Positions 1 to 64,000 of a stretch of 64,000 nucleotides of DNA are shown here, piece by piece (positions within the stretch are counted from its first letter, which is position 1; the number at the start of each line of letters is the position of its first letter). The stretch is taken from positions 13,896 through 77,895 of the forward strand of contig JANOAK010000023.1 in the NCBI GenBank assembly GCA_031411095.1. Reading direction: 5' to 3'. The DNA comes from Flavobacteriales bacterium. Lineage in GTDB: Bacteria; Bacteroidota; Bacteroidia; Flavobacteriales_F; PHOS-HE28. Under the pieces are notes generated by a model. The model made no database searches. It was not told the origin of the DNA and worked only from the letters and a program-made list of their open reading frames with translations. The translations under genes and the position numbers were made by a program.

Positions 1-1770
1 TATGCGTTCAATTCCGGTAGCAACACATCCATTGACCTGACGCTGACGCTGGGCACCATCGTTGACATTGGGGTCGAGATCTTCGAAGGAAGTTGCGCAG
101 GCACCTCGATCTTCTGTGATTACACGAGCACAGCGTACATCGTGCCTGTGACATCGAACACCAATTACCGCATCCGCGTTTCATCGAACACCCAGTTCGG
201 TGCGCCCGGTACGTTCCAGATCTGCCTGAGCGCCGCTTCAACGGTCGCTCCCCTCAACGACCTCTGCGACGGAGCATTGGTGCAGGCCTTGACCACTCCC
301 GGTTCGGTCACCGTTACCGGTGACAATACGGGTGCGACGGATACCGAAGGGTTCGGCGCCGATCAAGTGTGGGAGGCGTTCACCATCACGGAATGCTCGG
401 ACGTGGAGGTCTCCTTATGCGGGAACAGCCCGGCCTTCCCCTCCTACTTCATCAACCTGCTTGTGGGTTGCCCCACGTTCACGGCCTTGGTGGATACAAC
501 GAGCACCACGGTATGTGTGGACAATGTTTCGATGGTTTTCGCGGGTCTGGATCCAGGCACCTATTACTACCCCGTCTATCAAGAGGATGGCGTGCTCGAA
601 GGTCCGTACACCGTCACCTTCACCGCCACGGCCTGCGGTGGTGCCAACCCGCCTGTGAACGACCTGTGCAGCAGCGTTACACCCGTTGCCCTGGCCATGG
701 GCGGCACGGTGACCTTCACCGGCGACAACACGGATGCCACGATCACCGGGGACTATGCACCGGGATCGGACCTCGACGGTTCGGGCCTGGCCAGTGTATG
801 GCATGCCTTCACCACCACGGAATGCGCGAACATTGAAGTGAGTTATTGCGGCACGCTGCCCGCATTCCAGAACGTATGGGTCGTTCTGGCCAACAGCTGC
901 CCGGCTGACGTGCTCACATACTACTCTTCGTACAACACCACGGATTGCGGCTCGGGTAACTACACCGTGTACTTCGTGGGACTGCCTGCCGGTACGTGGT
1001 ACCTGCCTGTGATGTTCGACCCCACGGTCGGCAGCCTCGCCGTCGGGCCTTACAGCGTTGACGTCACCGCCTCCACCTGCTCGCAACCGCCGGCCAACGA
1101 TGATTGCGATGGGTCCATCCTGTTGGATGTGAACATCCTGTGCGAGACCACGTTGGGGACGGTGTTCGCCGCCACACAATCGCAACCTGCGCTCCTGTGC
1201 AATGGTTTCACCGGCGTGGCCAATGATGATGTGTGGTACTCCTTTGTTGCCACCGGTCCCAACCAGACCATCACCGTGACCGGCTCCGATACACTGGATG
1301 CGGTTGTGGAACTGTTCACCGGTGGATGCAACAGCCCGGCCACCCTGGCCTGTGCCGATGCCACATTGGTAGGTGAAACGGAGGAGATCGTGACGAACAA
1401 CCTGGTGGAGGGGAACCTTTACTACGTGCGGGTGTACGATTATTACTCCGGGTATCCGGTACAGCCCACCTTCACCATCTGCATCACCGGGGATATCGGT
1501 ACGTCGATCACGGAGAATGGCGACCTTCCGTTCGGCATGAGCCCCAATCCGGGTAACGGCGATGTGCGCATCAATTATGGTGGTCATGCGGGCTTGGTCC
1601 AAGTTGAACTGTTCGACCTCACGGGCCGAGTGGTGTATAGCACCTCCAGGTCGCTGGTCACGGGTCAGGTGTTCGATCTGCAGCTGTCCAACGCATTGTC
1701 CATTGGCGCCTATAACCTGCGCCTAAGCTCTGCCGAAGGGCAAAGCCAGCAGCGCCTGATCGTGCGCTAG
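1..1770 (+). CDS. Secreted repeat-domain protein with T9SS type-A C-terminal sorting domain (5' end lies outside the window)
   Basis: Frame 1 is open from nt 1. It holds three or more ~150-aa repeats ending in F(T/Q)IC(I/L). The C-terminus (SPNPGNGDVRINYGG...LFDLTGRVVYS...YNLRL) matches the Por secretion tail. Confidence 0.7.
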   Translation, partial: YAFNSGSNTSIDLTLTLGTIVDIGVEIFEGSCAGTSIFCDYTSTAYIVPVTSNTNYRIRVSSNTQFGAPGTFQICLSAASTVAPLNDLCDGALVQALTTPGSVTVTGDNTGATDTEGFGADQVWEAFTITECSDVEVSLCGNSPAFPSYFINLLVGCPTFTALVDTTSTTVCVDNVSMVFAGLDPGTYYYPVYQEDGVLEGPYTVTFTATACGGANPPVNDLCSSVTPVALAMGGTVTFTGDNTDATITGDYAPGSDLDGSGLASVWHAFTTTECANIEVSYCGTLPAFQNVWVVLANSCPADVLTYYSSYNTTDCGSGNYTVYFVGLPAGTWYLPVMFDPTVGSLAVGPYSVDVTASTCSQPPANDDCDGSILLDVNILCETTLGTVFAATQSQPALLCNGFTGVANDDVWYSFVATGPNQTITVTGSDTLDAVVELFTGGCNSPATLACADATLVGETEEIVTNNLVEGNLYYVRVYDYYSGYPVQPTFTICITGDIGTSITENGDLPFGMSPNPGNGDVRINYGGHAGLVQVELFDLTGRVVYSTSRSLVTGQVFDLQLSNALSIGAYNLRLSSAEGQSQQRLIVR

Positions 1771-1875
1771 GAATTCCTGTTCCGGACGAAGGGGCGTGCC
1801 GATCGGTGCGCCCCTTCGCCGTTTTGAAACCTATTCAGGTCCGTGGTGGTACAAAGGGGCGGAAAACACTGCTCC

Positions 1876-2415
1876 ATGCATCGCCCACTCACTTGTGCAC
1901 TTCTCCTGATCGCCGGCACCTTATCGGTCCAACTCCTTCAGGCCCAGGACTATGCTGAAGGCATGGCGCCGATCATCATCGACGGGAAGGTGACGGATGG
2001 CACCAACAAGCTGCCCGACAGCGAAGTGGTGGTGTTCAAGGGGAACGAGGTGATCTCCACCCTGCCAACGGGCAAGTCGGGCCGGTTCCGGGCCGAGTTG
2101 AAAGTAGGGGAGGTGTACAGCCTGGAATTCCGGCATGCGGGCTTCGTGCCCAAACGCATTGTGTTCGACACGCACATGCCCAAGCCCAAGAAGGAACATG
2201 ACTTCGAGATCGAACCGATCCCCATGGACATCAGCTTGTTGGAGCACACACGCTTCGACGGCGCCAACACGGACGATCTGGACTTCCCCTTTGCCATGGT
2301 GAAGTTCAACAAGAAGACCCTGGCCTTCGAACAGGATGTGGAATACACGATGGGGATGCAACGGACCAACGGCGCACTGCTACTCATGGCTGCGCGATCA
2401 GGAAAGAACAAGTGA
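1876..2415 (+). CDS. Secreted CarboxypepD-reg-like domain protein (tandem paralog A)
   Basis: Signal peptide MHRPLTCALLLIAG. Paralogous to the next ORF, sharing the motif DFPFAMVKF...A(F). Start chosen at the internal ATG. Confidence 0.5.
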   Translation: MHRPLTCALLLIAGTLSVQLLQAQDYAEGMAPIIIDGKVTDGTNKLPDSEVVVFKGNEVISTLPTGKSGRFRAELKVGEVYSLEFRHAGFVPKRIVFDTHMPKPKKEHDFEIEPIPMDISLLEHTRFDGANTDDLDFPFAMVKFNKKTLAFEQDVEYTMGMQRTNGALLLMAARSGKNK

Positions 2416-2990
2416 TGGAACACAGGATGATGAACCCCCAGATGAGAACCTCCCTCTTCATCGGCGTTGTTGCGGTGTTGATGTTCGCTGCAGCACCATC
2501 GGGCCCCACCGTGGCCAATTTCTCCAAGACGCGATACCGGTTGCAGCTCGAGGGCCGCATCACCGACAAGGAGGAGCACTCCCTCGAAGGAGTGAAGATC
2601 CGCGTGGACACCAACGGTGTACTGCTGGGCCGGGTACAGGCCGACGAGAAGGGCCGCTTCGTGGTGATGTTGGACATCGGCCACTTCTACGGATTCTCCG
2701 TGGAACGCGAGGGTTTCGTGAAGAAGCGGTTCATCGTCGACGCACGCACTGAGGATCCCTCCACCGTGGTGGCCGGTCCCTTCCATGCCGACATTTCGCT
2801 GAACTCCATGGATAAGCTTTCAAGCGTGGACCCCACGATCTTGGACTTCCCTTACGCCATGGTGACCTATTCAGCAAAGGACCGGGCGTTCATTGCCGAT
2901 CCCGCCTACATCGAGGAGATGAAGCGGGTGGAGGCCGCCCTGATGCTGGGCGCGGCCTACGGCGGCGGTAAGCGTACCTCGTCCCAGTAA
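2415..2990 (+). CDS. Secreted CarboxypepD-reg-like domain protein (tandem paralog B)
   Basis: TGATG overlap with the upstream stop. N-terminal hydrophobic signal. Shares the DFPYAMVTY motif with paralog A. Confidence 0.5.
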   Translation: MEHRMMNPQMRTSLFIGVVAVLMFAAAPSGPTVANFSKTRYRLQLEGRITDKEEHSLEGVKIRVDTNGVLLGRVQADEKGRFVVMLDIGHFYGFSVEREGFVKKRFIVDARTEDPSTVVAGPFHADISLNSMDKLSSVDPTILDFPYAMVTYSAKDRAFIADPAYIEEMKRVEAALMLGAAYGGGKRTSSQ

Positions 2991-3044
2991 GCCGCAGCGA
3001 TCACGGGGCCGTTGGTTAACTTGGGCCGGCATCAGCCGCTCAAC

Positions 3045-3575
3045 ATGTCCATCAAGCGCCCCTTCAACCTCAAGGGCTGGATCGCGGACCATCGCGACCT
3101 GCTCAAGCCTCCTGTTGGCAACAAGAACCTGTATGCCGATGCGGGCGACTACATCGTGATGGTGGTGGGCGGGCCGAACGCGCGCAAGGATTATCACTGG
3201 AACGAGACCGAAGAGCTCTTCTATCAGGTGGAGGGCGACATTGAGGTGGGCATCCAGGAGGATGGCCAAGCCGTAACCATCCCCATCAGGGAGGGCGAGA
3301 TGTTCCTGCTGCCAGGTAGAACGCCGCATCAGCCACGCAGGGGGGCCGGCACGGTGGGCCTGGTGATCGAGGTCAAGCGCGATGATCGCGATCTGGAGGA
3401 CGGTCTGCAGTGGTACTGCGAAAAGTGCAACAACCTGTTGCATGAATACCGTTTTGTGCTGCACAACATTGAACAGGACTTCCTGCCCCGCTTCAAGGAG
3501 TTCTATACGGATGTCGACCTGCGCACGTGCAAGAAGTGCGGGCATGTAATGGAGGCGGACAAGCGCTTCATGTGA
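3045..3575 (+). CDS. 3-hydroxyanthranilate 3,4-dioxygenase (cupin)
   Basis: Characteristic HAAO sequence (NLKGWIADHRDLLKPPVGN, cupin His/Glu residues, C-terminal CxxC...CxxC rubredoxin-like site). Start taken at MSIKRPF. Confidence 0.8.
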   Translation: MSIKRPFNLKGWIADHRDLLKPPVGNKNLYADAGDYIVMVVGGPNARKDYHWNETEELFYQVEGDIEVGIQEDGQAVTIPIREGEMFLLPGRTPHQPRRGAGTVGLVIEVKRDDRDLEDGLQWYCEKCNNLLHEYRFVLHNIEQDFLPRFKEFYTDVDLRTCKKCGHVMEADKRFM

Positions 3576-3582
3576 CCGCCGC

Positions 3583-4596
3583 GTGCCGCTGCTGAGCATC
3601 GACATACACACGCACATCCTGCCGGAGAACATCCCCGACTTCGGGCGTCGTTTCGGTTACGGAGGGTTCATCCACCTCGACCATCACAAACCCGGTTGCG
3701 CCCGGATGATGATGGAGGACAAGTTCTTCCGCGAGGTGCAGGCGAATTGCTGGGACCCACGCGTACGCATGCAGGAATGTGATGCGTTCAACGTGCATGT
3801 GCAGGTGATCAGCACCGTGCCGGTGATGTTCAGTTATTGGGCCAAGCCCCACGATACGCTGGCGCTCTCCGAATTCCTCAATGACCATATCGCCGGTGTG
3901 GTGGCAGCGCATCCGCGCCGCTTCGTGGGGCTCGGTACTCTGCCCATGCAGGATGTTGACCTGGCCGTGAAGGAACTTGAGCGCTGCAAGCGCATCGGCC
4001 TTGCAGGTGTGCAGATCGGAACGCACGTTGAGGGGTTGAACCTCGGCGAGCCGCGCCTGCTCCCCATCTTCCAGGCGTGCGAAGAGCTGGACATGGCGGT
4101 GTTCGTGCACCCGTGGGACATGCTGGGGAAGGAGCGTATGGACAAGTACTGGCTTCCGTGGCTGGTGGGCATGCCGGTTGAAACGACCCTGGCGATCACC
4201 AGCATGATCTTCAGCGGGCTCTTCGAGAAGGTGCCGCGTTTGCGCGTGGCCTTCGCCCATGGAGGTGGTTCGTTCCCCGCCACCATCGGCCGGATCCAGC
4301 ATGGCTTCGATGTGCGGCCCGATCTGTGCGCGGTGGACAATGATGTGGCACCCACCAATTACCTCGGTCGGTTCTGGCTCGATTCGCTGGTGCACGACCC
4401 GGTGATGCTTCAGCATCTGGTGAACGTGTGCGGTGCCGACAGGATCTCCCTCGGCTCCGACTATCCCTTCCCGCTGGGCGAACTGCAGCCAGGCAAACTG
4501 ATCCGCAGCATGCCCTGGGATGATGCGCAGAAGGAGATGCTCTTGAGCGGATCGGCCCTGCAATGGTTGGGCCTCGAGCGTGACCGGTTCGTGTAA
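3583..4596 (+). CDS. 2-amino-3-carboxymuconate-6-semialdehyde decarboxylase (ACMSD, amidohydrolase-2)
   Basis: N-terminal IDIHTHILP metal-binding motif and amidohydrolase-2 architecture. 7-nt gap from the HAAO gene suggests an operon. Confidence 0.8.
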   Translation: MPLLSIDIHTHILPENIPDFGRRFGYGGFIHLDHHKPGCARMMMEDKFFREVQANCWDPRVRMQECDAFNVHVQVISTVPVMFSYWAKPHDTLALSEFLNDHIAGVVAAHPRRFVGLGTLPMQDVDLAVKELERCKRIGLAGVQIGTHVEGLNLGEPRLLPIFQACEELDMAVFVHPWDMLGKERMDKYWLPWLVGMPVETTLAITSMIFSGLFEKVPRLRVAFAHGGGSFPATIGRIQHGFDVRPDLCAVDNDVAPTNYLGRFWLDSLVHDPVMLQHLVNVCGADRISLGSDYPFPLGELQPGKLIRSMPWDDAQKEMLLSGSALQWLGLERDRFV

Positions 4597-4601
4597 CGCG
4601 G

Positions 4602-7600
4602 TCAGCGCACCAGGTTCACGTGTCCGAAGACCGTGCGCTTCTTTCCATTGAGCTCGGTAAGATCCACGCGCCACACATAGGTATCGATCGGCGAGCTTAC
4701 ACCATGGTAAGAGCCGTCCCACGACTGGCTGAGCTGTGTTGCTGCGAAGATCTCCTCGCCCCAGCGGTTGAACACGAGCAGCCGGAACTCCTTCACCTCC
4801 GTGGCCCTGGCGGAGAAGCTGTCGTTCACGCCATCGCCGTTCGGGGTGAAGGTGTTGGGAACGAAGAGCGAACCGTTCACGAACACCGTGACCTGATCGG
4901 TCGCCCTGCAGCCGTTGGCGTCGATCAACACCACCGTATAGGTGGTGGAACTGAGCGGTTCAGCCACGGGGGCAACACACGAATCGCATGAGAGGGTGAG
5001 CGCCGGCGACCAGATCATGGTGCCATTGCCGAGCCCCACGAGCTGGGCCTGGTCGCCGAAGTCGATGCCCGAGTCCTGCCCGGCATTGACCGTGGGCGCC
5101 GGGAACACGTTCACCGTGGTGGTGGCCGCGGCCGTGCAGCCCAGTGCATCGCTCACCATTACCGTGTACGTGGTGGAAGCCTGCACCGTGGCCTCCGTCA
5201 CGGCGGCATCGGGATCGCTTAGACCGGTCGTAGGGGACCACGCATAAAATGCACCGCCGCTCGCGGACAGCGTCACTTGCTCGTTCGGGCACACGGTGGT
5301 GTCGGGCCAGGCCAGCGCCACCACTTGGCGCACATCAACAAAGGCGCTGTCCGCGACGCTGCCGCAGGTATTGCTCAAGGTCACCACGTAGTATTGATCT
5401 GCTTGAGGCGACACCACGGGATCGGCGATGTTGAGGTCGGAAATGCCCGGTGCTGCCTGCCATGCATAGGTGGTTCCGCCCTGTGCAAGGAGTTGCACGG
5501 ATCCGCCCAGGCACACCGCGGTGTCGCCAACGATGGGCACGGGGACATCCACCTCCACGTTCACCACCAAGGTGTCCTGCACCACGCATCCTTCCGGGGT
5601 GGTGATGGTGACAACATAGTGCGTGGTGTCCAAAGGACTGGCCAGGGGACTTTGTGCCGTGGGGTCATCGAGTGAGTTCGCCGGGCTCCAGGCATAGGTG
5701 CCGCCACCGATGGCGGTGATGGGGACGGGTTGCCCGGCGCAGGTGAGCGTATCGGGTCCCGCTTCACCGAAGGGTATGCCCACGATGATGTCGATGGTCG
5801 CCGTATCGGTCCCGCAACTGTCCGTTATGATCACGGAGTAGGTGATCGAGCTGTCGGCCGTAACAAAGGGATCTGCGCTGGTCGGATCGCTGAGCCCGGT
5901 GGTGGGGGACCAGAGGAATATATGGCCACCATGCGCGTGCAGCTGGATGGTGGCACCATCGCAGATGGGTTGTACCGGATCGATCGAGGGTTCCTGTGGC
6001 GCGATGACGTGGATGGTGATGGTCCCTGTGTCGGTAGGGGTGCAACTGCTGCTATCGTCGAGCAGCATCACCACGGTATAGGTACCGGGGTCGGTGTACG
6101 TGTGCTGCGGCTCGAACGCAGTGGAGGTGGTGCTGTCGCCGAAGTGCCACAGTTGCTGTGAGCCCCCCACGCTGTTATTGATGAACTGCACCGTGCCCGA
6201 TACGCAGATCACATCGGGACCGTCGATGGAGATGAAGGCCTCGGGCTGGCCCAGGTTGAACTTGAACACGCCGAGGTTGCAATTGAAGCTGTTGTTGGTG
6301 TTGCTCCAGGCACCTGCGGTGGTGGGGAAGTCACTGTTGCCACCGCAACCGGCGCAAACGGCCTGGTACACGTTGCCGTTCTTATCGAAGCGGCTTGTGC
6401 CGCCATCCACGTGTTCCGCACTGGTGCCCCCGCCGAAGAACGTGGCATAGTTCAGCGACACGGCCTCGGGGTTGAGCACCATGAGGTAGAAGTCGCTTCC
6501 GTCCGTGTTCGGTTGGTACGCGTCGGCCGTTACCGGAAGGCCGGTGGTTGTACTGAAGTCGGCGTTCACGAACGTGTTCACGGAACCGCCCCAGCCGCTG
6601 AAGTAGATCTGGTCGCAGTTGCTCACCAGGAATGCGCTGGGCGAGATGTCCTCATTGCCATTGCCGTTGCCGATCACGGTGCTCCATAGTGAAGTGGAGA
6701 GGTCGGTGGAGAGCTTGTGGATGAACTGTGAACTGCCGGGGTTGGTGTATTTGCCGGGTGTTACGGGATACGCCCCGTGCGTCTGGCCGACCACATATAC
6801 CTCATCCTGCGTGTCCAACTGCACGAAGAAGCATTGGTCATAGCTCGCTGTGCCCAGGTAAGTAGAGCCGAGCAACTGTCCTGCTGCGGAATAGCGCATG
6901 GCATAGCCGTCCACTGTGCCGGCGTTCGAGTTGTCAAAGGTGGTGCCGGCCATGGGCAGGTCGCTGCTGGCGGTACCACCTGTAAGGTAAATGTCGCCGG
7001 TGCTGCTGACCTGTACACCATTCCCACTATCGCCCTGTGATCCGCCACAATAGGTGGCGAACTGGAGGCTGGTGAGATCGGCGCTCAGACGGAACAGGAT
7101 AGCGTCCAGGTCGCCGCCACCGAAAGCCTGTTGCGCCGTGCCAGCGGTGGTGGGCATATCGAAGCTCTGGGTGCTGGAGGCCACCACCGGTCGTTCCAGC
7201 GCATCGAGGGTGATCTCTCCGCGGAAGTGATCGCCGTAGTTATGCACCAGGGCCGCGCTCTGGTCCAGGCCGTCGTTGTTCGTCCCGCCCACGTAGGTGC
7301 CGCCGATCAACACCGTTGCGTCCGCGGAAAGATGCGCCACGGCGATGTCGGTGCCGAAGTCGAACCCATAGCCTTCGCCGGAGAAGAGGTTCACGAAACC
7401 GCCTGTGAGCGGGATCTGCGTGCCGCCATTGAACGTGGGATCGAAGCAACCTGGTGAGGTGGGGAAGTCGAACGAGCCGGTGACGGACAACACGAAGAGC
7501 TCGTTCGCGCTGTTGACCACCAGGCTGTTCGGCGTTTCATTGTTCGAGCCGCCGAGGTAGGTGCTCCATTCCAGCAGGGTGCCATCGGGCGACCACTTGC

Positions 7601-8534
7601 TCACACCGATGTCGATGTCCAGCCCGGCGAACGTGGGTTGCAAAACCCCGAGGGTGGTCGGGTAACCGAAGTCGAACACGATGCCACCGCCGTACAACGC
7701 GCCATCATTGTCATAGGTCGCCGTGAAGCCGAAGTTGTCCCCTGTGCTGCCGCTGTAGCTGCCGAAGGTGAGCTCCGGATCGATCGTCAATGGCAATCCC
7801 TTGATCATCTTCACGTCGTACGTCACCGTGTTGCCGCGGAGGCGATAAGCGGAAGGCCTTGGGATGCGTTTGTTGTCGATGCCGTCGAAGAACGGTGCCC
7901 AGGAGACCGGTGCCTCTTCCTCCACAGTGCCCGCCGTGGTGGTCACCAGCAGGCTCCCCTCCTTCAAGTACAATCCATCCTGACCGTCGAAGCGCATCCG
8001 GATCACCGACGGATCCGCATCGGGCTGAACGAGGAATTCGTACTTCAGGCCCTCTGTCCCATCCAAGCGCAGGTCGATGCCCGGGTAGAGGTCGTGCAAC
8101 ACCACCACCCCGAACACAAGGCAATGGGTGCCCCATTTGGCGGGGTCCTTTCCGAGGAAGAAATTCTCGTACTGTGGCTGAGCGTGGCTGCCCACACCCC
8201 TGGCGGGCCGTGCCCCTTCGAACGTGACGCGGTAGGCGTGGGCGCGGCACGGCTCCTCGGCCTCTGCAGGATCATGGCCGTGGTGGGCCAGGGGTCCGCC
8301 CTGTATGAGTTCGAAGGTGAACGCGTCCTTCTCCACGAACAATGCACCACCCGGGAACAGACAGCGGTACAACACCTGCTCCGGCCATTGGCCCCGGTTC
8401 TCCGTGAAGGTGGCCACAGGCCGCTCCCCCGCAGTGGCGGAAAGGGCGAAAAGGCCGAGGAGAAGGGAGACGAGGGGGCGCACGCAGGGGGCTCGTGGAA
8501 AGGTACCGAAAGTTAAGACCCCATTGGCAGGCAT
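4602..8534 (-). CDS. Giant cell-surface protein with beta-propeller, PKD/Ig-like domains and a T9SS type-B (CHU_C / gliding-motility) C-terminal domain
   Basis: N-terminal signal peptide, SBBP-like repeats, repeated Ig/PKD-like modules. C-terminal ...FVPNTFTPNGDGVNDSF...FNRWGEEIF...WDG motif. Confidence 0.75.
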   Translation of the reverse strand: MPANGVLTFGTFPRAPCVRPLVSLLLGLFALSATAGERPVATFTENRGQWPEQVLYRCLFPGGALFVEKDAFTFELIQGGPLAHHGHDPAEAEEPCRAHAYRVTFEGARPARGVGSHAQPQYENFFLGKDPAKWGTHCLVFGVVVLHDLYPGIDLRLDGTEGLKYEFLVQPDADPSVIRMRFDGQDGLYLKEGSLLVTTTAGTVEEEAPVSWAPFFDGIDNKRIPRPSAYRLRGNTVTYDVKMIKGLPLTIDPELTFGSYSGSTGDNFGFTATYDNDGALYGGGIVFDFGYPTTLGVLQPTFAGLDIDIGVSKWSPDGTLLEWSTYLGGSNNETPNSLVVNSANELFVLSVTGSFDFPTSPGCFDPTFNGGTQIPLTGGFVNLFSGEGYGFDFGTDIAVAHLSADATVLIGGTYVGGTNNDGLDQSAALVHNYGDHFRGEITLDALERPVVASSTQSFDMPTTAGTAQQAFGGGDLDAILFRLSADLTSLQFATYCGGSQGDSGNGVQVSSTGDIYLTGGTASSDLPMAGTTFDNSNAGTVDGYAMRYSAAGQLLGSTYLGTASYDQCFFVQLDTQDEVYVVGQTHGAYPVTPGKYTNPGSSQFIHKLSTDLSTSLWSTVIGNGNGNEDISPSAFLVSNCDQIYFSGWGGSVNTFVNADFSTTTGLPVTADAYQPNTDGSDFYLMVLNPEAVSLNYATFFGGGTSAEHVDGGTSRFDKNGNVYQAVCAGCGGNSDFPTTAGAWSNTNNSFNCNLGVFKFNLGQPEAFISIDGPDVICVSGTVQFINNSVGGSQQLWHFGDSTTSTAFEPQHTYTDPGTYTVVMLLDDSSSCTPTDTGTITIHVIAPQEPSIDPVQPICDGATIQLHAHGGHIFLWSPTTGLSDPTSADPFVTADSSITYSVIITDSCGTDTATIDIIVGIPFGEAGPDTLTCAGQPVPITAIGGGTYAWSPANSLDDPTAQSPLASPLDTTHYVVTITTPEGCVVQDTLVVNVEVDVPVPIVGDTAVCLGGSVQLLAQGGTTYAWQAAPGISDLNIADPVVSPQADQYYVVTLSNTCGSVADSAFVDVRQVVALAWPDTTVCPNEQVTLSASGGAFYAWSPTTGLSDPDAAVTEATVQASTTYTVMVSDALGCTAAATTTVNVFPAPTVNAGQDSGIDFGDQAQLVGLGNGTMIWSPALTLSCDSCVAPVAEPLSSTTYTVVLIDANGCRATDQVTVFVNGSLFVPNTFTPNGDGVNDSFSARATEVKEFRLLVFNRWGEEIFAATQLSQSWDGSYHGVSSPIDTYVWRVDLTELNGKKRTVFGHVNLVR

Positions 8535-8698
8535 TTGGTTGCTTTCGTGCGCTGGATGGGGGATCCCGGCCTACCCGGCGGCAGGGTGTACTTTCGCAGT
8601 GCGAACGCGCAGAACAGGTGGACCTTTCCCCCGTCCGCTACCTGCGATGCTTCAGCGCACCACGTTCACCCACTCCCAGTGAGCTACGGCAGCAACCC

Positions 8699-10639
8699 AT
8701 GAGCGACGCGATCAAACACGAATGTGGCCTGGCCTTCATCCGCTTGCGCAAGCCACTTCACCACTATCAGCAGAAATACGGCAGCGCCTTCCACGGCATC
8801 AACAAGCTGTTCCTGCTGATGGAAAAACAGCACAATCGCGGCCAGGACGGTGCGGGAGTGGCGGTGATCAAGCTGGACCCGGAGCCGGGCGACAACTACA
8901 TCGATCGCACGCGCAGCACGGACAAGCAGGCCATCCAGAAGATCTTCGGGGGGATCCAAAAAGGTTATCAGAACGCGATCGACAAGGACCCTTCCCTGGC
9001 CGGTGATGTGGAGCGCTTGAAGGCCGAGGTCCCTTTCCTGGGCGAGGTGCTGTTGGGCCACTTGCGCTACGCAACGTATGGAGCGGACGGATTGGAGAAC
9101 TGCCACCCGCGCCGCCGCCTCAGCAATTGGATCACCCGCAACCTTGTGCTGGCAGGCAACTTCAACATGACCAATGTGGACGAGCTGTTCGCATTGCTCG
9201 TGAGCATCGGTCAGCACCCCAAGGAGCATAGCGACACGATGACGGTGCTCGAGAAGATCGGGCACTACCTGGATGTGGAGAACGACCGCCTGCGCCAGAT
9301 ACACACACACCTGGGTTACACCGACCCGCAGATCACGCAGGTGATCGGAGAGAAGATGGATGTGCGCGAGATCCTGCGGATGAGCGCACTCGATTTCGAT
9401 GGTGGCTATGCATTCGCCGGGTTGATCGGCCATGGCGATGCTTTCGTGCTGCGTGATCCCGCCGGCATCCGGCCGTGCTTCTGGTACGCCGATGACGAGT
9501 TCGTGGTGGCTGCGAGCGAGCGCCCCGCGATACAGACCGCCTTTGGCGTGAAGACCGATCAGGTGCAGGAACTACGCCCCGGCCATGCGTTGATCGTGAG
9601 GAAGAACGGGAGCTTCAGTGAAGAACAGGTGCGCGAGCCGGTGGAGAAACGCGCATGCAGCTTCGAACGGATCTACTTCAGCCGCGGAAGTGATCGCGAT
9701 GTATACCGCGAGCGGATCGCCTTGGGCCGCAACGTGGTGCCCGCCATCCTGGAAGCGGTGGACCACGACCTGCAGAACACCGTGTTCAGTTTCATTCCGA
9801 ACACGGCGGAAGTGGCCTGCATCGGCATGCTGAAGGGCCTTGAGGACGAACTGGTGAAGACCAAGGAACGCCTCATCGGCGAAATGGGGCCCACCCCGGC
9901 CCCCGGTCGCTTGCGCGAGATCCTGAACATGCGTCCGCGCCTGGAGAAGGTGGCGATCAAGGACGCGAAGCTGCGCACCTTCATCACAGCGGACATTGCG
10001 CGCGATGAACTGGTGGCGCACGTATATGACATCACCTATGGCACGGTGCGTCCGGGCCTGGACAACCTGGTGGTGATCGACGACAGCATTGTGCGCGGCA
10101 CCACCTTGAAACAGAGCATCCTGAAGATGCTCGACAGACTGGAGCCGAAGCGCATCGTGGTGGTGAGCAGCGCGCCGCAGATCCGCTATCCGGATTGCTA
10201 CGGCATCGATATGGCCAAGATGGGCGACCTCGTGGCTTTCCAGGCGGCCATTGCCTTGCTGCGCGAAACGAAGCAGGACAACATCATCGAGGATGTGTAC
10301 GACCGGTGCCTCGCCAACGTGGGCAAACCACTGGTGCCGCTGCCGGGTGCGCCCGGAGGCGGTGGTCCCTCCCCGTGGGTGGACAATGCGGTGAAGGACA
10401 TCTATGCACCGTTCACCGCGGAGCAGATCAGCGCGAAGATCACCGAGCTGCTCACGCCTGAGGGCATGCGGGCGGAGGTGCGCATCGTGTACCAGAGCAT
10501 CGAAGGCTTGCGCTCGGCGTGTCCGCAACACACCGGTGATTGGTATTTCACAGGCAACTATCCCACCCCGGGCGGCAACCGCGTGGTGAACCGTGCTTTC
10601 ATCAATTGGATGGAGGGAAGGAACGTGCGGGCGTATTGA
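8699..10639 (+). CDS. purF: Amidophosphoribosyltransferase (long Bacteroidota-type class-II glutamine amidotransferase)
   Basis: MSDAIKHECGLAFIRL Ntn-Cys start. PRTase motif LVVIDDSIVRGTT. Start moved to the internal ATG at 8699. Confidence 0.7.
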   Translation: MSDAIKHECGLAFIRLRKPLHHYQQKYGSAFHGINKLFLLMEKQHNRGQDGAGVAVIKLDPEPGDNYIDRTRSTDKQAIQKIFGGIQKGYQNAIDKDPSLAGDVERLKAEVPFLGEVLLGHLRYATYGADGLENCHPRRRLSNWITRNLVLAGNFNMTNVDELFALLVSIGQHPKEHSDTMTVLEKIGHYLDVENDRLRQIHTHLGYTDPQITQVIGEKMDVREILRMSALDFDGGYAFAGLIGHGDAFVLRDPAGIRPCFWYADDEFVVAASERPAIQTAFGVKTDQVQELRPGHALIVRKNGSFSEEQVREPVEKRACSFERIYFSRGSDRDVYRERIALGRNVVPAILEAVDHDLQNTVFSFIPNTAEVACIGMLKGLEDELVKTKERLIGEMGPTPAPGRLREILNMRPRLEKVAIKDAKLRTFITADIARDELVAHVYDITYGTVRPGLDNLVVIDDSIVRGTTLKQSILKMLDRLEPKRIVVVSSAPQIRYPDCYGIDMAKMGDLVAFQAAIALLRETKQDNIIEDVYDRCLANVGKPLVPLPGAPGGGGPSPWVDNAVKDIYAPFTAEQISAKITELLTPEGMRAEVRIVYQSIEGLRSACPQHTGDWYFTGNYPTPGGNRVVNRAFINWMEGRNVRAY

Positions 10640-10644
10640 TCGCT

Positions 10645-12417
10645 TCAGCGGGGAGCTGAAAGTCGCACACGAAGACCCTTGAGCTGAACGGTGCCTTTGC
10701 CGTTGAGCCAGATGTAGCAGCGCAGCTCCTCACCCGGTGCGGGCGGCGGTACGGTGATCGCGTATCGCCATGCACGCCATGCGCGATCATCGGCCAAGGG
10801 GATGTCATTCAGCGGCCAGGCCTGGTAACCACGCTCCGTCTCGCCCTTCCGCAGTGTGCAGATGAAATAGGCGTGGTCGCTCGCGCCCAACTCCAAGGCC
10901 CGGCGTTGCAGGCTGGCCTCGAGATGAAGCTGGCGACCGGTCGGAAGATCACCCGGGGGCAGGATGAACGCTGGGGAGAACGGATGCGCTGTGTCCAGTT
11001 GGATGATCATGTCCGATCCCACCACCATGACCGAGCCACCTGACCACCGCGTACGATCACGCACGTCATCGGATGCGGTGAGCAGTTGAAGTCCGCGGGG
11101 CGCATAAGGCTCCACACGGTTCGCTCCGCTGAAGGCACCTCGCCAGCGGTCGTGTTTGCGCAGGAGGACAGCGCGGTACTTCTCCCGATCCATGTTGTAC
11201 GGGTGGATGATGCCCACGTGATATTGCCACACCTGGAAGCATTGAAGCCATAACAATGGCACCACCAACAGCATGGTCCCTTTGCGGACCCGGACGGGAA
11301 GTGCATGGAAAAGGAACGCGATCGGGATCGCAAAGAGGGGCAGGAGATCGACGAACGGTCGCGCGCCATACGAATAGCCATAATACCAGATCCACCAACA
11401 GCCGATCACATAGGCTGCGGCGAACAACGCGAGCAGCAGTGAGCCGGCAGCGACCCGCGACCCGCGCGCCAGCACCCACAGACCGGGCAAAGCGAACAAC
11501 AGCAATGGCCAATAGAAGAAGAGTCCTTTGCGCGCGCCGAACAGCAGCGACCACAGCATGGGCCTGTTCCAAAGGAAGCCCTCGCCCGTGTACGGCTGTA
11601 CGAAGAAATGTCCGCATTGGGCATGCCAGAGGATCGGCTGCAGCATGATCACGCCGAGGAACACGGCGATAGCGGGGATCACCATGACAGGGGTGAGCGC
11701 TTGCCACAACTGGCGGAACGAGCGTTGTGTGCCCACTGACACAACAGGCAGGGCAAGCAGCGCGATAAGGTCGGTGGGACGGACGAGCGCAAGGAGCGCA
11801 ATGGACAGCGCAAGCAATGACACGTGCATCCCGGAAGGGGATCGCCATGCGCGTTGGGCCGCATCCAGCACCCAGGCCAGCATCGCGAAGGCATACACAT
11901 GCGACATGGCCGGTGTCATCACGGCGTAGTAACCAAGGCCGGTGCCGAAACAGATGATGGTCAACGCAAGGGCGACGGCGTGTTCGTCCAGAGAGAGCCC
12001 TTCGAGGAAAGAGCGCAAGCGGAAAAGCCCGAAACCGAGGAAGAGCAACGCGCTGGTCCCGATCGCGATGGCGTATGGGAGGGAACGTCCATCGGCGGGT
12101 TGTCCGGTCACCTGGCTGAGCAGATGTGCTCCGATCACGAGGGGTGCTTCGAGCACGGCCGTGCCGCAGAAGTACTTGATCACCTGTCCGTCACCGGCGG
12201 GCGCGAAATGATGCTGCGCTGTTCGCACCTGGGCCAGGTCGCCCTGCACCACGGCGCCCTCGAGGTAGGCGTAGTACCCTTCGCCATCGCTGGAGATCAC
12301 GGACCTCCATCCATCACCTGCGGGTCCGACGAAACGCCAGGCCACGGAGAACACCGTACATACGGCCATGAAAACGATGATCACCGCGTTCGACAAGCGG
12401 CGCTCACGCGTCATCAT
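10645..12417 (-). CDS. Polytopic membrane protein (GT39/ArnT-like fold possible) with soluble C-terminal domain
   Basis: At least 10 hydrophobic helices. High-GC codon bias. ATGA overlap with the upstream metalloprotease gene. Confidence 0.5.
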   Translation of the reverse strand: MMTRERRLSNAVIIVFMAVCTVFSVAWRFVGPAGDGWRSVISSDGEGYYAYLEGAVVQGDLAQVRTAQHHFAPAGDGQVIKYFCGTAVLEAPLVIGAHLLSQVTGQPADGRSLPYAIAIGTSALLFLGFGLFRLRSFLEGLSLDEHAVALALTIICFGTGLGYYAVMTPAMSHVYAFAMLAWVLDAAQRAWRSPSGMHVSLLALSIALLALVRPTDLIALLALPVVSVGTQRSFRQLWQALTPVMVIPAIAVFLGVIMLQPILWHAQCGHFFVQPYTGEGFLWNRPMLWSLLFGARKGLFFYWPLLLFALPGLWVLARGSRVAAGSLLLALFAAAYVIGCWWIWYYGYSYGARPFVDLLPLFAIPIAFLFHALPVRVRKGTMLLVVPLLWLQCFQVWQYHVGIIHPYNMDREKYRAVLLRKHDRWRGAFSGANRVEPYAPRGLQLLTASDDVRDRTRWSGGSVMVVGSDMIIQLDTAHPFSPAFILPPGDLPTGRQLHLEASLQRRALELGASDHAYFICTLRKGETERGYQAWPLNDIPLADDRAWRAWRYAITVPPPAPGEELRCYIWLNGKGTVQLKGLRVRLSAPR

Positions 12418-14534
12418 GGTCGGTGTTCGATCCGTCCACGACGGGTGAGTTTCCGCAATTGTTTGCGCGTGGCCTTCACCTCTGCACTGCCGTGCGTAAT
12501 GATGCGCGAGGTACTGTCGGCGAGGAGCCGAGCCTTGGGTTCCATGGTCAGCACGGTCCCAGGCATCAAGTGGAGGGTGGATCCGTTCCTCAATTCCAAT
12601 GTCGCACTGGGTTCCAGATGCACAAGCCCTCCGGCATCCACCGTGAGACCTGTCGCATTGCTGAAATAGGAGAAGCCTCCCACCTCCTGTGGTTTGTCGA
12701 TCCGCGTGGGTGTGCGCGACCGGTCGATAAGGACCGTGCGTCCTTTGCCGATGTGCAAGGCATGCCCGGCGTATCCCTTCACCGCATGCAGCACAATGCT
12801 GTCAGCGCACCAACGCACATCGCGGTCCACGAAGGTGTCGTTGTTACGCACCCGCACGCGCATGCTGCCATCGGTGCGCTGTTCCAGGAACTTCACGCTA
12901 AGGCCGGCGAGGTGCACGGTGCGGTTGTTGGGCCGTCCACGTTTGAAGGCATCCTTGCCCGGTGTGCTCACGAGCGTGAGCATGTTCGCCAGCGCCGGAT
13001 CGCTGCACATGCTCATTCCGCTGTTGCCTTGGGGTCTGAACGCCTGGCGTGTGTGGCCGAAGAACATGGCCTCATCGAGGTATGCCCCATCGCGCTCCTC
13101 CACGCGTGGCATGAGCCCTTCCTTCGACCGTGACACCACACCATCCTGGTTGGTGTCGAACACCGGGATCTCCAGTTCGCTGGCACCCGTGAGCGGATTG
13201 CTCCAGCGTTCCCTCGCCACCAGCGGAAGTGTCCAACTGGACCACAGGCACTGATAGGTCACCGTGTCGCCACGCAGGTAGTAGTCGTTGAATCCACTGG
13301 CGGGCATGGCGCGCAGGTAGTCCGCATCGCCACCGAAGATGTCCTTGCCACGCTTCCGCTCGCGGTCCACTTGCATCATGGCGAAGATGCCGGGTGCGGC
13401 CTTGCGGACGCAGGACATCTCATTCTCGTAGTGGAAACGGTCCGTGGGCGAACCATTGCGCGACCAGGTCTGGTGGTTCTCCAGCCAGAGCCATTGCGGG
13501 AACTCGTCGTCGCCGAGGTAGGGCATACGGATCCGGATGGCATCGCCAGAGGTCACAAAGTCGCGGAGCGTGAAGGTGCCTGTGTCCCCGTTCAAGGGGT
13601 CCAGATCCCCGTTCACGGCACCGCCGTTCCCGTCTCGCGCGGTGATGGGGAAGGGAGCGTCCTTGGCCTTCCACCCCAACCGGTAGCGGTCCCAGCCACT
13701 GCAGGTCAACAGGCTGCTGCTGGCCGCGCCCATCATGCTCCAACCGCCCTGCAGTGGAATGAAGTAACCCTGGAACTGCGAGGCATTGCCGCCGCCGCTA
13801 TGGAAGTTGTTGCCGCCGAGGAGCAGGTGGTTGAACTCGTGCTTGAGGATCTCGAAGGGCAGGGCGTTCATGCCGCCGAAGCGGCTTTGTGTGTCGCTCT
13901 CGAAGCCGATGAGTTTGCCAGGACTTCCGGGGTCGGTGCTGCCCTGGCCGTGTGTCAGGCCGCTGTTGCGCGCGATCACCATCACGTGGTCGTAGCGATG
14001 CGGATCGTCGGGCTGGTTCACCTTGGGCAGTCCGGGTTTGCCACCGTCCTTCCACAGATCGAAGTCCTCGATCCGCAGGCCATGACGAGTGCGAAGGGTG
14101 CCCATCTTGTTCGCCTCCTTCACCGCCGCTGTCCCGATGCTGTGGGCACTACCCACTTCAGGGTACTCGCTCTCCTTGAGCACCATCTGCTGATCGATGT
14201 AGTCGCCGAGCACGATGAAGTCGCCAAGCGAGATGTCGTGGTAGTACCGGGTGATCGTCGCGGTGGGCAGGGGTTTGGGCTGCGGGTCGAACAGGTCGTC
14301 CTTCCAGGTGGGCAGTTGTCCCTTGACCCAGTGTTCGGCCCCACCCGCCTGGGGGTCCTTGCCGGGGTTCTTGTCGTACACGATCTCGCAGAAGAGTACC
14401 AGCACGCGAATGGTGCCGTGCGGGCTCAGGCTGCTGCCGTTCTCGCTGAAGGGGATGGTGGTGCTGTCGGTCTGGGCGAGAGCGGCTCGGTGACCAACGA
14501 TGCACACCAGGAGCGTTGCAAGCAAAAGGCGCAT
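12414..14534 (-). CDS. Secreted zinc metallopeptidase-like protein (HExxH) with beta-rich C-terminal region
   Basis: Signal peptide MRLLLATLLVCIVG...ALAQ. HEFNH zinc-binding motif. Confidence 0.55.
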   Translation of the reverse strand: MRLLLATLLVCIVGHRAALAQTDSTTIPFSENGSSLSPHGTIRVLVLFCEIVYDKNPGKDPQAGGAEHWVKGQLPTWKDDLFDPQPKPLPTATITRYYHDISLGDFIVLGDYIDQQMVLKESEYPEVGSAHSIGTAAVKEANKMGTLRTRHGLRIEDFDLWKDGGKPGLPKVNQPDDPHRYDHVMVIARNSGLTHGQGSTDPGSPGKLIGFESDTQSRFGGMNALPFEILKHEFNHLLLGGNNFHSGGGNASQFQGYFIPLQGGWSMMGAASSSLLTCSGWDRYRLGWKAKDAPFPITARDGNGGAVNGDLDPLNGDTGTFTLRDFVTSGDAIRIRMPYLGDDEFPQWLWLENHQTWSRNGSPTDRFHYENEMSCVRKAAPGIFAMMQVDRERKRGKDIFGGDADYLRAMPASGFNDYYLRGDTVTYQCLWSSWTLPLVARERWSNPLTGASELEIPVFDTNQDGVVSRSKEGLMPRVEERDGAYLDEAMFFGHTRQAFRPQGNSGMSMCSDPALANMLTLVSTPGKDAFKRGRPNNRTVHLAGLSVKFLEQRTDGSMRVRVRNNDTFVDRDVRWCADSIVLHAVKGYAGHALHIGKGRTVLIDRSRTPTRIDKPQEVGGFSYFSNATGLTVDAGGLVHLEPSATLELRNGSTLHLMPGTVLTMEPKARLLADSTSRIITHGSAEVKATRKQLRKLTRRGRIEHRP

Positions 14535-14548
14535 AGCGCCAAAGTACG

Positions 14549-15064
14549 CTACGCCTTCGGAGCCTTGAACAACGGCACCGTGCTGCAGGGCTCACCGAAC
14601 ATCAGGCTCTTCACCACGGGCATCAGTTTTGCGCTCAGTTCAACGTACGCATTGAGCGGCACGGGCAACTTGCTGCAGCCCTTCACCACAACGCGCGCCC
14701 CGCGGTAAGGTTCCACCTGGAACGACTCGGCGAACGTGGTGAACACGGCGCGCTCCAGCTGTTCGGCATCGCCTTGGGTGATGAACGCGGCATGAGGTTG
14801 CAGGTGCGTGGCCACCAGCATGTAGGCCCACGTAGGGATGATCGCGTCGGCCGAACAATGCACGGAAACGAGCTTCCCCGCGTACTGCGACCAGTCGTGC
14901 GTTCGGCAGAACGCGCGCAGCTCATCCTCCTTCAACGCGATCTCCTGCCACAGCAAGGGCTTCAGGTCGAAGACCACGCGTTCGCCGTGCGGATAGAGCT
15001 CCTCAAGGTCGAGGGTGATGAGGCCGCTGCTGGCGACCTTGTTGATGATGGGCTGATCGGACAT
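14549..15064 (-). CDS. DUF2480 family protein
   Basis: MSDQPIINKVASSGLITLDLEELYP matches conserved Bacteroidota DUF2480 N-termini. Start set at the internal ATG. Confidence 0.6.
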   Translation of the reverse strand: MSDQPIINKVASSGLITLDLEELYPHGERVVFDLKPLLWQEIALKEDELRAFCRTHDWSQYAGKLVSVHCSADAIIPTWAYMLVATHLQPHAAFITQGDAEQLERAVFTTFAESFQVEPYRGARVVVKGCSKLPVPLNAYVELSAKLMPVVKSLMFGEPCSTVPLFKAPKA

Positions 15065-15232
15065 CGGGGTACGAAGATCGGCGATCCCAACGGGTTCCGT
15101 GCAGCGCTCCATGAGTCCACTAGATCATCATGCAGGAGCACAGGGCAACCTCCTCGCGGTGAACGCCAAGCGATCGGTCGGGACCGTATGACCAACACCA
15201 CCCGGCCCTCAGAGCTGCATGCTCCGCAAGGT

Positions 15233-15688
15233 TCATTCCGTGAAGGCGCTGAGCATCCAGTGATGCTTCTCCAATTGCTTGATGAAGCCCTTCACCATCT
15301 CCTCGGTGCCCATGTCGTGGAGTTCCACGGCCGTATCCACGGCCTCCACGGCGAGATCGAGGAGCATGACGTAGTCTGCCAGGAGGTTGCGCACCAAGCG
15401 ATCGGAGGCAGGCACCGATGTGTCCTCCTCGACCGTGCTCTGGGCGAGGAACTCCTTGAAGGTGCTCAACGGGCGCTGGTGGAATACGCGGATCCGCTCG
15501 GCGATCAGATCAATGTTCAGTTGGGCCTCCTGGTATTGCACCTCCAACTCGACATGCAGGTCGAAGAAGTCGCTGCCCTTCACGTTCCAGTGGTAGTTGC
15601 GCAACTTCTGGTAGTGTACCTGGTAGTTGGCCAGCAGGGCGTTCAGTTCTCCAGCGGTCCGCTCGCGCTCGGCCAGCGACCAATGCAA
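15233..15688 (-). CDS. dps: Dps / ferritin-like DNA-protection protein
   Basis: LANYQVHYQKLRNYHWNVKGSDFFDLH...ferroxidase-site motifs. Apparent TTG start. Confidence 0.8.
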   Translation of the reverse strand: MHWSLAERERTAGELNALLANYQVHYQKLRNYHWNVKGSDFFDLHVELEVQYQEAQLNIDLIAERIRVFHQRPLSTFKEFLAQSTVEEDTSVPASDRLVRNLLADYVMLLDLAVEAVDTAVELHDMGTEEMVKGFIKQLEKHHWMLSAFTE

Positions 15689-16026
15689 CGTGTGGCGCTG
15701 CTTCGAAGTGGCCGTGCTTTTGGACTTGCCGTGGGTGGTGCGGTCTTGGTGCTCATGGCGAGAGAGGTTGATCTGCCGTAGAGGGAACCATCACCCGTGC
15801 CGGGCAGGGAATGGAGGCTAGGCAACGGCCGCCCGGTCCGACCAAGGGGAGGGCTTTCCCCATACGGGATGGCGGCCATTCCCCGATCCGTCCGTGCCGC
15901 TTTCGGAAAAGTGGCACGTTCATAAGTCACGAGGCGCTTGGGATCGAGGGGTATGCGATGCACGTTGGGTGGGGTGCCCCGGAGGAGGGCATGGAATGTG
16001 AACGTGTCGTACCAAAGCGCACAACC

Positions 16027-16221
16027 ATGGGAAACCTCGTACCCAAGTTGCACTTCTGGATGCACGAAGCCGGTCATTGGCTGCACACGTGGGATGGTGA
16101 TCTGGACCGTTTGGAACGGTTCGCCTCCAGCTTCGGTGAGAGCTACATGCGAAAGCTGGATATGGGCTTCATCGCGCTGGGTTCTGCGCTCTGTGCGTTG
16201 ATGGGGCTCATGTTCGGTTAG
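16027..16221 (+). CDS. Possible small hypothetical protein (64 aa) in a long intergenic region
   Basis: ATG-initiated ORF with strong GC3 bias and a hydrophobic C-terminus. No homology recognised. Confidence 0.25.
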   Translation: MGNLVPKLHFWMHEAGHWLHTWDGDLDRLERFASSFGESYMRKLDMGFIALGSALCALMGLMFG

Positions 16222-16325
16222 GCGGCGATCCCTGTGCATCGGAAGAGGTCCTGGGCCAGGACATTACGCCCTCTGAAGGTCACAGGTCCATAGCGCGCCG
16301 CGTTCATTTCAGGCCGAGGGCAAGG

Positions 16326-17408
16326 TCATGGGTCCCTCCATGGACCACCGCGCGTGACATTCATGAAGGAGGAGCCATTGAACCGGAACAACCCGCCGGA
16401 AAAGCCGAACCACAGCCTGCCGTGCCGGTCCTCCACGAATGCTTGGATGGCGAAGTACACAGTAAGGTCCTGCCGGTCGGTCTTGTCGAACAGCGTGAAT
16501 GTGTTACCGTCAAAGCGGTAGGCCCCCACACGTATAGCACCGATCCAGAGGTTCCCGGATCGATCCGTGTAGAGGTTGTAGATGTCGTTCGCCGTAAGCC
16601 CTTTCAGTTCGGGGAACTGCGTGAACGTCTTCCCATCGTACCGGCTCACACCACCTTCATTGATCGGCGGGAAGTCGGAGGTGATGGACCCGAACCAGAT
16701 GTTGCCCTGTGCATCCTCTACGATGCTCGCGACGTTGCTGCTGCAGAGGCCGTCCTTTTTTGTGAAGTGGGTGAATGCTGCGCCATCATACCTGCATGCT
16801 CCATAACCATCCCGGGCGAACCAAATGTTCCCTTTGCTGTCCTCGAAAAGGTCCCACACCTGGCCCGGTGCCATCTTATAGCTGAGGGTATTGATCACGG
16901 GAACAGGAAGCGGAAAGGCGATGAAGCGGTTGTCCTCGAAGCGGAAAACGCCTATGCTCGTGCCGGCCCAAACAGCCCCGTTGCGATCAACCATCACTTT
17001 GCAGCCCGAGCCCAACAACCCTTCCGCTGGGCCGAAGCCGGTGAATGTTGCGCCATCATATCGGGAAGCGCCCGTGTGTGTTCCGAACCAGAGGTTCCCC
17101 CCGCGATCTTCCGCGATACCCGTGACCACGTCACCGATCAGGCCTTCCCCCATGGAGAAATATTGGAGCGACCTTCCATCGTAGCGGGCCACGCCTTGTC
17201 CGTTGGTCCCGAACCACAAATTGCCCTGCCTGTCCTCGAAGGCCGCCACGATGTACTCAGCGACCTGGGCGGTGTCGCTGCCCGTGAGCGCGGGATCGTT
17301 CGCCGCACTCACTTGCGATACGTGTGCGCTAGGCCGCCCTTTGCAGGATAGGAACAGCATGCCGAACGCAAGGGGCCCGATCGCCATGCTCATGTTGGAT
17401 CCGCGCAT
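16326..17408 (-). CDS. Two-component-regulator propeller (Reg_prop) repeat protein, secreted/lipoprotein
   Basis: Repeated GNLWFGT..G..RYDG units (PF07494-like) and an N-terminal signal ending in LSC. Confidence 0.7.
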   Translation of the reverse strand: MRGSNMSMAIGPLAFGMLFLSCKGRPSAHVSQVSAANDPALTGSDTAQVAEYIVAAFEDRQGNLWFGTNGQGVARYDGRSLQYFSMGEGLIGDVVTGIAEDRGGNLWFGTHTGASRYDGATFTGFGPAEGLLGSGCKVMVDRNGAVWAGTSIGVFRFEDNRFIAFPLPVPVINTLSYKMAPGQVWDLFEDSKGNIWFARDGYGACRYDGAAFTHFTKKDGLCSSNVASIVEDAQGNIWFGSITSDFPPINEGGVSRYDGKTFTQFPELKGLTANDIYNLYTDRSGNLWIGAIRVGAYRFDGNTFTLFDKTDRQDLTVYFAIQAFVEDRHGRLWFGFSGGLFRFNGSSFMNVTRGGPWRDP

Positions 17409-17420
17409 CGTTCCGAGTTC

Positions 17421-17876
17421 TTAATGGCCGCTCCATCCCGGCAAGGCAGCCGCCTGCTTCAGCCAATCCATGAACTGCACCTCATCGAGAAGGCCATCCT
17501 CGTGCAGGTGCACGTAGCGCGCATTGGGGTCCTTCGACTCCACCGGCGGCATGGGCTTCAGCTGGCGGCCGAAGAAGAAGTTGATCTTGACGTACTTGGC
17601 AAAAATGTGATAGCTCACGAACCAGCCCTGCCCCTCCATGCCGTAAAAGGGCGAATTCCACTTCACGGCCTTCTTCACCTGGGGTACCGCACGTACGATC
17701 AATGCATCGATGCGCTTGCATGCCTCCCGCTTCCACCCGGGTGCGGCATCGATATAGGCTTGCACGGGCGCATCGCCTTCGGCCTTGGCGATCTGCGGAT
17801 TACCACCGGAGAGGAGCTTCACCGGCTTCGCTTTCGGCGGCGGGCTCTTCGGTCGGGGTTTGGCCTGCTTGCCCAT
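17421..17876 (-). CDS. DUF1801 (YdhG-like) domain protein
   Basis: YdhG-like core with a Lys/Pro-rich N-terminal tail. Confidence 0.6.
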   Translation of the reverse strand: MGKQAKPRPKSPPPKAKPVKLLSGGNPQIAKAEGDAPVQAYIDAAPGWKREACKRIDALIVRAVPQVKKAVKWNSPFYGMEGQGWFVSYHIFAKYVKINFFFGRQLKPMPPVESKDPNARYVHLHEDGLLDEVQFMDWLKQAAALPGWSGH

Positions 17877-17880
17877 CGGT

Positions 17881-18279
17881 TCACTTCCTGGTGGCCGTTG
17901 CCTTGTTCTGTGTCACCGCCGCCTTCACCAATGCCTTGAATGCACGCGCGTTCACCTGTTCGCCTTCCTTGATATCGATCGCACGACGGGTCGCGCCGGT
18001 GCCAGGAGCATTGAACAGACCTGTGGGATCCGGCAAGCTGGCCCCATAGGCGAAGGTCAGCTTCACCTTGTCCTTGTACTTCTCACCGGTGCAGATCATG
18101 CCGCTGTGCGACCACAAGGAAACCCCATCAGGGTTCGATGGCTTCTTCCATTTCTGCTCTTCGCTGACGTCCGGAGCGGCTTCCAGGATGAGCGAGCGCA
18201 CATGGGCAAGGATGTCTTCGCGCCAATCGCCCGCAGAAGGCTTCGAGGCTGTTCGGGTCTTCGTCGTTTTCGCGGGCAT
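17881..18279 (-). CDS. DUF1801 (YdhG/YdeI-like) domain protein, tandem paralog
   Basis: MPAKTTKTRTASKPSAGDWREDILAHVRSLILEAAP... Start placed at the internal ATG because the upstream part of the ORF overlaps the FAD-oxidoreductase gene. Confidence 0.5.
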   Translation of the reverse strand: MPAKTTKTRTASKPSAGDWREDILAHVRSLILEAAPDVSEEQKWKKPSNPDGVSLWSHSGMICTGEKYKDKVKLTFAYGASLPDPTGLFNAPGTGATRRAIDIKEGEQVNARAFKALVKAAVTQNKATATRK

Positions 18280-18491
18280 GTTCGTTCTCGTTGGAGCGAG
18301 CCAAAGTTGCGATGGAATACATGCATATGACCATCTGCGGTCCCAGACACGTGACACGGAAGGGCGGAAAGGAAAGTAGGCGCCGCAAGCAGCCCGCGCG
18401 GTCAGGTCAATAGGATCGTCCTGTTCTTCGTGTAGACCGCGATGATACCGACCCGCCAACGTCCCATGAAGCCGACCATGGTCGGTGATGG

Positions 18492-19697
18492 CTAGCGGAT
18501 GGAAGAGCGCTGGAACCCGAACAACTCGGCCGCCGTGGATGGTTGACCCATGACCGCATCGCGCACGATGTTGGCCCCTACCTGACTGAAGGTAATGCCA
18601 TTGCCGCCCATGCCCAGTACGAACCACGCACCGGTGTGCTCGTCGCGATCGATATAAGGCAGGCCGTCCTGTGTGCTCCCGAACGTGCCACACCAAGCGT
18701 ATTCCACGCGGAAGGGAAGGTCGGGGAACAGTTTCCCGAAGTGCACCGCCAACTGTTCCGCCTTGCGCTCCAGTAGTCTGTCCCTGCGGGCCGGATCGCG
18801 GAATGGTTCGTCCAGTCCTCCGATGATGATGCGTCCGTCGGGAGTGGTCCGCAGGTAGAGGTAGGGGCGGTCCGTTTCCCAGATGAAGCAGTCCTGGTGC
18901 CAGAAGGTGTCACGTTCCATGCGTTCACTCGCTACGGCATAGGTGGAGTTCAAGGTCATCACCGGTTCGGGCAGAAGGGCTTGGCTCTCGTAGCCGGTGG
19001 CCATCACCAGATGCTCAGCCCGTATGATGAACCCGTCGGGGGTTTGGATCACAAAAGCGTTGCCTTCGCGCGTGAAGCCCTTCATGGCTGTTCGCTCGAA
19101 CACGTGTCCTTTGCGGGCGATGATATCCTGGAACAAGGCGTGGGTGAACGCGTAGGGATCGATCTCCGCAGCTGGCCGGCACAGGAGCGCCGCAGGTTTG
19201 GAGAAGCCGAACAGGGTCTTCACGGTCGCCGCCTCCAGGAAGTCGACCGCGAAGCCATGCCGGGTCCGCAGTTCGTACTCAGCGCGCAGGCGTTCCACAT
19301 GGCTGCGGCGGCTCGCATACTGAAGACTCTCCCGCGCCCGCACCTGCACGCCCAGTGACGTTGCGAGCCGGATCAGTTGCTGGACCGCCTCGGCACATAG
19401 GCGATAGCTGTCGACCGCGGCCTCCATGCCCACGATCCCGCTTAGCTCATGCAGGGGCGTATCGATCTCGTACTGCAACAGCGCCGTGCTGGCAGCCGTG
19501 CTACCTGTGGCGATGGCCCGCTGGTCGATGACGGCGACGCGCGCGCCGGCCGATGTGCACGCATGCGCACACAGCGCACCGGTGATGCCGCCGCCGATGA
19601 CAAGCACATCGCAGCGGTGATCCGCAGAAAGCGCAGGGTACAAATATGGCAGGCCGTTCCGGATCAGGAAGTAGGGCAGTCCGGAGTGAAGGTCCAT
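18492..19697 (-). CDS. FAD-dependent oxidoreductase (DAO family)
   Basis: GxGxxG dinucleotide motif VLVIGGGITGA. DAO-like length and architecture. Confidence 0.75.
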   Translation of the reverse strand: MDLHSGLPYFLIRNGLPYLYPALSADHRCDVLVIGGGITGALCAHACTSAGARVAVIDQRAIATGSTAASTALLQYEIDTPLHELSGIVGMEAAVDSYRLCAEAVQQLIRLATSLGVQVRARESLQYASRRSHVERLRAEYELRTRHGFAVDFLEAATVKTLFGFSKPAALLCRPAAEIDPYAFTHALFQDIIARKGHVFERTAMKGFTREGNAFVIQTPDGFIIRAEHLVMATGYESQALLPEPVMTLNSTYAVASERMERDTFWHQDCFIWETDRPYLYLRTTPDGRIIIGGLDEPFRDPARRDRLLERKAEQLAVHFGKLFPDLPFRVEYAWCGTFGSTQDGLPYIDRDEHTGAWFVLGMGGNGITFSQVGANIVRDAVMGQPSTAAELFGFQRSSIR

Positions 19698-19834
19698 GCG
19701 GGCGCCGTGAAGAGATCGAGTACGGCTTGATGGACAGGACCCAACAAGTGTACCATCCTTGGAAGTGAGTATTGGCTATACCGGTCCCTTGGTCGATCGT
19801 CCGATGCCATGGCCTTCGGGCGCACCCTTGCACC

Positions 19835-21490
19835 TCACTTTCCCGCGGCGCGCTCGGCGGCCACACTTTGGATCACGCGCTGCAGCGTATGCCGTTCGAT
19901 GGGCTTCACGATATGCTCATCAAAACCCGACATGCGTGACCGCTCACGGTCGCCTTCCTGGCCCCAGCCGGAGACCGCCACGATCCTCGCGCGCTGTCCC
20001 CAAGGCGATCTGCGCATGTGTTGGCAGGCCTCATACCCGTCCATGATGGGCATGCCAAGATCCATGAACACCACATCGGGCCGGAACATGGCGCCTACCT
20101 CCAGGGCTTGCGCGCCGTTGTGGGCCACTTCCACCTCATTGCCCGTTTTCCGAAGCACCATGCTCAGCGACAGGGCCCCATCGAGATTGTCGTCCACCAC
20201 AAGGATGCGCAGGGACGGAACAGGGGGCGCGGAGGCCTCCTGAACGTTGGCCCTGCTGGTCGTTGGCACCTCGGCAAGCGGCAGGCGCAGGACAAACTCA
20301 CTGCCGTGGCCTGCACCTTCACTGTGTGCCTCCAACGTTCCGTTGTGCATGGCGGTGAGCCGTTTGGAGATGTTCAGCCCGATGCCCAGTCCACCGGCAC
20401 CCTGTATGCTTCCATCCACCTGGGTGAACATGTCGAAGATGCCCTCGATGGAAGCCGGGTCGATCCCGATGCCGTTGTCCTTCACACGCAGCACGGCGTG
20501 ATCGCCATCGCGTTCCATACGCAGTTCGATGCGTCCACCCGGGGGGGTGTATTTGGCGGCGTTGTTCAACAAATTGGACAGCACCTGCGCCAAGCGTGTG
20601 CTGTCCCCGTTCACGAGATAGGTGCCTGGGGATACGCGCAGATCGAAGCGGTGGTGTTGCCCCTTCATGAGCGGCATACTGGTCTCTACAGCGGTGTTCA
20701 CGATGTTCGTGAGGTCCACCACCGCTTTGCGCAACACCAATTTGCCCCGGCTGATGCGGCTGAGGTCCATCAGGTCGTCCACCAGGCGCACCATGTGGTT
20801 CAGTTGGCGCAGCATCATCTGGCGGGTGCTTTCCACCAGTGCGGGGTCGGACCCCGCCTCCAGGAGTTGCAGACCGTTCATGAGCGGCGAGAGTGGATTG
20901 CGCAATTCGTGGGCGAGCGTGGCCAGGAAATGATCCTTCTGGCGGGCACTTTCCTCGAGCGCGTTCCGATCCTTCACGCGCTGCGTGATGTCGCGGGTGA
21001 CGGAGAGCAGCCCGATCGCGCTTCCTTCCGCATCGCGCAACACCTTCGTCATGGACTCCACGTGAAGGACCTCACCATTTCGGGTCACCTGGATGTTCTC
21101 GCCGCGCCAGTGTCCGTGATCGTTGAGGCTGGCCATGGCGGCCTGCTCAACCTCGGGGTGCGCCCACCGCGTTTCGTACAGTTCGTTCACCTGCAATCCC
21201 AGGACATCGGCCGATCGGCGTCCGTACTGCTTTTCCGCAGCTTCGTTGATATAGGTGATGTGATGATCGTTGTCGAGGGCGATTACGGCCTCGCTCACTT
21301 GCTGCAACACTTGACCCCGGAACCGGTTGCTGGCGCTTTCCGCGCTTTCAAGGATGAACAGGTCGGTACCGTTCACCAGTGCATCCACATGTCCGTTGCG
21401 GATGGCCTCGAGGGTATCCTCCAGTTCTGCCAGTCGTTCGCGTAGCCGCTCATTCTCCAGGTGCAGTGAAGGATCGCGTTGCGTGTTCAT
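19835..21490 (-). CDS. Hybrid sensor histidine kinase / response regulator (PAS-HisKA-HATPase-REC)
   Basis: PAS region. H-box HELRNPLSPL. N/G boxes (DNGIGI, GGLGIGL). C-terminal receiver ILVVDDN...FMDLGMP...K. Confidence 0.85.
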   Translation of the reverse strand: MNTQRDPSLHLENERLRERLAELEDTLEAIRNGHVDALVNGTDLFILESAESASNRFRGQVLQQVSEAVIALDNDHHITYINEAAEKQYGRRSADVLGLQVNELYETRWAHPEVEQAAMASLNDHGHWRGENIQVTRNGEVLHVESMTKVLRDAEGSAIGLLSVTRDITQRVKDRNALEESARQKDHFLATLAHELRNPLSPLMNGLQLLEAGSDPALVESTRQMMLRQLNHMVRLVDDLMDLSRISRGKLVLRKAVVDLTNIVNTAVETSMPLMKGQHHRFDLRVSPGTYLVNGDSTRLAQVLSNLLNNAAKYTPPGGRIELRMERDGDHAVLRVKDNGIGIDPASIEGIFDMFTQVDGSIQGAGGLGIGLNISKRLTAMHNGTLEAHSEGAGHGSEFVLRLPLAEVPTTSRANVQEASAPPVPSLRILVVDDNLDGALSLSMVLRKTGNEVEVAHNGAQALEVGAMFRPDVVFMDLGMPIMDGYEACQHMRRSPWGQRARIVAVSGWGQEGDRERSRMSGFDEHIVKPIERHTLQRVIQSVAAERAAGK

Positions 21491-21508
21491 GGTCGTCCGG
21501 GTCGTGGA

Positions 21509-21823
21509 TCAAGCGGTCAACCTGGCCAGGAGGCCTGCGGTGTTGGAGAGGTCGCCGATGAACCGGCGGGTGGGCGCGGGGAACTTCTTCACCAACGTGG
21601 GCAAGGCGATGAGCTGCTCCTCCATCGCCAGTTCGGGATGGTTCGCCACGTCAAGCACCTTCAGTTCGTAACGGCCCTTGAGATGCTCCTCGCACACTTT
21701 ACGCACATTGGTGATGGCCCTGGCGGAGAGGGCCGTTGTTCCTGACACATAGAGATGGAGCACGATACGCCCTGCGCGCGCCGATACATCCGGGAATTCG
21801 GCGGGAGTGCCGGAAGACTTCAT
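21509..21823 (-). CDS. kaiB: KaiB (circadian-clock / thioredoxin-like) protein, copy 2
   Basis: [12 protein letters not shown]...[10 protein letters not shown]...RFIGDLSN matches the KaiB fold motifs. ATGA overlap with copy 1. Confidence 0.8.
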
Positions 21824-22152
21824 CTCGTGGTCGAATTCAAGGGCAGCACGTCCAAGCCCACGAGCACCCGCTCCTTCTGGGACAGGTCGCCGATGATCTT
21901 GCGTATGGGTTCGGGCAATTTCCGGACCAGCGTGGGCACGGCGAGGATCTGGTCCCCTGCCGCCAGCTGCGGATGGAGGAGCAGATCGATCACTTCAAGG
22001 CTGTACCTGCCCGCAAGGTGATCCTCGCAGATGGCCTTCAGGTTCTTGATCGCCGCGATCGATTTGGGGGTTCCTCCGGCCACGTACAGGCGAAGCTGAT
22101 ATTCCGGCACAAGGTGGTGGATCGTGGTCTGTGGGGTTTTCCGTGAGGGCAT
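21820..22152 (-). CDS. kaiB: KaiB protein, copy 1
   Basis: [12 protein letters not shown]...[31 protein letters not shown] is a near-canonical KaiB sequence. Confidence 0.85.
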
Positions 22153-22157
22153 GGCGG

Positions 22158-23714
22158 TCAGTGTTTCTTCCCTTTCGTTCGGGAGGTTCCTTTTACCGGT
22201 CGTTCCACGGGCAAGCCCCTCCGCGTTTCCTGCCGCATCCCGAGAGCGCGTGCGCGGCCGGTGAGGACCTGGCCGTTCTGGACATACACATCCACCAGGT
22301 TGATGCCGTCATCGGACAGCACGAATTCCCGCACTTCGTTGGAGTGGGCCATGCCACGCGACTTCAGGAGTGTGAGCAGCCGGCTGCGTTCAGCGTTCTG
22401 TTCCACGTTGCGCAACATCAGCCACGTGTCCATCAGGGAGGAGACCCCGACCTCCGAATCCTCAAGCACGGTGGACTGCGCATCGGTGAGGCTGGTGAAC
22501 ATGGCGGTGATGTTCTTCACTTTCACATGATCGATCAGGCGCATGAGCATGGGCTTCACATCCTGGTCCCTGCGCTCCATGGTGAGGTTGCTGATGGGGT
22601 CCACCACCACCACGGCGGGATCTTTCTCGCGGATGAGGGAATGCATCATCACCAGATGGTCCTCCAGCCCGCTCAAGGTGGGTCGTGAGGCATGGATGGA
22701 CAACAGTCCTTTCTTCACCCAGCGCTCCAGGTCGATGCCGATGGATCGCATGTTGCGCATCAACTGGGAAGGCGATTCCTCGTAGGCGAAGAGCAACGCT
22801 CGTTCCCCGCGTTGGCAGGCGGCCTCCAGGAAGGCGGAGGAGATGCTGCTCTTGCCCGTGCCGGCCGAGCCGCTCACCAGGATGCTGCTTCCGCGGAAGA
22901 ATCCCTTGCCCCGCATCATGTCGTCGAGGGTGGGAATGCCGCTGGATACACGTTGGTTGCTGGCCTTGTGCTCGAGCATCAACGACGTGATGGGCAACAC
23001 GGAGATCCCCGAGGAGGTGATGAGGAAGGGATATTCGTTGCTACCATGTGCCGATCCGCGGTACTTCACGATGCGCAAACGGCGGGTGGAGATCTGGTCG
23101 CGGACCCGGTTGTCCAGCACGATCACACAATCGGCCACGAATTCCTCGAGGCCATGACGCGAGAGGGCATCCTTGCCACGTTCACCGGTGATCACCGCCG
23201 TAAGGCCGTGTTCCTTCAGCCAGCGGAAGAGCCGCCGCAGTTCAGCGCGCAGCACCGCCTCGTTGGGAAGGCTGGCGAAGAGCGCTTCCAAGGTGTCCAG
23301 CACCACACGCTTGGCGCCGATGCTCTTCACCGCATGGCCCAGGCGGATGAAGAGGCCGTCCAGATCGTACTCGCCGGTCTCCTCGATCTCGCTGCGTTCG
23401 ATGCGAACATGATCGATCACGATCTTCTTTTGCGCGACCAGTTTGTCCAGATCGAATCCAAGGGAGCGCACGTTGGCGGCCAATTCTTCGGCGCTCTCCT
23501 CGAACATGAGGAACACGCCGGGCTCCTTGAACTCGGTGGCCCCGCGAACAAGGAATTCGATGGCCATCATGGTCTTGCCACAACCGGCGCCCCCGCAGAT
23601 CAGCGTAGGCCTCCCCGCAGGGAAGCCCCCTGCGGTGATCTCGTCCAACCCCTGAATGCCGGTGGCGGCTTTGGGCAACAACACAGGTTTATTCTCAATT
23701 GGCATGACTACCAA
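22158..23714 (-). CDS. kaiC: KaiC (double RecA-like ATPase)
   Basis: Two Walker A motifs ([16 protein letters not shown]). [18 protein letters not shown]-terminus. ~518 aa two-domain architecture. Confidence 0.9.
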
Positions 23715-24332
23715 ACTAATCGGTTTTTGTTAGATAAAAAAGGGCCGCGTTAAGGGACGGCGGGAAGCCCACGATGGCGCGTTGGTCCATCTCATCTCAC
23801 CGCGGGCTTGCCCATCCTTCGACCTGTGGGTTGTTGCGGTGTTGGGTCGGCTGGATGTTCCTTCGACGGCTGGAGCGGCTGGCCAGGATGGTTCGGGACC
23901 TCCCTTGGGGTGATGGTGGGAGTGCCTGGCAGCGGCCCAGGGGATGGCTTGGGGCCCGGCCCCGGATCCGGTGCGGGCTCCGGCGTTCCGGGTAGCGTAG
24001 GACCGGGGGTCATGGGTTGCGGATCCGGGGGGTCCACCGTGAGGGTTCCAGTGATCGATCCACTGGACCGGAAGTTCTGCTCGATCATCATCGGTTTTTT
24101 TCGGAACCGCTGCGATCGCAATGCCGTAAAGGTCCCCCCACGCGAAGCCGATTTCCCGTTGGAACAGGGGAGGTTTCTCCCCGATCAGGGCACCGGTTAC
24201 CACGGAACGGGTAGGCCCATTGGTTTCGAATGGTCGTCTCTACGGCCACAAAACGTGAAGGCCCCATCCCTGGGGCCTGCACGTTCGATGAACAGTAGTG
24301 TCAAGGGGTCGCCTTTCGGTCAGTCCTTGGCC

Positions 24333-24716
24333 CTAGTCCTTCATCTTCTCTTTCTGGTCATCACGCAGTTCGCCTGTGCCTTGTTGGCGCTTCTTGTCCC
24401 ACTTGGCATATTGCTCATCGTTGAAGATCAGGCGCAGTTCGCGATCGCGCTCCTTCATCAACACCTCCACCTTGTCGGCCATCTGGCTCTCCGTCAACTT
24501 GGGGACGGCGTTCTCCAAGGCCTCGTGCTTGGTGACGTAACGATCATTGATCTCCTTCAGCTTCGCTTGCTGCGTGTCGTTCAGTCCGAGCTCCACGTTC
24601 AGCACCTGGGTATTGATGGCCACCCAGGCCTTGTCGGTGGGGGAAGGTTTATCGGTCTGGGCATGCGCACCCAGTCCCAAGAGGGCGATGGCGCTGATCA
24701 CAAGTGCTGTTTTCAT
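24333..24716 (-). CDS. Periplasmic LTXXQ-motif (Spy/CpxP-like) protein
   Basis: Signal peptide MKTALVISAIALLGLGAHAQ. Repeated charged helical segments with LNDTQQAKLKEI / LTESQMADKV motifs. Confidence 0.5.
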   Translation of the reverse strand: MKTALVISAIALLGLGAHAQTDKPSPTDKAWVAINTQVLNVELGLNDTQQAKLKEINDRYVTKHEALENAVPKLTESQMADKVEVLMKERDRELRLIFNDEQYAKWDKKRQQGTGELRDDQKEKMKD

Positions 24717-25003
24717 GAGTTTGCAGGATTGGTTTGTCCCCGATACCTGTCCAAAATTGTTCCAAGGGGTGCACCCCTGCTTGGCGCGCACGGATAGCCG
24801 GGGTGGTACGAACATAGAACACCGGCACGGCGGGGCTTAGGCCCGATCAAGGAGTTGAATTTCGCCTGATCCGACTCGTCCCATTTGCCCACCGCAGCGG
24901 GGTGCATTTTCATCGACCGTGTGGATTCTTGTCCACAAAATATCAACCCCGGTTTGCCGAGGCTCACGGAAGTGCGTGATCGGGGAAGACGGTCAGGTTG
25001 GCC

Positions 25004-25930
25004 TCAGTGCACCACGATCCGGACTGAGGCGGCACCCTGCACATGCACGAGATGAACTCCTGTGCGATCAAGGGTGACGAAGGCGCGACCATTCACCAAC
25101 TGGCCGTTGCCCACCACCCGGCCATCCGCATCGATCACGGCGTAGGGAAGCGTGGTGCCCACGGGACCGATGATCTGAACAGGGCCACCTGCGCGCACGA
25201 CCGATGGAAAGACCTGGACCGATGCATCGGGTAAGAGTTCGGCCATGGCCACAGTGGAGCATTGCTCATACAGCTGAGCCACCTCTGCTTCCGTGAGCGC
25301 GCGGGACCAAAGTCCCACTTCATCAATGCCTCCTACAAAGGCGGCCAGGTCCGAATCCATTCCGACGCGCACGTTCATGCCATTCGCATTCGGAGCCGGA
25401 ACGCCGCCCATGCTGGCCACCGCGATGGTATCCACATACAGCACCATGCTGTCGCCGTTGAACGTGCCGGTGAGCAGATGCCATGCGCTGTCGCCGTACT
25501 GCAACGCCGAACCCACCTGCCAGGGACCGCCATTGTTGATGGCGAAGAGCACCTGGTCGTTCTGGATGCCCAGGCCGAAACCGTTCTGGCTGAAGTTGAC
25601 ATGCTTGGAGATGACTGCGAGCGGAGAGGAGATCCCGCTGAAGCGTGCCCACGCCGAGACGCTGAAGGCGGTGGTGCCGAGGGTGTCGGTGTCGGCCAGT
25701 TCGATATGGTCATCCCCATCGAAGTAATACGAGCCATCGGCCGCGCCGCAGCGATCGCTGGCGAGCGTTGGGCTGTTGGGTGTGCCGTTGTGGCCCTGGC
25801 CGCTCTCGTCCACCGCATTGCCGTTGAAGCCGTACCAGGCCACGAGTCCGTTCAATGGAACGAAGGGGGGCTGCGCATGCACGGTGATGGTCATGGCCGC
25901 CGCGACAAGTAGAGTGCTAAGTCCTTTCAT
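25004..25930 (-). CDS. Secreted LamG/concanavalin-A-like lectin domain protein with T9SS C-terminal domain
   Basis: Signal peptide. LamG-like core. C-terminal sorting domain (...VFPSVV...GTTLPYAVIDADGRVV...VHLVHVQ). Confidence 0.65.
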   Translation of the reverse strand: MKGLSTLLVAAAMTITVHAQPPFVPLNGLVAWYGFNGNAVDESGQGHNGTPNSPTLASDRCGAADGSYYFDGDDHIELADTDTLGTTAFSVSAWARFSGISSPLAVISKHVNFSQNGFGLGIQNDQVLFAINNGGPWQVGSALQYGDSAWHLLTGTFNGDSMVLYVDTIAVASMGGVPAPNANGMNVRVGMDSDLAAFVGGIDEVGLWSRALTEAEVAQLYEQCSTVAMAELLPDASVQVFPSVVRAGGPVQIIGPVGTTLPYAVIDADGRVVGNGQLVNGRAFVTLDRTGVHLVHVQGAASVRIVVH

Positions 25931-26248
25931 GGTGATCGTGTTGCCTCTCAACCAAAATTAATAGATCAAGCTCACCCGCAAAGCGGGAGGTTGAGCATCC
26001 TTTTACGGGTAGGGGAAGCTCCGCCCACCTACCGCTTTACCGTGGTGGCCAGCATGGCGCAGGGGTGCGCGCGATCCAGCTTCTCGAGCGGTCGGACGCG
26101 CGATGCGTTTTGGGCAGCTCCTGCGATCGTGAACGGGTGATGGCCGTTATATCTTTCGAGAACGTGACCTATTTCTGCGCTTGATATATCGTGAGCAGAG
26201 CCGTCAACATCAACGGGACCGGTCGAACATCACCAGAACAGGACGCAC

Positions 26249-26614
26249 ATGGCACACTACGTAGATGGCTTCGTGATCCCGATGCCGGAGAAGAACCTGG
26301 CGGCCTACCGCCGCATCGCCACCAAGGCTGGCAAGGTCTGGATGGAACATGGGGCGCTCGCCTACTTCGAGTGCGTGGGCGACGACCTCGCACCGGAAGG
26401 CGTGGTGGCCACCTTCCCGCGCACCGTGAAGATCAAGCCCGGCGAGACCGTGGTCTTCTCCTGGATCATCTACCGCTCCCGTGCGCATCGCGATAGCGTG
26501 ATCAAGAAGGTGATGGCCGATCCGCGGCTGGCGACGATGATGGACCCCAAGAATTCTCCCTTCGATGTGAAGCGCATGGTGATGGGCGGCTTCAAGGTGC
26601 TCGTTGAAGCGTGA
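26249..26614 (+). CDS. DUF1428 family protein
   Basis: MAHYVDGFVIPMPEKNLAAYRRIA...FKVLVEA has the typical DUF1428 length and sequence. Confidence 0.7.
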   Translation: MAHYVDGFVIPMPEKNLAAYRRIATKAGKVWMEHGALAYFECVGDDLAPEGVVATFPRTVKIKPGETVVFSWIIYRSRAHRDSVIKKVMADPRLATMMDPKNSPFDVKRMVMGGFKVLVEA

Positions 26615-26785
26615 TAGGGGGCGATTCCTTCAGCGGGGCGGGTCGCGCTGAATGATGACGACGTGCAGCTGGCCGCAACCGCGTTCCCACTGCGGCTGTT
26701 ACGGATCCGTATTCCACTACGCACGCGCAGCGGTACAGAGATCAAGGAAGGCACGCTGTTGTAAATTCACCTTCCTGTTGGAAAA

Positions 26786-27280
26786 ATGAACAAGCACATG
26801 ACCCACGCAAAGAACACGATCTGCCTGTGGTACAATGGCGACGCCGAGGAGGCGGCCCGCTTTTACGCCAACACCTTCCCCGATTCCACCGTGAATGCCG
26901 TGTACAAGGCACCGGGCGATTTCCCAAGCGGAAAGCAGGGGGACGTGCTCACCGTGTTCTTCACCGTGCTGGGCATTCCCTGCATGGGGCTCAATGGGGG
27001 GCCAGCCTTCTCCCAGACCGAGGCCTTCTCGTTCCAGGTGGCCACGGTGGACCAGGCCGAGACCGATCGCTACTGGAACGCCATCGTGGGCAACGGAGGC
27101 CAGGCGAGCGCCTGCGGCTGGTGCAAGGATAAGTGGGGGGTCTCCTGGCAGATCACGCCCATCGCGCTCACGGAGGCGATCACCGATGCCGATCCTGCTG
27201 CGGCCAAGCGCGCCTTCGATGCCATGATGGGGATGCAGAACATCGACATCGCTGCCATCGAAAAGGCCAGACGGGGCTGA
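26786..27280 (+). CDS. VOC-family (PhnB / 3-demethylubiquinone methyltransferase-like) protein
   Basis: ICLWYNGDAEEAARFYANTFPDS...CGWCKDKWGVSWQI is the PhnB-like signature. Confidence 0.7.
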   Translation: MNKHMTHAKNTICLWYNGDAEEAARFYANTFPDSTVNAVYKAPGDFPSGKQGDVLTVFFTVLGIPCMGLNGGPAFSQTEAFSFQVATVDQAETDRYWNAIVGNGGQASACGWCKDKWGVSWQITPIALTEAITDADPAAAKRAFDAMMGMQNIDIAAIEKARRG

Positions 27281-27494
27281 TGGGGCGCAGAGCACCCGTG
27301 CAGAAAATGACCGATGCAATAGGCTTATTCCACCACTAAGCCGCAGGGTCATCCGCTCATCCAGGCTAAAGGCATGGATAGCGGAGAGATCAGGGCGTAT
27401 GCGGGAGGGCCCTGCACGGGCTGTGGATCCCCAGGCAAAGACTCGCATGGAGTGCAGCCACGGCACCGACAGGGGCATGGTTCAATTGTTGAGC

Positions 27495-27890
27495 AACGTA
27501 GGGCCCATGTTCGGCCGCAGTGCGCTAATGTTGGCCAACAATCCCCCGATGTTGGGCAATATTCGGCTGATGTTGGAGAACAATGCCCCCATGTTGGTCA
27601 ACATTCCCCCGATGTTGGACAACAATGTCCTGATGTGGGCTAACATTCCGCTGATGTTCGGCAACAATGCCCTGGTGTTGGTCAACATTCCGCCGATGTT
27701 GGGCAACACTGCCCTGATGTGGGGCAACATTCCGCTGATGTCGGACAACGAGCCACCTATGTAGATCAACATTCCGCTGTTGTTGGACAACGATCCACCG
27801 ATGTGGGTCAACATTCCCCTGATGTTGGGCAACACTGCCCTGATGTGGGTCAACATCCCGCTGAAGTTGGACAACAAACCCCCAATGCCA
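27495..27890. repeat. 21-bp tandem repeat (~19 copies; consensus CAACA(A/T)TCCNCTGATGTTGGG) = heptad period
   Basis: Direct reading of the sequence. The minus-strand frame stays open through the whole array (ORF 27482..28153, LPNIGGM/LTNTRAL heptads). The plus-strand frame contains a stop at ~27762. Confidence 0.85.
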
Positions 27891-27984
27891 GCACGCTGCA
27901 GCATTCGACGGCGCCGGTCGTGAGGTTCAAGCGCCAGTAGTATCGCAGCTGCCTGCGTGCCAGGGCAGCGGGGATCACCGACAA

Positions 27985-28021
27985 CTCGGGGCAGGCCGGC
28001 AAGAAGAAGGGGCGGAAGGAG
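27985..28021 (+). repeat. ~35-bp direct repeat copy A (..GGGGCAGGCCGGCAAGAAGAAGGGGCGGAAGGAG)
   Basis: One of three same-orientation copies (also ~31316-31348 and ~31923-31958), all intergenic, bounding gene modules of the island. Confidence 0.7.
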
Positions 28022-28146
28022 AACGGTCAAGCGCACGAGCGTTGACGCTTGCGCGAGTTGTGGGTTTTCCACAGCCAGGCGGACTATGAATGCGACGACG
28101 TTACTTTGAGCATCGGAGATTGACGATTTCCCCGCCATCAACAGCA

Positions 28147-29841
28147 ATGACAACCGCTCAGTTGACCCTCCTCGACCAGAGCGAGCTCTTGGAGCTTGTT
28201 CCTGCGCTTCCGCCGATTGAGGAAGGGGACAACCTCGGCGCCGTCTTCACCAAGGAATGGGTGGTGGATCTGATGCTCGATCTCTGCGACTATCGCGCGG
28301 AACATGACCTGTCGAAGATCCGGCTCTTGGAACCGTCCTGTGGTGATGGCGCGTTCCTCCAGTGCATCGTGAAGCGCCTGTCAACTTCGTTACGCACACA
28401 TGGCCACACCCTGAGCGATGCCCGCAACGCTATCCGCGCGTACGATCTGCAAAGCCGCAATGTGCAGGCTGCGCGCGAGCGAGTCGCGGAATTGCTCTTA
28501 GCTGACGGCTGGAACAACGTGAACGATCTCGTTGTGCACTGGATCCGCCACGCCGACTACCTGCTTGCACCCGACCCACCCCACTTCGATCTGGTGATCG
28601 GCAACCCGCCTTACATCCGTGCGCAGGAGATACCCGATGAGCGGCGCAACACCTACATCCGACTGTGGGACACCATGACCATGGGCACCGACATCTTCGT
28701 CGGCTTCATCGAGAAGGGCCTTCGCTCCTTGAAGCCCGAGGGCCGTCTGTGCTTCATCGTTGCGGATCGCTGGCAGCACAACGCCTACGGACGCAAACTC
28801 CGCAAGCTCATCAGCGAGCGCTACGCCGTGGATGCCATGTTCGAGATGCACGGCGTCGATGCCTTCGCAGCGCCCGTATCCGCGTATCCGGCGATCACCC
28901 TCATCCGGAGTGGCAAGCAGGGGTCTGTTCGGTACGCCAGCGCGCAGAGCGATCTCAACGCAGAAGGCGGGGAACGGCTCAAGGAATGGTTCGGACAGAA
29001 TGAGCCCGGTGCGACGCACGACCCGATGTTCTCGGCCTGCGTGCTGCCCGATTGGTTCCGCACCGAGGAGATCTGGCCCAGCGGCTCGCCTGAAGTGCTG
29101 GCCTTCCTGGAGGACATGTCCGAGCGCTTCCAAACGTTGGAAGATGCAACCACCGGTACCAAAGTGGGCATCGGCATTGCCACCGGTGCTGATGAGGTCT
29201 TCATCACCGATGATGCGGACTGCGTCGAAGCTGAGCGGTTGATTCCGCTGCTCACCTCAGCGGACATCACCACGGGCCGCGTGCGATGGAAAGGCAACTA
29301 CCTCGTGAACCCTTGGGACGAAAGTGGTCAGTTGGTTGACTTGTCGCATCGTCCCAAGTTGAGCGCCTATTTCGAGAAGCATTCGCCCATCCTGCGGAAG
29401 CGCCATGTGGCACAGAAGCGCATGGAACGCTGGTACGGTACCATCGACAAAGTGCATGCAGGCTTGCGCGAACGGCCCAAGCTGGTGCTGCAGGACATGA
29501 GCAGCACCATATCACCCGTGCTTGATACGCAGAACTATCCGCACCACAATCTGTACTGGATAACGAGCAGGGTGTGGGACCTCGAGGTGCTTGGTGGTCT
29601 CTTGCTTTCGGAAGTCGCCGAGTTATTCGTGCGCGCCTATGGCGTGAAAATGCGCAACGGCACCATGCGCTTCCAATCACAATACTTGCGCATGATCAGG
29701 GTGCCCGCTCCTTCAAGCCTCTCAACGGATCTTCAGGAGCGCTTGCGCACCGCTTTCCGAGAACGCGACCGCGCGATGGCCACACAAGCCGCATTGCTCG
29801 CCTACAATCTGGAGACGCTACCGAATTTCAAGGGGCGATGA
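28147..29841 (+). CDS. N6-adenine-specific DNA methyltransferase (gamma-class, Eco57I/TaqI-like)
   Basis: Motif I LEPSCGDGAFL and motif IV GNPPYIR. Start probably at MTTAQL (ORF opens at 28090). Confidence 0.8.
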   Translation: MTTAQLTLLDQSELLELVPALPPIEEGDNLGAVFTKEWVVDLMLDLCDYRAEHDLSKIRLLEPSCGDGAFLQCIVKRLSTSLRTHGHTLSDARNAIRAYDLQSRNVQAARERVAELLLADGWNNVNDLVVHWIRHADYLLAPDPPHFDLVIGNPPYIRAQEIPDERRNTYIRLWDTMTMGTDIFVGFIEKGLRSLKPEGRLCFIVADRWQHNAYGRKLRKLISERYAVDAMFEMHGVDAFAAPVSAYPAITLIRSGKQGSVRYASAQSDLNAEGGERLKEWFGQNEPGATHDPMFSACVLPDWFRTEEIWPSGSPEVLAFLEDMSERFQTLEDATTGTKVGIGIATGADEVFITDDADCVEAERLIPLLTSADITTGRVRWKGNYLVNPWDESGQLVDLSHRPKLSAYFEKHSPILRKRHVAQKRMERWYGTIDKVHAGLRERPKLVLQDMSSTISPVLDTQNYPHHNLYWITSRVWDLEVLGGLLLSEVAELFVRAYGVKMRNGTMRFQSQYLRMIRVPAPSSLSTDLQERLRTAFRERDRAMATQAALLAYNLETLPNFKGR

Positions 29842-30542
29842 AGAAGGACCATCGAAAGGAAGTCCTAGCCCTGTGGAAGCTGAGGTCCAAGGCGGAGAAG
29901 AAGGCGCGCAAGGGAGGCAACACCGACCCCGGTCTTCGCGCAGGCGTGACTTCTGGCCGACACTTGGACCCCTTGTCCCAGCTGATGCGAAGCATCTTCA
30001 TCGATGCGGGCATACCGGCGGCGGATGTGCATTGCGGGAGCACGAACTTGGAGATACCCGGATTCTATCGACCGCAGAAGAAGTGGGATGTGGTAGTAGT
30101 ACACAAGGGTGTACTGGTGGCGGCCGTGGAGTTCAAGAGCATTTTGGGTAGCTACGGCAACAACATGAACAACCGTACCGAGGAATCCCTGGGGAACGCT
30201 ACTGATCTGCTAGAAGCCGCCGAACAAGGCCTCATCGGCACAAGACCGCCGTGGCTGGGCTTCGTCTTCTTCATGCAGGATGATGAGCGCTCCCGCAAAG
30301 GAGGCAAGAGCGCCAAGCAACCGCATTTCAGTATCGATCCCGAATTCGTTGGCGCGAACTATCAGAGCCGCGCTTCGATCTGGTTGCGGCGCTTGCTGAT
30401 GAAGCGGCTCTACAACGCTGCTTGGTATGCATTGGTCGATCCTGCACAGGGTGTGGAGGGTGTGCGCGAGCCGGATGCCGAACTAAGTTGGGCCAAGTTC
30501 GAGGCAGCGATACGTGGAAGGGTTGGGGAGGTGTTGGCGTAG
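29838..30542 (+). CDS. Putative type II restriction endonuclease (PaeR7I/XhoI-like size and context)
   Basis: ATGA overlap with the MTase stop. 234 aa, acidic/Lys-rich core. Assignment rests on synteny and size, not on a recognised catalytic motif. Confidence 0.45.
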   Translation: MKKDHRKEVLALWKLRSKAEKKARKGGNTDPGLRAGVTSGRHLDPLSQLMRSIFIDAGIPAADVHCGSTNLEIPGFYRPQKKWDVVVVHKGVLVAAVEFKSILGSYGNNMNNRTEESLGNATDLLEAAEQGLIGTRPPWLGFVFFMQDDERSRKGGKSAKQPHFSIDPEFVGANYQSRASIWLRRLLMKRLYNAAWYALVDPAQGVEGVREPDAELSWAKFEAAIRGRVGEVLA

Positions 30543-30625
30543 GGTTTTCACGCCCTACGCATGACAGGTCGTTGGTGACTCCAAAATGGCACGGGCTTTT
30601 CTATCGCAGGCCTATCCATATCGCC

Positions 30626-31243
30626 ATGACAGCAATCCGGCACGCACTTCAAGGAGCAAGGGAGCAGTTCGACTTCTGTACGCATGCACTGTCGTACTTT
30701 GAGAAGAAGGATGAATCATCCCGGAAGGTTGGAGCGAACGTCATTCTTCAGTCCGGCCGTGCTATCACGTATGGCATGGAGACCTTGGCCAAAGCCAGCC
30801 ATGAATTCGCGACGTGGTACAGGCCATATGGAGCTGAGCTGCATGCTGATCCCATTCTGAAGTATTTCCGGGAAGTCCGGAATGTGATTGTTCACCGGTC
30901 TGGCAGGATTGAGTTGAACCACATCTCAACCGTACCCATTAATGACCCCAAGCCAGGAGCCATCGAGGAACTCATCGCCGACGGTTCGACCATTGACCAT
31001 ATGAACATCGACTTTCTCAAGAACAGGAGATACTTGGTTGTCCGAACCCCCTATGGAAGGCGGGAAGAGAGGGACGTTCCTCAAAGGCGGGAAGGACCGT
31101 GGTGGCTGTTGGTCGATGTACAATCCTACTTCAAAGACGCCCCAGTGGAGTTCGCGGGCGTAACAGTGGTTGAAAGTTGCCAGCGGTATGTGCGTTTCCT
31201 TGGTCGTCTAATCCAGGATGCTGAAGTCAGGTTTGGCATGTAG
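30626..31243 (+). CDS. Hypothetical protein (possible HEPN-like Rx4H motif), island cargo
   Basis: Lower-GC ORF after the R-M pair. RNVIVH motif. No confident homology. Confidence 0.35.
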   Translation: MTAIRHALQGAREQFDFCTHALSYFEKKDESSRKVGANVILQSGRAITYGMETLAKASHEFATWYRPYGAELHADPILKYFREVRNVIVHRSGRIELNHISTVPINDPKPGAIEELIADGSTIDHMNIDFLKNRRYLVVRTPYGRREERDVPQRREGPWWLLVDVQSYFKDAPVEFAGVTVVESCQRYVRFLGRLIQDAEVRFGM

Positions 31244-31315
31244 TACGAAATGCGAGGCTACGAGTCACAGACTCACGGCAGTGGAGGGAGCAAAACTGCC
31301 GTATGCATGACCGAG

Positions 31316-31348
31316 CTGGGGACTGGCAAGAAGAAGGGGAGGAGGTAG
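31316..31348 (+). repeat. ~35-bp direct repeat copy B
   Basis: CTGGGGACTGGCAAGAAGAAGGGGAGGAGGTAG. Intergenic, between the hypothetical gene and the RusA-like gene. Confidence 0.7.
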
Positions 31349-31408
31349 ACTGGGGAGTAAGTTCGAAGACGCCGGGGCTCCACCTCGGGACACCATGGCG
31401 GATTAGAC

Positions 31409-31873
31409 TCACGTAGAGTCCTGCCGTCGAACACAGAAGAAAATGCCCGGTGGCTCTTGGACGTGTTTAGAAGCTTCGATGTGAAAGACCTGCTTGTCAT
31501 CGACAAACAGTATACCCTTCACACAATCAAGAAGCGTCTTGACCATATTGTCCAGGTCAACACGTTGCACGTATTCCCTGGGGCCATTGATTGAGATCAA
31601 GACATTCAGTCTCTCTTGGTACGGCATATCAGCATCGCGCCCCAGTAATTCGACCTGCTTCCTAAGAGCTTCAACGAAGGGCCGATACCGTTCCTTTCGG
31701 TTCTTCATTTGGCCCGTTGGCAACGGAGTGTCAAGAATGGCCATAAACACCTTCTCCCACCCCACCGTGTAAAAGGTAGCCGGCGATTCTAGTCTATCCT
31801 CCTCGGGAATCTCCTCCGGTGGAATGGAGGAGACCTGTCCCTCGCGGAGAAAGTCGAGCATTCGGGGTTTCAT
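31409..31873 (-). CDS. RusA-like Holliday-junction resolvase (endodeoxyribonuclease)
   Basis: ...VDLDNMVKTLLDCVKGILFVDDKQVFHIEASK matches the RusA catalytic Asp cluster. Typical phage/island gene. Confidence 0.5.
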   Translation of the reverse strand: MKPRMLDFLREGQVSSIPPEEIPEEDRLESPATFYTVGWEKVFMAILDTPLPTGQMKNRKERYRPFVEALRKQVELLGRDADMPYQERLNVLISINGPREYVQRVDLDNMVKTLLDCVKGILFVDDKQVFHIEASKHVQEPPGIFFCVRRQDST

Positions 31874-31922
31874 GGCCGATAAAGATAACTGGACACAATT
31901 GCTCCATTGCGCAGGCGAGCGA

Positions 31923-31958
31923 CCGCTTCACAACGGGGACTACGCAAGAAGAAGGGGC
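31923..31958 (+). repeat. ~35-bp direct repeat copy C
   Basis: ACGGGGACTACGCAAGAAGAAGGGGCGGAAGTAGAG. Intergenic, between the RusA-like and HNH-domain genes. Confidence 0.7.
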
Positions 31959-31983
31959 GGAAGTAGAGCGGGATGGTGGCTGG

Positions 31984-33156
31984 TCAGCCGCGCTTGCCGG
32001 TTGCAGGGTTGAGGCGATGCAGAACCCAAGGAGTTATCACTTCCATTATCGACTTAACCACTTCATCAATCATCGCAGTGGTAATAGTTGTGCCGTCCGG
32101 GTATTTTCCGAGGGATTGCTGAATGGCTCGCCCGATGAGACCTTCCCGATGACTGTCTTCTTGCCTCTCCATAGCAATTGAGAGGACACGATGAAATCTC
32201 CGGCGCACCTCGTCAAACGGTTTGGCATCCTTGCGGATGAAGAGGTCAGTAAGCTGGTCCCGGGTATAACGAAGCGATATTGTTCGGTCTCTCTCAAGGT
32301 TCGCCACGACGTCGTACACGTACGTCTTGTCCAGTTCTCTACCGTCATAGTTGTCGTTCAATCGCACAATGAAATTGCGAGTGTTGAACAGTTCCACGTA
32401 TGCATAAAGTACCCTTTGCGCCGGATCGCCAACTAGCCGCAAGACATGGCTTACTTCTGTCCGGCCGGATTCATAGATGGGTTTCACGGGATAGTGCATC
32501 CACACAACATCTTGATCGTTGCTCCCTTCCACATAAGGCAACAGATGAGCGATGTGTTTCCTCAGACCACCTCGGTAAGTGAAGTAGCCGATCGCGATCT
32601 TGGTAATTGCACGGAAGACCTCCTTACTTCCCACATTAGCTTCAAAGTGGATCCTATCATCCAGATAGTCCTGCGACCGAGTAGCGGACTTGATTGCCGC
32701 CTCAACATCCAACTGAGCATATTTGCGCTTAAACCCGTTTAGGATCCTGCGAAACTCGCTCTCATCTCTTGCTGAGATAGAAATCGTAATCTGGTCGCCA
32801 TCGATTACTTCTTCAACAGTCGGTTTGGCCATTCTAGGGCTTCCATCTCGCTCAAGCGAAACGGCTTCACCGGTTGAGGTCAGCGTCCCTCGTATTGGTT
32901 GTGGCTCTCCTCTATCACGTTTGATGATCAGGAGGTTGGCCAAGTCATTGTTCTGATCGCTCAGCGCATTATCAACCTCAGAGCCAAACCTCGAATTGCA
33001 TGTCCGGCAGAGAATCTTCGCCTTGAGCCATCCTCCACAAGCATTGGGGATGATGTGCTCCTTGCTTGCGTTGGTGCTCGAGAGGATTGTATCGCAACGA
33101 TAGCATCGTTCATTTGGCATTGTTCTATGGTTTGGCCGGTGAAGCAACGAAGGCAT
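31984..33156 (-). CDS. HNH-endonuclease-domain protein with a large uncharacterised C-terminal domain
   Basis: N-terminal CYRCDTILSSTNASKEHIIPNACGG...CRTCNSRFG (C-x2-C...H...C-x2-C HNH signature). Start at 33120 or 33156. Low GC. Confidence 0.6.
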   Translation of the reverse strand: MPSLLHRPNHRTMPNERCYRCDTILSSTNASKEHIIPNACGGWLKAKILCRTCNSRFGSEVDNALSDQNNDLANLLIIKRDRGEPQPIRGTLTSTGEAVSLERDGSPRMAKPTVEEVIDGDQITISISARDESEFRRILNGFKRKYAQLDVEAAIKSATRSQDYLDDRIHFEANVGSKEVFRAITKIAIGYFTYRGGLRKHIAHLLPYVEGSNDQDVVWMHYPVKPIYESGRTEVSHVLRLVGDPAQRVLYAYVELFNTRNFIVRLNDNYDGRELDKTYVYDVVANLERDRTISLRYTRDQLTDLFIRKDAKPFDEVRRRFHRVLSIAMERQEDSHREGLIGRAIQQSLGKYPDGTTITTAMIDEVVKSIMEVITPWVLHRLNPATGKRG

Positions 33157-33306
33157 TGGGATTGAAGTCAGATAGCCGACGTTCTCAGATGTGGCGGAGC
33201 GAAAATGCACGCGCGATAATCAGGACGGTGTAGCGACTGAGCAGGGGCCGGTTGCCTAGGTGGGAGTTCCATTGATGTAAGGGTATCATGCTCTATCTCC
33301 TTCGGC

Positions 33307-36081
33307 CTATCGGTAGAGATCAACAAAGGCCCTTTCCAGTTGAGGATCTCGATGTTCTTGGAGGTGTGCCGAAAGCTGTACGCGGATGGCGTCGTGTTTG
33401 CGCATCTCGGCGAAGTAGTATTTGGTTGGATACGCAGCAATCCACTTTACATCGAACAGCGTATAGTCAAAGCCGGCCATGTCAAGGAGCCAGTCATAGT
33501 AGCTGTCGAAGCCGCGCAAGCCAGAGAATCTCTCGTGCCTAAGGTCGATGCCTTCCTTGAAGCACAGATTGATGAACATATCCAAGATGAGACGGCGTTT
33601 ATCTTCCTCTCCAGACATGGCCGTTCTGAAAGTAGGGTGGTCGTGAACAGGATGGGCGGCTAGGAGCAGCTTGTCGAGGAACTCGTCCTCGACCTGCAGT
33701 ACATCGTGGATAACAGCATCATAGTAGAGGTCTGGTTCAAATCTGTTTCTCAGCCGTGCCTCGATGCTCTGTTCGATCATCCCCCTGGACTCAGCATTGG
33801 ATGAAAGCCGGTGTATCGGAATCAACCAATCGCCTGGATGCTCGTGCTTGCAGAGGGGGCATTTTCCGGTGGTCAGGTCAATGAAGCGTTTAACCTCGGC
33901 TTTGGAAAGGGCCATTTGGCCATGATGTCTCAATGCTTCGGACAGAGCACCAAGCATATTCTCGTCGTGCAACTTCTGGGTCTTGGGAACGCTGCGTAGC
34001 AAGGCCTCCAACGTTGCCTTATCAATCAGTTTGGCCTTCCTGTGTACGAATCGTTGAATGTGTTCAGTGATACCGCGATTGAGCAAGGTGTTGGCACGGA
34101 GAGCCTCTGGTAGCTTGCGGGCAATTACATTCACATCGGCTGCATTCAAGTTCGATAGCGACGCTAGTACGAAGAGGTTGTCGACCAATGTGTTGTACTT
34201 CTGAATGAAGGACGTGTTGGTCTTGCCAAACGACTTCCTGAAAGCCTTGGCCACTTCAATGGCATCATCGAGAATTCGAGTAATCACGGCCACTAACGAT
34301 TCGCCGGACGAGGCCGATGGTTTGTACTGAATCTCCTTGAGATGGTGGCGATGGAAGTGTTTCAGAATGCGCTTCGGTTCGCTGTGCCATACCAATTTGT
34401 TAATTATCCAGTCGTCAAAATGGGGCAAACGACTCTTCTGCTCAGGTGCAATAGCATGCGAGGCGAAGAGACCCTCGCTGAAAATGTCCGTAATCTGGCG
34501 GTACTCATCGAAGCAATCGAAGTACACGAAGTCCTTGCTCAGGAATTCATCCAGGTCAGCGTAGTCCTTGATCAACTCACTGATGTGACTGTTCGAGCTC
34601 CAGCCACCCCGTAGCTGGCTATGATAGTGGTCCCGTATCTCAGTGACCGTCTTGTACAAGACATACATCGTTTCCGAATGGAAACGCCCCTTGTCGATCC
34701 ATTCGTGAAAGCGACTGTTTTTGTCCGCCTTCGGCAGGGTCATTCGAATCGCCGCAAGATCTATCGTGGCGAGTCGTTCGATTAACGCGGTAGGCTCCTG
34801 CTCCCCCCAGTAGTTGTTTCGAAGGTGCGGCCTCAGTTTGGACAAGCTATACGAACTGAGGACGTATTGCGACCACTCCTCTTTGCGCTTATGTTCTGCA
34901 CTTGCTTGCTCAAGCAACTCCGCAGCCTCAACGAAGTTGCCAAGCTTGTAGTGGGAGTAGGCCAAGAGCTGGAGATTGTTCGTCTTGTCGACCCCTATTG
35001 AGATAGCCGCGAAGGCTCCCCGAAAATCCAGTCGATCTATTCGGCACCTCACGCAATCACACTTTACGCTATCACTGTAGCGGACGCTTGCCCACTCGCG
35101 TGACTTGTGAGCAGCGATGTAGAAGACAAGGCTGGACGAAAGGCGCTTGAGGATGTAACGAATCTTTTTCTGCGGATTGGTGACCCCCTTTGTCCAGGAG
35201 CTGTCATTGAACTGCACCTTGCCCGGGCCAGTAATTTTCACGGCCTTGAACAGATCGATCAGCTCCTCATTGTCAACCGTCAGGGTGAATTGATCATGGC
35301 GTGGATGGAATGAACTGCTCACACGGAAAGGATAGCTCCGTGTGAAGTACTCACTTGGCATATGGTGCAGTTCACCGAACCGCTCGAACATGTACCGATA
35401 GAGTTGTTCCAGGATCGGTCGAGTGCGGTCGACGGAAATCTGAACGGTATCCTCTCCAAGAAGATGGCGGCTGCGATCTTGTAGCTGGCGTTCGAACAGA
35501 AATTGCTTGCTTGCTTCGATATCTTTCTTGAGGCTGATCAATCGCTTTGGTAGCAGCCTGCCGTTCTTTCGAAGGCAACGCTGAGGATCAATGCGTATTT
35601 GAATGCTCTCGCCATCCCGACGTGACTGACCGCTGGCAATAGATTCGACTTTGCTTGCATACCCGTGGTCGAAGTCTAGTTGAATGGGGCACCAGTAAAT
35701 GGACTTGGTCTTCAAGTCGCAAACTGTCACAATGCAAACATTTTCGTGGTCTTTGGCGAGATATCGGAGTGTCTCAGCACGATCAATCTTGTGGGTGAGA
35801 AATCCCTTGTTGGCGCCTCTGACCTTCTCTGCTAGCGCCTTGTCAGTTCCCTTGTTCTGGATAAATACCGTTTGTATAAGGTCAAGGGAGGGAAGATCAT
35901 CGGGAGTCTTCGCCGTTGTGTTTTGAAATTCTACGGCAAAGTCGATTCCCCTCTCTTTGTGATATTGGTTAAACTTCAATTCGCTCTTTGTAGACTGAGA
36001 AAGTTCCCGTAACGTACCCTGCATGAGTTCGTTCGCTTCGTCTTCGATCTCATCTGTTGTTTTGGGGCGCTTGTTCATCAA
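33307..36081 (-). CDS. 924-aa protein with N-terminal DUF4365-like (restriction-endonuclease-fold) domain, long alpha-helical middle region and C-terminal Cys-rich motifs
   Basis: N-terminus ...ERGIDFAVEF...VFIQNKGTDK... fits the D-E-(Q)K nuclease-like pattern. No P-loop. CPLCKHEH and CDCVRCR motifs. GC ~50% versus a ~65% background. Same strand as, and adjacent to, the HNH-domain gene. Confidence 0.55.
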   Translation of the reverse strand: MMNKRPKTTDEIEDEANELMQGTLRELSQSTKSELKFNQYHKERGIDFAVEFQNTTAKTPDDLPSLDLIQTVFIQNKGTDKALAEKVRGANKGFLTHKIDRAETLRYLAKDHENVCIVTVCDLKTKSIYWCPIQLDFDHGYASKVESIASGQSRRDGESIQIRIDPQRCLRKNGRLLPKRLISLKKDIEASKQFLFERQLQDRSRHLLGEDTVQISVDRTRPILEQLYRYMFERFGELHHMPSEYFTRSYPFRVSSSFHPRHDQFTLTVDNEELIDLFKAVKITGPGKVQFNDSSWTKGVTNPQKKIRYILKRLSSSLVFYIAAHKSREWASVRYSDSVKCDCVRCRIDRLDFRGAFAAISIGVDKTNNLQLLAYSHYKLGNFVEAAELLEQASAEHKRKEEWSQYVLSSYSLSKLRPHLRNNYWGEQEPTALIERLATIDLAAIRMTLPKADKNSRFHEWIDKGRFHSETMYVLYKTVTEIRDHYHSQLRGGWSSNSHISELIKDYADLDEFLSKDFVYFDCFDEYRQITDIFSEGLFASHAIAPEQKSRLPHFDDWIINKLVWHSEPKRILKHFHRHHLKEIQYKPSASSGESLVAVITRILDDAIEVAKAFRKSFGKTNTSFIQKYNTLVDNLFVLASLSNLNAADVNVIARKLPEALRANTLLNRGITEHIQRFVHRKAKLIDKATLEALLRSVPKTQKLHDENMLGALSEALRHHGQMALSKAEVKRFIDLTTGKCPLCKHEHPGDWLIPIHRLSSNAESRGMIEQSIEARLRNRFEPDLYYDAVIHDVLQVEDEFLDKLLLAAHPVHDHPTFRTAMSGEEDKRRLILDMFINLCFKEGIDLRHERFSGLRGFDSYYDWLLDMAGFDYTLFDVKWIAAYPTKYYFAEMRKHDAIRVQLSAHLQEHRDPQLERAFVDLYR

Positions 36082-36217
36082 TCTCTAATTTGTCGACAAC
36101 TCTTGTTTAAGCGTAACCCGCGTTAGGGACAGCAGTGGAAAGCCCGGAGCCGTCTTCGGCGAGGACTTGGAACGAATGGCCCGACGGCGAGTCTTCGAGC
36201 CGGAACGCCCAAATACT

Positions 36218-39193
36218 TCAAGCCTTCACCACCACCTCCCCAGCCTTCCTCAAATGCCCCTTCCTCGCCTTCCTGATCCTACAACTCACCACCTTGTACT
36301 CGGGGCACATGGCCAGTGAGTCGCTCACGCTGCTGGTGATGAGGTTGAGCATCATTTCCGGGAAGTGGAACGTGCTGCTTAGGATGCCGGGCTTCACCTC
36401 GTCGGTGATCAGCGCCTTGATGTCCACTTTGCCGCGCGCGCTTTCCACGCAGACCATGTCGCCCTCGGCGATGCCGTGCTTGGCGGCGTCGGCGGGGTTG
36501 ATCATAAGCACGTCCTCGGTGAGGATGGCGCCATTGCCGGTGCGCCGCGTCATGGCGCCGCAGTTGTAGTGCTCCAGCTCGCGGTTGGTGGTGATGATGT
36601 AGGGGAATTCCGCCTGGTTGGCCTTCACCTCGGGGCTCATCTCCCACGCGTTGAAGTAGAAGTGGCCGAGGCCGCGCTTGAAGGTGTCGGTGTGCAGGAT
36701 CTTGGTGTCGGTGCCGTCGGCGTTCACGGGCCATTGCTTGCCTTGCTCGCCGAGCTCGTCCCACTTCACGCCTTTGAAGAACGGTGCGATGCGGCTGATC
36801 TCTTGCAGGATCCATTCGGGGTGGTACACTACAGGGGCGCCTGCCTGCCGGTCAGGCAGGTTGCCGCTCTTGCGACCGGTCTTCGCCGCGTAGCGCTCCA
36901 TGATGTCGCAGATGATCTGGCCATCGGGCTTGGTGCCTTCCACCGGAGCCACGGCGGCGTTCACGCGTTGGATGCGGCGCTCGCCGTTGGTGAAGGTGCC
37001 GCTCTTCTCCAGGAAGCTTGCGCCGGGTAATACGACGTGTGCGAGCTTGGCGGTCTCGGTCATGAAGAGCTCCTGCACCACGAAGAGGTCGAGCGCGCCG
37101 AGGGCCTTGCGCACGTGGTTGGTGTTGGGATCCGTCTGGCCCATGTCCTCACCGCATACCCACATCGCTTTCAGGGTGCCGGCGAGCGCGGCATCATACA
37201 TCTGCGGGATCTTCTTGCCGACGACGTTCGGCACGTGTACGCCATAGAAGTCGTCGTAGAGCTTGCTGTACTCCGGCGTGTCCACGGCGAAGTAGCCGGC
37301 GCCCTGGTGCGGCTGGCAGCCCATGTCGGCGGCGCCCTGCACGTTGTTCTGTCCGCGCAGTGGGTTCACGCCCACGCCGCGGCGGCCGATGTTGCCGGTC
37401 ATCATGGCGATGTCAGCGATCTGCATCACGGTGAATGTGCCCTGGTAATGTTCGGTGACGCCCAAGCCGTGGAAGCTCATGGCAGCGGGTGAGCTGGCGT
37501 AGGCGATCGCCGCTTGGCGCACCAACTCGCGGTCCACACCCGTGACCTTCTCCATCTCGGCGATGTCGGTGCTGAGCAGTTCCTTCTTGAAGTCTTCGTA
37601 GCCCTCCGTGCGCGTGTCGATGAACTCCTGCTTCACCAGGCCCTCGCTCACGATGTAGTACATGAACATGTTGAGCAGTGCCACGTTAGTACCCGGGCGC
37701 AACTGCAGGTGGTACTTCGCGTAGCGGGCCAGTTCGGTGCGGCGCGGGTCGATCACGATGAGGGTCTTCCCCTTCATGATCTGCTGCTTGATCTTGGCGC
37801 CGGTGACCGGGTGCGCGTCCGTTGGGTTCGCACCGATGATCATGATCAGCTGCGTGTCCTTCAGGTCGTCGATGCTGTTCGTCGCAGCACCGGTGCCGAA
37901 GGTCTTCTGCATGCCGAGGGCCGTTGGGCTGTGGCACACGCGCGCGCAACTGTCGATGTTGTTGGTGCCCACCTGCACGCGGAAGAATTTCTGCATGAGG
38001 TAGTTCTCCTCGTTCGGGCAGCGCGCGCTGCTCACGCCGGCCAGCGCATCGGGTCCGTGCTTCTCTACGATGTCGGCGAAGCGGTCCACGATGAAGTCAT
38101 AGGCTTCGTCCCAGGTGGCCGGTACCAATTCTCCCCCCGGGCTCCCGACCCGGGGCTTCCGGATGAGCGGAGTGCGGAGGCGCTCCGGATGATCATAGAA
38201 GTGGAAAGCATAGCGGCCTTTCAAGCAGGTATGCCCCTGGTTCGATTCCGCATCGTAGGGCGCGGTGATGGCGACGACCTTGTTGTCCTTCACCTTCACT
38301 TCCAGGTTGCAGCCCACGCCGCAATAGGTGCACACGCTGCGCACCACCTCATCGGCCTTGGTCTCCTTGCTCTTGAACACATCGGTGATGGCGCTTGTGG
38401 GGCAGGCCTGCGCACAGGCGCCGCAGCTCACGCAATCGCTCTTGAAGAAGCTCTCGTCGGTGCCCTTGGCGATGTGGTTGTCGAAGCCGCGGCCGGCCAT
38501 CGTGAGCACGAACTCGCCCTGCACTTCGTCGCAGGCGCGCACGCAGCGGTAGCAGCTGATGCACGCGCTGAGGTCGCTCACCATGTACGGATGGCTCGTG
38601 TCCATCGGCGTGCTCAGGTGGTTCTTCCCTTTCGGGTAGCGCACCTGGAGAGCCTGCCCCGGGCCTGACCCGGGGAAGCCGATCTGCTGGACGACGTTGT
38701 AGAGCTCGTTCGCGCCGTGGTCCTCCTTCTTCAGCCGCTCGGTGTCGTAGTCGGTGAGCACCAGCTCGATGATGTTCTTCCGCAGCCGCTCCATGCGCGG
38801 GCTGTTGATGGTGATGTACATGCCTTTGCCAACGGGCGTGTGGCAACTGGCCATCACTTTCGCAGGCGTGAACATCATCTCCGGCGGGCCGTCGCCTGAG
38901 CCGATATCCGCGTTCGCCGGCGTTGGCACTTGCAGCTGCACTTCCACGGAACACACGCGACAGCTACCGAAGGGTTCCAAGTTCGGTGCATCACACAACG
39001 TGGGAACAGGGTTCGGGCCGATATGCCGGCGCATGAAGGCCAGCATCGTTTCGTTCTTGTTGATCGGGTACGCCTTGCCGTCGATGTAGGCGACGTCGAC
39101 CTCGGTGGCCACGGCGTTGGACGAGGCGGGAGCAGACTGCTGGCGCGCGGAAGGAGGGGCGCTGGTGCCGGTCTTGGCTTGGGGCGTGTTCAT
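36218..39193 (-). CDS. Formate dehydrogenase alpha subunit (molybdopterin oxidoreductase with N-terminal 2Fe-2S/4Fe-4S domains; FdsA/FdhF-like)
   Basis: 2Fe-2S region, CxxCxxCxxxCP 4Fe-4S motifs, MopB catalytic region (TYCGVGCNLEV...). ORF extends to 39295 but the start is likely at 39193 (MNTPQAK), which avoids overlap with the cyclase gene. Confidence 0.85.
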   Translation of the reverse strand: MNTPQAKTGTSAPPSARQQSAPASSNAVATEVDVAYIDGKAYPINKNETMLAFMRRHIGPNPVPTLCDAPNLEPFGSCRVCSVEVQLQVPTPANADIGSGDGPPEMMFTPAKVMASCHTPVGKGMYITINSPRMERLRKNIIELVLTDYDTERLKKEDHGANELYNVVQQIGFPGSGPGQALQVRYPKGKNHLSTPMDTSHPYMVSDLSACISCYRCVRACDEVQGEFVLTMAGRGFDNHIAKGTDESFFKSDCVSCGACAQACPTSAITDVFKSKETKADEVVRSVCTYCGVGCNLEVKVKDNKVVAITAPYDAESNQGHTCLKGRYAFHFYDHPERLRTPLIRKPRVGSPGGELVPATWDEAYDFIVDRFADIVEKHGPDALAGVSSARCPNEENYLMQKFFRVQVGTNNIDSCARVCHSPTALGMQKTFGTGAATNSIDDLKDTQLIMIIGANPTDAHPVTGAKIKQQIMKGKTLIVIDPRRTELARYAKYHLQLRPGTNVALLNMFMYYIVSEGLVKQEFIDTRTEGYEDFKKELLSTDIAEMEKVTGVDRELVRQAAIAYASSPAAMSFHGLGVTEHYQGTFTVMQIADIAMMTGNIGRRGVGVNPLRGQNNVQGAADMGCQPHQGAGYFAVDTPEYSKLYDDFYGVHVPNVVGKKIPQMYDAALAGTLKAMWVCGEDMGQTDPNTNHVRKALGALDLFVVQELFMTETAKLAHVVLPGASFLEKSGTFTNGERRIQRVNAAVAPVEGTKPDGQIICDIMERYAAKTGRKSGNLPDRQAGAPVVYHPEWILQEISRIAPFFKGVKWDELGEQGKQWPVNADGTDTKILHTDTFKRGLGHFYFNAWEMSPEVKANQAEFPYIITTNRELEHYNCGAMTRRTGNGAILTEDVLMINPADAAKHGIAEGDMVCVESARGKVDIKALITDEVKPGILSSTFHFPEMMLNLITSSVSDSLAMCPEYKVVSCRIRKARKGHLRKAGEVVVKA

Positions 39194-39287
39194 GGCGAAG
39201 GCGAATGGAACGTGCTCCACGAAGATAGCGGTGCGGCCTGCCCCGACGATGTTCAATGACCGGTCACGCCCTTGCGACGAAGCCCGC

Positions 39288-41231
39288 CTATGCACCTTCG
39301 GAGCTTCGATGGACGAAGTACATCTCCATCTCCCCCTTGCCTTTTGCCTGCACCTTTCCGCGCGCCGTGAACGCCAGGCCCGGCTCTTCCTTTACCAGCG
39401 CATAGGTCGCCTCGCTGATGTTCACCTGTCCCACTTCACCGGAGGATTCCATACGCGCTGCGATGTTCACCGTATCGCCCCAGATGTCGTAGGCGAACTT
39501 CTTCACGCCCACGATGCCCGCCACCACAGGGCCGGTGTGGAGGCCCACGCGCATCTCGAAGGCCGGTTCGCCTTGTGCATCGCGTTCCGCCTTCCGTGCG
39601 ATCATGTAGGCTTGCATTTCCAGTGCTGCTTGAACGACACCTATTGGTGTTGATGACGATGGAACAGGCAATCCGCCTGCACACATGTAGGCATCGCCGA
39701 TGGTCTTGATCTTCTCTATGCCACGCGCGGTGATGATGTGATCGAAGGCTTTGAAGCAGGTGTTCAATTCCTCCACGAGCTCCGTGGGAGAGAGTCGCTC
39801 GGCCACGGAGGTGAAGCCTTTGAAGTCCGTGAAGAGGATGGTGACGCTGGCGAATTGCTTCGCATCAGCGTGCCCCTTCGCTTTCAGTTCATCCGCCACC
39901 TCCTCCGGAAGGATGTTGAGCAACAGTTCATCACTGCGCTTCAATGCCTTCTGGGTGCGACGGCGCTGGCGGTAGCTGATGGAACCGAAGATCACGGACA
40001 CCAGTCCGGCACCTAAAAGGACGTTGCGGCGGGTGCGCTCCTTTTGCAGGAGGTTCGCAGCGGCTTCGTCCTCCAAGCGGCGCAGCGCGTTCGCTGCCTC
40101 CTCCTTGTAGTTGTTCTCGATGCGCTGCAGGTTCGTGGCCGCCGAGGTCAGGTTCATGCTGTCGCGGATCGCGATGTATTCAGCCCGGTGATCATACGCG
40201 CTGCGATAGTCTCCCAGTGCGATGGCGATCGAGTCCATCACCTGGTGATAGCACTGCTGTGAGAATTTGGAGCGGTGGAAGGCGGGATCGGAGGTCATGG
40301 TCCCGGCCACTGCCCTGGCCCGCTCCGGCTTACCGCTGTGCAATTCGTACCAGGCCTGTTCCATCACGCAAAGGGGACAGAGATACCGAGGCTGATCCAT
40401 ACGATCGAGAACGGCGTTCATGCTGTCCAGCAAGGGCCCCGCTCGATCGTGGCGGTCGCGCTGCCGCTCGATACCCGCGAGAAGCGCGTAACCGACCGGA
40501 ACGCTCGGGTCGGATCGCAGGCTCGTGATCAAGCGCATTGCTTCGTGCAAGTGCGGTCCGATGGAGTCGAACCTGCCCAATTGCTGGAGCTCCGCGGCTA
40601 TGTAGATATGGCCCCAGCACATCAGCGCCGTGTCGCCCACCCGCATCCCGTGACTGATCATCCGGGCCGAATAGGTCAACGAACGGTCCCACTGTTTCAC
40701 ATTGTCATACGCCTGCGCCAGTTGTATGTACAGGTCGGGTACCTGGTCGATCAGGACCTGTCGCGCGTCCAACCGGAGCGCCTCTTCGCGGTAGCTGAGC
40801 GCCTTGGCCAGGTCACGCTCGCGCGCCATGGTCATGTTGCTCATGCGGTTCAGCAGGGCGAACATCATCACCGTGTCCTCGCGGGCCTTCGCATCGTCCA
40901 GCATGGAATCAAGTTCCGCTTGATAGCTCTGCGTGAACGGTGGCAGGGACATCGCATAGGCCCGCGCCTCCGTCGCTTCCATCAGCACGGGTAGCCTGTG
41001 GCGTGCGAAAGGGGAGCGCAGCATGTCCGCGGTGATCCGCTCCAGGGCGATCGTGTCCTTCCGTTCTAACGCCGGCTCAAGGCTGTCCTCGAGCACCGCA
41101 AAGGCGGCGGAATCAGCCAGCGTGTAGCCATGGTCCCGTGTGGCAGGGGTCTTCCGATCGGAAGGTGTGCAACCATTGAACGCCGCACATGCGAAGAAGA
41201 GGTGGAGGAGGATCGCGGTGGAGCGGTTCAC
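39288..41231 (-). CDS. Class III adenylate/guanylate cyclase with N-terminal TPR-like sensor region and a TM segment
   Basis: C-terminal CHD domain: FTDFKGFT...IKTIGDAYM...GLHTGPVVAGIVG...YDIWGDTVNIAARMES. Confidence 0.8.
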   Translation of the reverse strand: MNRSTAILLHLFFACAAFNGCTPSDRKTPATRDHGYTLADSAAFAVLEDSLEPALERKDTIALERITADMLRSPFARHRLPVLMEATEARAYAMSLPPFTQSYQAELDSMLDDAKAREDTVMMFALLNRMSNMTMARERDLAKALSYREEALRLDARQVLIDQVPDLYIQLAQAYDNVKQWDRSLTYSARMISHGMRVGDTALMCWGHIYIAAELQQLGRFDSIGPHLHEAMRLITSLRSDPSVPVGYALLAGIERQRDRHDRAGPLLDSMNAVLDRMDQPRYLCPLCVMEQAWYELHSGKPERARAVAGTMTSDPAFHRSKFSQQCYHQVMDSIAIALGDYRSAYDHRAEYIAIRDSMNLTSAATNLQRIENNYKEEAANALRRLEDEAAANLLQKERTRRNVLLGAGLVSVIFGSISYRQRRRTQKALKRSDELLLNILPEEVADELKAKGHADAKQFASVTILFTDFKGFTSVAERLSPTELVEELNTCFKAFDHIITARGIEKIKTIGDAYMCAGGLPVPSSSTPIGVVQAALEMQAYMIARKAERDAQGEPAFEMRVGLHTGPVVAGIVGVKKFAYDIWGDTVNIAARMESSGEVGQVNISEATYALVKEEPGLAFTARGKVQAKGKGEMEMYFVHRSSEGA

Positions 41232-41362
41232 AGGACTCCAAAGTACGTTTCACTGCATCACCGGGGGAGCGCTTCGATCCCCGTGAGCGAAATACATCAT
41301 CATCTCTGGGCCGGGCATCAAAAGTGAGGGGAGCATATATTGCCGGTGGACATCTTTGCACC

Positions 41363-42505
41363 ATGCGGACCCTTCTCTACACCTTTCTCTTGTGCCTCGT
41401 GAGCACTGTGCACGCCCAACCCTTCTCCATCGGGACCACCAACATCACCTTCTTCGATGCGGGACGGAACCGGAACATCCCCTGCGAACTGCATTATCCG
41501 GCGGACGCCACGGGCACGGATGTCGCTGTGACAAGCGGTGCCTTCCCGGTCCTGGTGATCGGGCATGGATTTGTGATGACGGTGGATGCCTACACCTATC
41601 TATGGCAACACTACTCTCCCCTGGGCTACATCGTCGCCTTGCCGACCACCGAGGGCGGCTTCGCTCCCAACCATGGCGCCTTTGGTGCGGATCTGGCCTA
41701 TGTGGCCGATGCGCTGCAAGCGGCGAACACGGATGGTGCATCCCTCTTTTTCGGACACGTTGCACCGGCCACGGCCTTGATGGGCCACTCGATGGGTGGG
41801 GGTGCCGCCTTCCTGGGTGCCGCAGGGAATGACGCCATCCAAACACTGGTGACCTTCGCGCCTGCGGAGACCAACCCCAGCGCGATCGCCGCCGCCGCGC
41901 AAGTATCGGTGCCGACCCTGGTCTTTGCCGCAAGCGAGGATTGTGTGACGCCCATCGCCGCCCATGCGCAGCCCATGTATGACGCGCTCGGTGTGGTATG
42001 CAAGGCCTTTGTGAACATCACCGGTGGCGGGCACTGCTACTTCGGGGACAACAACGCGCTGTGCTCGTTCGGCGAGTTCACGTGCGGGCCGGACCTCACC
42101 ATTACGCGCGATGAACAGCATGATGTGGTGAGCGACATCAGCGACCTGTGGTTGGACCATCACCTGCGGGGATCCAGCTCGGCATTGACCGGCCTGTTGG
42201 ATTCGCTCGCGAGCAGCACGCGCTTCCAGTCCGTGAACACCTGTCTTTCCACGTCGACGGCTGAACGCATGACGGTCCAGTTCACCGCCTTTTGGAACGC
42301 CGATGAAGGAAGCCTGTTCCTTCAAGGACTTTCCCCGGGAGCGGAGCTGGTGATCACGAACGCGCTGGGGAGCGTGGTGGCCCGCGAGCGGGTCGGCGGA
42401 AAGACATGGTCCGTATCGTTGCGCGACCGGTCGACCGGCGTGTACCACGTGCGGCAATGTTCCAACGGACAGTGCTCTTCGCGAGCAGTGGTGATACAGC
42501 GCTAG
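41363..42505 (+). CDS. Secreted alpha/beta hydrolase (cutinase/PETase-like lipase fold) with T9SS C-terminal domain
   Basis: Signal peptide. Nucleophile elbow GHSMGG. Probable Asp (ASEDCVTP) and His (GGGHCYF) triad members in PETase-like spacing. Type-A sorting domain at the C-terminus. Confidence 0.7.
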   Translation: MRTLLYTFLLCLVSTVHAQPFSIGTTNITFFDAGRNRNIPCELHYPADATGTDVAVTSGAFPVLVIGHGFVMTVDAYTYLWQHYSPLGYIVALPTTEGGFAPNHGAFGADLAYVADALQAANTDGASLFFGHVAPATALMGHSMGGGAAFLGAAGNDAIQTLVTFAPAETNPSAIAAAAQVSVPTLVFAASEDCVTPIAAHAQPMYDALGVVCKAFVNITGGGHCYFGDNNALCSFGEFTCGPDLTITRDEQHDVVSDISDLWLDHHLRGSSSALTGLLDSLASSTRFQSVNTCLSTSTAERMTVQFTAFWNADEGSLFLQGLSPGAELVITNALGSVVARERVGGKTWSVSLRDRSTGVYHVRQCSNGQCSSRAVVIQR

Positions 42506-42774
42506 GGGTGTGACGCGCGGGAGAGCGCATCTGCGACCTGCACATGCCTTCGAGCATGACGAGCACAAAGGCCCTTAAGAGCGTTCCCTCTCATACGGTT
42601 GCGTTCGGGATCATCAGGATGACCAGCATCCTCGTAGGTCGCGCAGACCCTCGGACGGATATCTTTCCGGACCAGCGCGTGACGGTCACCGGGAGGTCGG
42701 TCATGCAAGCGTTGGGGAACGGAATAAGGATCGTGGGCGCATGAAGGGTGCCTCGAACGGATCAAGCGGAACAC

Positions 42775-43800
42775 ATGGACTCCATCACCCATCTGGTCGT
42801 AGGCGCGTGCATCGGGGAGGTGTTCCTTGGGCGCCAGCTGGGTAAGCGCGCGCTGTTATGGGGCGCTGCAGCGCAGAGCGCCCCCGATATGGATTGGATG
42901 GCCTCCTTGTGGATGGGCACGGCGGAGAACCTCCTCGCGCATCGCGGCTTCACACATTCCTTCCTGTTCGCGGCCGTCATTACACCACTGTTCGCCATGG
43001 CCGCCGATCGATGGCACCGGCCGCATGACATCTCCTTCCGGCGCTTCCTCTGGTTCTTCGGGGTGGCCATCTTCGGCCATACGCTTCTCGATGGTCTCAA
43101 TTCCTACGGCACGGGTTGGTTCGAGCCGTTCGACCATGCCCGTGTGGCCCTCAATGTGTTGTTCGTGGCCGACCCGTTCTTCACGCTGGGTCCGGCTGTC
43201 GCGGTGCTCGGCCTGTTACTGTTGCGCAAGCATGCACGCTACCACCGTGGATGGGCCATGGGGGGGCTCGTCTGGTGTCTGGTGTACATCGGCTTCGCTA
43301 CGAGCAACAAGCTGCGGATGGAACGAGCGGTGGAGGAGCTCCTGGTGCAGCAGGGTGTCCGGCATGATCGCACCTTCATCACGCCCACGGTCATGAACAA
43401 CTGGCTATGGTACGTGGTGGCAAGTGATGCGAACGGTCACCACGTCGGCTTCAGGTCCGTGTTCGACGGTAATGCTCCCTTGGAGCTGCGATACTTCCCC
43501 CGGAACGAAGACTTGCTCACGGACCTGCGGGATCACAGTGAGGTACAGGTGTTGCAACGCTTCGCGCAAGGCCTTTATACCGTGGAACGTAGCGATGGTG
43601 CATTGGTGTTCAGCGACCTGCGCTTCGGACAGGTGATGGGCTGGCGCGATCCGGATGCGCCGTTCGTGTTCCGTTTCGATCTGGACCACACGGATGCGAA
43701 TGCGCTGGTGGTGCAACGCGGGCGGTTCGCCGGATGGGACCGCGATGCCGTCGCCTCACTGGTGCGGCGCATCGCCGGCCGTCAGCGCTCGCGGCGGTAG
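42775..43800 (+). CDS. Membrane-bound metal-dependent hydrolase (YdjM/DUF457-like)
   Basis: MDSITHLVVGACIG N-terminus with His/Asp-rich TM helices, as in DUF457. Confidence 0.55.
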   Translation: MDSITHLVVGACIGEVFLGRQLGKRALLWGAAAQSAPDMDWMASLWMGTAENLLAHRGFTHSFLFAAVITPLFAMAADRWHRPHDISFRRFLWFFGVAIFGHTLLDGLNSYGTGWFEPFDHARVALNVLFVADPFFTLGPAVAVLGLLLLRKHARYHRGWAMGGLVWCLVYIGFATSNKLRMERAVEELLVQQGVRHDRTFITPTVMNNWLWYVVASDANGHHVGFRSVFDGNAPLELRYFPRNEDLLTDLRDHSEVQVLQRFAQGLYTVERSDGALVFSDLRFGQVMGWRDPDAPFVFRFDLDHTDANALVVQRGRFAGWDRDAVASLVRRIAGRQRSRR

Positions 43801-44969
43801 TAGAAGGTCACCACGCTGTTCGACAGGCGCAGCAGTTGGAAGGCGCACCATTGCCCGAAGCGGGGCAACAGGCCGGTACGCCGGACCTCGGCCGCGGTGA
43901 TCGCACGGCACTCCTCGCGCATCACGCGTTCCTGCTCCGTTCGCACTGCACGCGCTATGCCGGCATCCTCCACATCCAGGTTCGCTTCCAAGGTGGTGTA
44001 CATGCTCAGGTCGTTCATGTTGAAGGAGCCGAGTGTGCACCAGGCGTCATCGCGTGTGGCCACTTTGGCGTGCAGCACATTGCGTTGGTACTCGAACAGC
44101 GCGATGCCATGGCGAAGCAACCAGGCATAGAAGTAGCGCTCGGCCGGTTTGGAGAGCAACACGTCCGAAGGTCCGGTGGTGATGAGGGTGATGCGCACGC
44201 CGCGCCGGGCTGCGTTCGCGATCGCGCGCTTGAGCACACGGCCGGGGACGAAGTAGCTGGCGGCGAGCAGCACTTCCTTTTCCGCGGACCGGAACAGTTC
44301 CAGATAGCTCGCGGTCACTTCCGCCCTGCCGTAGAGCCAGTCGTTCAACCGTACGCGGATGTTGCAGTGCTGCTCCTTCGGCCAGTTGGCCAGCACCGCG
44401 GCTCGTTCCGCGGAGGTGGGGGGCAGCGCGCGTGTTCGATGGGAGCTGGGGAGGGTGCCGTTCCACACATCGCAACACAGGTCGGACAGGTCGAGGGCCG
44501 CCTCTCCTTCCACTTCCAGGGCCATGTCGTACCAGGCCGGGCGACCCTCCAGGTCATTGTAACGGTCGGCGATGTTGCGTCCGCTCACGAGGGCATGCCT
44601 GTGGTCCACCACCAGCACTTTGTGGTGCATGCGCCGACCGATGTAGAACCGTTTGCTCCTGTAAAGCGGCTCGAACCAGCGGAAGTGGCCACCGGCCTCA
44701 CGGAAGGCGTTGATGAATGTTGTGGGAAGTTGGCGCGATGCATAACCATCCGCGATCAGGAACACCACAACGCCCCGCTGCGCTGCCCGCAACAAGGCCG
44801 AGGAGATCCGCGTGCCGGTGGTGTCGTCGGCGATGATGTAGACCTGTAAGTGGATCAACGTGCGCGCGCCGTCGATCATCGCCTCCATGCGGTCGAAATA
44901 GTCGCGCCCGGAAATGATCAACGCGGCGCGGTTCCGTGTACCGTATTCCTGTTGGCGGCTTTTCTTCAT
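43782..44969 (-). CDS. Phospholipase D-family protein / cardiolipin synthase-like
   Basis: Two HKD motifs (HHKVLVVD...GRNI; HAKVATRDDAWCTLGSFNMNDLS). Start taken at MKKSRQQ. Confidence 0.8.
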   Translation of the reverse strand: MKKSRQQEYGTRNRAALIISGRDYFDRMEAMIDGARTLIHLQVYIIADDTTGTRISSALLRAAQRGVVVFLIADGYASRQLPTTFINAFREAGGHFRWFEPLYRSKRFYIGRRMHHKVLVVDHRHALVSGRNIADRYNDLEGRPAWYDMALEVEGEAALDLSDLCCDVWNGTLPSSHRTRALPPTSAERAAVLANWPKEQHCNIRVRLNDWLYGRAEVTASYLELFRSAEKEVLLAASYFVPGRVLKRAIANAARRGVRITLITTGPSDVLLSKPAERYFYAWLLRHGIALFEYQRNVLHAKVATRDDAWCTLGSFNMNDLSMYTTLEANLDVEDAGIARAVRTEQERVMREECRAITAAEVRRTGLLPRFGQWCAFQLLRLSNSVVTFYYRRER

Positions 44970-45242
44970 CTGATGGACGATCGCTTGGAATGGGTATGCA
45001 TCCCTGCACCCAAGGTATCCAGATCGCCGATGTGATCGATCCGGGCCGTGCAAGTTCCCGTGCAGTGGAAATGCAACCGCGGTCCGACCTGCGCCGGGTC
45101 CTGCACCGACCATGGTGGTATGTGGGACATGCACAGGGCAGTGAGCACGCCATCCGGAAATGGTCCCCTGCTGAAGGATGACTGCGCTTTCGTTCGTATC
45201 TATGTGACCGGCCAGCGCAGGATGCGCGGTCCTTCACCTGGC

Positions 45243-45539
45243 ATGGTCACCATCAAGCTCAAGCTCATCGGCATGGACCGCGCGGTGAATCCCGACCTTT
45301 TGGAAGCGATCACGCACACCAACGATCAGGCGCGCGAAGTGGCGGAGCGGTACGAACAGGCGGGGCCGTTCAGTTGTGATGAACATCCCGATGGCATGCC
45401 GGTGATCGAGGTGTCGGCCATCTACCAGGCATCGGTGAAGGTGCGCAAGGTGAAGTTCTGCTGCCAGGCCCTGGCCGATGCCGTTGACATCCGCATGGGG
45501 CAGCCCACGTCCCCCCTCATACAGAAGTTGCGCCGCTAG
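45243..45539 (+). CDS. Hypothetical protein
   Basis: GC3-biased ORF starting at MVTIKLKL. No homology recognised. Confidence 0.3.
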   Translation: MVTIKLKLIGMDRAVNPDLLEAITHTNDQAREVAERYEQAGPFSCDEHPDGMPVIEVSAIYQASVKVRKVKFCCQALADAVDIRMGQPTSPLIQKLRR

Positions 45540-45927
45540 CCTTCGGTTGGATCAGGTCCCATAGGTTACCATGGAGGTCGCGGAAAACCGCGACCAGTCC
45601 CCACGGTTGTTGTTCGGGTCCCCAGATGAATTCCACACCGGCCTTCGTCATGTGCGCGTGATCGCGTGCGAGGTCATCGGTATGCAGGAACAGGAACACG
45701 CGGCCCCCGCATTGATCACCGATGGCCGCGACCTGTTCCGGTGTCGTGGCCTTGGCGAGCAGAATGCGTGTGCCGTTCGATCCCTTCGGTGCGATCACCA
45801 CCCATCGTTTCGTGTTGCTCAAGTGAAGGTCCTCGATCAATTCGAAGTTCAGCGCGGTGGTATACCAGGCGATCGCACGATCATGGTCATCCACCAGAAG
45901 TGAGAGCTGTGCGATGTGCTGGGGCAT
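45517..45927 (-). CDS. VOC family / glyoxalase-like protein
   Basis: MPQHIAQLSLLVDDHDRAIAWYT... glyoxalase-fold pattern. Confidence 0.6.
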   Translation of the reverse strand: MPQHIAQLSLLVDDHDRAIAWYTTALNFELIEDLHLSNTKRWVVIAPKGSNGTRILLAKATTPEQVAAIGDQCGGRVFLFLHTDDLARDHAHMTKAGVEFIWGPEQQPWGLVAVFRDLHGNLWDLIQPKASGATSV

Positions 45928-46208
45928 GTTGTGTGGCGTTCGAAGAACACGTGTTAAGTTGACCGTGGACAAGGCATCACCGTTATCGCGTACCACGCTG
46001 TATCACGCACGGGACAAGGCTTTGCGAGCGACGATGGATGATGTGATGAATGTGATGCAGCGTGATGGATCATGCATGTGCGACATGTGCATGGCACATC
46101 GCTGCGCCGTTGGGATCATGGTGGGAGGTGGAAGTGATCTTCACGATATCAACAAACAATGGTTGGTAGATCTTTTACGCGAAGTAGTGCGTATGTGGAT
46201 CATCCGGA

Positions 46209-46216
46209 TAGGTTTG
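46209..46216 (+). promoter_or_regulatory. Bacteroidota-type -7 promoter element TAGGTTTG (TAnnTTTG)
   Basis: Exact match to the Bacteroidota sigma-A -7 consensus, ~18 nt upstream of the small lysine-rich ORF. Confidence 0.35.
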
Positions 46217-46233
46217 TGTCAAACTTTCACACC

Positions 46234-46329
46234 ATGGCTAAGAAAGCTGCAAAGAAGAAGGCCGCCCCTAAGAAGGCGACCAAGAAGGCTGCCCCCAAGA
46301 AAAAGGCGGCTGCTAAGAAGAAGAAGTAA
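46234..46329 (+). CDS. Small lysine/alanine-rich basic protein (31 aa; histone-H1-like tail)
   Basis: ATG...TAA ORF encoding MAKKAAKKKAAPKKATKKAAPKKKAAAKKKK. Not in the supplied track (<60 aa). Preceded by a consensus promoter box and followed by a perfect palindromic terminator. Confidence 0.5.
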   Translation: MAKKAAKKKAAPKKATKKAAPKKKAAAKKKK

Positions 46330-46351
46330 GGCGCTTGCGCTTTACGGCGAA

Positions 46352-46376
46352 GGGGCCCGACATGTCGGGCCCCTTT
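46352..46376. terminator. Perfect 22-nt palindrome GGGGCCCGACATGTCGGGCCCC followed by TTT (possible bidirectional terminator)
   Basis: Read directly from the sequence. Lies between convergent genes (the small ORF on + and trxA on -). Confidence 0.5.
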
Positions 46377-46667
46377 CGCGTTCCTAATGGTGCCGTCAAA
46401 TGCACATGTGCCCGATGGGTCCAAGGCGGAGTGTGATACACATCACCGGGAACACCGATCTCTTCACATCACCTTGCATCATGGCGTATAAGGATACCCA
46501 ACTGTACAGCATCGTCACCTTCACCTGTCGGTATTGCCATGAAGGGAGGTTCCAAAGGCCATCCGTACGACCTGCCCTTGTTCCATGCCTTGAGCAAGAT
46601 CATCTGGGCGAACATGTTCCTGCCCTTCAACGGCAGAGCGTCGCATAAGGAGAAAGCGTGAGACCGG

Positions 46668-46976
46668 TCAGAGGTAGGGTTGGATGGCGCTCCGCAGTTC
46701 CGCCGCGCTCATCACTCCCGACCTCCGCCAGACGAGCTCGCCCTTCTTGAAGATGGCCAGGGTGGGTACACCCTGTATCCGGTAGGCCAGCGCGGCGGAC
46801 TGATTGCGGTCCACATCCACCTTGATCACCTTGGCCTGGTCGCCCATCTGGTGCTTGAAGTCCTCGAGGATCGGCTTCATCATCTTGCACGGACCACACC
46901 ACTCCGCGAAGAAGTCCACGAGCACGGGTTTGTCGCCGTTGATGAGCTGCTGGAACGAAGTGGGTTGATCGGCCAT
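46668..46976 (-). CDS. trxA: Thioredoxin
   Basis: WCGPCK active site. ~102 aa. Start at MADQPTSF. Confidence 0.85.
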   Translation of the reverse strand: MADQPTSFQQLINGDKPVLVDFFAEWCGPCKMMKPILEDFKHQMGDQAKVIKVDVDRNQSAALAYRIQGVPTLAIFKKGELVWRRSGVMSAAELRSAIQPYL

Positions 46977-46978
46977 GG

Positions 46979-47221
46979 TCAATGGATCTCTTCGTACTGG
47001 ATGTCCTTTTGCCCTTTCCCTGTGGGCATGGTTCCGCTGCGTGGTGCGCAGGCCGACTGCCCGCAGCACCCCACGTTGAAGATCGCCTGAACACCGAAGA
47101 ACGCACTGGCGAAGTGGGCCACGCCATCGTACCGCGAGAGACCGGCGAACAGGAACATCAGCGAAGCGCCGAGCTGGAGCCAGCGTGTGGGATGCCAGTT
47201 ATGCAGGATGCGGTCCTTCAT
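46979..47221 (-). CDS. Small membrane protein (rhodanese-associated, DUF2892-like)
   Basis: MKDRILHNWHPTRW... followed by one or two hydrophobic helices. Lies immediately downstream of the rhodanese gene. Confidence 0.4.
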   Translation of the reverse strand: MKDRILHNWHPTRWLQLGASLMFLFAGLSRYDGVAHFASAFFGVQAIFNVGCCGQSACAPRSGTMPTGKGQKDIQYEEIH

Positions 47222-47526
47222 CAGCGTGCCACCAGGGCGTTCACCGATGTCCACGGTCCTCCGTTGTGCACATCCAAGCCATGGGCCTTAAGCATCTGCA
47301 TGGCCTGTCCGCTGCGCATACCACTTCGGCAAACGGTGATCACCGGTTTGCCCGTCGGGATCTTCTTCATTTCCTGCTCCAGCAGGTCCAGCGGAATATT
47401 GACCGACCCGTTCACATGGCCTTGGGCGAATTCGCCGGGCGTGCGCACGTCTACGATGGTGGCACCATCCATCAGGAGCTGGCCGAGGTCCACTTTAGGT
47501 TGAAGGCCGAAGAGGGAACGTAGCAT
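47221..47526 (-). CDS. Rhodanese-domain sulfurtransferase
   Basis: Single rhodanese domain with active-site Cys (ITVCRSGMRS). Confidence 0.8.
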   Translation of the reverse strand: MLRSLFGLQPKVDLGQLLMDGATIVDVRTPGEFAQGHVNGSVNIPLDLLEQEMKKIPTGKPVITVCRSGMRSGQAMQMLKAHGLDVHNGGPWTSVNALVAR

Positions 47527-47538
47527 GTTCTGTTCGCG

Positions 47539-47763
47539 TTAGGGTTGGTTCGTGTGGTGATCGGATGATCGTTTTGACCTGTCGCCAGGACGGAAGGAGT
47601 TCGCCAGGAGGCCGCCCATGAACGCACCATACAAGGTGCTGTTGATCGGTGACGAGGTGATGGCACAGGTGCCCGAGGCACAGCCCACCTGCGACCAGTA
47701 GAGCCAGCCAGCTAAGGCGCCAAGTAGCACGCCGAAAAGGATCAGGAGCGTGGTTCGATTCAT
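47539..47763 (-). CDS. Small membrane protein with CxxxC motif (DUF6132-like)
   Basis: MNRTTLLILFGVLLGALAGWLYWSQVGCASGTC... Confidence 0.4.
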   Translation of the reverse strand: MNRTTLLILFGVLLGALAGWLYWSQVGCASGTCAITSSPINSTLYGAFMGGLLANSFRPGDRSKRSSDHHTNQP

Positions 47764-47960
47764 TTGGACGAAGTGCGAATGCCGAAAGGAAGGTACAGTG
47801 GACACACCCGGGTGATGGCCGTGATGACCAGCACAATTCCCAGGCCAAAGGCCGCCCATCCGCGAGCGCCACCGATCACACCGCCAACAGAAAGGCCGAT
47901 CAGCAGGGCGGCAAGGAGGAAGCGGACAAGCCGATCAGAGGTTCCAACATTCGTTCTCAT
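47760..47960 (-). CDS. DUF2892 (YgaP-like) inner-membrane protein
   Basis: ...LVRFLLAALLIGL...GIVLVITAITRVCPLY has the characteristic CPLY motif. Confidence 0.5.
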   Translation of the reverse strand: MRTNVGTSDRLVRFLLAALLIGLSVGGVIGGARGWAAFGLGIVLVITAITRVCPLYLPFGIRTSSK

Positions 47961-48020
47961 GGTGCGGAGCATTTGCACCACAAAGGTCGGATGATCGAGC
48001 GGCGAGGTCCGTGACCTTTA

Positions 48021-48626
48021 TCACGCAACGGTGGGCCGCACCTCGATCACGTTGCGCCCCAAGGTCAATCGTCCGCGCTGTTGCAATTGGTGGAGCAGCC
48101 GGGTGATCACCTCGCGGGGCGAGCTCAGTTCGTTCGCGATGTCCTGGTGCGTGAGCCGCAGCGATTTGTTGCCGGTGGCCTGCACGCGTTTCACCAGGTA
48201 ATCCCACAACTGCTCATCCAGCTTGCTGAATGCGGTGAGCTCCAACGCCTCCAACAACTCGCCGAAGCGCTGGGCCTGCATGTCGCTGATGTATTTCCGC
48301 CATTCGGGGTATTCCATCCAACGGTCCACGTACGCCACGGGCACCAGGAGCAGCTCGGCGTCGTCCTCCACCACGGCATGCACCTCGCTCACCCGTTGCG
48401 CACGGCAGCACGTGAGGGACATGGCGCACGATTCGCCGGGGAAGATGTGGTAGAGATATCGCTCGGCACCGTTCGGGTTCTGGAGCAGGATGCGGATGGT
48501 GCCCTTCAGAACGATGGGGATGTGCGTGATGATGTCACCCGGGCGCATCAGCTCCGTGCCCGCGGCCATCGCGCGGTGAACACCCACCTTGTCCAGTTCC
48601 CCCTGAAGCTTCGGGTCGACGAACAT
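48021..48626 (-). CDS. Crp/Fnr-family transcriptional regulator
   Basis: cNMP-binding-like N-domain plus C-terminal HTH (LTHQDIANELSSPREVITRLL). Confidence 0.8.
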   Translation of the reverse strand: MFVDPKLQGELDKVGVHRAMAAGTELMRPGDIITHIPIVLKGTIRILLQNPNGAERYLYHIFPGESCAMSLTCCRAQRVSEVHAVVEDDAELLLVPVAYVDRWMEYPEWRKYISDMQAQRFGELLEALELTAFSKLDEQLWDYLVKRVQATGNKSLRLTHQDIANELSSPREVITRLLHQLQQRGRLTLGRNVIEVRPTVA

Positions 48627-48627
48627 G

Positions 48628-50307
48628 CTACGCGAAATGGACCTTCAGCTCGTCGCCGAAATACTGCAACGCGTTCCGCACGCCCAGTGGAAGTCCGCCC
48701 CCCAAGGCGCAGAGCGAACCGATCTCCATGGTCTCGATCAGGTCGTCGAACAGGGCACGATCGATCTTTCGTCCGTGTACGCGCGCACCTTCGATCAATT
48801 CCTTGCCGCGAGTGGAACCGATGCGGCACGGGAAGCACTTGCCACAGCTCTCCAACGCCGTGAACTCGAAGAGATGCTCGAGGTATTTCACCATGGGGAA
48901 GTCGGCCGGGATCGATAGCACACTGGCATGGCCCAGCAGGAAGCCGTTCTTCTGGAAGCTCTCGAAGTCGATCCCCAGGTCATTGATCTTCGTAAGCGGC
49001 ACGATGCCGCCCAAGGGGCCGCCGATGTGTAAGGCTTTCGTCGGTCGGGCGAAGCCCTGTCCCATGTCATCGATGACGGTGCTCAACGGTGTTCCGCATT
49101 CCACTTCATACAGACCCGGACGCTTGAAGCCGCTGTCCAGGCACACGAGCTTGCTACCGTTGCTCTTCTCCGTTCCGAGCTTGGCGAAGGCCGCGCCGCC
49201 GTTTTTGAGCACCCAAGGGACACAGGCCAGCGTCTCCACGTTGTTCACCACCGTGGGGCGGTTGAAGAGGCCTTGTTGGGCGGGGTAGGGCGGACGTGTG
49301 CGCACCTCACCGCGTTTGCCTTCAATGCTGTTGAGCAGTGCGGTCTCCTCACCGCACACATAAGCGCCTGCGGCCTTGATCACCTTGAACCGGAAGTTCA
49401 CACCGCTTCCCTTGATGTTCGTGCCGATCCATCCTTTTGCCTCTATCTCGGACACGGCCTTCTTCACGATCTCCACCGCTTCGGGATATTCCGCACGGAT
49501 GTACAGCACGCCGGTGTCCGCACCCACGCAGAAGCCGGCGATCATCATGCCCAGCAATACCTGGTGCGGACGTTGTTCCAAGAGGTACCGGTCGCTGTAT
49601 GCACCGGGGTCACCTTCGTCCGCATTGCACACGATGTACTTGCGCGGCGTGCCGTTGCCGGTGAGATCCTGCGCATCCCGACAGGCCTGCAGCTTGAAGC
49701 CCATGGGGAATCCAGCACCACCCCGCCCGCGGATGGTCGCGGTCTTGATCTCGTTGAGCGCATCCGAGGGATCGCCTTTCAGCACCTGCTCCCACAGCGC
49801 ATAGAACGCATCGAGCGCGGGCATCGGTGCCGTGAGGATGGGTTGCGCCATGGACGTGCCCACATGATGACCATCCATTCCGTTGCGCTCTTCGCCGCTG
49901 ACGATCCGGTCCAAGCGATCGATCGCCTTGCCCGAATAGTTCACGTCGCCCACGTTGAACGCGCTGTTCTCGTGGCAACGGCCCAGGCAGCACATGTGGC
50001 CGATCTCCCCGGCGTTGAAATGCTTTGCCAGTTCATGATGCACCTTGTCCTGCGTTCCGGCCACCAGGCACGCACTGCCATTGCACACATACGCCTTGAT
50101 GCCCTGGTTCTCCTTCTTCAGGAAGTCGTAGAACGAACTGGTACCGAACGTCACCGCTTCACCGACAAGGAAGTCGTCGGCGATGGTGGTCAGTTCACGA
50201 TCGTCGGGTGTGCCGCTCTTCATCGCGGCCTGCTGCAGGCGTTCCCAAAGCGGGTCGTCGAGCTCCTTGCCATCACGGCCGGAGAGGGAGGAGATGTTCT
50301 TGCTCAT
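48628..50307 (-). CDS. NuoE-NuoF-like fused flavoprotein (NAD(H)-binding FMN subunit; formate-dehydrogenase beta / NADH dehydrogenase 51-kDa-like)
   Basis: N-terminal thioredoxin-like 2Fe-2S region, NADH/FMN motifs (GRGGAGFP, NADEGDPGAYSDR), SLBB and 4Fe-4S Cys cluster. Start at MSKNISS. Confidence 0.8.
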   Translation of the reverse strand: MSKNISSLSGRDGKELDDPLWERLQQAAMKSGTPDDRELTTIADDFLVGEAVTFGTSSFYDFLKKENQGIKAYVCNGSACLVAGTQDKVHHELAKHFNAGEIGHMCCLGRCHENSAFNVGDVNYSGKAIDRLDRIVSGEERNGMDGHHVGTSMAQPILTAPMPALDAFYALWEQVLKGDPSDALNEIKTATIRGRGGAGFPMGFKLQACRDAQDLTGNGTPRKYIVCNADEGDPGAYSDRYLLEQRPHQVLLGMMIAGFCVGADTGVLYIRAEYPEAVEIVKKAVSEIEAKGWIGTNIKGSGVNFRFKVIKAAGAYVCGEETALLNSIEGKRGEVRTRPPYPAQQGLFNRPTVVNNVETLACVPWVLKNGGAAFAKLGTEKSNGSKLVCLDSGFKRPGLYEVECGTPLSTVIDDMGQGFARPTKALHIGGPLGGIVPLTKINDLGIDFESFQKNGFLLGHASVLSIPADFPMVKYLEHLFEFTALESCGKCFPCRIGSTRGKELIEGARVHGRKIDRALFDDLIETMEIGSLCALGGGLPLGVRNALQYFGDELKVHFA

Positions 50308-50426
50308 GGTGGAGCCGAAGCCTCGGCGAAGGCGTGTGCATTCCGCGCCGCGAGAAAGGTGGCGGACGGGGCGGATCCCAAGGTAAGTCGCGCGGTTGAG
50401 GTACATCGTCCCGGATCAATTCCACA

Positions 50427-52121
50427 TTGCATTTCTTTGGCCTCATGCCTGCCTACCGGACCGTACGAACAGCCGACATAGCCGCGTTAAGGAAGCTGTT
50501 CACGAAGGGTGCGGCCGGTGCCGATCGTTCGGACCTGTGGAAGGCCGTGCAGGCAGGACGCATCCGCACCGCCCGCGCGCTCATGGACTACCACGACCTG
50601 CTGTTGTTCATCCAGGCCTTCCCTCCTGACGAAGTGGACCACAAGCGCGCAGGCGAGGAGTTGGAACGGTTGGCAGGGTTCGTCGGCCATCAACGGAAGA
50701 TCCGCGGTGGCCTGCACGAGGCATTGACCGATTCCGGCATCGCCGGTGCGCGCTCCTGCGCAAGCTTCGGCATCGACCTGGCGCGTTGGATGGTGGCCGA
50801 CGGAGGTGGCTCCGTGCGACTCGATTCGCTCATGGGCGAAGAGGATGCGATGCGTGCCGTATTGGTGGCAGCGGCACTCCCGGCGGAGGCGGATGCCATG
50901 GACCATGGCGGGTACAGCGTGCAGGAACGGATCCGCGAAGCATGCGCAGGTGATGATGCAGCGGCCCTGCGCTGGTTGGTGCGTGCGATCGACGACATGG
51001 GCTCAACACCTGCGCTGCGCAATGCCCTGTGGCAGGTGATGAACCCCATGCTGCTGATCAGTGCTCCACCGTCCTTCCTCACGCGTACGTTCTGCCGCGG
51101 CCTTTCAACCCCTGTGCATCCGTTCAGGCCCGGGGATCCGGTCGATCCGCAGCGCATCATCCGCACACCCTTGCCGCCACCGCGCGTGCTGAAGGGCGAC
51201 GAGCGGCTCACACTGGTGAACGCGGTGCGTGGCGCGTTGCTCGGCCATCTGCGCGAGACCGATACCACCACATTGTGCGTACCCGCCGCTGTGGAATGGC
51301 AGGAGCTGGGCGATGGCCTCGGTATGGCGCTGCTTCCCTTGCCCGCGGGAAGAAGAACGGCCTTCGATGATTACGTGGGGTATGTCCTTTTTTCGAATGC
51401 CGTGCCCGTGGCATACGGCGGCGCGTGGATCTTCCCCGGCAAAAGCAAGGTGGGCATCAATGTGTTCCCGGCGTTCCGGGGCGGTCCGTCCATGGGGCTC
51501 TTCGCCCGCATCCTGCAGTGCTACGCGCAGCGCTATGGTGTGGAGTGCTTCGAGGCGGAGAGCTACCAACTGGGCCATGGAAATGCCGATGGGATCCGCT
51601 CGGGCGCGTACTGGTTCTACTATCGTGCGGGCTTCAGGTCAGAGGATCCCCAGCTTGCCGCATTGGCGGAATCGGAGCGCGCGATCCTCGCGCGTGACCG
51701 CGGTCACCGTACGCCGGCCGCCACCTTGCGCGAACTGGTCGCGGGCTCCATGCGCTTGCACCTTTCGCAGGGCACGGCACCCGATCTCGAGCCCGGTGCG
51801 CTGAGCGAAGCCGTGTTGCAACATCTTGGCGGCATTCAACAAGGTGATCGTGGAGCGGCTGCCCGGCGTTGTGCGGAACGGGTGAGGAAGGCACTGGGGG
51901 TATCCGATCATCGCCAGTGGCCCATGGAGGAACAGCGCGCGTTCATCGACCTCGCACCCGCGATGGATCTGATCCCCGACCTGGCGAAGTGGACGGCGCA
52001 ACAGAAGCGCGCGCTGATCGCGTTGATGCGGGCCAAAGGGCAGCTCACGGAGGACCGTTACATCTCGGCTCTTCGCACACACAAACGCTTGATGTTGGCA
52101 TGGGCGAAGGCTGCGGAGTGA
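50427..52121 (+). CDS. Conserved hypothetical protein (564 aa)
   Basis: Long GC3-biased ORF. No family recognised. Confidence 0.5.
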   Translation: MHFFGLMPAYRTVRTADIAALRKLFTKGAAGADRSDLWKAVQAGRIRTARALMDYHDLLLFIQAFPPDEVDHKRAGEELERLAGFVGHQRKIRGGLHEALTDSGIAGARSCASFGIDLARWMVADGGGSVRLDSLMGEEDAMRAVLVAAALPAEADAMDHGGYSVQERIREACAGDDAAALRWLVRAIDDMGSTPALRNALWQVMNPMLLISAPPSFLTRTFCRGLSTPVHPFRPGDPVDPQRIIRTPLPPPRVLKGDERLTLVNAVRGALLGHLRETDTTTLCVPAAVEWQELGDGLGMALLPLPAGRRTAFDDYVGYVLFSNAVPVAYGGAWIFPGKSKVGINVFPAFRGGPSMGLFARILQCYAQRYGVECFEAESYQLGHGNADGIRSGAYWFYYRAGFRSEDPQLAALAESERAILARDRGHRTPAATLRELVAGSMRLHLSQGTAPDLEPGALSEAVLQHLGGIQQGDRGAAARRCAERVRKALGVSDHRQWPMEEQRAFIDLAPAMDLIPDLAKWTAQQKRALIALMRAKGQLTEDRYISALRTHKRLMLAWAKAAE

Positions 52122-52128
52122 GTGGTCG

Positions 52129-52299
52129 TCACTCAGCCGCTTCGTCGTCCTTGCGCTTTCGCGAGTAGCATTTCTTGCTCTCCACCTTCTTCACGCGAAA
52201 GCGGCCATCGAGCGCGCCCTGTGCTTTCTGTGCGGCCCGTTTCGCGGCGCGTTCAATGGCGGCGAGGTCGGCCTTGGTGTTGGGTTTCTTCTTCGCCAT
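52129..52299 (-). CDS. Possible small basic protein (56 aa, MAKKKPNTKADLAAIERAAKRAAQKAQGALDGRFRVKKVESKKCYSRKRKDDEAAE)
   Basis: ATG-to-TGA ORF not in the supplied track (<60 aa). Coordinates +/-1. Confidence 0.3.
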   Translation of the reverse strand: MAKKKPNTKADLAAIERAAKRAAQKAQGALDGRFRVKKVESKKCYSRKRKDDEAAE

Positions 52300-52436
52300 C
52301 ACGGTAGTGAAGATCGGTCGGTGCGAGTAAAAAAACAGGCTCTTTAGGTTTGATGTTCAAGAACTTAACTGTTACCTTTCTCAAGCATTTTTCAGTTAAC
52401 TCTCCAACGCCTGCGCCGGGCTACGGCGCTGACATC

Positions 52437-53426
52437 ATGAAAAAGTTGCTCAAGGTCCTGGCCGTGCTGCTCGGCACTGTGGCATTGGTCGTCGGCGGAG
52501 GTATCCTCTACATCACAAAGATGCTTCCCAACGTAAAGGTCCAGGAGGACCTCAAGGTGGAGTCAACCCCCGCGCGGCTGGAACGCGGGAGGTACCTGGC
52601 GAACAGCGTGTGCGTTTGCATGGATTGCCACAGTCACCGCGATTGGAATGCGTTCAGCGGACCGCTTATGCCCGGGACGTACGGCGTTGGCGGGGAGAAG
52701 TTCGATCGCTCGATGCAGTTCCCCGGTGAGTTCTACGCCAAGAACATCACACCCTTTGCCTTGAAGGACTGGAGCGACGGGGAGATCTACCGCGCCATCA
52801 CCAGCGGCATCAGCAAGGATGGTCATCCGTTCTTTCCGGTGATGCCCTATCCGAACTTCAACAGATTGGCAACGGAGGATGTGTACTCCATCATTGCCTA
52901 CCTGCGCTCCTTGGAACCGGTTGAGACCGCTACATACCCGGCTTCGGTCATGGACTTTCCAGTGAACATCATCATGCATACAGTGCCGGAACCCGCACAT
53001 CCGGTGGAGATGCCCAGACCAACGGACCCGGCCTACGGCGACTACCTGCTGAACGCAGCTTCCTGCGGTGAATGCCACACCAGACAGGAGAAAGGGAAGA
53101 AGGTGGGCGCCCCCTTCGCAGGTGGGTTCGAGTTCAACTTCCCCAACGGCGCCGTGGTGCGCTCCGCGAACATCACACCACACCCCACCGATGGCATCGG
53201 CGCCTGGGATAAGTCCGTCTTCATCATGCGCTTCAAGCAACATGCCGACAGTGGTTACGTAGCCCCCAAGATCGATTGGGCGAACGGTGACATGCAGACC
53301 GTGATGCCATGGACGATGTATTCCACGATGACCGAACAGGACCTCGGGGCCATCTACGATGCGCTGCGACGTCTACCACCGGTGGCAGGAAAGGTGGAGA
53401 AGTTCACACCAGCAGTACCGTACTAG
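52437..53426 (+). CDS. Diheme c-type cytochrome
   Basis: Signal peptide MKKLLKVLAVLLG. Two CxxCH motifs (CVCMDCH, CGECH). Confidence 0.75.
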   Translation: MKKLLKVLAVLLGTVALVVGGGILYITKMLPNVKVQEDLKVESTPARLERGRYLANSVCVCMDCHSHRDWNAFSGPLMPGTYGVGGEKFDRSMQFPGEFYAKNITPFALKDWSDGEIYRAITSGISKDGHPFFPVMPYPNFNRLATEDVYSIIAYLRSLEPVETATYPASVMDFPVNIIMHTVPEPAHPVEMPRPTDPAYGDYLLNAASCGECHTRQEKGKKVGAPFAGGFEFNFPNGAVVRSANITPHPTDGIGAWDKSVFIMRFKQHADSGYVAPKIDWANGDMQTVMPWTMYSTMTEQDLGAIYDALRRLPPVAGKVEKFTPAVPY

Positions 53427-53467
53427 TGGGCCGATGAGGGCATCTGTGGGGGAAGAAGTGTGAGCGG

Positions 53468-54256
53468 TCACTGCTCGTCGCTCATGCGCAATGCCGCTTC
53501 GCGCATGGCATGGGCGCGTTCCTTGCCCAGGTAGCGTTCCACCAAGGCATGCACCAGGTACACCACGGGCGTGGCCAGCACGGCGACGATGAGCTTATAG
53601 GTGTAGGCGGTGAGCACAAGGGCCGTGGCCAGCGGGAAGGACATGTCCTTGAAGATCCAGAAGGCCACGTAGGTCACCACCACGCTGTCGATCAACTGGC
53701 TCACAAGGGTGCTGCCCGTGGCGCGCAACCAGATGCGCTTGTCACCGGTGATGCGCTTGATGCCTCGGAAAATGAACGCGTCGAGCATCTGGCCGATGAC
53801 GAAGGCCGTGAGCGATCCCACGATGATGTTCATGCCCTGCCCGAAGATGCTGCTGAAGGCCGCCTGCATGTCGGGCACACCCTGCGCAGCGCTGCTGGTG
53901 ATCCACCAACCCTGGTCCGGTGGCATGTGGATGGCGAAGTACATCACCACGAAGGCGAAGGTGATGATCCCCGTGGTAAGCAACGTAAGGAAACGCACAC
54001 CGCGCACTCCGTAGTAGTCGTTGATCACATCGGTCATGATGAAGACGATGGGCCACGGCAGCACGCCTACGCTCAACACGAACGACAGATGCTGCTGCCC
54101 CAGCAGCGTGAAGTCGGCTTTTTGAATGCCGAGCAGAGCCTCCAGCTGGAAGAGCTTTACGCCGATCATTTCCGCGATCAACGCATTGGCCACGAAAAAG
54201 GCACCCAGGATGATGTACAACCGGGTGGACTTGTCGCGGAGGATGGAGTGGATCAT
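53468..54256 (-). CDS. Queuosine-precursor transporter (YhhQ / DUF165 family)
   Basis: Polytopic membrane protein with the conserved YhhQ N-terminus (STRLYIILGAFFVANALIAEMIGVKLF). Confidence 0.7.
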   Translation of the reverse strand: MIHSILRDKSTRLYIILGAFFVANALIAEMIGVKLFQLEALLGIQKADFTLLGQQHLSFVLSVGVLPWPIVFIMTDVINDYYGVRGVRFLTLLTTGIITFAFVVMYFAIHMPPDQGWWITSSAAQGVPDMQAAFSSIFGQGMNIIVGSLTAFVIGQMLDAFIFRGIKRITGDKRIWLRATGSTLVSQLIDSVVVTYVAFWIFKDMSFPLATALVLTAYTYKLIVAVLATPVVYLVHALVERYLGKERAHAMREAALRMSDEQ

Positions 54257-54337
54257 CGGCCTCCAAGGTAGAAGAAGCCTCAGCGTTCTCTTTCTTCAGT
54301 GGACCTCCTTCGAATGCGCCTGACCTGTTGATCGGCC

Positions 54338-55177
54338 TCAAATGCTTTGACGTACGTGGTCTCGCAGGCATATGACTCCGCCCGTCGGCCCCATCGCGTT
54401 CATCCCGAAGTCCACCTTCAGCGCCCCGTCGTTGGTCACACGTTTCCGGTAGGTCGCCAATGTGCGCAAGGGTTCCTTTCCGCGTTGGCCGGTGAACTGG
54501 TCGGTGGTGGTGATCACGCAACGCGAACAGGGCTTCACCAAGGAGAAGCGCGTGTCCCCAATGGTGATCTCTTTCCAACCATCCTCTTGGAACGCATGCC
54601 CACCCGCGATCACGATGTTCGGACGGAAACGATCCATGGGGACATGTGCCCATGTGCCCATGTGCGCATGTGCCCATGTGGTGCCGCGCGCGTTCAGGTC
54701 ATCCAACGATGCCTGCGAGATGATCAAGTAGGGAAAGCCATCGCTCAGCGACGTGATGCCCGACGCATATTTCATGTCCACCGGGCGACGCGAGGCCTCG
54801 GGCATGTATACCAACCTGCAAGGAACGCGAAGTCGTTCCGCGAACCAGGCGGAGACCTCCTCCGCCGCGGGTAACACATACACCAGGTCACCCCAGACGT
54901 GTGCCCGGCGTTCTTCACCATCGGCGATGGACCAAGGCAGATCGAAGGTCGATCCATCGCGGATGTCCGTCACGCGGAAACCGTTCGATAGTGGCGAGCA
55001 GTGCAGGCAGGCCATGGTCGGTACTTCGCGTTGCGTGAGGAATTGATCGGGACCGGTCACCAGCATCCAGCGCCGGTCATGTTCGAAACCACGGTCGGTG
55101 AGGCGCGCTGCATCCACGGAAAAGCCGCCGAGCGACTTGATCGGATATACATGCAGGGACGCGACCGAAAGCTCCAT
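54338..55177 (-). CDS. MOSC-domain protein (MOSC_N beta-barrel + MOSC)
   Basis: LHVYPIKSLGG N-terminus. Conserved Cys in KPCSRCVITT. ATGA overlap with the upstream cytochrome gene stop. Confidence 0.8.
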   Translation of the reverse strand: MELSVASLHVYPIKSLGGFSVDAARLTDRGFEHDRRWMLVTGPDQFLTQREVPTMACLHCSPLSNGFRVTDIRDGSTFDLPWSIADGEERRAHVWGDLVYVLPAAEEVSAWFAERLRVPCRLVYMPEASRRPVDMKYASGITSLSDGFPYLIISQASLDDLNARGTTWAHAHMGTWAHVPMDRFRPNIVIAGGHAFQEDGWKEITIGDTRFSLVKPCSRCVITTTDQFTGQRGKEPLRTLATYRKRVTNDGALKVDFGMNAMGPTGGVICLRDHVRQSI

Positions 55178-57147
55178 CAATGCGCACTGTTCACCACGCG
55201 AAGCAAGCGCTCGCCGGCGGCTGAATGCACCACAACGTTGTAGGTGCCGGCCACGTAGGGCAGCTGACACCACCATCCACCCGCGCGACGTCCGTAAGGC
55301 AGTTGGAGTGCACGACCAGCAGCGTCGAATACCTGTATGCCGGTAATGCCGGGGCCGTCGATGTACACGCGTCCATCGGTCGTGGGGTTCGGGAAGAGGC
55401 GAACCACTTGCGCGAGGTGATCGCCGATGCCCACACTGTTGTCCAGAAGGGTGTCCATGGCCACCAGCTCAGGGGTGCCGTCGGAACCATTGAGCATGGT
55501 GCGGAAGGTGTCGATGGCCGCGGTGTGGTGGCTGAACATCTCGGCGTTCCATGCGGGAGGCATGGGTTGGTAATACACGCGGGTGTTCAGCAACAAGGGC
55601 CCCGTGTAGCCATTGGTCGCTACGTGATAGCGCACGATGTCCGTGCCCGAGCCTTCGGTCCCCAGGGCATCGTGGTTGAAATCGATGTCGGCCGGGGACA
55701 CACCGGCGATCTGTGTGGTGTCGTAGCTCGGATGGGTGGTGCTGAAGCCAACAGGCACCAGGCGGTTGTCCTTCAGCGGTATGGCGGCGCGTTCGAGCAC
55801 GGTGGTCACATCGCCGTTCACATCGGCCATGACGAGTTCGTAGATCTGCACTTGGTCCGGCTGTGTGATCAAGTCATGATGCGGCTCGTATCCGGCATCG
55901 TGGCCGACCAGTTCATACGTGCTGTCCCATCGGCCACTTTGGAAGAGCGTATCGCCCAGTTCGGTGGTGGCCACGAGTTGCACGAAGGCGCGTCGGCTCG
56001 GGTAACCGCTGGGGAACTTGTGGCCCGCAAGGTTGGTGAGATGCACATGCACATAGGCGGTGTCGTCGGAACGGTCGGTCACGGACAACGCGACCTCCAC
56101 CGCACCTTGTAACGTGCGGAGCGTCCGGGAGATGGTGCTGTCGAAATGGACATCCGTGGCGGGGATGCCCAGCGCCTCGCGGTTGTCCTTCATCAACCGC
56201 AGCATGTGGGCGTTGGCCCCCACCAGGTGGTGCTGGCCGAAGGGGCTGTGGCCCGGAAGGAAGGCGTACTCGGAAGCAAGTACAACAGCGTCGTCGATGC
56301 GCGGGATGTGACATCCACGGCAGGACGTTTGTTCGTTCGCCGGGTAAACGCTGTTCTTCCATTCATGCCAGGTGGCCTGCTCCACGAATTGGCCGCCGGT
56401 GGAAGTGCCGGAAAGATCGAGGGTCTCCGTGATCAACGTGTGGCAGCCGGCACACACGCGTCCATCGAGGATGTGCGTACCCAGCCCGGGACGGAAGCCC
56501 ACGAAGAACTCCATGATGGCCGCGTTGATCTCGTCGTCCGGGTAAGGCCCATAGACACGTGCCGAATCGAAGTGGAGTTCACCGCTGAAGAAGTTTCCCG
56601 CACTATCGGGATCCTGCATGTGGCAGGCAAGGCAGCTCACCCCTTCTTTTCCCATCACGCTGGTATCCAACATGGCCAAGTTGAACGGAGCATGGCCGAG
56701 CATACGCTCCTCATGCATCCCCATGGGCGCATGGCAGCTCAGGCATTTGTTCTCGATGGCGATCTGGTGGCCGGGGTTCACCAGCACCTCGTGTTCGGCC
56801 TTGGCGCGGAAGAAGGGATCCCGGGCGCTGTTGGCCATCAGGGTGCTTCGCCAGTCGTCGGCCACGTTCACATCCACGCCATCGCTCGTTACCATGGCCA
56901 GGCCAAGGGTGTCGTGGCCGTGGCAACCGGAACATCGTCCGGCCGTGGCGAAGTACGCGCTGTACATCACGAACAGCCCGTCCTCGCTGCTGCGCATCGA
57001 GAGCATGTCCAGGGTGGAGTGGGGCCCGAATCGCGGTGCAGTCACCGCCGTCCAGCCGGTGAATAACACCACCAGCAGGGCCAACAGCAGTCCCACGCGT
57101 ATCCGTCGCCAGTGTGTGATCGGCCTTTGATCCATTTGTCCGCGCAA
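55177..57147 (-). CDS. Secreted multiheme (5x CxxCH) cytochrome c with T9SS C-terminal sorting domain
   Basis: CSGCH, CLSCH, CLACH, CAGCH, CRGCH. N-terminal signal/anchor. C-terminal ...LFPNPTTDGRVYIDG...IQVFDAAGR...YNVVVHSAAGERLLRV tail. Confidence 0.75.
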   Translation of the reverse strand: MRGQMDQRPITHWRRIRVGLLLALLVVLFTGWTAVTAPRFGPHSTLDMLSMRSSEDGLFVMYSAYFATAGRCSGCHGHDTLGLAMVTSDGVDVNVADDWRSTLMANSARDPFFRAKAEHEVLVNPGHQIAIENKCLSCHAPMGMHEERMLGHAPFNLAMLDTSVMGKEGVSCLACHMQDPDSAGNFFSGELHFDSARVYGPYPDDEINAAIMEFFVGFRPGLGTHILDGRVCAGCHTLITETLDLSGTSTGGQFVEQATWHEWKNSVYPANEQTSCRGCHIPRIDDAVVLASEYAFLPGHSPFGQHHLVGANAHMLRLMKDNREALGIPATDVHFDSTISRTLRTLQGAVEVALSVTDRSDDTAYVHVHLTNLAGHKFPSGYPSRRAFVQLVATTELGDTLFQSGRWDSTYELVGHDAGYEPHHDLITQPDQVQIYELVMADVNGDVTTVLERAAIPLKDNRLVPVGFSTTHPSYDTTQIAGVSPADIDFNHDALGTEGSGTDIVRYHVATNGYTGPLLLNTRVYYQPMPPAWNAEMFSHHTAAIDTFRTMLNGSDGTPELVAMDTLLDNSVGIGDHLAQVVRLFPNPTTDGRVYIDGPGITGIQVFDAAGRALQLPYGRRAGGWWCQLPYVAGTYNVVVHSAAGERLLRVVNSAH

Positions 57148-57894
57148 GTTAACCTGTTGCCTCAGGGCCTACGTGTAACGCCGGAATGGGTGGATCGGAT
57201 CGCCCCAAGCAGGAGCGGCCGCCCCGGTCATAGGGGAGGCCGTCCTTGCGGAAGGGAGATATCAATGGATCCTGAACGTGGTCGCGCACCTGTTCCCATG
57301 GACGTCCGCACAGGGGACGCCGTTGCCCCAGGAGAACTCAGCACCCGAAGGAGCATTGGAACATGTCGTAAGCTGCACCGTCACGTCCATCGGTCTGTAC
57401 CAGGATGCGCGCCAACCAGTGTGAGCCCAGCCAGCTGCCTGATGGCGAACAAGGTGCGTTGATAAGCCCGAACGGCGGTCACTTCCTTTCGCCCACGATC
57501 GCGTTGCTATCACATCGTGGAGCTCCGGTCCGGAAGTGCCATGCAGCGCTCGGTGACCACAACGGCGCGTTGGCGGTCGCACCCCTTGGTGCTGCGCTCA
57601 GGCCAATAGACAGAGCAATAGCATACACACCGTGGCCAAGGCCACCAGTCCCTCCGTGAACCCCACCCCCCGTTCCATGATCGTGCGCATTGCTTCGGTA
57701 TTCCGGCATTCAGACGGGCCAATGCCTATCGTGTCACTCATGATCCCGCGAAGGCCGTGCGCCCGCGGACCGTGATGATGCCGAGCATCTGCCGCCATGC
57801 ATCGAAAGGAGCCAGCCATCCTTCACGCACGGATCGTTGATGACCCACCGTTCTTACTCACGCCCCCGCTTTCCCCCCGTCTACCTTCGCCCGC

Positions 57895-59499
57895 ATGTTC
57901 CGCCCGCTACTGCACCTGCTCCTGCTCCTGTCCCTGCTCCTGACCTTGCCCCTGTCCCTCAAGGCCCAATCGGTGCTCCCGTATGTCGACTACTACGACA
58001 GCCTGCGCACGCAGAAGCGCAGTGAAGGCCTCATGATCAACGGACGGGAATGGAATGAATGGAAGTTCTGGGACCGCAGCGGTCATTTGATGGAGAAGGC
58101 CGATTTCAAGAGCGGGGAACGCAACGGGCATGTGGTGATCTATTACGACAACGACACCGTACAGCACGATGGCTGGATCCGATATGGGAAGCAGGACAGC
58201 ATCATGCGCAGCTTCTATCGCAACGGGAAGCTCATGGAGAGCGGACTGTATGAAAAAGGCGTGAAGCAGGGGGAGTGGAACTATTGGTACATCGATGGTC
58301 GGCCCATGTTGAAGGAAGTATGGGAGGATAGCATCGCACTGGCGATCGATGCCTGGGACCCGGACAGCACGCACACCCTGATCAAGGGCGATGGGCGGGT
58401 GCGGACCTATTACGCCAGCGGCGCGCTCAACAGCGAAGCGGACTACAAGGGCGGCGTGGTCAGCGGTGCGTATGTGGAACACTGGCCCGCTGGCAACGTG
58501 AAGGTGCAGGGCAACAACATCGCCGGTGTCCGCACGGGTGAATGGACCTGGTGGTTCAGCAATGGCAAGCCGGAAAAGAAGGCGACCTACGACCGCGGTA
58601 AACTGCACGGTTCCTTTGCCGTGTACTTTGATGATGGCACATTGAACACCGAAGGCTTCTACCTGGCCGGGAAAAAGGACAGCGTGTGGACATGGTACAC
58701 CGCCAAGGGTGAACGCGAAATGCTCGGCCACTTCAAGGCCGATGCGCAGAACGGATTGTGGAAATACTGGTACCCCACCGGGCAGCTCAGCAGCACAGGC
58801 CTGTTCGTGAACGGCCAGCAGGAAGGCGAGTGGGTGTACTACTACGAAGGCGGCGAACTATGGAAGAAAGGGAACTGGACCGCTGGGCGCAAGGAAGGTA
58901 TCTGGACAACGTGGTTCGAGAGCGGGCAGAAGCTGCAGGAAGGCAACTACGTCGCCGGAAAGGAGGACGGCGAATGGAAGAGCTGGTTCGCGAACGGGCA
59001 ACAGAAGGACATCGGCCACTTCAAGCAGGGGCGCATCGACGGGGCCTGGCACGGCTGGTATCCCGATGGCAAGGAAGAGTACATGGGCCTGTGGGCCAAC
59101 GACGCGAAGAACGGGCCGTGGAAGTTCTGGCAGGAGAACGGTCGCCCGCGCGAGGCCGGTACGTACAAGGACAATAGGAAGGAGGGGCATTGGGTCACCT
59201 ACAACACCCATGGCATCGTGATCAGCGAGGGCAGCTATGTGAACAACACCCCCAACGGCCCCTGGGTGTACTTCGATGATGCCGGCGTGAAGATGCGTGA
59301 ACAAGGATTCCTGAACGGCGATCCGCATGGCCACTGCGTGGTGTACGATCAGCGTGGCCGCATTGTGCAGGAGATGGATTACAAGCAGGGGCGGTTACAT
59401 GGCGTAATGACCATGTACGGCATCGATGGGAAGGTGCTGAAGACCATTACGTACGAGGATGGTGCGGTAAGGAAGACACCGCCGCCGGATAGGAAGTAG
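57895..59499 (+). CDS. MORN-repeat (YwqK-like) protein, secreted
   Basis: Signal peptide. More than 15 tandem G.W..W..NG MORN-variant repeats. Confidence 0.75.
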   Translation: MFRPLLHLLLLLSLLLTLPLSLKAQSVLPYVDYYDSLRTQKRSEGLMINGREWNEWKFWDRSGHLMEKADFKSGERNGHVVIYYDNDTVQHDGWIRYGKQDSIMRSFYRNGKLMESGLYEKGVKQGEWNYWYIDGRPMLKEVWEDSIALAIDAWDPDSTHTLIKGDGRVRTYYASGALNSEADYKGGVVSGAYVEHWPAGNVKVQGNNIAGVRTGEWTWWFSNGKPEKKATYDRGKLHGSFAVYFDDGTLNTEGFYLAGKKDSVWTWYTAKGEREMLGHFKADAQNGLWKYWYPTGQLSSTGLFVNGQQEGEWVYYYEGGELWKKGNWTAGRKEGIWTTWFESGQKLQEGNYVAGKEDGEWKSWFANGQQKDIGHFKQGRIDGAWHGWYPDGKEEYMGLWANDAKNGPWKFWQENGRPREAGTYKDNRKEGHWVTYNTHGIVISEGSYVNNTPNGPWVYFDDAGVKMREQGFLNGDPHGHCVVYDQRGRIVQEMDYKQGRLHGVMTMYGIDGKVLKTITYEDGAVRKTPPPDRK

Positions 59500-59619
59500 G
59501 TTGAGCGCGGTCCTCGCATCTGGAACGACCGGTCCGAACGTAACAAAGCCCCCCTTTCGGGAGGCCTTGTTACCTGTCGCTTCTCAGCCTTCTGGCAGCA
59601 GGCTCAGGTTCGCATGCTT

Positions 59620-60036
59620 CTAACGGTAGCCGTTGATATAAGCGTTGGCGATGATCTCGCTTTCCCTTACCAGCCCCTGCACGATCTCGCGGATCACATC
59701 GTTAAGCTGTTGATCGCTGAACCGATGCAGGTCGTTATACACATGCGTTTTTCGCTTGCTGCTCTTAATGAAGGCTATCTTGTCCTTCTTCGTCATGTCC
59801 CTTTCAACGGGAAAGTCGGGAAGGGGTTCCACACTGTCAGAAGATTGTTCCCCAGCCCGCGTCCCACGTGGAGGACGTCCATCAAATGCAACGGCGGATA
59901 TCAGCTTCCGGCCGTTCAGCCTGAAGTGATACCCGCCGTTGGCTTTCACCAAAAACGTCTGAAATGGACCGCCGTTCGTGCTTGCGGTCAAGGTCGATCG
60001 TGGATCGACAGCCCGAGCGCGACTTACGGGTCGCAA
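59620..60036 (-). CDS. Hypothetical protein with YegP/DUF1508-like segment
   Basis: GGYHFRLNGRKLISA resembles the DUF1508 core. Lower GC than surroundings. Start uncertain. Confidence 0.3.
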   Translation of the reverse strand: MRPVSRARAVDPRSTLTASTNGGPFQTFLVKANGGYHFRLNGRKLISAVAFDGRPPRGTRAGEQSSDSVEPLPDFPVERDMTKKDKIAFIKSSKRKTHVYNDLHRFSDQQLNDVIREIVQGLVRESEIIANAYINGYR

Positions 60037-60380
60037 ACTCGAACCTGTTAAGTGGTTGATATTCAGGAGGCGCGGCCTGCCAGGGGCTGGCTGCGAAGGC
60101 TGCTCATCAGGCGCAGGGCGTGCAGGTAACGTTCCACATCACCGGCCACCATGAGACGGGTGGCGGTCTGCTTCAATTTCTGGTAACGCTTCGAGTGGGT
60201 GAACATGGCGTTGATCATTAAGGGTCTGATTAAAGAACATTCAACCCCCGTGCCAAATTGCGTGGGGGCAACGGAGAAGCCCTGTTCACGGCACGTTCGG
60301 ACCTTCTGCCTACCGGGTGCCGCAGTGCCAGCCATGCCGTTCACCCGTTCCAAGGCTGCCTTCCCCTATCTTCGTGGCCG

Positions 60381-61031
60381 ATGCATCGCGGAGCATACCT
60401 TGTTGGTGTGGCCGGTGGCAGTGGATCGGGCAAGACGACCTTGATCCGCGCGCTACGCGAGAAATTGCCGTCGGGTACTGTCTGCCTCGTTTCGCAGGAC
60501 GATTATTACCATCCCATTGAGCAACAGGAACGCGACGCCAACGGGCGCGTGAACTTCGACCTGCCCACGGCCGTGAACCTCGATCTCCTCGCCGACGATC
60601 TGCGGGCACTGGCCAATGGCGAACCCATCTACCGCAAGGAGTACACCTTCAACCAGCCGGGCGTGGAACCCAAGTGGCTGGAGGTGAAGCCCGCCCCCGT
60701 GATCCTGGTCGAAGGACTGTTCGTCATGCACCATGCCCCCGTGCGCGACCAGTTCCAATTGAAGGTGTTCGTGGAGGCCAGTGAAGGCGTGCAGTTGGAC
60801 CGCCGACTGGCACGCGACGCCTCTGAACGCGGCTACGGACCGGAGGATGTGCGCTACCAGTGGGACAATCACGTAATGCCCGCTTATCGCAACTACCTGC
60901 TTCCATACCGTTCGCACTGCGATCTGCACGTCATCAACGAAGAGCGGTTCGACAAGGCCCTGCACGTGTTGCGCGACCACCTGCTCCAGCTCACGGGCGT
61001 CCGCGAGCTCGTGGAGGTCCACGGGATCTGA
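60381..61031 (+). CDS. udk: Uridine kinase
   Basis: P-loop GVAGGSGSGKTT and udk-specific motifs. Start at the internal ATG (ORF opens at 60258). Confidence 0.85.
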   Translation: MHRGAYLVGVAGGSGSGKTTLIRALREKLPSGTVCLVSQDDYYHPIEQQERDANGRVNFDLPTAVNLDLLADDLRALANGEPIYRKEYTFNQPGVEPKWLEVKPAPVILVEGLFVMHHAPVRDQFQLKVFVEASEGVQLDRRLARDASERGYGPEDVRYQWDNHVMPAYRNYLLPYRSHCDLHVINEERFDKALHVLRDHLLQLTGVRELVEVHGI

Positions 61032-61041
61032 CGCGTTTGCC

Positions 61042-61632
61042 TTAGGCCGTGTATAAGCCGTTCTGGCGGATGTACGCCAGCACTTCCGGCTTCACCAGCC
61101 CATCCAGGGGTTTCCAGTTCCTCAACCGCACGCGGATACCTGTGCTGCTCGTGTCCATCATCGGCGCATCCTGCACCAGCGTTACGGCGGGATGGTAGAG
61201 CATGTCGGCCCTGGCCAGGTGCTCCTCCAATCCGGGCCGCGGGTATACGAGCAGGGGATGATTGTCCACGATGGACTGCGGGTCCTTCCAGGTATGCAGG
61301 TCGGCCAGGTTGTCGCTGCCCACGATCAGGGAGAAGGTGTGCTGTGGCCAACGCTGGCGCATGAAGGCGAGCGTGTCGGTCGTGTAATTGGGTTTGGGCA
61401 GGTCGAGCTCGAATCCGCTGGCCACCAGGCCGGGCTCGCCGAGCACGGCGATGCGCGTCATGGCCAGCCGATGCTGTTCGGGACTCAGCTTGCGGTCCTG
61501 CTTGAAGGGATTCTGGGGGGTCACCACCAACCAGACCTGGTCGAGCTTGGCCGCCTTGAGCATATGCTTGGCAATGGCCACGTGCCCCATATGCGGGGGA
61601 TCGAAGGAACCGAAGAGACAGCCGATGTTCAT
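61042..61632 (-). CDS. nadD: Nicotinate-nucleotide adenylyltransferase
   Basis: GSFDPPHMGH (HxGH) motif and ...TSSTGIR... ISSTxxR motif. Confidence 0.85.
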   Translation of the reverse strand: MNIGCLFGSFDPPHMGHVAIAKHMLKAAKLDQVWLVVTPQNPFKQDRKLSPEQHRLAMTRIAVLGEPGLVASGFELDLPKPNYTTDTLAFMRQRWPQHTFSLIVGSDNLADLHTWKDPQSIVDNHPLLVYPRPGLEEHLARADMLYHPAVTLVQDAPMMDTSSTGIRVRLRNWKPLDGLVKPEVLAYIRQNGLYTA

Positions 61633-62300
61633 GACGTGCGGAGCGGGGTGTCGGGCGCAAGTGAACTTGCGAGGAACGTGCGCACCAGCTTTGACGCCTC
61701 GCGGCAGGCGCGGTCACGGTCGTCGTTCACTATCACCGCGTCGAAACGGTCCTGGAAGGTCATTTCATGGGCCGCTTTATCGATGCGCATCCGCAGGCTC
61801 TCCACGGTCTCGGTTTTGCGCCCGTACAGCCGGAGCTCCAGTGCATCGAGGGAGGGTGGCGCCACGAAGAGCGCCAGCGCATTGGTCTGGTACACCTCCT
61901 TCAGGTCCAGCCCGCCCACCACATCCACATCGAAAATGGCGTGGTGACCGTTGGACCAGATGCGATCCAGTTCGCTGCGCAGGGTGCCGTAGAACCGACC
62001 CGGATACACCTCCTCATACTCGACGAATTCGCCGGCGGCGATGCGGGACTTGAACTCCTCCACGGACAGGAAGTGGTAATCCTTTCCATCCACCTCGTTG
62101 GCGCGCATGGGCCTGCTGGTGGCGCTCACGCTGAACTCCAGGCCGATGTCCAACGACAGCAGGTGATGCACAATGGTCGTCTTGCCGGCACCACTGGGTG
62201 CTGAAACGATGATGCTTTTACCGGTGGCGATGGTCACGATGCGATGGTCCTGCGATGGAGGCCCCGGGGTCGGAGGCTTTGCGGGCGCAAAGGAATGCAC
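61629..62300 (-). CDS. gmk: Guanylate kinase
   Basis: P-loop SAPSGAGKTT and GMP-binding SATSR...YHF region. ATGA overlap with nadD. Start may be the GTG at 62237. Confidence 0.85.
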   Translation of the reverse strand: MHSFAPAKPPTPGPPSQDHRIVTIATGKSIIVSAPSGAGKTTIVHHLLSLDIGLEFSVSATSRPMRANEVDGKDYHFLSVEEFKSRIAAGEFVEYEEVYPGRFYGTLRSELDRIWSNGHHAIFDVDVVGGLDLKEVYQTNALALFVAPPSLDALELRLYGRKTETVESLRMRIDKAAHEMTFQDRFDAVIVNDDRDRACREASKLVRTFLASSLAPDTPLRTS

Positions 62301-62389
62301 TTCCGCGCTCGCTGCGAACGAAGAGATGCAACGAATGTGAACGCAGCGTTAACGGGGCGCAGATTACCATGCATCCGGTAACGCGATAC

Positions 62390-62900
62390 CCACCGCCTCC
62401 GGCGGCCTTCATGGCTTATTAACCACAGATGACACGGATGGATGCAGCTCCGCGGCGTCCGCGTCCCGCGTGATGTATAACCAACACCGCCTCCGGCGGT
62501 CTTCAATGCTTTTCAACCACAGATGGACACGGATGAACACAGATGAATGCAGAACCTGACCTCCTTCGTGGCCTCCGTGCCTCTGTGTGACGCCTGGCAC
62601 CTCCTTCGCGCTCTTTGCGGTAAAACCCCTTCTGCGCGCCCGCCTCCGGCGGCCTTCATGGCTTTTTTAACCGCAGATGACGCAGATGAATGGAGCAAGG
62701 CCCGCGTGAGGCTCCTTCAACGCTTTTTCAACCGCAGATGACACAGATGACGCAGATGGAAGCAAACGCTGACCTCCTCTGTGGCCTCCGTGCCACTATG
62801 TGATGCCTGGCACTCCCTTCGCGCCCTCTGCGTGCTCTGCGCCCCTCGCCTGCGCGGAAGCCGCTTCGGCGGGCGCAGGTCTGCGTGAGGCTCTGGTCAC
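62390..62900. repeat. Composite intergenic repeat region (two or three copies of a ~60-130-bp element plus nested sub-repeats CAGATGA(C)AC)
   Basis: Copies at ~62391-62447, ~62486-62620 and ~62639-62832, each starting with the hairpin CCGCCTCCGGCGG + TTCATGGCTTTT. The TGACCTCCT..GTGGCCTCCGTGCC..GCCTGGCAC..TTCGCGC block occurs twice. Confidence 0.75.
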
Positions 62901-62901
62901 C

Positions 62902-63792
62902 TCACAGCACGTTCAGCACCTGCTCCTTGATCTTCTCCAGTTCATCCTTCATCAACACCACATTGCGTTGCATGATCGCATCGTTGGCCTTGCTGCCCAG
63001 CGTGTTGATCTCGCGCCCCATCTCCTGCGTGATGAATCCGAGCTTACGGCCCTGTTGCTCTTCTTTTTCCAGCGTTTCGCGGAAGTAGGCGCAATGCGTG
63101 CGCAGCCGCACCTTCTCCTCGTTGATGTCCATCTTCTCCAGGTAGAACACCAGCTCCTGCTCAAAGCGGTCCTGGTCCACCTTGGCCTGCAGTTCCGCCA
63201 GGCGGCCTTGGATGCGCTCGCGCGTACGTTCGGCGCGACCGCTGTCCTGCGCGTCCACTTCATTCAGCAGGGACTCAATGCGATCGCAGCGCATGCGCAG
63301 GTCATCATGCAGTTTGCGGCCTTCCGCCTCGCGGAAGGACTGGTAGGCCTTCAGGGCTTCCTTCACCAGTGCATGCACGCCCTTCCATTCCAACTCGCCG
63401 AGGCTTTCGTTGGCGCTGCCGGTGACCTCGGGCATGCGCAGCACCAGTCCCATCAGGTCGGTCTGCGCATTGGGATCCACGGCCTGGGTCACGGCGAGGA
63501 GCTCGTCGTACATGGCCTTCACCAAGGCCGTATCGTAGCTGCCACGTCGCGTGCCGGGGGCCAGTTCGCTCTGCACGCTCACCTCGGCCTTGCCGCGCAT
63601 CACCGTTTCGCTCACCAGTTGTCGCAATTCGGTGTCCTTCTCCTTGTACAGGCTGGGCAGCTTGATGAAAAGGTCGAGCTGTTTGCTGTTCAGCGAGCGC
63701 ACTTCCACCGTGACCTTCTTGGCCGCAGTATTGGGGGTGCCCGGGTCGACCAGGCCTTCGGCGCGGCCGAAGCCGGTCATGGAGCGGAGCAT
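62902..63792 (-). CDS. yicC: YicC-family stress-induced protein (DUF1732)
   Basis: MLRSMTGFGRAEG...N-terminus and YicC C-terminal domain. Classic yicC-gmk neighbourhood. Confidence 0.8.
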   Translation of the reverse strand: MLRSMTGFGRAEGLVDPGTPNTAAKKVTVEVRSLNSKQLDLFIKLPSLYKEKDTELRQLVSETVMRGKAEVSVQSELAPGTRRGSYDTALVKAMYDELLAVTQAVDPNAQTDLMGLVLRMPEVTGSANESLGELEWKGVHALVKEALKAYQSFREAEGRKLHDDLRMRCDRIESLLNEVDAQDSGRAERTRERIQGRLAELQAKVDQDRFEQELVFYLEKMDINEEKVRLRTHCAYFRETLEKEEQQGRKLGFITQEMGREINTLGSKANDAIMQRNVVLMKDELEKIKEQVLNVL

Positions 63793-63852
63793 GCGATGTG
63801 TTCCTGTTGGAATGGGGATGGCGAAGGTAGAAGGGGCTTTGTCTTGGGAGAC

Positions 63853-64000
63853 CTATTCCAACAACACCCGCTGAGCTCCGTAGCCCTCTGCCCGCACGAT
63901 GTACAAACCATTGGCAAGGCCTGCGGTGCTGAAGGGAACCGTTGTGCCGAAGCCGGCGTTGACCACACGGCCCAGCTCATCAAGTAACTCAATGCGGCAG
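63853..64000 (-). CDS. C-terminal fragment of a T9SS-secreted protein (gene continues beyond the window end)
   Basis: Minus-strand frame reads ...IELLDELGRVVNAGFGTTVPFSTAGLANGLYIVRAEGYGAQRVLLE*, which is a type-A sorting domain. Confidence 0.6.
   Translation of the reverse strand, partial: CRIELLDELGRVVNAGFGTTVPFSTAGLANGLYIVRAEGYGAQRVLLE

Follow-up and report, generated by a model that had tools for sequence, protein, structure and literature searches.

A distant DSR2 relative with a predicted DUF4365-type nuclease head, encoded next to an independent HNH gene in a low-GC insert of a Flavobacteriales bacterium

We analysed a stretch of 64,000 nucleotides from a Flavobacteriales bacterium (hereafter, the window), in which a large gene and a smaller gene encoding an HNH protein lie side by side on the minus strand. 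A preliminary description of this DNA had placed them in a low-GC island. The GC content at 32-36 kb was indeed 0.50-0.52, while the background was about 0.60-0.63 rather than the 0.65 given before. The restriction-modification (R-M) system and the RusA resolvase reported nearby were found next door, the former as an Eco57I-family methyltransferase and an XhoI-family endonuclease, and, as had been proposed, the low-GC insert looks foreign and both genes resemble defence or mobile-element cargo. The locus contains the following features:

27999-28026, plus strand: first of three copies of an intergenic repeat of 28 nt (GCAAGAAGAAGGGGCGGAAG...), at a cassette junction; the others lie at 31326-31353 and 31944-31971.
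28090-30542, plus strand: type II R-M pair, an Eco57I/TaqI_C-family N6-adenine methyltransferase (28090-29841) and an XhoI-family endonuclease (about 29838-30542).
30626-31243, plus strand: 205-aa ORF whose translation contains RNVIVH, with only a weak precomputed Ea47 match.
31409-31873, minus strand: RusA-family Holliday-junction resolvase gene (Pfam RusA, E 5e-11; PHROG 140, 2e-14), phage-type cargo outside the system.
31984-33120, minus strand: independent gene for a 378-aa protein with an HNH_5 nuclease domain (Pfam, E 7e-14) and a C-terminal domain of about 300 aa; the longest ORF reaches 33210.
33307-36081, minus strand: gene for a 923-aa DSR2-like protein, most likely an effector-sensor (ORF and translation, identical protein P0001, AF2 model, fold match).
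33310-35028, minus strand: helical MID bundle and HEAT-like C-terminal sensor region of the large protein, aa ~351-923, homologous to DSR2 ~422-1002.
35029-35430, minus strand: alpha/beta linker subdomain, aa ~217-350, with CxCxxC (C340, C342, C345), delimited from the secondary structure of the AF2 model.
35554-36078, minus strand: N-terminal effector domain, aa 1-~175, a predicted DUF4365/DREN-type PD-(D/E)xK nuclease (D46, E50, Q74-N-K76, D121).

The three matches to the 28-nt repeat compare with 0.01 expected by chance. Both genes of the R-M pair were recognised by Pfam (Eco57I, 2e-20; XhoI, 1.6e-46; TaqI_C was also matched) and by PADLOC (MTase_II, 1.6e-172; REase_II, 2.8e-49) as the cognate methyltransferase and endonuclease of an XhoI-family type II system, and they overlap by 4 bp in the gene calls on identical contigs. 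The 205-aa ORF does contain RNVIVH, but its proposed role as a third component found no support, since it gave no significant match in Pfam, PADLOC, NCBIfam or PHROG and no relative of it lay near other members of the large-protein family. In the flank of host GC content, a cyclase (39288-41231) matched PycC on its catalytic domain (best 4.5e-17).

The large gene had been described as a 924-aa ORF, and it is real: it comprises 924 codons counted from a TTG, or encodes 923 aa if translation starts with the ATG at 36078, with the stop codon at 33307-33309. A protein called on other contigs (P0001) is identical to the 923-aa product. The frame is uninterrupted and of full length, and the family-conserved residues and the catalytic motif are all present. 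Direct scans of the protein against Pfam, PADLOC, NCBIfam and PHROGs returned at most a sub-threshold TPR match, and the Walker A motif [AG]x4GK[ST] was not found, in agreement with the reported lack of a P-loop. With an alignment of seven sequences AF2 gave a pLDDT of 64; an alignment of 80 sequences was used instead, and the resulting model reached a pLDDT of 91.9 and a pTM of 0.80. DSR2 was the only strong fold match of this model, and the comparison recovered the DSR2 architecture of MID plus HEAT-like CTD.

When the 80-sequence family profile was run against the PDB with hmmsearch, DSR2 chains were matched with E values of 1.7e-8 to 3.8e-7 over DSR2 422-1002, the next PDB match having an E value of 0.11. 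A 7-sequence profile found nothing in the PDB, and the DSR2 homology of the sensor region was undetectable by PADLOC models. One family member, P0008, bridges the two groups: it carries a SIR2 domain that finds its best PDB match in DSR2 (E 9e-37), and its core is the same as that of the large protein (hhalign probability 99.4 over 666 columns). An FDYxxFxxxW motif is common to DSR2 and the large-protein family, and a YYxWL..FxYxxFxxxW motif (positions 860-879 of the large protein) is near-invariant. The roughly 600 aa of helical sequence noted before are thus helical but not anonymous, as they adopt the DSR2 MID-CTD fold in the model. The earlier statement that this domain combination fits no named two-gene system agrees with the PADLOC, NCBIfam and PHROG defence models, which neither protein matches, whereas the large protein belongs, remotely, to the DSR2 superfamily with SIR2 replaced; Pfam and PADLOC found no SIR2 in it. 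The sensor region is homologous to that of DSR2 and shares its fold, and the catalytic motif is intact. The 923-aa protein is remotely related to DSR2 and has a predicted DNA-cutting head in place of the NAD-destroying one.

The N-terminus, which had been taken for a restriction-endonuclease fold, gave no DUF4365 match at E<=0.01 when the large protein itself was scanned with Pfam. Relatives whose N-termini clustered with it by BLAST matched PF14280 (P0122, 1e-13; P0231, 5e-10), P0007 from the same cluster has a precomputed PF14280 assignment, and P0004, 65% identical to the large protein, is named a DUF4365 protein by NCBI. Because of these matches, the conserved D..E..QxK motif and the fold, we assigned the domain to DUF4365, in line with the earlier reading. 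It has a PD-(D/E)xK fold that carries the catalytic motif D..E..QxK, and D46, E50 and Q74-x-K76 of this predicted nuclease are intact. The QxK site corresponds to Q62/K64 of the DUF4365 protein TmuRE, which were predicted and mutated there (PMC10810196).

Both cysteine motifs that had been pointed out are present, CDCVRC at 340-345 and CPLCKHEH at 740-747. The first (CxCxxC) is conserved in about 85% of 150 relatives, with C340, C342 and C345 retained in 121-124 of the approximately 140 aligned relatives and invariant among the closest 15, and the linker motif is a probable metal site. The second, found in about 60% of the relatives, belongs to an optional C740/C743/H747/C839 cluster of the sensor region.

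DSR2 of Bacillus subtilis (PDB 8k98, 8wy8, 8z18 and others) is a tetramer which is activated by a phage tail tube protein and inhibited by DSAD1, and its MID and CTD hold the oligomer together and capture the tail tube monomer (PMC11850899, and abstracts). The C-terminal ~710 aa of the large protein (CxCxxC linker, helical bundle and HEAT-like solenoid) are homologous to this MID plus CTD. Single-gene action is a further likeness, as no neighbouring family is kept across 38 large-protein loci, with the caveat of a type IIG R-M adjacency in one sub-clade. In contrast, the effector is a SIR2 NADase in DSR2 and a DUF4365-type PD-(D/E)xK nuclease here, and the output would therefore be cleavage of DNA instead of depletion of NAD+. 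The large-protein family is also centred on Bacteroidota and not on Bacillus. The CxCxxC and CxxC..H..C clusters are not noted for DSR2 in PMC11850899, the one DSR2 paper checked for zinc, and this difference may reflect another regulatory input of the large protein. Since the two proteins share only about 11% identity, the large protein may differ from DSR2 in its ligand and even in its oligomeric state. Within a limited literature collection, we found no paper on DSR2 relatives with non-SIR2 effectors.

A word-indexed homologue search had yielded eight relatives, suggesting a tiny family, and was overturned by an exhaustive profile search that gave 843 representative clusters sharing the core, nearly all of about 880-960 aa. 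These more than 800 clusters come mostly from Bacteroidota and metagenomes, and relatives were absent from the phage collection searched. Their N-termini included PIN_12 (56) and DUF4365 (43), together with TIR_2, SMEK_N, SIR2_2, caspase-like and MmeI_N domains. The family cores went undetected by the PADLOC-DB 2.0.0 and Pfam models scanned, and PADLOC Aga_REase models matched the N-termini of the relatives P0171 and P0007. Integrase, bNACHT, AbiEi, Mrr_cat, R-M genes and IS elements neighbour the family loci, and shortened C-terminal family fragments occur in other genomes (L021/L041, L044-L047). The family shows modular effector swapping, no conserved partner gene and a defence-island or mobile-element setting.

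The HNH gene had been given as a 408-aa ORF; this ORF (31984-33210, minus strand) exists, but the most likely start is the ATG at 33120 (378 aa), because homologues begin some 5 aa ahead of the first CxxC. Its canonical HNH signature was confirmed by Pfam HNH_5 (PF14279, 52 bits against a cut-off of 27.5), and C6, C9, C38, C41, E21-H22, N26 and N42 are conserved in 27 relatives. A variant of the gene on contig L004 was merely another gene call on identical DNA. We collected over 110 full-length homologue clusters of about 375 aa, which keep their own conserved C-terminal domain of about 300 aa; for this domain, Pfam, PADLOC and PDB sequence searches gave no match. Septu, which pairs the PtuA ATPase with the PtuB HNH protein, is similar in its HNH nuclease and defence setting, and one of the 27 relatives matched PtuB marginally (E 0.003). 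However, no ATPase gene adjoins, PADLOC detected neither PtuA nor PtuB among the window proteins, and the HNH family has a C-terminal domain of its own and showed no conserved neighbour in the HNH loci examined.

The preliminary description had joined the two genes in a two-gene module, that is, one co-transcribed, mutually dependent system in which a sensor or scaffold works with a second nuclease. The layout of the locus is compatible with this, as the genes share a strand and the lowest-GC stretch, the gap of 96-186 nt between them holds no minus-strand terminator-like site according to the scan, and neither protein matches a known system in PADLOC; judging from this arrangement, the HNH gene may be co-transcribed with the large gene. 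The co-occurrence check gave a different result. Among 38 loci with a large-protein relative, the HNH-family HMM matched the window alone (0 of the other 37), and even the closest relatives in other genomes (65-70% identity) lack the HNH gene. Conversely, no large-protein relative was found near 14 HNH loci, three chromosomal and 11 on viral contigs, where the HNH family is common and the large family is not, and the two families are unequal in size (843 against 113 clusters). Because co-occurrence is lacking, the two-gene system is largely refuted, and we consider it very improbable. The HNH_5 gene is a cargo of its own, carried singly by prophages and defence islands, and adjoins the large gene in this genome alone.

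A different partner is suggested by the R-M genes. In the sub-clade of the window protein, an Eco57I/MmeI-type R-M gene (type IIG, ISP or MTase) adjoins 7 of 11 loci, compared with none of 14 outside it (Fisher p ~7e-4, on a rough NJ tree and a small sample), and so some members may not act alone. Moreover, four loci that differ in their N-terminal effector type show a 4-bp overlap between the R-M gene and the start of the DSR2-like gene, one plasmid homologue bears an MmeI_N nuclease domain as its effector, and the window itself holds an Eco57I-family methyltransferase 3.5 kb from the large gene. By analogy with PrrC, which is associated with EcoprrI, the DSR2-like protein could be an accessory or guard of such an R-M enzyme instead of an autonomous sensor, watching over that enzyme or over anti-restriction proteins of phages and firing its nuclease once restriction is subverted. 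However, the R-M system of the window is a classical split M+R pair of XhoI type, encoded on the opposite strand with three unrelated genes in between; most members have no adjoining R-M gene (all 14 outside the sub-clade, plus L016, L023 and L014), defence islands frequently contain R-M genes in any case, and DSR2 itself acts alone. We regard the guard role as unlikely, and functional coupling of the clade that includes the window protein to Eco57I/MmeI-type (type IIG/IIL/ISP) enzymes as rather doubtful too. If the coupling were true, it would provide a second layer that senses a restriction-defeating or restriction-escaping phage protein, or the state of the R-M enzyme, and fires a nuclease, PIN or TIR effector, in other words an abortive module that senses proteins and is hard-wired to an R-M system. 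A reading outside immunity, in which the large protein is a mobile-element maintenance factor, an addiction nuclease or a functionless decayed remnant, could draw on the surrounding phage-type cargo (RusA, the weakly Ea47-like ORF) and on the truncated family fragments of other genomes. It is hard to reconcile with the intact frame and catalytic motif, the conserved length across 843 clusters, the SIR2, TIR, PIN, DREN, SMEK and caspase effectors typical of immune proteins and the homology to an experimentally proven defence protein, and we hold it to be highly improbable.

Other known systems were also compared. SPARDA (DUF4365(DREN)-APAZ) has the same kind of N-terminal nuclease with a QxK site, which acts non-specifically once the target is recognised (PMC10810196), and short pAgo systems likewise fuse interchangeable SIR2, TIR, DUF4365 and SMEK effectors to a sensor-coupling module. 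This shared effector set had suggested a short-pAgo/APAZ system, which was rejected, as the core is all-helical and matches DSR2 and not APAZ/PIWI; Pfam scans of 10 ORFs at 26.7-42.5 kb found no Piwi or APAZ. Since the sensor is an all-helical solenoid of DSR2 type, a protein is expected as ligand and not a guide-directed nucleic acid. Avs/STAND proteins similarly join a swappable N-terminal effector to a C-terminal sensor of helical repeats for conserved phage proteins, but that identity was discarded for want of an NTPase: the large protein has no STAND/NACHT match in Pfam or PADLOC and only DSR2 is matched by its fold. No PADLOC match was obtained for Lamassu, Septu, Gabija, Hachiman or Shedu.

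With moderate confidence, we therefore favour an anti-phage effector-sensor that belongs to the DSR2 superfamily, is encoded by a single gene and carries a DUF4365/DREN-type nuclease, the HNH gene being separate. As predicted from its sequence and fold, the 923-aa protein is most likely an effector-sensor fusion acting as a single-gene abortive-infection sensor. In analogy to DSR2 and to the DUF4365 nuclease of SPARDA, a resting oligomer would keep the nuclease inactive. A phage-encoded protein, not necessarily a tail tube protein, would then dock in the solenoid and rearrange the N-terminal domains, upon which the nuclease would cut DNA non-specifically and the infection would be aborted.

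DSR2 is among the best-understood bacterial immune proteins that directly recognise a phage structural protein, and it has so far been treated as a sirtuin system. Our results correct a tempting HNH plus large-protein operon call, flag a possible hard-wired link between this type of sensor and type IIG R-M enzymes, and supply a missing family for defence-annotation tools. They widen the known distribution of DSR2-type sensing and suggest that the sensor scaffold of DSR2 serves as a general chassis carrying nuclease, PIN, TIR, SMEK, caspase-like and MmeI-type heads, thus offering natural chimeras in which to study how a single sensor fold governs chemically unrelated effectors.

The two ORFs of the proposed defence module were recovered where the preliminary description had placed them, an HNH domain was detected in the smaller product (HNH_5, E = 7e-14) and the R-M and RusA genes were found to their left, so that as an observation that description was largely correct. 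The genes concerned are:

Left neighbours: Eco57I/TaqI_C-family methyltransferase gene; XhoI-family endonuclease gene; 205-aa ORF; RusA gene
31984-33210, minus strand: HNH gene, longest ORF; likely start at the ATG at 33120
33307-36081, minus strand: large gene, 924 codons if read from a TTG, 923 aa with the ATG at 36078 as start

The low-GC stretch was confirmed (0.50-0.52 at 32-36 kb), but the flanks showed 0.60-0.63 instead of the reported background of 0.65. The formate-dehydrogenase alpha gene of the right flank presented 87-92% identity to uncultured Flavobacteriales counterparts, indicating that the host is a high-GC Bacteroidota MAG and that the insert is foreign. Adjoining this gene, in the host-GC flank, 39288-41231 (minus strand) encodes a 647-aa protein with a class III adenylate/guanylate cyclase domain and PADLOC PycC matches (best 4.5e-17). 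A 28-nt intergenic sequence (GCAAGAAGAAGGGGCGGAAG...) occurred three times, against a chance expectation of 0.01 matches, at cassette junctions: ahead of the R-M pair (27999-28026) and on the two sides of RusA, towards the 205-aa ORF (31326-31353) and towards the HNH gene (31944-31971). These repeats may record successive insertions into a single hotspot, or they may be a common regulatory or terminator element. Just left of the R-M pair, the ORF at 27482-28153 (minus strand) carries about 17 tandem 21-nt units (27523-27882), also readable as 42- and 126-nt periods; its product is a heptapeptide-repeat protein with only weak, tape-measure-like PHROG matches.

Family scans of the large protein gave no match. 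Alignment of the first relatives revealed a conserved core, from approximately residue 217 to the end, preceded by N-termini that vary among members. An AlphaFold2 model built from an 80-sequence alignment (pLDDT 91.9, pTM 0.80) was compared with the PDB using Foldseek, and all 49 matches at E<=1e-3 corresponded to Bacillus subtilis DSR2 entries, with a best E of 2e-10 and about 800 columns aligned with DSR2. The relationship also emerged from sequence alone: the family profile matched DSR2 among PDB sequences at E = 1.7e-8 (DSR2 residues 422-1002), the runner-up being at E = 0.11. The individual protein P0008 constituted a bridge between DSR2 and the core family, with a SIR2 domain whose top PDB match was DSR2 (E = 9e-37) and the full core as well (hhalign probability 99.4, 666 columns). 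In addition, a near-invariant motif in the C-terminal part of the core, YYxWL..FxYxxFxxxW, has a DSR2 counterpart, YDFFVDPENFDYKKFIPSW. Altogether, the structural matches, the profile match, P0008 and the common motif identify the core of the large protein as a DSR2 sensor. DSR2 consists of a SIR2 domain, a MID region made up of a linker and a helical bundle, and a HEAT-like CTD. The protein is tetrameric, and its NADase becomes active once the phage tail tube protein is caught by the CTD (PMC11850899). Unlike DSR2, the window protein lacks the sirtuin, the defining domain of DSR2, and it is therefore not a DSR2 in the strict sense but a member of a wider DSR2 sensor superfamily.

An exhaustive search of 1.84 billion representatives with the core profile yielded 843 clusters, of which 509 reached E<=1e-30; the proteins are almost always 880-960 aa long, with an N-terminal domain of 160-260 aa. 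Among 125 N-termini, PIN_12 was assigned to 56 and DUF4365 to 43, including that of the window protein, while 14 had no family assignment; TIR_2, SMEK_N, SIR2_2, caspase-like and, in a Hymenobacter plasmid member, MmeI_N classes were also present. The latter, a 965-aa protein of Hymenobacter tibetensis (L048, NZ_CP094674.1, 6404-9301), is labelled 'type IIL restriction-modification enzyme MmeI', probably in error, since MmeI_N matched only the N-terminal ~180 aa and no methyltransferase domain was matched. In two other loci (L020, 9281-14070; L033, 1100-5747) the DSR2-like gene, apparently split in two ORFs in L033, is directly followed by a gene for a 635-aa SIR2_2 protein with BLAST similarity to the family, and these pairs look like tandem paralogues with unlike effectors. 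Short ORFs matching only the final ~140-180 core residues (~172 aa in L021/L041, ~109 aa in L044-L047) are likely remnants of decayed DSR2-like genes.

In the 44 aligned DUF4365-type N-termini, D46, Q74 and K76 were present in every sequence, D121 in 41 and E50 in 35. In TmuRE, a short-Argonaute DUF4365 nuclease, Q-x-K supplies predicted active-site residues, which were mutated to inactivate the enzyme (PMC10810196). Of the cysteine motifs, the CxCxxC cluster was kept in ~85% of relatives and the C740/C743/H747/C839 cluster was optional (~60%).

The preliminary description had proposed that the large and HNH genes formed one module, possibly with the 205-aa ORF as a third component. Homologues of the two genes did not co-localise in either direction. 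Among 38 loci encoding large-protein relatives (8 species-representative genomes, all Bacteroidota, 25 metagenomes and the remainder from exact-protein look-up), the HNH-family HMM matched the window alone, and in other genomes the large protein's nearest relatives (65-70% identity) had different neighbour genes. Conversely, no large-protein relative was found near HNH-family genes in three chromosomal loci and 11 IMG/VR viral contigs. A two-gene system is thus not supported, and the 205-aa ORF had no relatives in any of the loci collected. The HNH proteins are a separate, widespread family (113 clusters, ~375 aa, conserved over their full length) from Bacteroidota, Firmicutes and Proteobacteria. 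The three chromosomal loci contained TIR-Mrr, DUF4238, HEPN/ApeA and transposase genes as neighbours, and no conserved neighbour appeared across the 11 viral or prophage contigs (L049-L059). A related gene of 340-431 aa follows 0.2-0.4 kb downstream in three of these (L052, L054, L055); BLAST did not confirm it as an integrase. The C-terminal domain of the HNH protein had no match in Pfam, PADLOC or PDB. We regard this protein as a single-gene nuclease carried as cargo by prophages and defence islands. The source genome's NCBI/Logan record gives the gene for this protein (P0009) as 282 aa, starting downstream of the HNH domain, which is consequently hidden in the deposited annotation. Homologues start ~5 residues ahead of the first CxxC and other gene calls on identical DNA begin at the ATG at 33120, including a second caller whose 378-aa product agrees with the homologues; the true product is most likely these 378 aa.

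A different partnership, in which the large protein is functionally coupled to Eco57I/MmeI-type R-M, was suggested by the window protein's sub-clade, where such a gene was adjacent in 7 of 11 loci, compared with 0 of 14 outside (Fisher p ~7e-4). It lay immediately upstream with a 4-bp overlap in four loci with unlike N-terminal effector types (L007, L006/L024, L026, L027), was convergent in L005 and corresponded to a divergent type ISP enzyme in L001/L015; in the window, the Eco57I-family methyltransferase is 3.5 kb from the large gene. However, the sample is small, the neighbour-joining tree of the cores that defines the sub-clade is crude and defence islands often carry R-M genes anyway, so for the window protein we keep this coupling as a minority alternative. 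Membership in short-pAgo/SPARDA, Avs, Septu, Lamassu, Gabija, Hachiman or Shedu was rejected from PADLOC scans, the DSR2 fold and the lack of a Walker A motif, in line with the P-loop absence noted in the preliminary description.

By analogy, the window protein probably works as DSR2 does, with a different output. It would be a DSR2-type sensor with a DREN-type nuclease as output domain: binding of a phage protein in the solenoid would change how the N-terminal domains of an oligomer are arranged, DNA would then be cleaved non-specifically, and the infection would abort. We infer the trigger, oligomeric state and substrate in this scheme, as well as the roles of both cysteine clusters. PADLOC-DB 2.0.0 models did not detect the core, and the literature searched contained no description of DSR2 relatives bearing non-SIR2 effectors. 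Modular effectors are a familiar principle; the modularity of the DSR2 chassis was previously not known, and this large family lacks annotation. Within it, the large gene encodes an interesting DSR2-like nuclease sensor.

Follow-up and report, generated by a model that had tools for sequence, protein, structure and literature searches.

A T9SS-tailed pentaheme cytochrome of the c552/MccSep superfamily in Flavobacteriales and its predicted cytoplasmic MOSC-domain neighbor

Introduction

The window analyzed here, a 64,000-nucleotide stretch of Flavobacteriales DNA, encodes a pentaheme cytochrome c that is a member of the c552/MccSep-ExtKL "PHC" superfamily (Thermochromatium tepidum c552, MccSep-ExtKL and Gsu2801) and sits in a large uncharacterized subfamily of it. 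The protein ends in a tail that is homologous to genuine type-A T9SS C-terminal domains (CTDs) even though it scores below the thresholds of curated models. On its sequence, the cytochrome is probably sent to the cell surface or across the outer membrane, while the MOSC-domain protein encoded directly after it is predicted to be cytoplasmic. Taken as a whole, the account that we lean toward, if by no great distance, is that the cytochrome is a PHC-type redox protein at the surface or secreted, an enzyme in preference to a simple wire, and that the MOSC protein works separately inside the cell.

Results

The cytochrome gene and its heme motifs

The first-pass annotation of this region had described a pentaheme c-type cytochrome of 656 residues with five CxxCH motifs (Table 1). 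The coordinates of both genes are borne out, the motif count is exact, and 10 of the 11 cysteines in the mature-length protein fall within CxxCH motifs, which is far beyond chance; the ten motif cysteines and five motif histidines are invariant across 459 relatives. The length holds for the longest open reading frame, but the likely start is ATG 57135, giving a protein of 652 residues, which we favor because an Arg-rich n-region then precedes the hydrophobic core. Gene callers place the start at GTG 57096 (639 residues), and protein P0001 is 100% identical to the window cytochrome. The N-terminus read from ATG 57135 has a poor cleavage site, whose position is uncertain because Pro (+1) comes after TA.

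Table 1. Positions of the cytochrome, its neighbors and their sequence features in the window
Feature	Position	Strand	Details
Pentaheme cytochrome, longest ORF	55177..57147	-	656 codons from TTG 57147; stop TGA 55179-55177
Predicted Sec signal peptide MDQRPITHWRRIRVGLLLALLVVLFTGWTAVTA	57037..57135	-	Sequence inspection and orthologue alignment
Alpha-helical five-heme cap with all five CxxCH	56107..56964	-	Residues about 45-330 (639-aa numbering)
CxxCH motifs (exactly five)	CSGCH 56920-56934; CLSCH 56731-56745; CLACH 56620-56634; CAGCH 56440-56454; CRGCH 56308-56322	-	
Enlarged Ig-like beta-sandwich "stem"	55432..56106	-	Residues about 331-555; AF2, Foldseek, profile match
Stem loop GHKFPSGYPSRR	55990..56025	-	Aligns with MccSep loop GHSIPDGUPTPNR; Sec position is Tyr
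T9SS type-A C-terminal sorting domain, 77 aa	55180..55410	-	Seven predicted strands; FPNPTTDG ... LPYVAGTY ... LLRVV
TGATG junction, cytochrome stop/MOSC start	55175..55179	-	TGA 55179-55177, ATG 55177-55175; base 55177 common
MOSC_N plus MOSC protein, 279 aa	54338..55177	-	Pfam E 8e-22 and 3e-18; 77.7 and 66.4 bits, above cut-offs
Moco-ligand motif CSRC of MOSC protein	54527-54529 (first Cys)	-	
8-base tandem repeat CATGTGCC x 4.8	54643..54680	.	Inside MOSC gene
YhhQ/Vut_1 queuosine-precursor transporter	53468..54256	-	Same strand, 81 bases downstream of MOSC

Fold and family

An AF2 model of the cytochrome built on a 121-sequence alignment (pLDDT 92.1, pTM 0.82) arranges the chain as a five-heme helical cap, an Ig-like stem and a seven-strand C-terminal sandwich; an earlier model from 22 close orthologues was discarded, with a pLDDT of only 56 in the heme region. 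The top Foldseek match of the accepted model in the PDB is 5ze8 (E 3.4e-17, target TM 0.67). The family profile likewise finds 5ze8 (E 7.2e-8) and the MccSep structure 9wt8 (E 0.0058) in the PDB, with the five heme motifs collinear in both alignments and homology covering the stem region, including the stem loop H-x-x-P-x-G. Profile and structure thus classify the family within the PHC superfamily and not with MtrC/OmcA. The family is sizeable: at E below 1e-30 it spans 423 species-representative genomes and 563 clusters at 50% identity.

Several other assignments were considered and rejected. Matches to NrfA, NrfH, c554 and MtrC as families are short, CxxCH-centered and mostly sub-threshold. 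MtrC/OmcA membership was set aside on generic sub-threshold CxxCH matches, a count of five hemes, and the lack of a lipobox in the protein and of an MtrAB-type conduit among the scanned neighbors. The MccSep/ExtKL polysulfide reductase model NF040886 gives the cytochrome 22 bits against a 250-bit cut-off, and the protein has no counterpart of the Sec/Cys pair. For PF13435 the score, 23.3 bits, lies above the cut-off of 20.8, yet no single stretch passes alone.

A candidate active site

MccSep is a periplasmic pentaheme polysulfide reductase in which the loop GHSIPDGUPTPNR carries the catalytic selenocysteine, and in MccSep/ExtKL a cysteine is the distal ligand on heme 2 (PMC13510729). Among the 459 relatives of the window protein, the stem-loop residues G358, H359, P362, P366 and R368 are invariant, as are the polar residues E239, Q240, E245, K442, D443, R445, D470 and D486; candidate distal ligands that are conserved in every sequence are limited to H289, H359, H406, M87 and M195, and no conserved cysteine lies outside the heme motifs. 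From this conservation and a low-scoring alignment to MccSep we infer a putative active site around the loop. The two invariant methionines, M87 and M195, suggest His/Met hemes; with these invariant and with no Sec/Cys pair, the chemistry would have to differ from that of MccSep.

This conservation bears on the alternative that we consider doubtful but best able to stand beside our own: that a T9SS-displayed pentaheme protein hands electrons from respiration on to minerals, humics or partner cells, with no role for MOSC, in parallel with T2SS-exported MtrC/OmcA in Shewanella. The T9SS tail and the close spacing of the five heme motifs would suit such a function, as would the likening of the PHC heme core to archaeal cytochrome nanowires (PMC11976967), and the lipoprotein anchoring of distant relatives makes an anchored extracytoplasmic location a theme of the family. 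Yet the invariance of the stem loop and of the charged residues speaks for an active site more than for a wire, and the sole relative with demonstrated function, MccSep, is an enzyme. The MtrC/OmcA models moreover score far under their cut-offs, TIGR03507 with 21 bits where 209.3 are required and PF22113 with 22.3 where 30 are, and no porin-cytochrome or other trans-outer-membrane conduit is found among the scanned neighbors or the other annotated loci.

The C-terminal domain and export

The type-A T9SS tail named in the first-pass annotation fails both curated models, scoring 16.5 bits against 23 for TIGR04183 and 13.5 against 27 for PF18962; taken at its word, this is the outcome that the annotation had named as refuting its own claim. 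The type-A identity of the domain nonetheless holds, because orthology, profile comparison and the structure model agree. At relaxed E-values TIGR04183 matches 19 of 22 orthologues (best E 1.6e-7) and PF18962 matches 26 of 28 isolated tails, a precomputed PF18962 match is present in 66 of 120 wider Bacteroidota relatives, and NCBI labels several relatives "T9SS type A sorting domain-containing protein". A profile of the tail finds the solved T9SS tails of NucA (8glk_D, 0.0068) and RgpB (5hfs, 0.02; also 7pq4 and 5ag8/9), together with mirolase. Aligned by hhalign, it pairs with the above-threshold tail of window ORF 142-1770 at 86% probability (E 4.8e-6). In the AF2 model, residues 566-636 form seven strands (pLDDT about 88-96) in a compact Ig-like sandwich at the C-terminus, which fits the T9SS CTD architecture described in PMC11285876.

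The tail is retained in 119 of 120 close relatives, 130 of 161 intermediate and 1 of 178 distant ones. All close relatives are Flavobacteriales MAGs. The distant tail-less members that have a source name are Chloroflexota/Anaerolineae MAGs, Bacteroidota members being tailed, and a lipobox-like signal appears in 93 of the 178 distant relatives. Besides the type-A CTD of ORF 142-1770, the window encodes a protein with a type-B CTD, and the host therefore probably uses T9SS. With a T9SS type-A domain on it, the pentaheme cytochrome is thus probably exported across the outer membrane. That multiheme cytochromes are rarely T9SS cargo, as had been remarked of this locus, agrees with the literature searched, in which we found no joint mention of T9SS and multiheme cytochromes.

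A different reading of the tail is that the protein is a periplasmic PHC-type cytochrome whose C-terminal domain has decayed and become non-functional in the window lineage. The window copy and its close clade do score under both the Pfam and the TIGRFAM cut-offs, and MccSep is periplasmic; but the tail is kept almost throughout the clade with its PNP, DG, LP..G.Y and RVV motifs intact, the modeled seven-strand sandwich is confident, and hhalign pairs the domain with a genuine tail of the same genome, so that we regard decay as improbable.

The MOSC protein and the junction

The MOSC-domain neighbor proposed earlier is present, and its gene product is predicted to be a mARC/YcbX-like molybdoenzyme: it is most similar to human mARC1 (E 6e-24), with its CSRC aligned to the mARC1 motif. 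mARC and YcbX reduce N-hydroxylated compounds, and a Tat signal is expected on an exported Moco enzyme. The window protein begins directly with the beta-barrel domain (Pfam MOSC_N position 3 falls at residue 4), the N-terminus reads M-x-L-x-[VL]-A-S-[LI]-H in all aligned orthologues, none of which has a Sec or Tat signal, and an in-frame extension upstream of the start falls inside the cytochrome gene. We predict a cytoplasmic protein because the domain starts at the N-terminus, with neither signal, in all aligned orthologues. A Pfam domain scan finds no ferredoxin domain in it, and TWAHAHMGTWAH, the His-rich insert that the CATGTGCC repeat encodes, lies in a loop of variable length among orthologues.

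The two genes were described as sharing a four-base ATGA overlap. The window instead reads TGATG (cat TGATGg), a one-base overlap; ATGA itself is found at 21 orthologous loci, and of 63 such loci 33 overlap by either 1 or 4 bases and have a verified ATG. The tight stop/start coupling itself is real and conserved within the Flavobacteriales clade, where 63 of 81 loci, counting the contig that holds the window, have MOSC directly after the cytochrome. Outside the clade it adjoins the cytochrome in 0 of 12 loci examined; over all loci covered, the MOSC neighbor is confined to one Flavobacteriales clade. Within that clade the two genes are probably co-transcribed and translationally coupled, and the fact that the overlap has persisted while the proteins range over 55-86% identity may point to selection for co-expression, a feature that our preferred account leaves unexplained.

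The gene yhhQ is probably in the same transcription unit, though nothing evident links its product functionally to the cytochrome. The scanned neighbors comprise MORN, MOSC, YhhQ, a diheme cytochrome c, an unknown protein and a NuoF-like protein. No Moco or other riboswitch came out of an Rfam scan of 52000-60500, whose one match, a miRNA on the tandem repeat, is spurious; a sigma-70 and terminator scan stayed at background level, and the Bacteroidetes -7 motif TANNTTTG is not found upstream of the cytochrome gene. At Bacteroidota loci outside the clade, the cytochrome adjoins T9SS-tagged FG-GAP/UnbV_ASPIC proteins in 5 of 9. Only six clade loci have an FG-GAP/ASPIC protein within 10 kb, the window encodes no such homologue, and the literature searched held nothing relevant on ASPIC/UnbV together with cytochromes.

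The conserved overlap invites explanations that tie the two proteins together. One is a co-regulated, two-compartment defense, in which a multiheme reductase outside and a MOSC reductase inside would act on the same class of compound, such as hydroxylamine or further compounds that are N-oxygenated or N-hydroxylated. Retention of the overlap over deep divergence in the clade and the mARC1-like character of the MOSC protein would fit, and the isolate names of several matching MAGs resemble wastewater-plant sample labels, a reading of names from which exposure to nitrification intermediates could be surmised. Against it, the linkage disappears at the loci examined outside the clade and the third gene of the unit is unrelated, and we give this explanation little weight. 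The extracytoplasmic redox module of the first-pass annotation, which would have the cytochrome donate electrons to MOSC outside the cytoplasm, draws on the same overlap, on adjacency at 63 of 81 clade loci and on a MOSC protein that has no ferredoxin domain of its own and so needs some donor, but it is very improbable and is not supported, because the MOSC protein is predicted to be cytoplasmic, lacking Sec and Tat signals in all orthologues although an exported Moco enzyme is expected to carry a Tat signal, while c-type cytochromes mature outside the cytoplasm; MOSC is also missing from all 12 cytochrome loci examined outside the clade, and the next gene of the unit is an unrelated transporter.

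Discussion

We propose that the cytochrome is exported by Sec and acquires its hemes in the periplasm, after which the folded holoprotein would be recognized through its CTD and moved by T9SS across the outer membrane, to be retained at the surface or released. There it would act as a redox protein, more likely an enzyme than a simple wire, with a catalytic site where the stem loop (GH359xxPxxxPxRR) and invariant polar residues meet a cap heme, as in MccSep. Its chemistry would be unlike that of MccSep, with His/Met hemes formed through M87 and M195. The MOSC protein would be a cytoplasmic molybdoenzyme, so that the two proteins occupy different compartments and would not be redox partners. 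Counting against this account are the sub-threshold HMM scores of the tail, the poor cleavage site with Pro at +1 and a window that shows no path by which electrons would reach a cytochrome at the surface, as well as the location of the characterized relatives, MccSep being periplasmic (PMC13510729) and c552 soluble (PMC11976967).

A broader proposal, which we offer tentatively and think possible at most, is that Bacteroidota place a dedicated pentaheme oxidoreductase outside the cell via T9SS, in many lineages with an FG-GAP/UnbV_ASPIC beta-propeller as a partner that T9SS exports too. Such an extracellular redox system, for catalysis or electron transfer, would have gone unrecognized until now and would be widespread in Flavobacteriales, Saprospiraceae and other Bacteroidota MAGs. 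Most known surface multiheme cytochromes come from Proteobacteria and Desulfobacterota and rely on T2SS or porin-cytochrome complexes. If the proposal is true, Bacteroidota export heme-loaded redox proteins through T9SS, which gives that system a new class of cargo and points to a protein that could carry out redox chemistry outside the cell in a group that is abundant and largely uncultured. It would also define a third branch of the c552/MccSep fold, with other heme ligands and an invariant but different active-site loop, and the family would offer a testable handle on the role of this fold outside sulfur respirers.

Comparison with known systems

The tail of the window protein shares with those of RgpB and HBP35 (P. 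gingivalis) and NucA (F. johnsoniae) a C-terminal seven-strand sandwich of about 75 residues and the motifs PNP...G...Y...(K/R)hh; it differs in falling under the curated HMM thresholds and in its passenger, a multiheme cytochrome. The MOSC protein has the MOSC_N and MOSC domains and the Moco-ligand Cys motif of human mARC1 and E. coli YcbX, but lacks the membrane anchor of mARC and the fused 2Fe-2S domain of YcbX, and its repeat-encoded His-rich insert sets it apart from both.

To Shewanella MtrC/OmcA the cytochrome is alike in logic only, as a multiheme protein that a dedicated secretion system would carry to the outer face of the outer membrane, whereas MtrC and OmcA have ten hemes, another fold, a lipoprotein anchor, T2SS export and MtrAB wiring. 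With Geobacter sulfurreducens MccSep/ExtKL (9WT8) it has in common the cap-plus-stem architecture, the collinear heme motifs and a stem loop, GH-x-x-P-x-G-x-P, that reaches toward the cap (PMC13510729). In the window family, however, the position of the catalytic Sec325 is Tyr or Phe, and the segment that holds the heme-2-ligating Cys of MccSep has no conserved Cys and instead carries the invariant pair E239-Q240; MccSep, for its part, is periplasmic and has no T9SS tail.

The best structural match is T. tepidum c552 (5ZE8), a low-potential pentaheme cytochrome whose five CxxCH motifs come in the order seen here and lie in a helical cap ahead of an Ig-like domain; both proteins also have the motifs W[RK]xSM..S..DP and HxxPxG. 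Sequence identity between the two is about 15%, and the window protein is about 250 residues longer, with an enlarged stem and the T9SS tail. The two also differ at a likely heme ligand: M87 of the window protein aligns at a His position of c552, which suggests His/Met ligation in the window cytochrome.

A pentaheme cytochrome of the PHC superfamily

The cytochrome gene is a 656-codon open reading frame whose product, as the first-pass annotation had reported, carries five CxxCH motifs (CSGCH, CLSCH, CLACH, CAGCH and CRGCH); 10 of its 11 cysteines lie within these motifs, which excludes chance as their source. The public assembly record holds the identical protein, called from GTG 57096 at a length of 639 aa (the numbering used here). 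Judged from the sequence, ATG 57135 is the more plausible start, because it would place MDQRPITHWRRIR ahead of the hydrophobic core and so resemble the N-termini of orthologues. The G+C content near the cytochrome and the downstream MOSC gene is that of most of the window, giving no hint of recent acquisition, and a search of the locus for regulatory RNA, promoter and terminator signals found none.

Classification by family HMMs, which the first-pass annotation had suggested, gave only weak, CxxCH-centred matches in Pfam and NCBIfam (Cytochrome_C7, MtrC/MtrF domain, c554, OmcA/MtrC, NrfH and ExtKL), all far under the family cut-offs except the generic model PF13435. Profile and fold were more informative. 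The single sequence, compared with PDB sequences, produced one short match (residues 356-405) to 5ZE8, the pentaheme cytochrome c552 of Thermochromatium tepidum, and to 9WT8, the multiheme selenoprotein MccSep; a profile of 121 relatives matched 5ZE8 at E 7e-8, with all five haem motifs collinear, and MccSep at E 0.006. AlphaFold performed poorly with 22 close orthologues (pLDDT 56); a second model, built from 121 diverse relatives, was confident (pLDDT 92.1, pTM 0.82) and divides the protein into a cap, a stem and a C-terminal sandwich (see table). Foldseek against the PDB placed 5ZE8 first (E 3.4e-17, target TM 0.67) and the T9SS cargo protein HBP35 second. These profile and fold matches place the cytochrome in the cap-plus-stem superfamily for which the name 'PHC' has been proposed, and which includes c552, ExtKL and Gsu2801 (PMC11976967). 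Kinship with MtrC/OmcA is rejected, since those models score far under their cut-offs and the fold is that of PHC.

Relatives number 2693 proteins in a word-indexed search and 2441 clusters at 50% identity (E up to 1e-3; 563 of them below 1e-30), and are present in 423 species-representative genomes. Among the matches listed, no source name is more specific than 'hypothetical protein', a cytochrome c label or 'T9SS type A sorting domain-containing protein'.

The C-terminal domain is a type-A sorting domain

The first-pass annotation had assigned the protein a type-A T9SS tail and had taken a miss by the sorting-domain HMM as grounds for abandoning it. The window copy does fall under both curated cut-offs (TIGR04183, 16.5 bits against 23; PF18962, 13.5 bits against 27), yet five other lines of evidence identify its C-terminal domain (CTD) as type A. 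TIGR04183 matches 19 of 22 orthologues (best E 1.6e-7) and PF18962 matches 26 of 28 isolated tails; several orthologues bear the NCBI name 'T9SS type A sorting domain-containing protein', and precomputed PF18962 matches exist for 66 of 120 wider Bacteroidota relatives; a 28-tail profile matches CTDs of known structure from RgpB, mirolase and NucA, the last within the F. johnsoniae translocon complex (8GLK); hhalign aligns the tail with the above-threshold CTD of window ORF 142-1770 (86% probability, E 4.8e-6); and the AlphaFold model contains the seven-strand sandwich expected of such a domain. The tail is retained in 119 of 120 close and 130 of 161 intermediate relatives but only 1 of 178 distant ones, 93 of which carry a lipobox-like signal in its place. 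This distribution points to an anchored extracytoplasmic location common to the whole family, of which the T9SS tail is the Bacteroidota version. Two further T9SS cargo genes lie in the window (see table).

We propose that the cytochrome would be exported by Sec and receive its haems in the periplasm, then pass through the T9SS, by which its export is predicted, to be attached to the surface or released, with a putative redox role outside the cell.

A cytoplasmic MOSC neighbor in a conserved gene order

The 279-aa product of the MOSC gene contains MOSC_N and MOSC domains and most resembles human mARC1 (E 6e-24), with the Moco-ligand motif CSRC aligned. The tight stop/start overlap described in the first-pass annotation is present, though not as a four-base ATGA: the junction reads cat-TGA-TGg, and the two genes share one base (55177). 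Since the beta-barrel domain begins at residue 4, and the N-terminal pattern M-x-L-x-[VL]-A-S-[LI]-H-[VI]-[YH]-P-[IV]-K-S-L-G-G is identical in all aligned orthologues, there is no space for a Sec or Tat signal, and the protein is, on sequence grounds, cytoplasmic. A longer in-frame MOSC reading frame, from 55276, falls within the cytochrome gene. Maturation of c-type cytochromes takes place outside the cytoplasm, so the two products cannot form the extracytoplasmic redox module that had been suggested.

Separately, a tandem repeat in the MOSC coding sequence translates into a His-rich insert, TWAHAHMGTWAH, within a loop that ranges from 0 to ~10 residues among orthologues, and gave rise to a spurious Rfam miRNA match. 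In the closest genome-collection relative (L003; cytochrome 86% identical), the MOSC gene is apparently frameshifted after residue 24, through either pseudogenization or assembly error.

Within the clade of Flavobacteriales loci encoding related cytochromes (n=81, including the window's contig; the genome-collection loci all come from MAGs of uncultured Flavobacteriales or Bacteroidota, at 55-86% protein identity), linkage is real: in 63 loci the cytochrome gene is followed by MOSC. The cytochrome stop and a verified MOSC ATG overlap in 33 (by 4 bases in 21, by 1 base in 12), and five loci have gaps of 121-928 bases. The upstream MORN-repeat gene (68/81) and the downstream yhhQ transporter gene (55/81) are about as conserved, so much of this linkage is inherited gene order. 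MOSC neighbors are absent from all 12 loci outside the clade (three distant relatives, L082-L084, and nine other Bacteroidota, L085-L093), which also speaks against a joint module.

The 760-base gap between the divergent cytochrome and MORN genes is poorly conserved apart from a ~31-base element, probably a promoter or leader of the MORN gene, that shares 90-93% identity with its counterparts in L038 and L007, two loci whose cytochromes are only ~70% identical to the window's. Of the 81 related loci, 33 have a dihaem cytochrome c gene at most ~10 kb away from the pentaheme one; the window's own copy is convergent with yhhQ.

Candidate partners outside the clade

Of the nine Bacteroidota loci outside the clade, five (L085, L087, L089, L090 and L091), spanning at least three different surrounding contexts, have the cytochrome gene directly beside one or two genes for large proteins with FG-GAP/VCBS repeats, UnbV_ASPIC, Ig_7 and their own Por_Secre_tail; in L090 this gene begins ~10 bases after the cytochrome, on the same strand. 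Paired T9SS cargo side by side is circumstantial evidence favoring an extracellular role, and these proteins may be partners of the cytochrome outside the cell. FG-GAP/UnbV_ASPIC genes are absent from the window, and in the clade they occur within 10 kb of the cytochrome at only six loci. DUF2202 (ferritin-like) genes lie just after the distant homologue in L083 and ~2.6 kb upstream of that in L092, and truncated haemoglobin genes lie near the homologues in L092 and L093.

Coordinates of features in the window, the cytochrome and related loci
Feature	Position	Strand	Source or remark
Cytochrome ORF, 656 codons	window 55177..57147	minus	five CxxCH motifs
Helical cap	cytochrome ~residues 45-330		second AlphaFold model
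Large beta-sandwich stem	cytochrome ~residues 331-555		second AlphaFold model
Separate C-terminal sandwich, seven strands	cytochrome residues 566-636		second AlphaFold model
MOSC ORF	window 54338..55177	minus	after cytochrome ORF
8-base tandem repeat (CATGTGCC x 4.8)	window 54643-54680		in MOSC coding sequence
~31-base element	window 57820-57852		upstream of MORN-repeat gene
Dihaem cytochrome c, 358 aa	window 52350-53426		membrane-anchored
Galactose-binding-like domain protein	window 142-1770		above-threshold type-A tail
DUF7948/PKD/SBBP protein, 1310 aa	window 4602-8534		type-B CHU_C tail
Restriction-modification pair and adjoining low-G+C stretch	window 28090-36081		
Eco57I-family methylase	window 28090-29841		type II pair
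XhoI-family endonuclease	window 29574-30542		type II pair
HNH_5 endonuclease ORF	window 31984-33210		low-G+C stretch
924-aa ORF	window 33307-36081		low-G+C stretch
FdhA-like molybdopterin oxidoreductase	window 36218-39295		NuoG-type Fe-S domains
Fused NuoE/NuoF-like flavoprotein	window 48628-50406		
FG-GAP/UnbV_ASPIC genes	L085 3182-5620, 8031-10904		
FG-GAP/UnbV_ASPIC gene	L087 3106-5583		
FG-GAP/UnbV_ASPIC genes	L089 3206-5644, 8025-10358		
FG-GAP/UnbV_ASPIC gene	L090 7952-10714		
FG-GAP/UnbV_ASPIC gene	L091 3164-5626		
DUF2202 gene	L083 8870-9583		
DUF2202 gene	L092 2221-3384		
Apparently frameshifted MOSC gene	L003 ~11888-12715		

Other features of the window

Next to a type II restriction-modification pair lies a stretch of low G+C (0.50-0.55, compared with ~0.61) that contains an HNH_5 endonuclease and a 924-aa reading frame matching nothing in Pfam or PADLOC; the region looks like an acquired island. 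Elsewhere, the FdhA-like and NuoE/NuoF-like genes, ~9 kb apart, look like parts of an NAD-linked formate dehydrogenase; if so, the organism makes molybdenum cofactor.

Comparison with known systems

The analysis establishes at this locus a PHC-fold pentaheme cytochrome with a type-A CTD and a predicted cytoplasmic, mARC-like neighbor whose stop/start overlap is conserved. An alignment of 459 full-length cytochrome relatives (33-100% identity) reveals invariant stem-loop residues G358, H359, P362, P366 and R368, and (near-)invariant E239, Q240, E245, S249, K442, D443, R445, D470 and D486. This degree of stem conservation suggests a catalytic or binding site rather than a passive wire, and we favor an enzyme with a putative site at the cap-stem interface over plain electron transfer. 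The neighboring genes that were scanned showed no porin-cytochrome conduit.

In MccSep, a periplasmic polysulfide reductase, His and Cys239 serve as the ligands of haem 2, and a loop protruding from the Ig-like stem, GHSIPDGUPTPNR, carries Sec325 (PMC13510729). The homologous loop of the window's cytochrome is GHKFPSGYPSRR, with Tyr at the Sec position (Phe in some relatives), and none of the 459 relatives' alignment columns outside CxxCH holds a conserved Cys; MccSep chemistry thus appears not to be kept. Candidate distal haem ligands conserved in every relative are limited to H289, H359, H406, M87 and M195, so two haems may be His/Met ligated; M87 sits opposite a His of c552.

The literature searched makes no mention of T9SS or type IX secretion with multihaem cytochromes, which is not proof of absence. 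The PHC fold and the T9SS secretion tag are each already known separately; new here are their combination, an enlarged stem, and a putatively different set of ligands and active-site residues.

What the first reader, a model, noticed from the sequence alone, without database searches (positions are those of the whole stretch)
62300..62902. ~600-bp composite repeat region inserted between yicC and gmk
yicC and gmk are normally adjacent. Here they are split by nested repeats. The ~60-130-bp units each begin with a GC hairpin (CCGCCTCCGGCGG) followed by a T-run. They contain internal CAGATGA(C)AC sub-repeats and a second conserved block with the GTGCC...GGCAC stem. The region may be a family of small RNAs, a REP/MITE-like element, or a terminator/attenuator array.
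Basis: seen in the sequence. Interest (0 to 1): 0.55.

Follow-up and report, generated by a model that had tools for sequence, protein, structure and literature searches.

The report
Strain-variable intergenic repeat cluster, yicC–gmk
The 660-base gap between yicC and gmk in this uncultured Flavobacteriales genome holds four tandem copies of a non-coding repeat unit whose number changes between close relatives, and each unit is built around a 30-base "three-decamer" element that also occurs in phages, Verrucomicrobia, cyanobacteria and proteobacteria and matched no Rfam family or searchable paper.

Summary
The yicC–gmk spacer (62238-62901) holds four tandem units, S1-L1-S2-L2. The hairpin and AACCRCAGATG motifs occur nowhere else in the 64 kb window.

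It is not an sRNA family or a terminator array. There is no Rfam match, no U-tract directly after a stem, and no folding or covariation signal. The spacer ORF tested has no homologues.

The array is lineage-specific and unstable. Relatives with 91-100% identical Gmk carry 0, 1, 2 or 4 units. More distant relatives have 123-nt or 2-nt spacers.

The "CAGATGA" sub-repeats are copies of a 30-nt element, (ATCTGYGTYC)x3 ending in GGTT-AA. I found it in 57 IMG/VR stretches, a Pedosphaera prophage, and cyanobacterial, Skermanella and Thiodictyon plasmids. A model built from the viral copies hits only these four sites in the window (E 8.5e-13 to 1e-4).

Elsewhere the element never has more than three repeats. 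About 40% of copies have an inverted partner, almost always on the same side. It sits at gene junctions and is more conserved than its flanks.

My best reading is a REP/BIME- or MITE-like repeat cluster that grew by local duplication around one seeded copy. The function of the element family is unknown.

The parts
62902..63792 (-). yicC (YicC/YloC family), the upstream flanking gene. Its stop codon is at 62902-62904.
   Evidence: ORF. The identical protein carries PF03755 and PF08340. Homologues are named YicC family / endoribonuclease from Flavobacteriales MAGs.
61629..62237 (-). gmk (guanylate kinase, 202 aa, GTG start), the downstream flanking gene. nadD follows at 61042-61632.
   Evidence: Called gene with PF00625 on the identical contig L003. 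Homologues.
62238..62390 (-). Non-repeat segment next to gmk, conserved in all close relatives. Probably the gmk promoter or leader (inferred). It contains a conserved hairpin GTTACC-N8-GGTAAT at 62363-62382.
   Evidence: Alignments and sequences of the window, L005, L083, L084, L085 and L086. This segment is kept even in L085, which has no repeat units.
62391..62484 (.). Unit S1 (94 nt): GC hairpin, CTTCAnnGCTT, T-run, AACC, two 9-nt CAGATGA-type repeats, then a CG-rich degenerate opposing arm.
   Evidence: folds as an imperfect hairpin, z = -0.5.
62485..62637 (.). Unit L1 (153 nt): the same head, a canonical three-decamer element, an opposing arm of CCTCYKYG repeats (62560-62591), and the GTGCC...GGCAC / CTCCTTCGCGCTCTTTGCGGTAAAA tail.
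   Evidence: (z = -2.0 on the + strand).
62638..62699 (.). Unit S2 (62 nt): hairpin, T-run, AACC and two nonamers. Three other assemblies of the same species have three nonamers here.
   Evidence: 9-nt indel.
62700..62849 (.). Unit L2 (~150 nt): degenerate head with no hairpin, three nonamers, an opposing arm at 62773-62804, and a tail.
   Evidence: Five SNPs relative to L088/L089 cluster in the opposing arm.
62509..62547 (-). Canonical copy of the three-decamer element: TTCATCTGTGTTCATCCGTGTCCATCTGTGGTTGAAAAG.
   Evidence: Model R1, built from 72 viral-contig copies, scores 44.5 bits, E = 8.5e-13.
62724..62761 (-). Degenerate copy with three 9-nt repeats, followed by GGTTGAAAAA.
   Evidence: R1: 25.0 bits, E = 1.1e-6.
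62663..62690 (-). Degenerate copy with two 9-nt repeats, followed by GGTTAAAAAA.
   Evidence: R1: 20.8 bits, E = 2.3e-5.
62416..62442 (-). Degenerate copy with two 9-nt repeats, followed by GGTTAATAA.
   Evidence: R1: 18.6 bits, E = 1.1e-4.
62393..62405 (.). GC hairpin CCGCC-TCC-GGCGG. Identical copies lie at 62487-62499 and 62640-62652.
   Evidence: The same hairpin follows the element in L005, L083, L084 and L086.
62850..62878 (.). GC-rich hairpin CTGCGCGGAAGCCGCTTCGGCGGGCGCAG, about 25 nt after the yicC stop. Short-read contigs break inside it.
   Evidence: Paired in both minimum-free-energy folds. L001 and L002 end and L003 starts at 62860-62864.

Best explanation
The region is non-coding repeat DNA of the REP/BIME or MITE kind, not an RNA gene family or a terminator array.

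One copy of a widespread 30-nt element, (ATCTGYGTYC)x3 ending in GGTT and followed by AA, became established in the yicC–gmk spacer of one genus-level Flavobacteriales lineage. There it is fused to a local GC hairpin (CCGCCGGAGGCGG).

The resulting 60-150-nt composite unit was then multiplied and trimmed in place. The mechanisms would be unequal recombination or replication slippage between its own direct repeats, plus gene conversion between units. This produced arrays of 0 to 4 units in different strains, and S1-L1-S2-L2 here.

Shown:
- The repeats exist.
- They belong to the element family.
- They are confined to this lineage.
- Copy number varies, there is a 9-nt slippage polymorphism, and there is a higher-order duplication.

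Inferred:
- How the first copy arrived. I favour a transposition-like or recombinational spread of the 30-nt element by an unidentified trans-acting protein.
- That the array is dispensable.
- That its main effect on the cell is to place imperfect hairpins in any yicC read-through transcript, while gmk is driven from its own conserved proximal region.
For: Family membership. A sequence-only model built from 72 viral-contig copies hits the window only at the four units, all on the gene-sense strand, with E from 8.5e-13 to 1.1e-4.

The family is real.
- There are 57 IMG/VR stretches with 85 matches to a 30-nt pattern.
- Positions left free in that pattern are still about 95% T.
- No copy has more than three repeats among 126 anchors.
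- The variable Y is the same in all three repeats of a copy: CCC in 37, TTT in 35, mixed in 13.
- The nine canonical inverted pairs all have the same polarity.
- 29 of 73 copies have an inverted partner within 150 nt on the 5' side, against 2 on the 3' side.

Hosts span phyla: a Pedosphaera parvula prophage, and Dolichospermum, Sphaerospermopsis, Aulosira, Skermanella and Thiodictyon plasmids.

Lineage restriction and instability.
- 4 units in five assemblies with 100% identical Gmk.
- 1 unit in L005 and L083 (Gmk 94% in L083; YicC 96% in L005).
- 2 units at 92%.
- 0 units at 91%.
- Spacers of 123 nt and 2 nt in relatives with 77% and 75% YicC identity.
- Within the species there is a 9-nt indel and a cluster of 5 SNPs that makes L2 resemble L1.
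- The S-L super-unit is duplicated at 71% identity.

Non-coding. The 64-aa ORF that I tested across the repeats has no homologue among 5.8 billion proteins other than itself.
Against: No second locus with the composite unit was found. I checked the window, about 100 kb of related contigs, 185,579 species genomes and JGI metagenomes. The pattern used for the two large scans was strict, and it would have missed even the relatives' own units.

No target-site duplication is visible at the nine well-formed pairs.

No empty site was found among homologous phage loci.

No transposase or RAYT gene is linked to the element.

In five related phages the two arms are about 97-100% conserved while the alignment as a whole averages 76% column identity. 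That points to function or homogenisation rather than junk.

Near-identical 30-mers across phyla are unusual for REPs or MITE termini.
Confidence: 0.55

Rival explanations
1. The three-decamer element is a functional cis-element, and the array gives yicC–gmk several copies of it. It could be a phased binding site for an oligomeric DNA- or RNA-binding protein. It could also be an intercistronic hairpin or processing signal that separates the stability or translation of neighbouring genes, as the RNase III sites of phage T7 do.
For: - The 10-nt period equals one helical turn, and there are never more than three repeats.
- The linker positions are pyrimidines on one strand only, and they are not kept complementary between paired arms.
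- In five diverged phages the arms are about 97-100% conserved against 76% mean column identity for the whole alignment.
- In phage late operons with Mu-like portal, protease and capsid genes, the pairs fill the gap between one gene's stop and the next gene's start.
- GGTT-A-run-ATG spacing of 5-14 nt is common.
- In the other orientation, the TAA of TAACC is often the upstream stop, and the element's ATG is in frame with the downstream gene in two related phages.
- The canonical copy is 29/30 identical between the window and L084, although the surrounding spacer differs.
Against: - A relative with 91% identical Gmk has no unit at all, and more distant relatives have none, so the array is dispensable at this locus.
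- Orientation relative to genes is only weakly biased: 19 antisense against 10 sense among solo copies between co-directional genes, from a crude gene map.
- The family is rare and patchy: 57 stretches in 2.9 million viral contigs, none in 50,697 GenBank phage records, 5 of 72,556 plasmids.
- No partner protein is known.
Confidence: 0.25
2. The units form an array of intrinsic terminators or attenuators acting between yicC and gmk, or on antisense transcription.
For: Each of three units has a 5-bp all-GC hairpin, with a T-rich stretch downstream on the + strand. The scan flags one hairpin on the minus strand in two overlapping registers.
Against: - The scan finds 2 sites against 2.0 expected from shuffles, and none on the + strand.
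- The T-run starts about 9 nt after the stem.
- No + strand gene upstream needs terminating.
- Across the wider family the element is flanked by a T-run on the 5' side and an A-run on the 3' side on both strands, which is the reverse of a terminator.
Confidence: 0.07
3. The units are tandem genes for small RNAs or another structured non-coding RNA.
For: The long units fold into extended imperfect hairpins, and L1 on the + strand has z = -2.0. The purine-rich strand carries many GGA/AGGAGG-like motifs, including perfect AAGGAGGTG.
Against: - No Rfam family matches.
- Whole-region z-scores are -0.9 and -1.15.
- The alignment of six hairpin units has a covariation term of -0.22 and one compensatory pair.
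- No sigma-70-like promoter was found.
- Copy number ranges from 0 to 4 among close relatives.
Confidence: 0.06
4. The region is purely local duplication debris with no relation to anything elsewhere.
For: The composite unit was found at no other locus. The array clearly grew by local duplication.
Against: The core of every unit matches a model trained only on unrelated viral contigs, at E down to 8.5e-13. A phage intergenic region uses the same set of short modules: CTCACGCGGAG, GCGCAGAGG and AACC-(CAGAT)x3.
Confidence: 0.05

Closest known systems
REP / BIME clusters and REPINs of Proteobacteria (Bertels & Rainey 2011, PMC3116915)
   Same: Both are short extragenic repeats. Both occur as inverted doublets of fixed polarity alongside many singlets. 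Both form mosaic clusters between genes of one operon, vary between strains and can form hairpins.
   Different: A REP is itself a palindrome with a conserved GTAG head, is species-specific and occurs in hundreds of copies. Here each arm is three direct decamers. The same 30-mer recurs across phyla. Only one locus was seen in 64 kb. No RAYT gene was identified.
MITEs such as Correia elements (Neisseria) and RUP (own knowledge)
   Same: The well-formed pairs elsewhere are 76-110 bp with about 30-nt terminal inverted repeats, they are intergenic, and they are sometimes co-opted for start or stop signals.
   Different: No target-site duplication, no empty sites and no parent transposon were found. 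In the window the opposing arms are degenerate, and growth was by tandem duplication.
BOX elements of Streptococcus pneumoniae (own knowledge)
   Same: Both are modular composites of short boxes in which one module is repeated a variable number of times, and both lie between genes.
   Different: The sequences are unrelated. BOX elements are dispersed in more than 100 copies per genome.
Cyanobacterial small dispersed repeats (SDR) and STRR heptamer repeats (Elhai et al. 2008, cited in PMC3116915 and PMC4390886; paper not held, details from memory)
   Same: Both are very small (21-30 nt) repeats, nested or clustered in intergenic DNA, with no recognised transposase. The present family also occurs on Nostocales plasmids.
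   Different: I could not compare the sequences. SDRs were described only in Nostocales.
RNase III processing hairpins between phage T7 genes (own knowledge)
   Same: Both are conserved long stem-loops placed between cistrons of phage operons.
   Different: This is an analogy of position only. Solo copies cannot form the stem, and no cleavage data exist.

Membership tests
Three-decamer/GGTT repeat family (defined here from IMG/VR contigs) | Three direct ~10-nt repeats ATCTGYGTYC, the last ending in GGTT, followed by AA and an A/T-rich stretch | tested here: met
   62509-62547 scores 44.5 bits, E = 8.5e-13. The other three copies are shortened (9-nt period, 2-3 repeats), with E from 1e-6 to 1e-4.
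Three-decamer/GGTT repeat family (defined here from IMG/VR contigs) | Inverted partner arm 16-50 nt away on the 5' side (seen for about 40% of members) | tested here: inconclusive
   Only weak partner arms are present: alignment scores of 17-18 upstream against 12-15 downstream. L1 and L2 do fold with CCTCYKYG arms.
REP/BIME (REPIN) | The unit is a short imperfect palindrome with a conserved 5' tetranucleotide | tested here: not met
   The conserved 30-mer is three direct repeats, not a palindrome.
REP/BIME (REPIN) | Many dispersed extragenic copies in the same genome | tested here: inconclusive
   There is no other copy in the 64 kb window or in the related contigs fetched for comparison. The rest of the genome was not available.
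REP/BIME (REPIN) | An associated RAYT (Y1 transposase) gene | not testable with these tools
MITE | Terminal inverted repeats flanked by a target-site duplication | tested here: not met
   The nine clean pairs have 30-nt inverted arms but no direct duplication outside them. The arms in the window are degenerate.
MITE | Presence/absence polymorphism at orthologous sites (empty sites) | tested here: inconclusive
   No empty site was found among homologous phage loci, but those loci were collected because they contain the element. At yicC–gmk the unit number varies from 0 to 4, but the flanks are too diverged to define insertion boundaries.
Intrinsic terminator | GC-rich stem followed directly by a U-tract | tested here: not met
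   2 sites found against 2.0 expected. The T-run lies 9 nt from the stem.
Any Rfam 15 RNA family | Covariance-model score at or above the gathering threshold | tested here: not met
   No hits in the window. Only noise at E of 4 or more in the region. No hits in 14 family loci.
CRISPR array | Constant repeats at a regular period, separated by unique spacers | tested here: not met
   Spacing is irregular (94, 153, 62 nt), and the 'spacers' are themselves repeated.
Cyanobacterial SDR families | Sequence identity to one of SDR1-8 | not testable with these tools
   Elhai 2008 (PMC2527708) is not held.

The most novel reading that the evidence does not exclude
The 30-nt three-decamer element is a functional signal conserved across phyla, which phages and bacteria place at gene junctions and which an as yet unknown, patchily distributed factor recognises. 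That factor could be a phased DNA or RNA binder, or a processing enzyme. On this reading the element is a new kind of gene punctuation or recombination linker, and the yicC–gmk array is a local amplification of it.
Probability: 0.2. Interest if true: 0.75.

Novelty: new variant of a known kind. Interest (0 to 1): 0.5.

Why it matters
The locus on its own is ordinary: a strain-variable repeat cluster in a spacer that can tolerate it. It is useful mainly as a strain marker and as a cause of assembly breaks.

The more interesting result is what the sub-repeats turned out to be. They belong to a sharply defined 30-nt element that recurs in Bacteroidota, Verrucomicrobiota, Cyanobacteriota, Alpha- and Gammaproteobacteria and uncultured phages. 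Three properties make it stand out:
- It never exceeds three repeats.
- Its inverted pairs have a fixed polarity.
- Its arms are more conserved than the neighbouring sequence.

It matches no Rfam family, and its sequence appears in none of about 8 million searchable papers. If it has a function or a dedicated mobilising enzyme, that would be a new small genetic element shared by phages and hosts across phyla.

Tried and rejected
- **Coding.** The 64-aa spacer ORF that I tested has no homologue. The other spacer ORFs were not searched.
- **Sigma-54 promoter (TGGCAC-N5-TCGC) in the long units.** There are only two matches and they are copies of each other. Chance expectation is 0.74, and the motif is not kept in L005.
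- **Consensus RNA-polymerase pause (G-10, TGYG; consensus recalled from memory, PMC6336406 gives no sequence).** The decamer fits it, but most solo copies in phages lie antisense to the genes.
- **DnaA box.** The Thiodictyon copy starts TTATCCACA, but half of all copies have CCGCA instead of CCACA.
- **Mimic of 16S rRNA helix 45 and the anti-SD tail (CTGCGGTT, CACCTCCTT).** This rests on recalled similarity only. The Rfam search of the region gave no SSU hit.
- **CsrA-type GGA sponge.** Only about a quarter of the decamers contain GGA.
- **Integron attC and CRISPR.** The architecture does not fit.
- **Whole-collection scans.** The unit pattern gave one chance hit each in genomes and metagenomes. 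The composite pattern gave no hits in viral contigs.
- **Empty-site search.** It found none.
- **Literature.** Searches for the sequence strings and for Pedosphaera repeats found nothing.
Full report
**Setting.** The window has 60% G+C. The genes at its right end all lie on the minus strand: yicC at 62902-63792, gmk at 61629-62237 and nadD at 61042-61632. The best YicC and Gmk homologues come from uncultured Flavobacteriales MAGs. The finding therefore covers the 664-nt yicC–gmk spacer, 62238-62901.

- The hairpin CCGCCTCCGGCGG occurs exactly three times, all in the spacer. With one mismatch allowed there are 4 matches in the window against 0.24 expected, and 0 of 100 shuffles reach four.
- AACCRCAGATG occurs four times, only here, against 0.12 expected.
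- The repeat finder returns a 41-nt head with four copies (spacing 94, 153, 62) and an 83-nt block with two copies at 82% identity.
- Tandem Repeats Finder finds the 9-10-nt CAGATGA repeats.
- A self-BLAST shows that 62393-62619 and 62640-62832 are 71% identical.
- The array is thus a duplicated pair of a short and a long unit: S1 (62391-62484), L1 (62485-62637), S2 (62638-62699) and L2 (62700 to about 62849).
- The same sequence is present in four independent assemblies. Short-read contigs break in a GC hairpin at 62850-62878, not in the array itself.

**What it is not.**
- No Rfam family matches the window at gathering score, and only noise appears at E up to 10.
- The whole spacer folds no better than shuffled sequence on either strand, with z of -1.15 and -0.92.
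- Of eight unit folds, only L1 on the + strand reaches z = -2.0.
- An alignment of six long-unit hairpins from the lineage has a covariation term of -0.22 and a single compensatory pair.
- The promoter and terminator scans find no promoter-like sites and 2 terminator-like sites against 2.0 expected. None is on the + strand, where the T-runs lie about 9 nt from the stems.
- The 64-aa ORF that one gene caller placed in the repeats has no relative among 5.8 billion proteins.
- A sigma-54-like TGGCAC-N5-TCGC in both long units is within chance and is not conserved.

**The array is lineage-specific and unstable.** I retrieved the same locus from relatives, using the YicC and Gmk proteins.

| Locus | Identity to window | Units | Spacer |
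|---|---|---|---|
| window, L003, L087, L088, L089 | Gmk 100% | 4 | 664-673 nt |
| L005, L083 | YicC 96% (L005), Gmk 94% (L083) | 1, plus an unrelated 41-nt x3.5 array | about 510 nt |
| L084, L086 | Gmk 92% | 2 | 443 nt in L086 |
| L085 | Gmk 91% | 0 | 259 nt |
| L006 | YicC 77% | 0 | 123 nt |
| L008 | YicC 75% | 0 | 2 nt |

- Within the species, S2 has two nonamers in the window and three in L087-L089.
- Five SNPs cluster in the L2 arm and make the other assemblies' L2 resemble L1. This is the pattern expected from slippage and gene conversion.
- In all close relatives, including L085, the ~150 nt next to gmk are conserved, with a hairpin GTTACC-N8-GGTAAT. I take this segment to be the gmk promoter or leader, which is an inference.

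**The sub-repeats belong to a widespread element.**
- A loose pattern taken from the sub-repeats found 25 IMG/VR stretches.
- A 30-nt pattern for three decamers found 57 stretches and 85 matches.
- Aligned copies give the consensus nATCTGYGTYC ATCTGYGTYC ATCTGYGGTT AA, followed by A/T.
- Positions left free in the pattern are T in 71-75 of 76 copies, and the 5' flank is pyrimidine-rich and G-poor.
- Among 126 anchors there are never more than three repeats.
- The Y in TGYG is the same in all three repeats of a copy: CCC in 37, TTT in 35, mixed in 13.
- All nine canonical pairs have the AACC...GGTT ends outermost, with 16-50 nt between the arms.
- 29 of 73 copies have an inverted partner within 150 nt on the 5' side, against 2 on the 3' side.
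- A sequence-only model built from 72 of these copies hits the window only at 62509-62547 (E = 8.5e-13), 62724-62761 (1.1e-6), 62663-62690 (2.3e-5) and 62416-62442 (1.1e-4). All four are on the gene-sense strand. The model also hits the corresponding sites of the relatives.
- L1 therefore carries a canonical copy, and the other three units carry shortened ones with a 9-nt period.

**Distribution and context of the family.**
- One viral contig is a prophage of Pedosphaera parvula Ellin514.
- Plasmid searches add Dolichospermum, Sphaerospermopsis and Aulosira (cyanobacteria), Skermanella (Alphaproteobacteria) and Candidatus Thiodictyon (Gammaproteobacteria). The two bases before CCACAGAT differ between these hosts.
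- None of 50,697 GenBank phage records has a copy.
- In phage late operons with Mu-like portal, protease, MuF and capsid genes, the pairs fill the gap between one gene's stop and the next gene's start.
- In one orientation, GGTT-A-run-ATG spacing of 5-14 nt is common.
- In the other orientation, the TAA of TAACC is often the upstream stop, and in two related phages the element's ATG is in frame with the conserved downstream protein.
- Orientation relative to genes is only mildly biased.
- In five diverged phages the arms are about 97-100% conserved, while the alignment as a whole averages 76% column identity. The linker mismatches between the arms are kept rather than repaired.
- A 560-nt phage intergenic region (L055) is built from the same set of modules as the window and L005: CTCACGCGGAG, GCGCAGAGG, CACGAAAG and AACC-(CAGAT)x3.
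- No Rfam family matches 14 such loci, and no searchable paper contains the sequences.

**Interpretation.** The local evidence is tandem segmental duplication, copy-number change between strains, slippage, conversion and dispensability. This points to non-coding repeat DNA that expanded in a permissive spacer around one seeded copy of the element. It resembles a BIME or BOX cluster.

How the element spreads and whether it has a function remain open. Patchy occurrence across phyla, doublets with singlets, and intergenic location all favour a REPIN/MITE-like mobile origin. However, there is no target duplication, no empty site and no linked transposase.

The strict three-repeat limit, the helical period, the strand-specific linkers and the strong conservation in phages favour a recognised cis-element. 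I give 0.55 to the repeat-cluster reading and 0.25 to a functional site or hairpin. The terminator, sRNA and pure-debris readings get small weights.

**Limits.** I therefore could not establish the genome-wide copy number in this organism. The gene maps used for the orientation statistics are crude. The pause-consensus, DnaA-box, 16S helix-45 and CsrA comparisons rest on recalled consensus sequences, and I rejected or set all of them aside.

Noticed in passing
window 27523-27877: A 355-nt tandem array with periods of 21, 42 and 126 nt (16.9 copies of ATGTTGGACAACAATCCCCTG, containing the palindrome TGTTGGnCAACA). It lies inside long ORFs on both strands. The minus-strand ORF reads as heptad repeats, (S/G)GML(T/S)NI.
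   Followed up: partly
window 54643-54680: An 8-nt tandem repeat, CATGTGCC x4.8, apparently inside a coding region.
   Followed up: no
window 62363-62382: A hairpin GTTACC-N8-GGTAAT at the boundary between the variable array and the conserved gmk-proximal segment. The stem is kept in L005, L083, L084, L085 and L086, while the loop differs in L085.
   Followed up: partly
window 62598-62606 and 62559-62567: On the gene-sense strand the long unit L1 carries a perfect Shine-Dalgarno-like AAGGAGGTG and GAAGGAGGT, so the + strand reads CACCTCCTT, the 16S 3' tail. This is unusual for a Bacteroidota genome. The element's terminal stem AACCGCAG/CTGCGGTT also resembles 16S helix 45 as I recall it. Neither was tested beyond the absence of an Rfam SSU hit.
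   Followed up: partly
window 62850-62878; L001 and L002 ends, L003 start: Logan short-read contigs from two samples all break inside the palindromic GC hairpin just after yicC, not in the repeat array.
   Followed up: yes
L005 10926-11071 and L083 2500-2680: In the L005/L083 relatives the distal part of the spacer is replaced by a different array of 41-nt units, x3.5 (GCGCGAAGGGAATGCGGGGGCCTCACGCGGAGA...), plus an ACC-(GCAACG)n module.
   Followed up: partly
L055 1413-1976: A 560-nt intergenic region in a phage contig is assembled from the same short modules as the window's spacer (CTCACGCGGAG, GCGCAGAGG/GCGCGGAGA, CACGAAAG, three-decamer elements). This suggests a shared vocabulary of related 8-10-nt repeats of the form CRCRRANR.
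   Followed up: partly
L093 10000-10165 (Ca. Thiodictyon syntrophicum plasmid pTs485): Here the element's outer end reads TTATCCACAGATG..., which is a perfect E. coli-type DnaA box (TTATCCACA), and the left arm overlaps the annotated end of an alpha/beta hydrolase gene.
   Followed up: partly
L090 1499-1533 (Dolichospermum plasmid pUHCC0315c): A three-decamer copy lies inside an annotated 'cupin domain-containing protein' CDS. This may be a mis-annotated or disrupted gene end.
   Followed up: no
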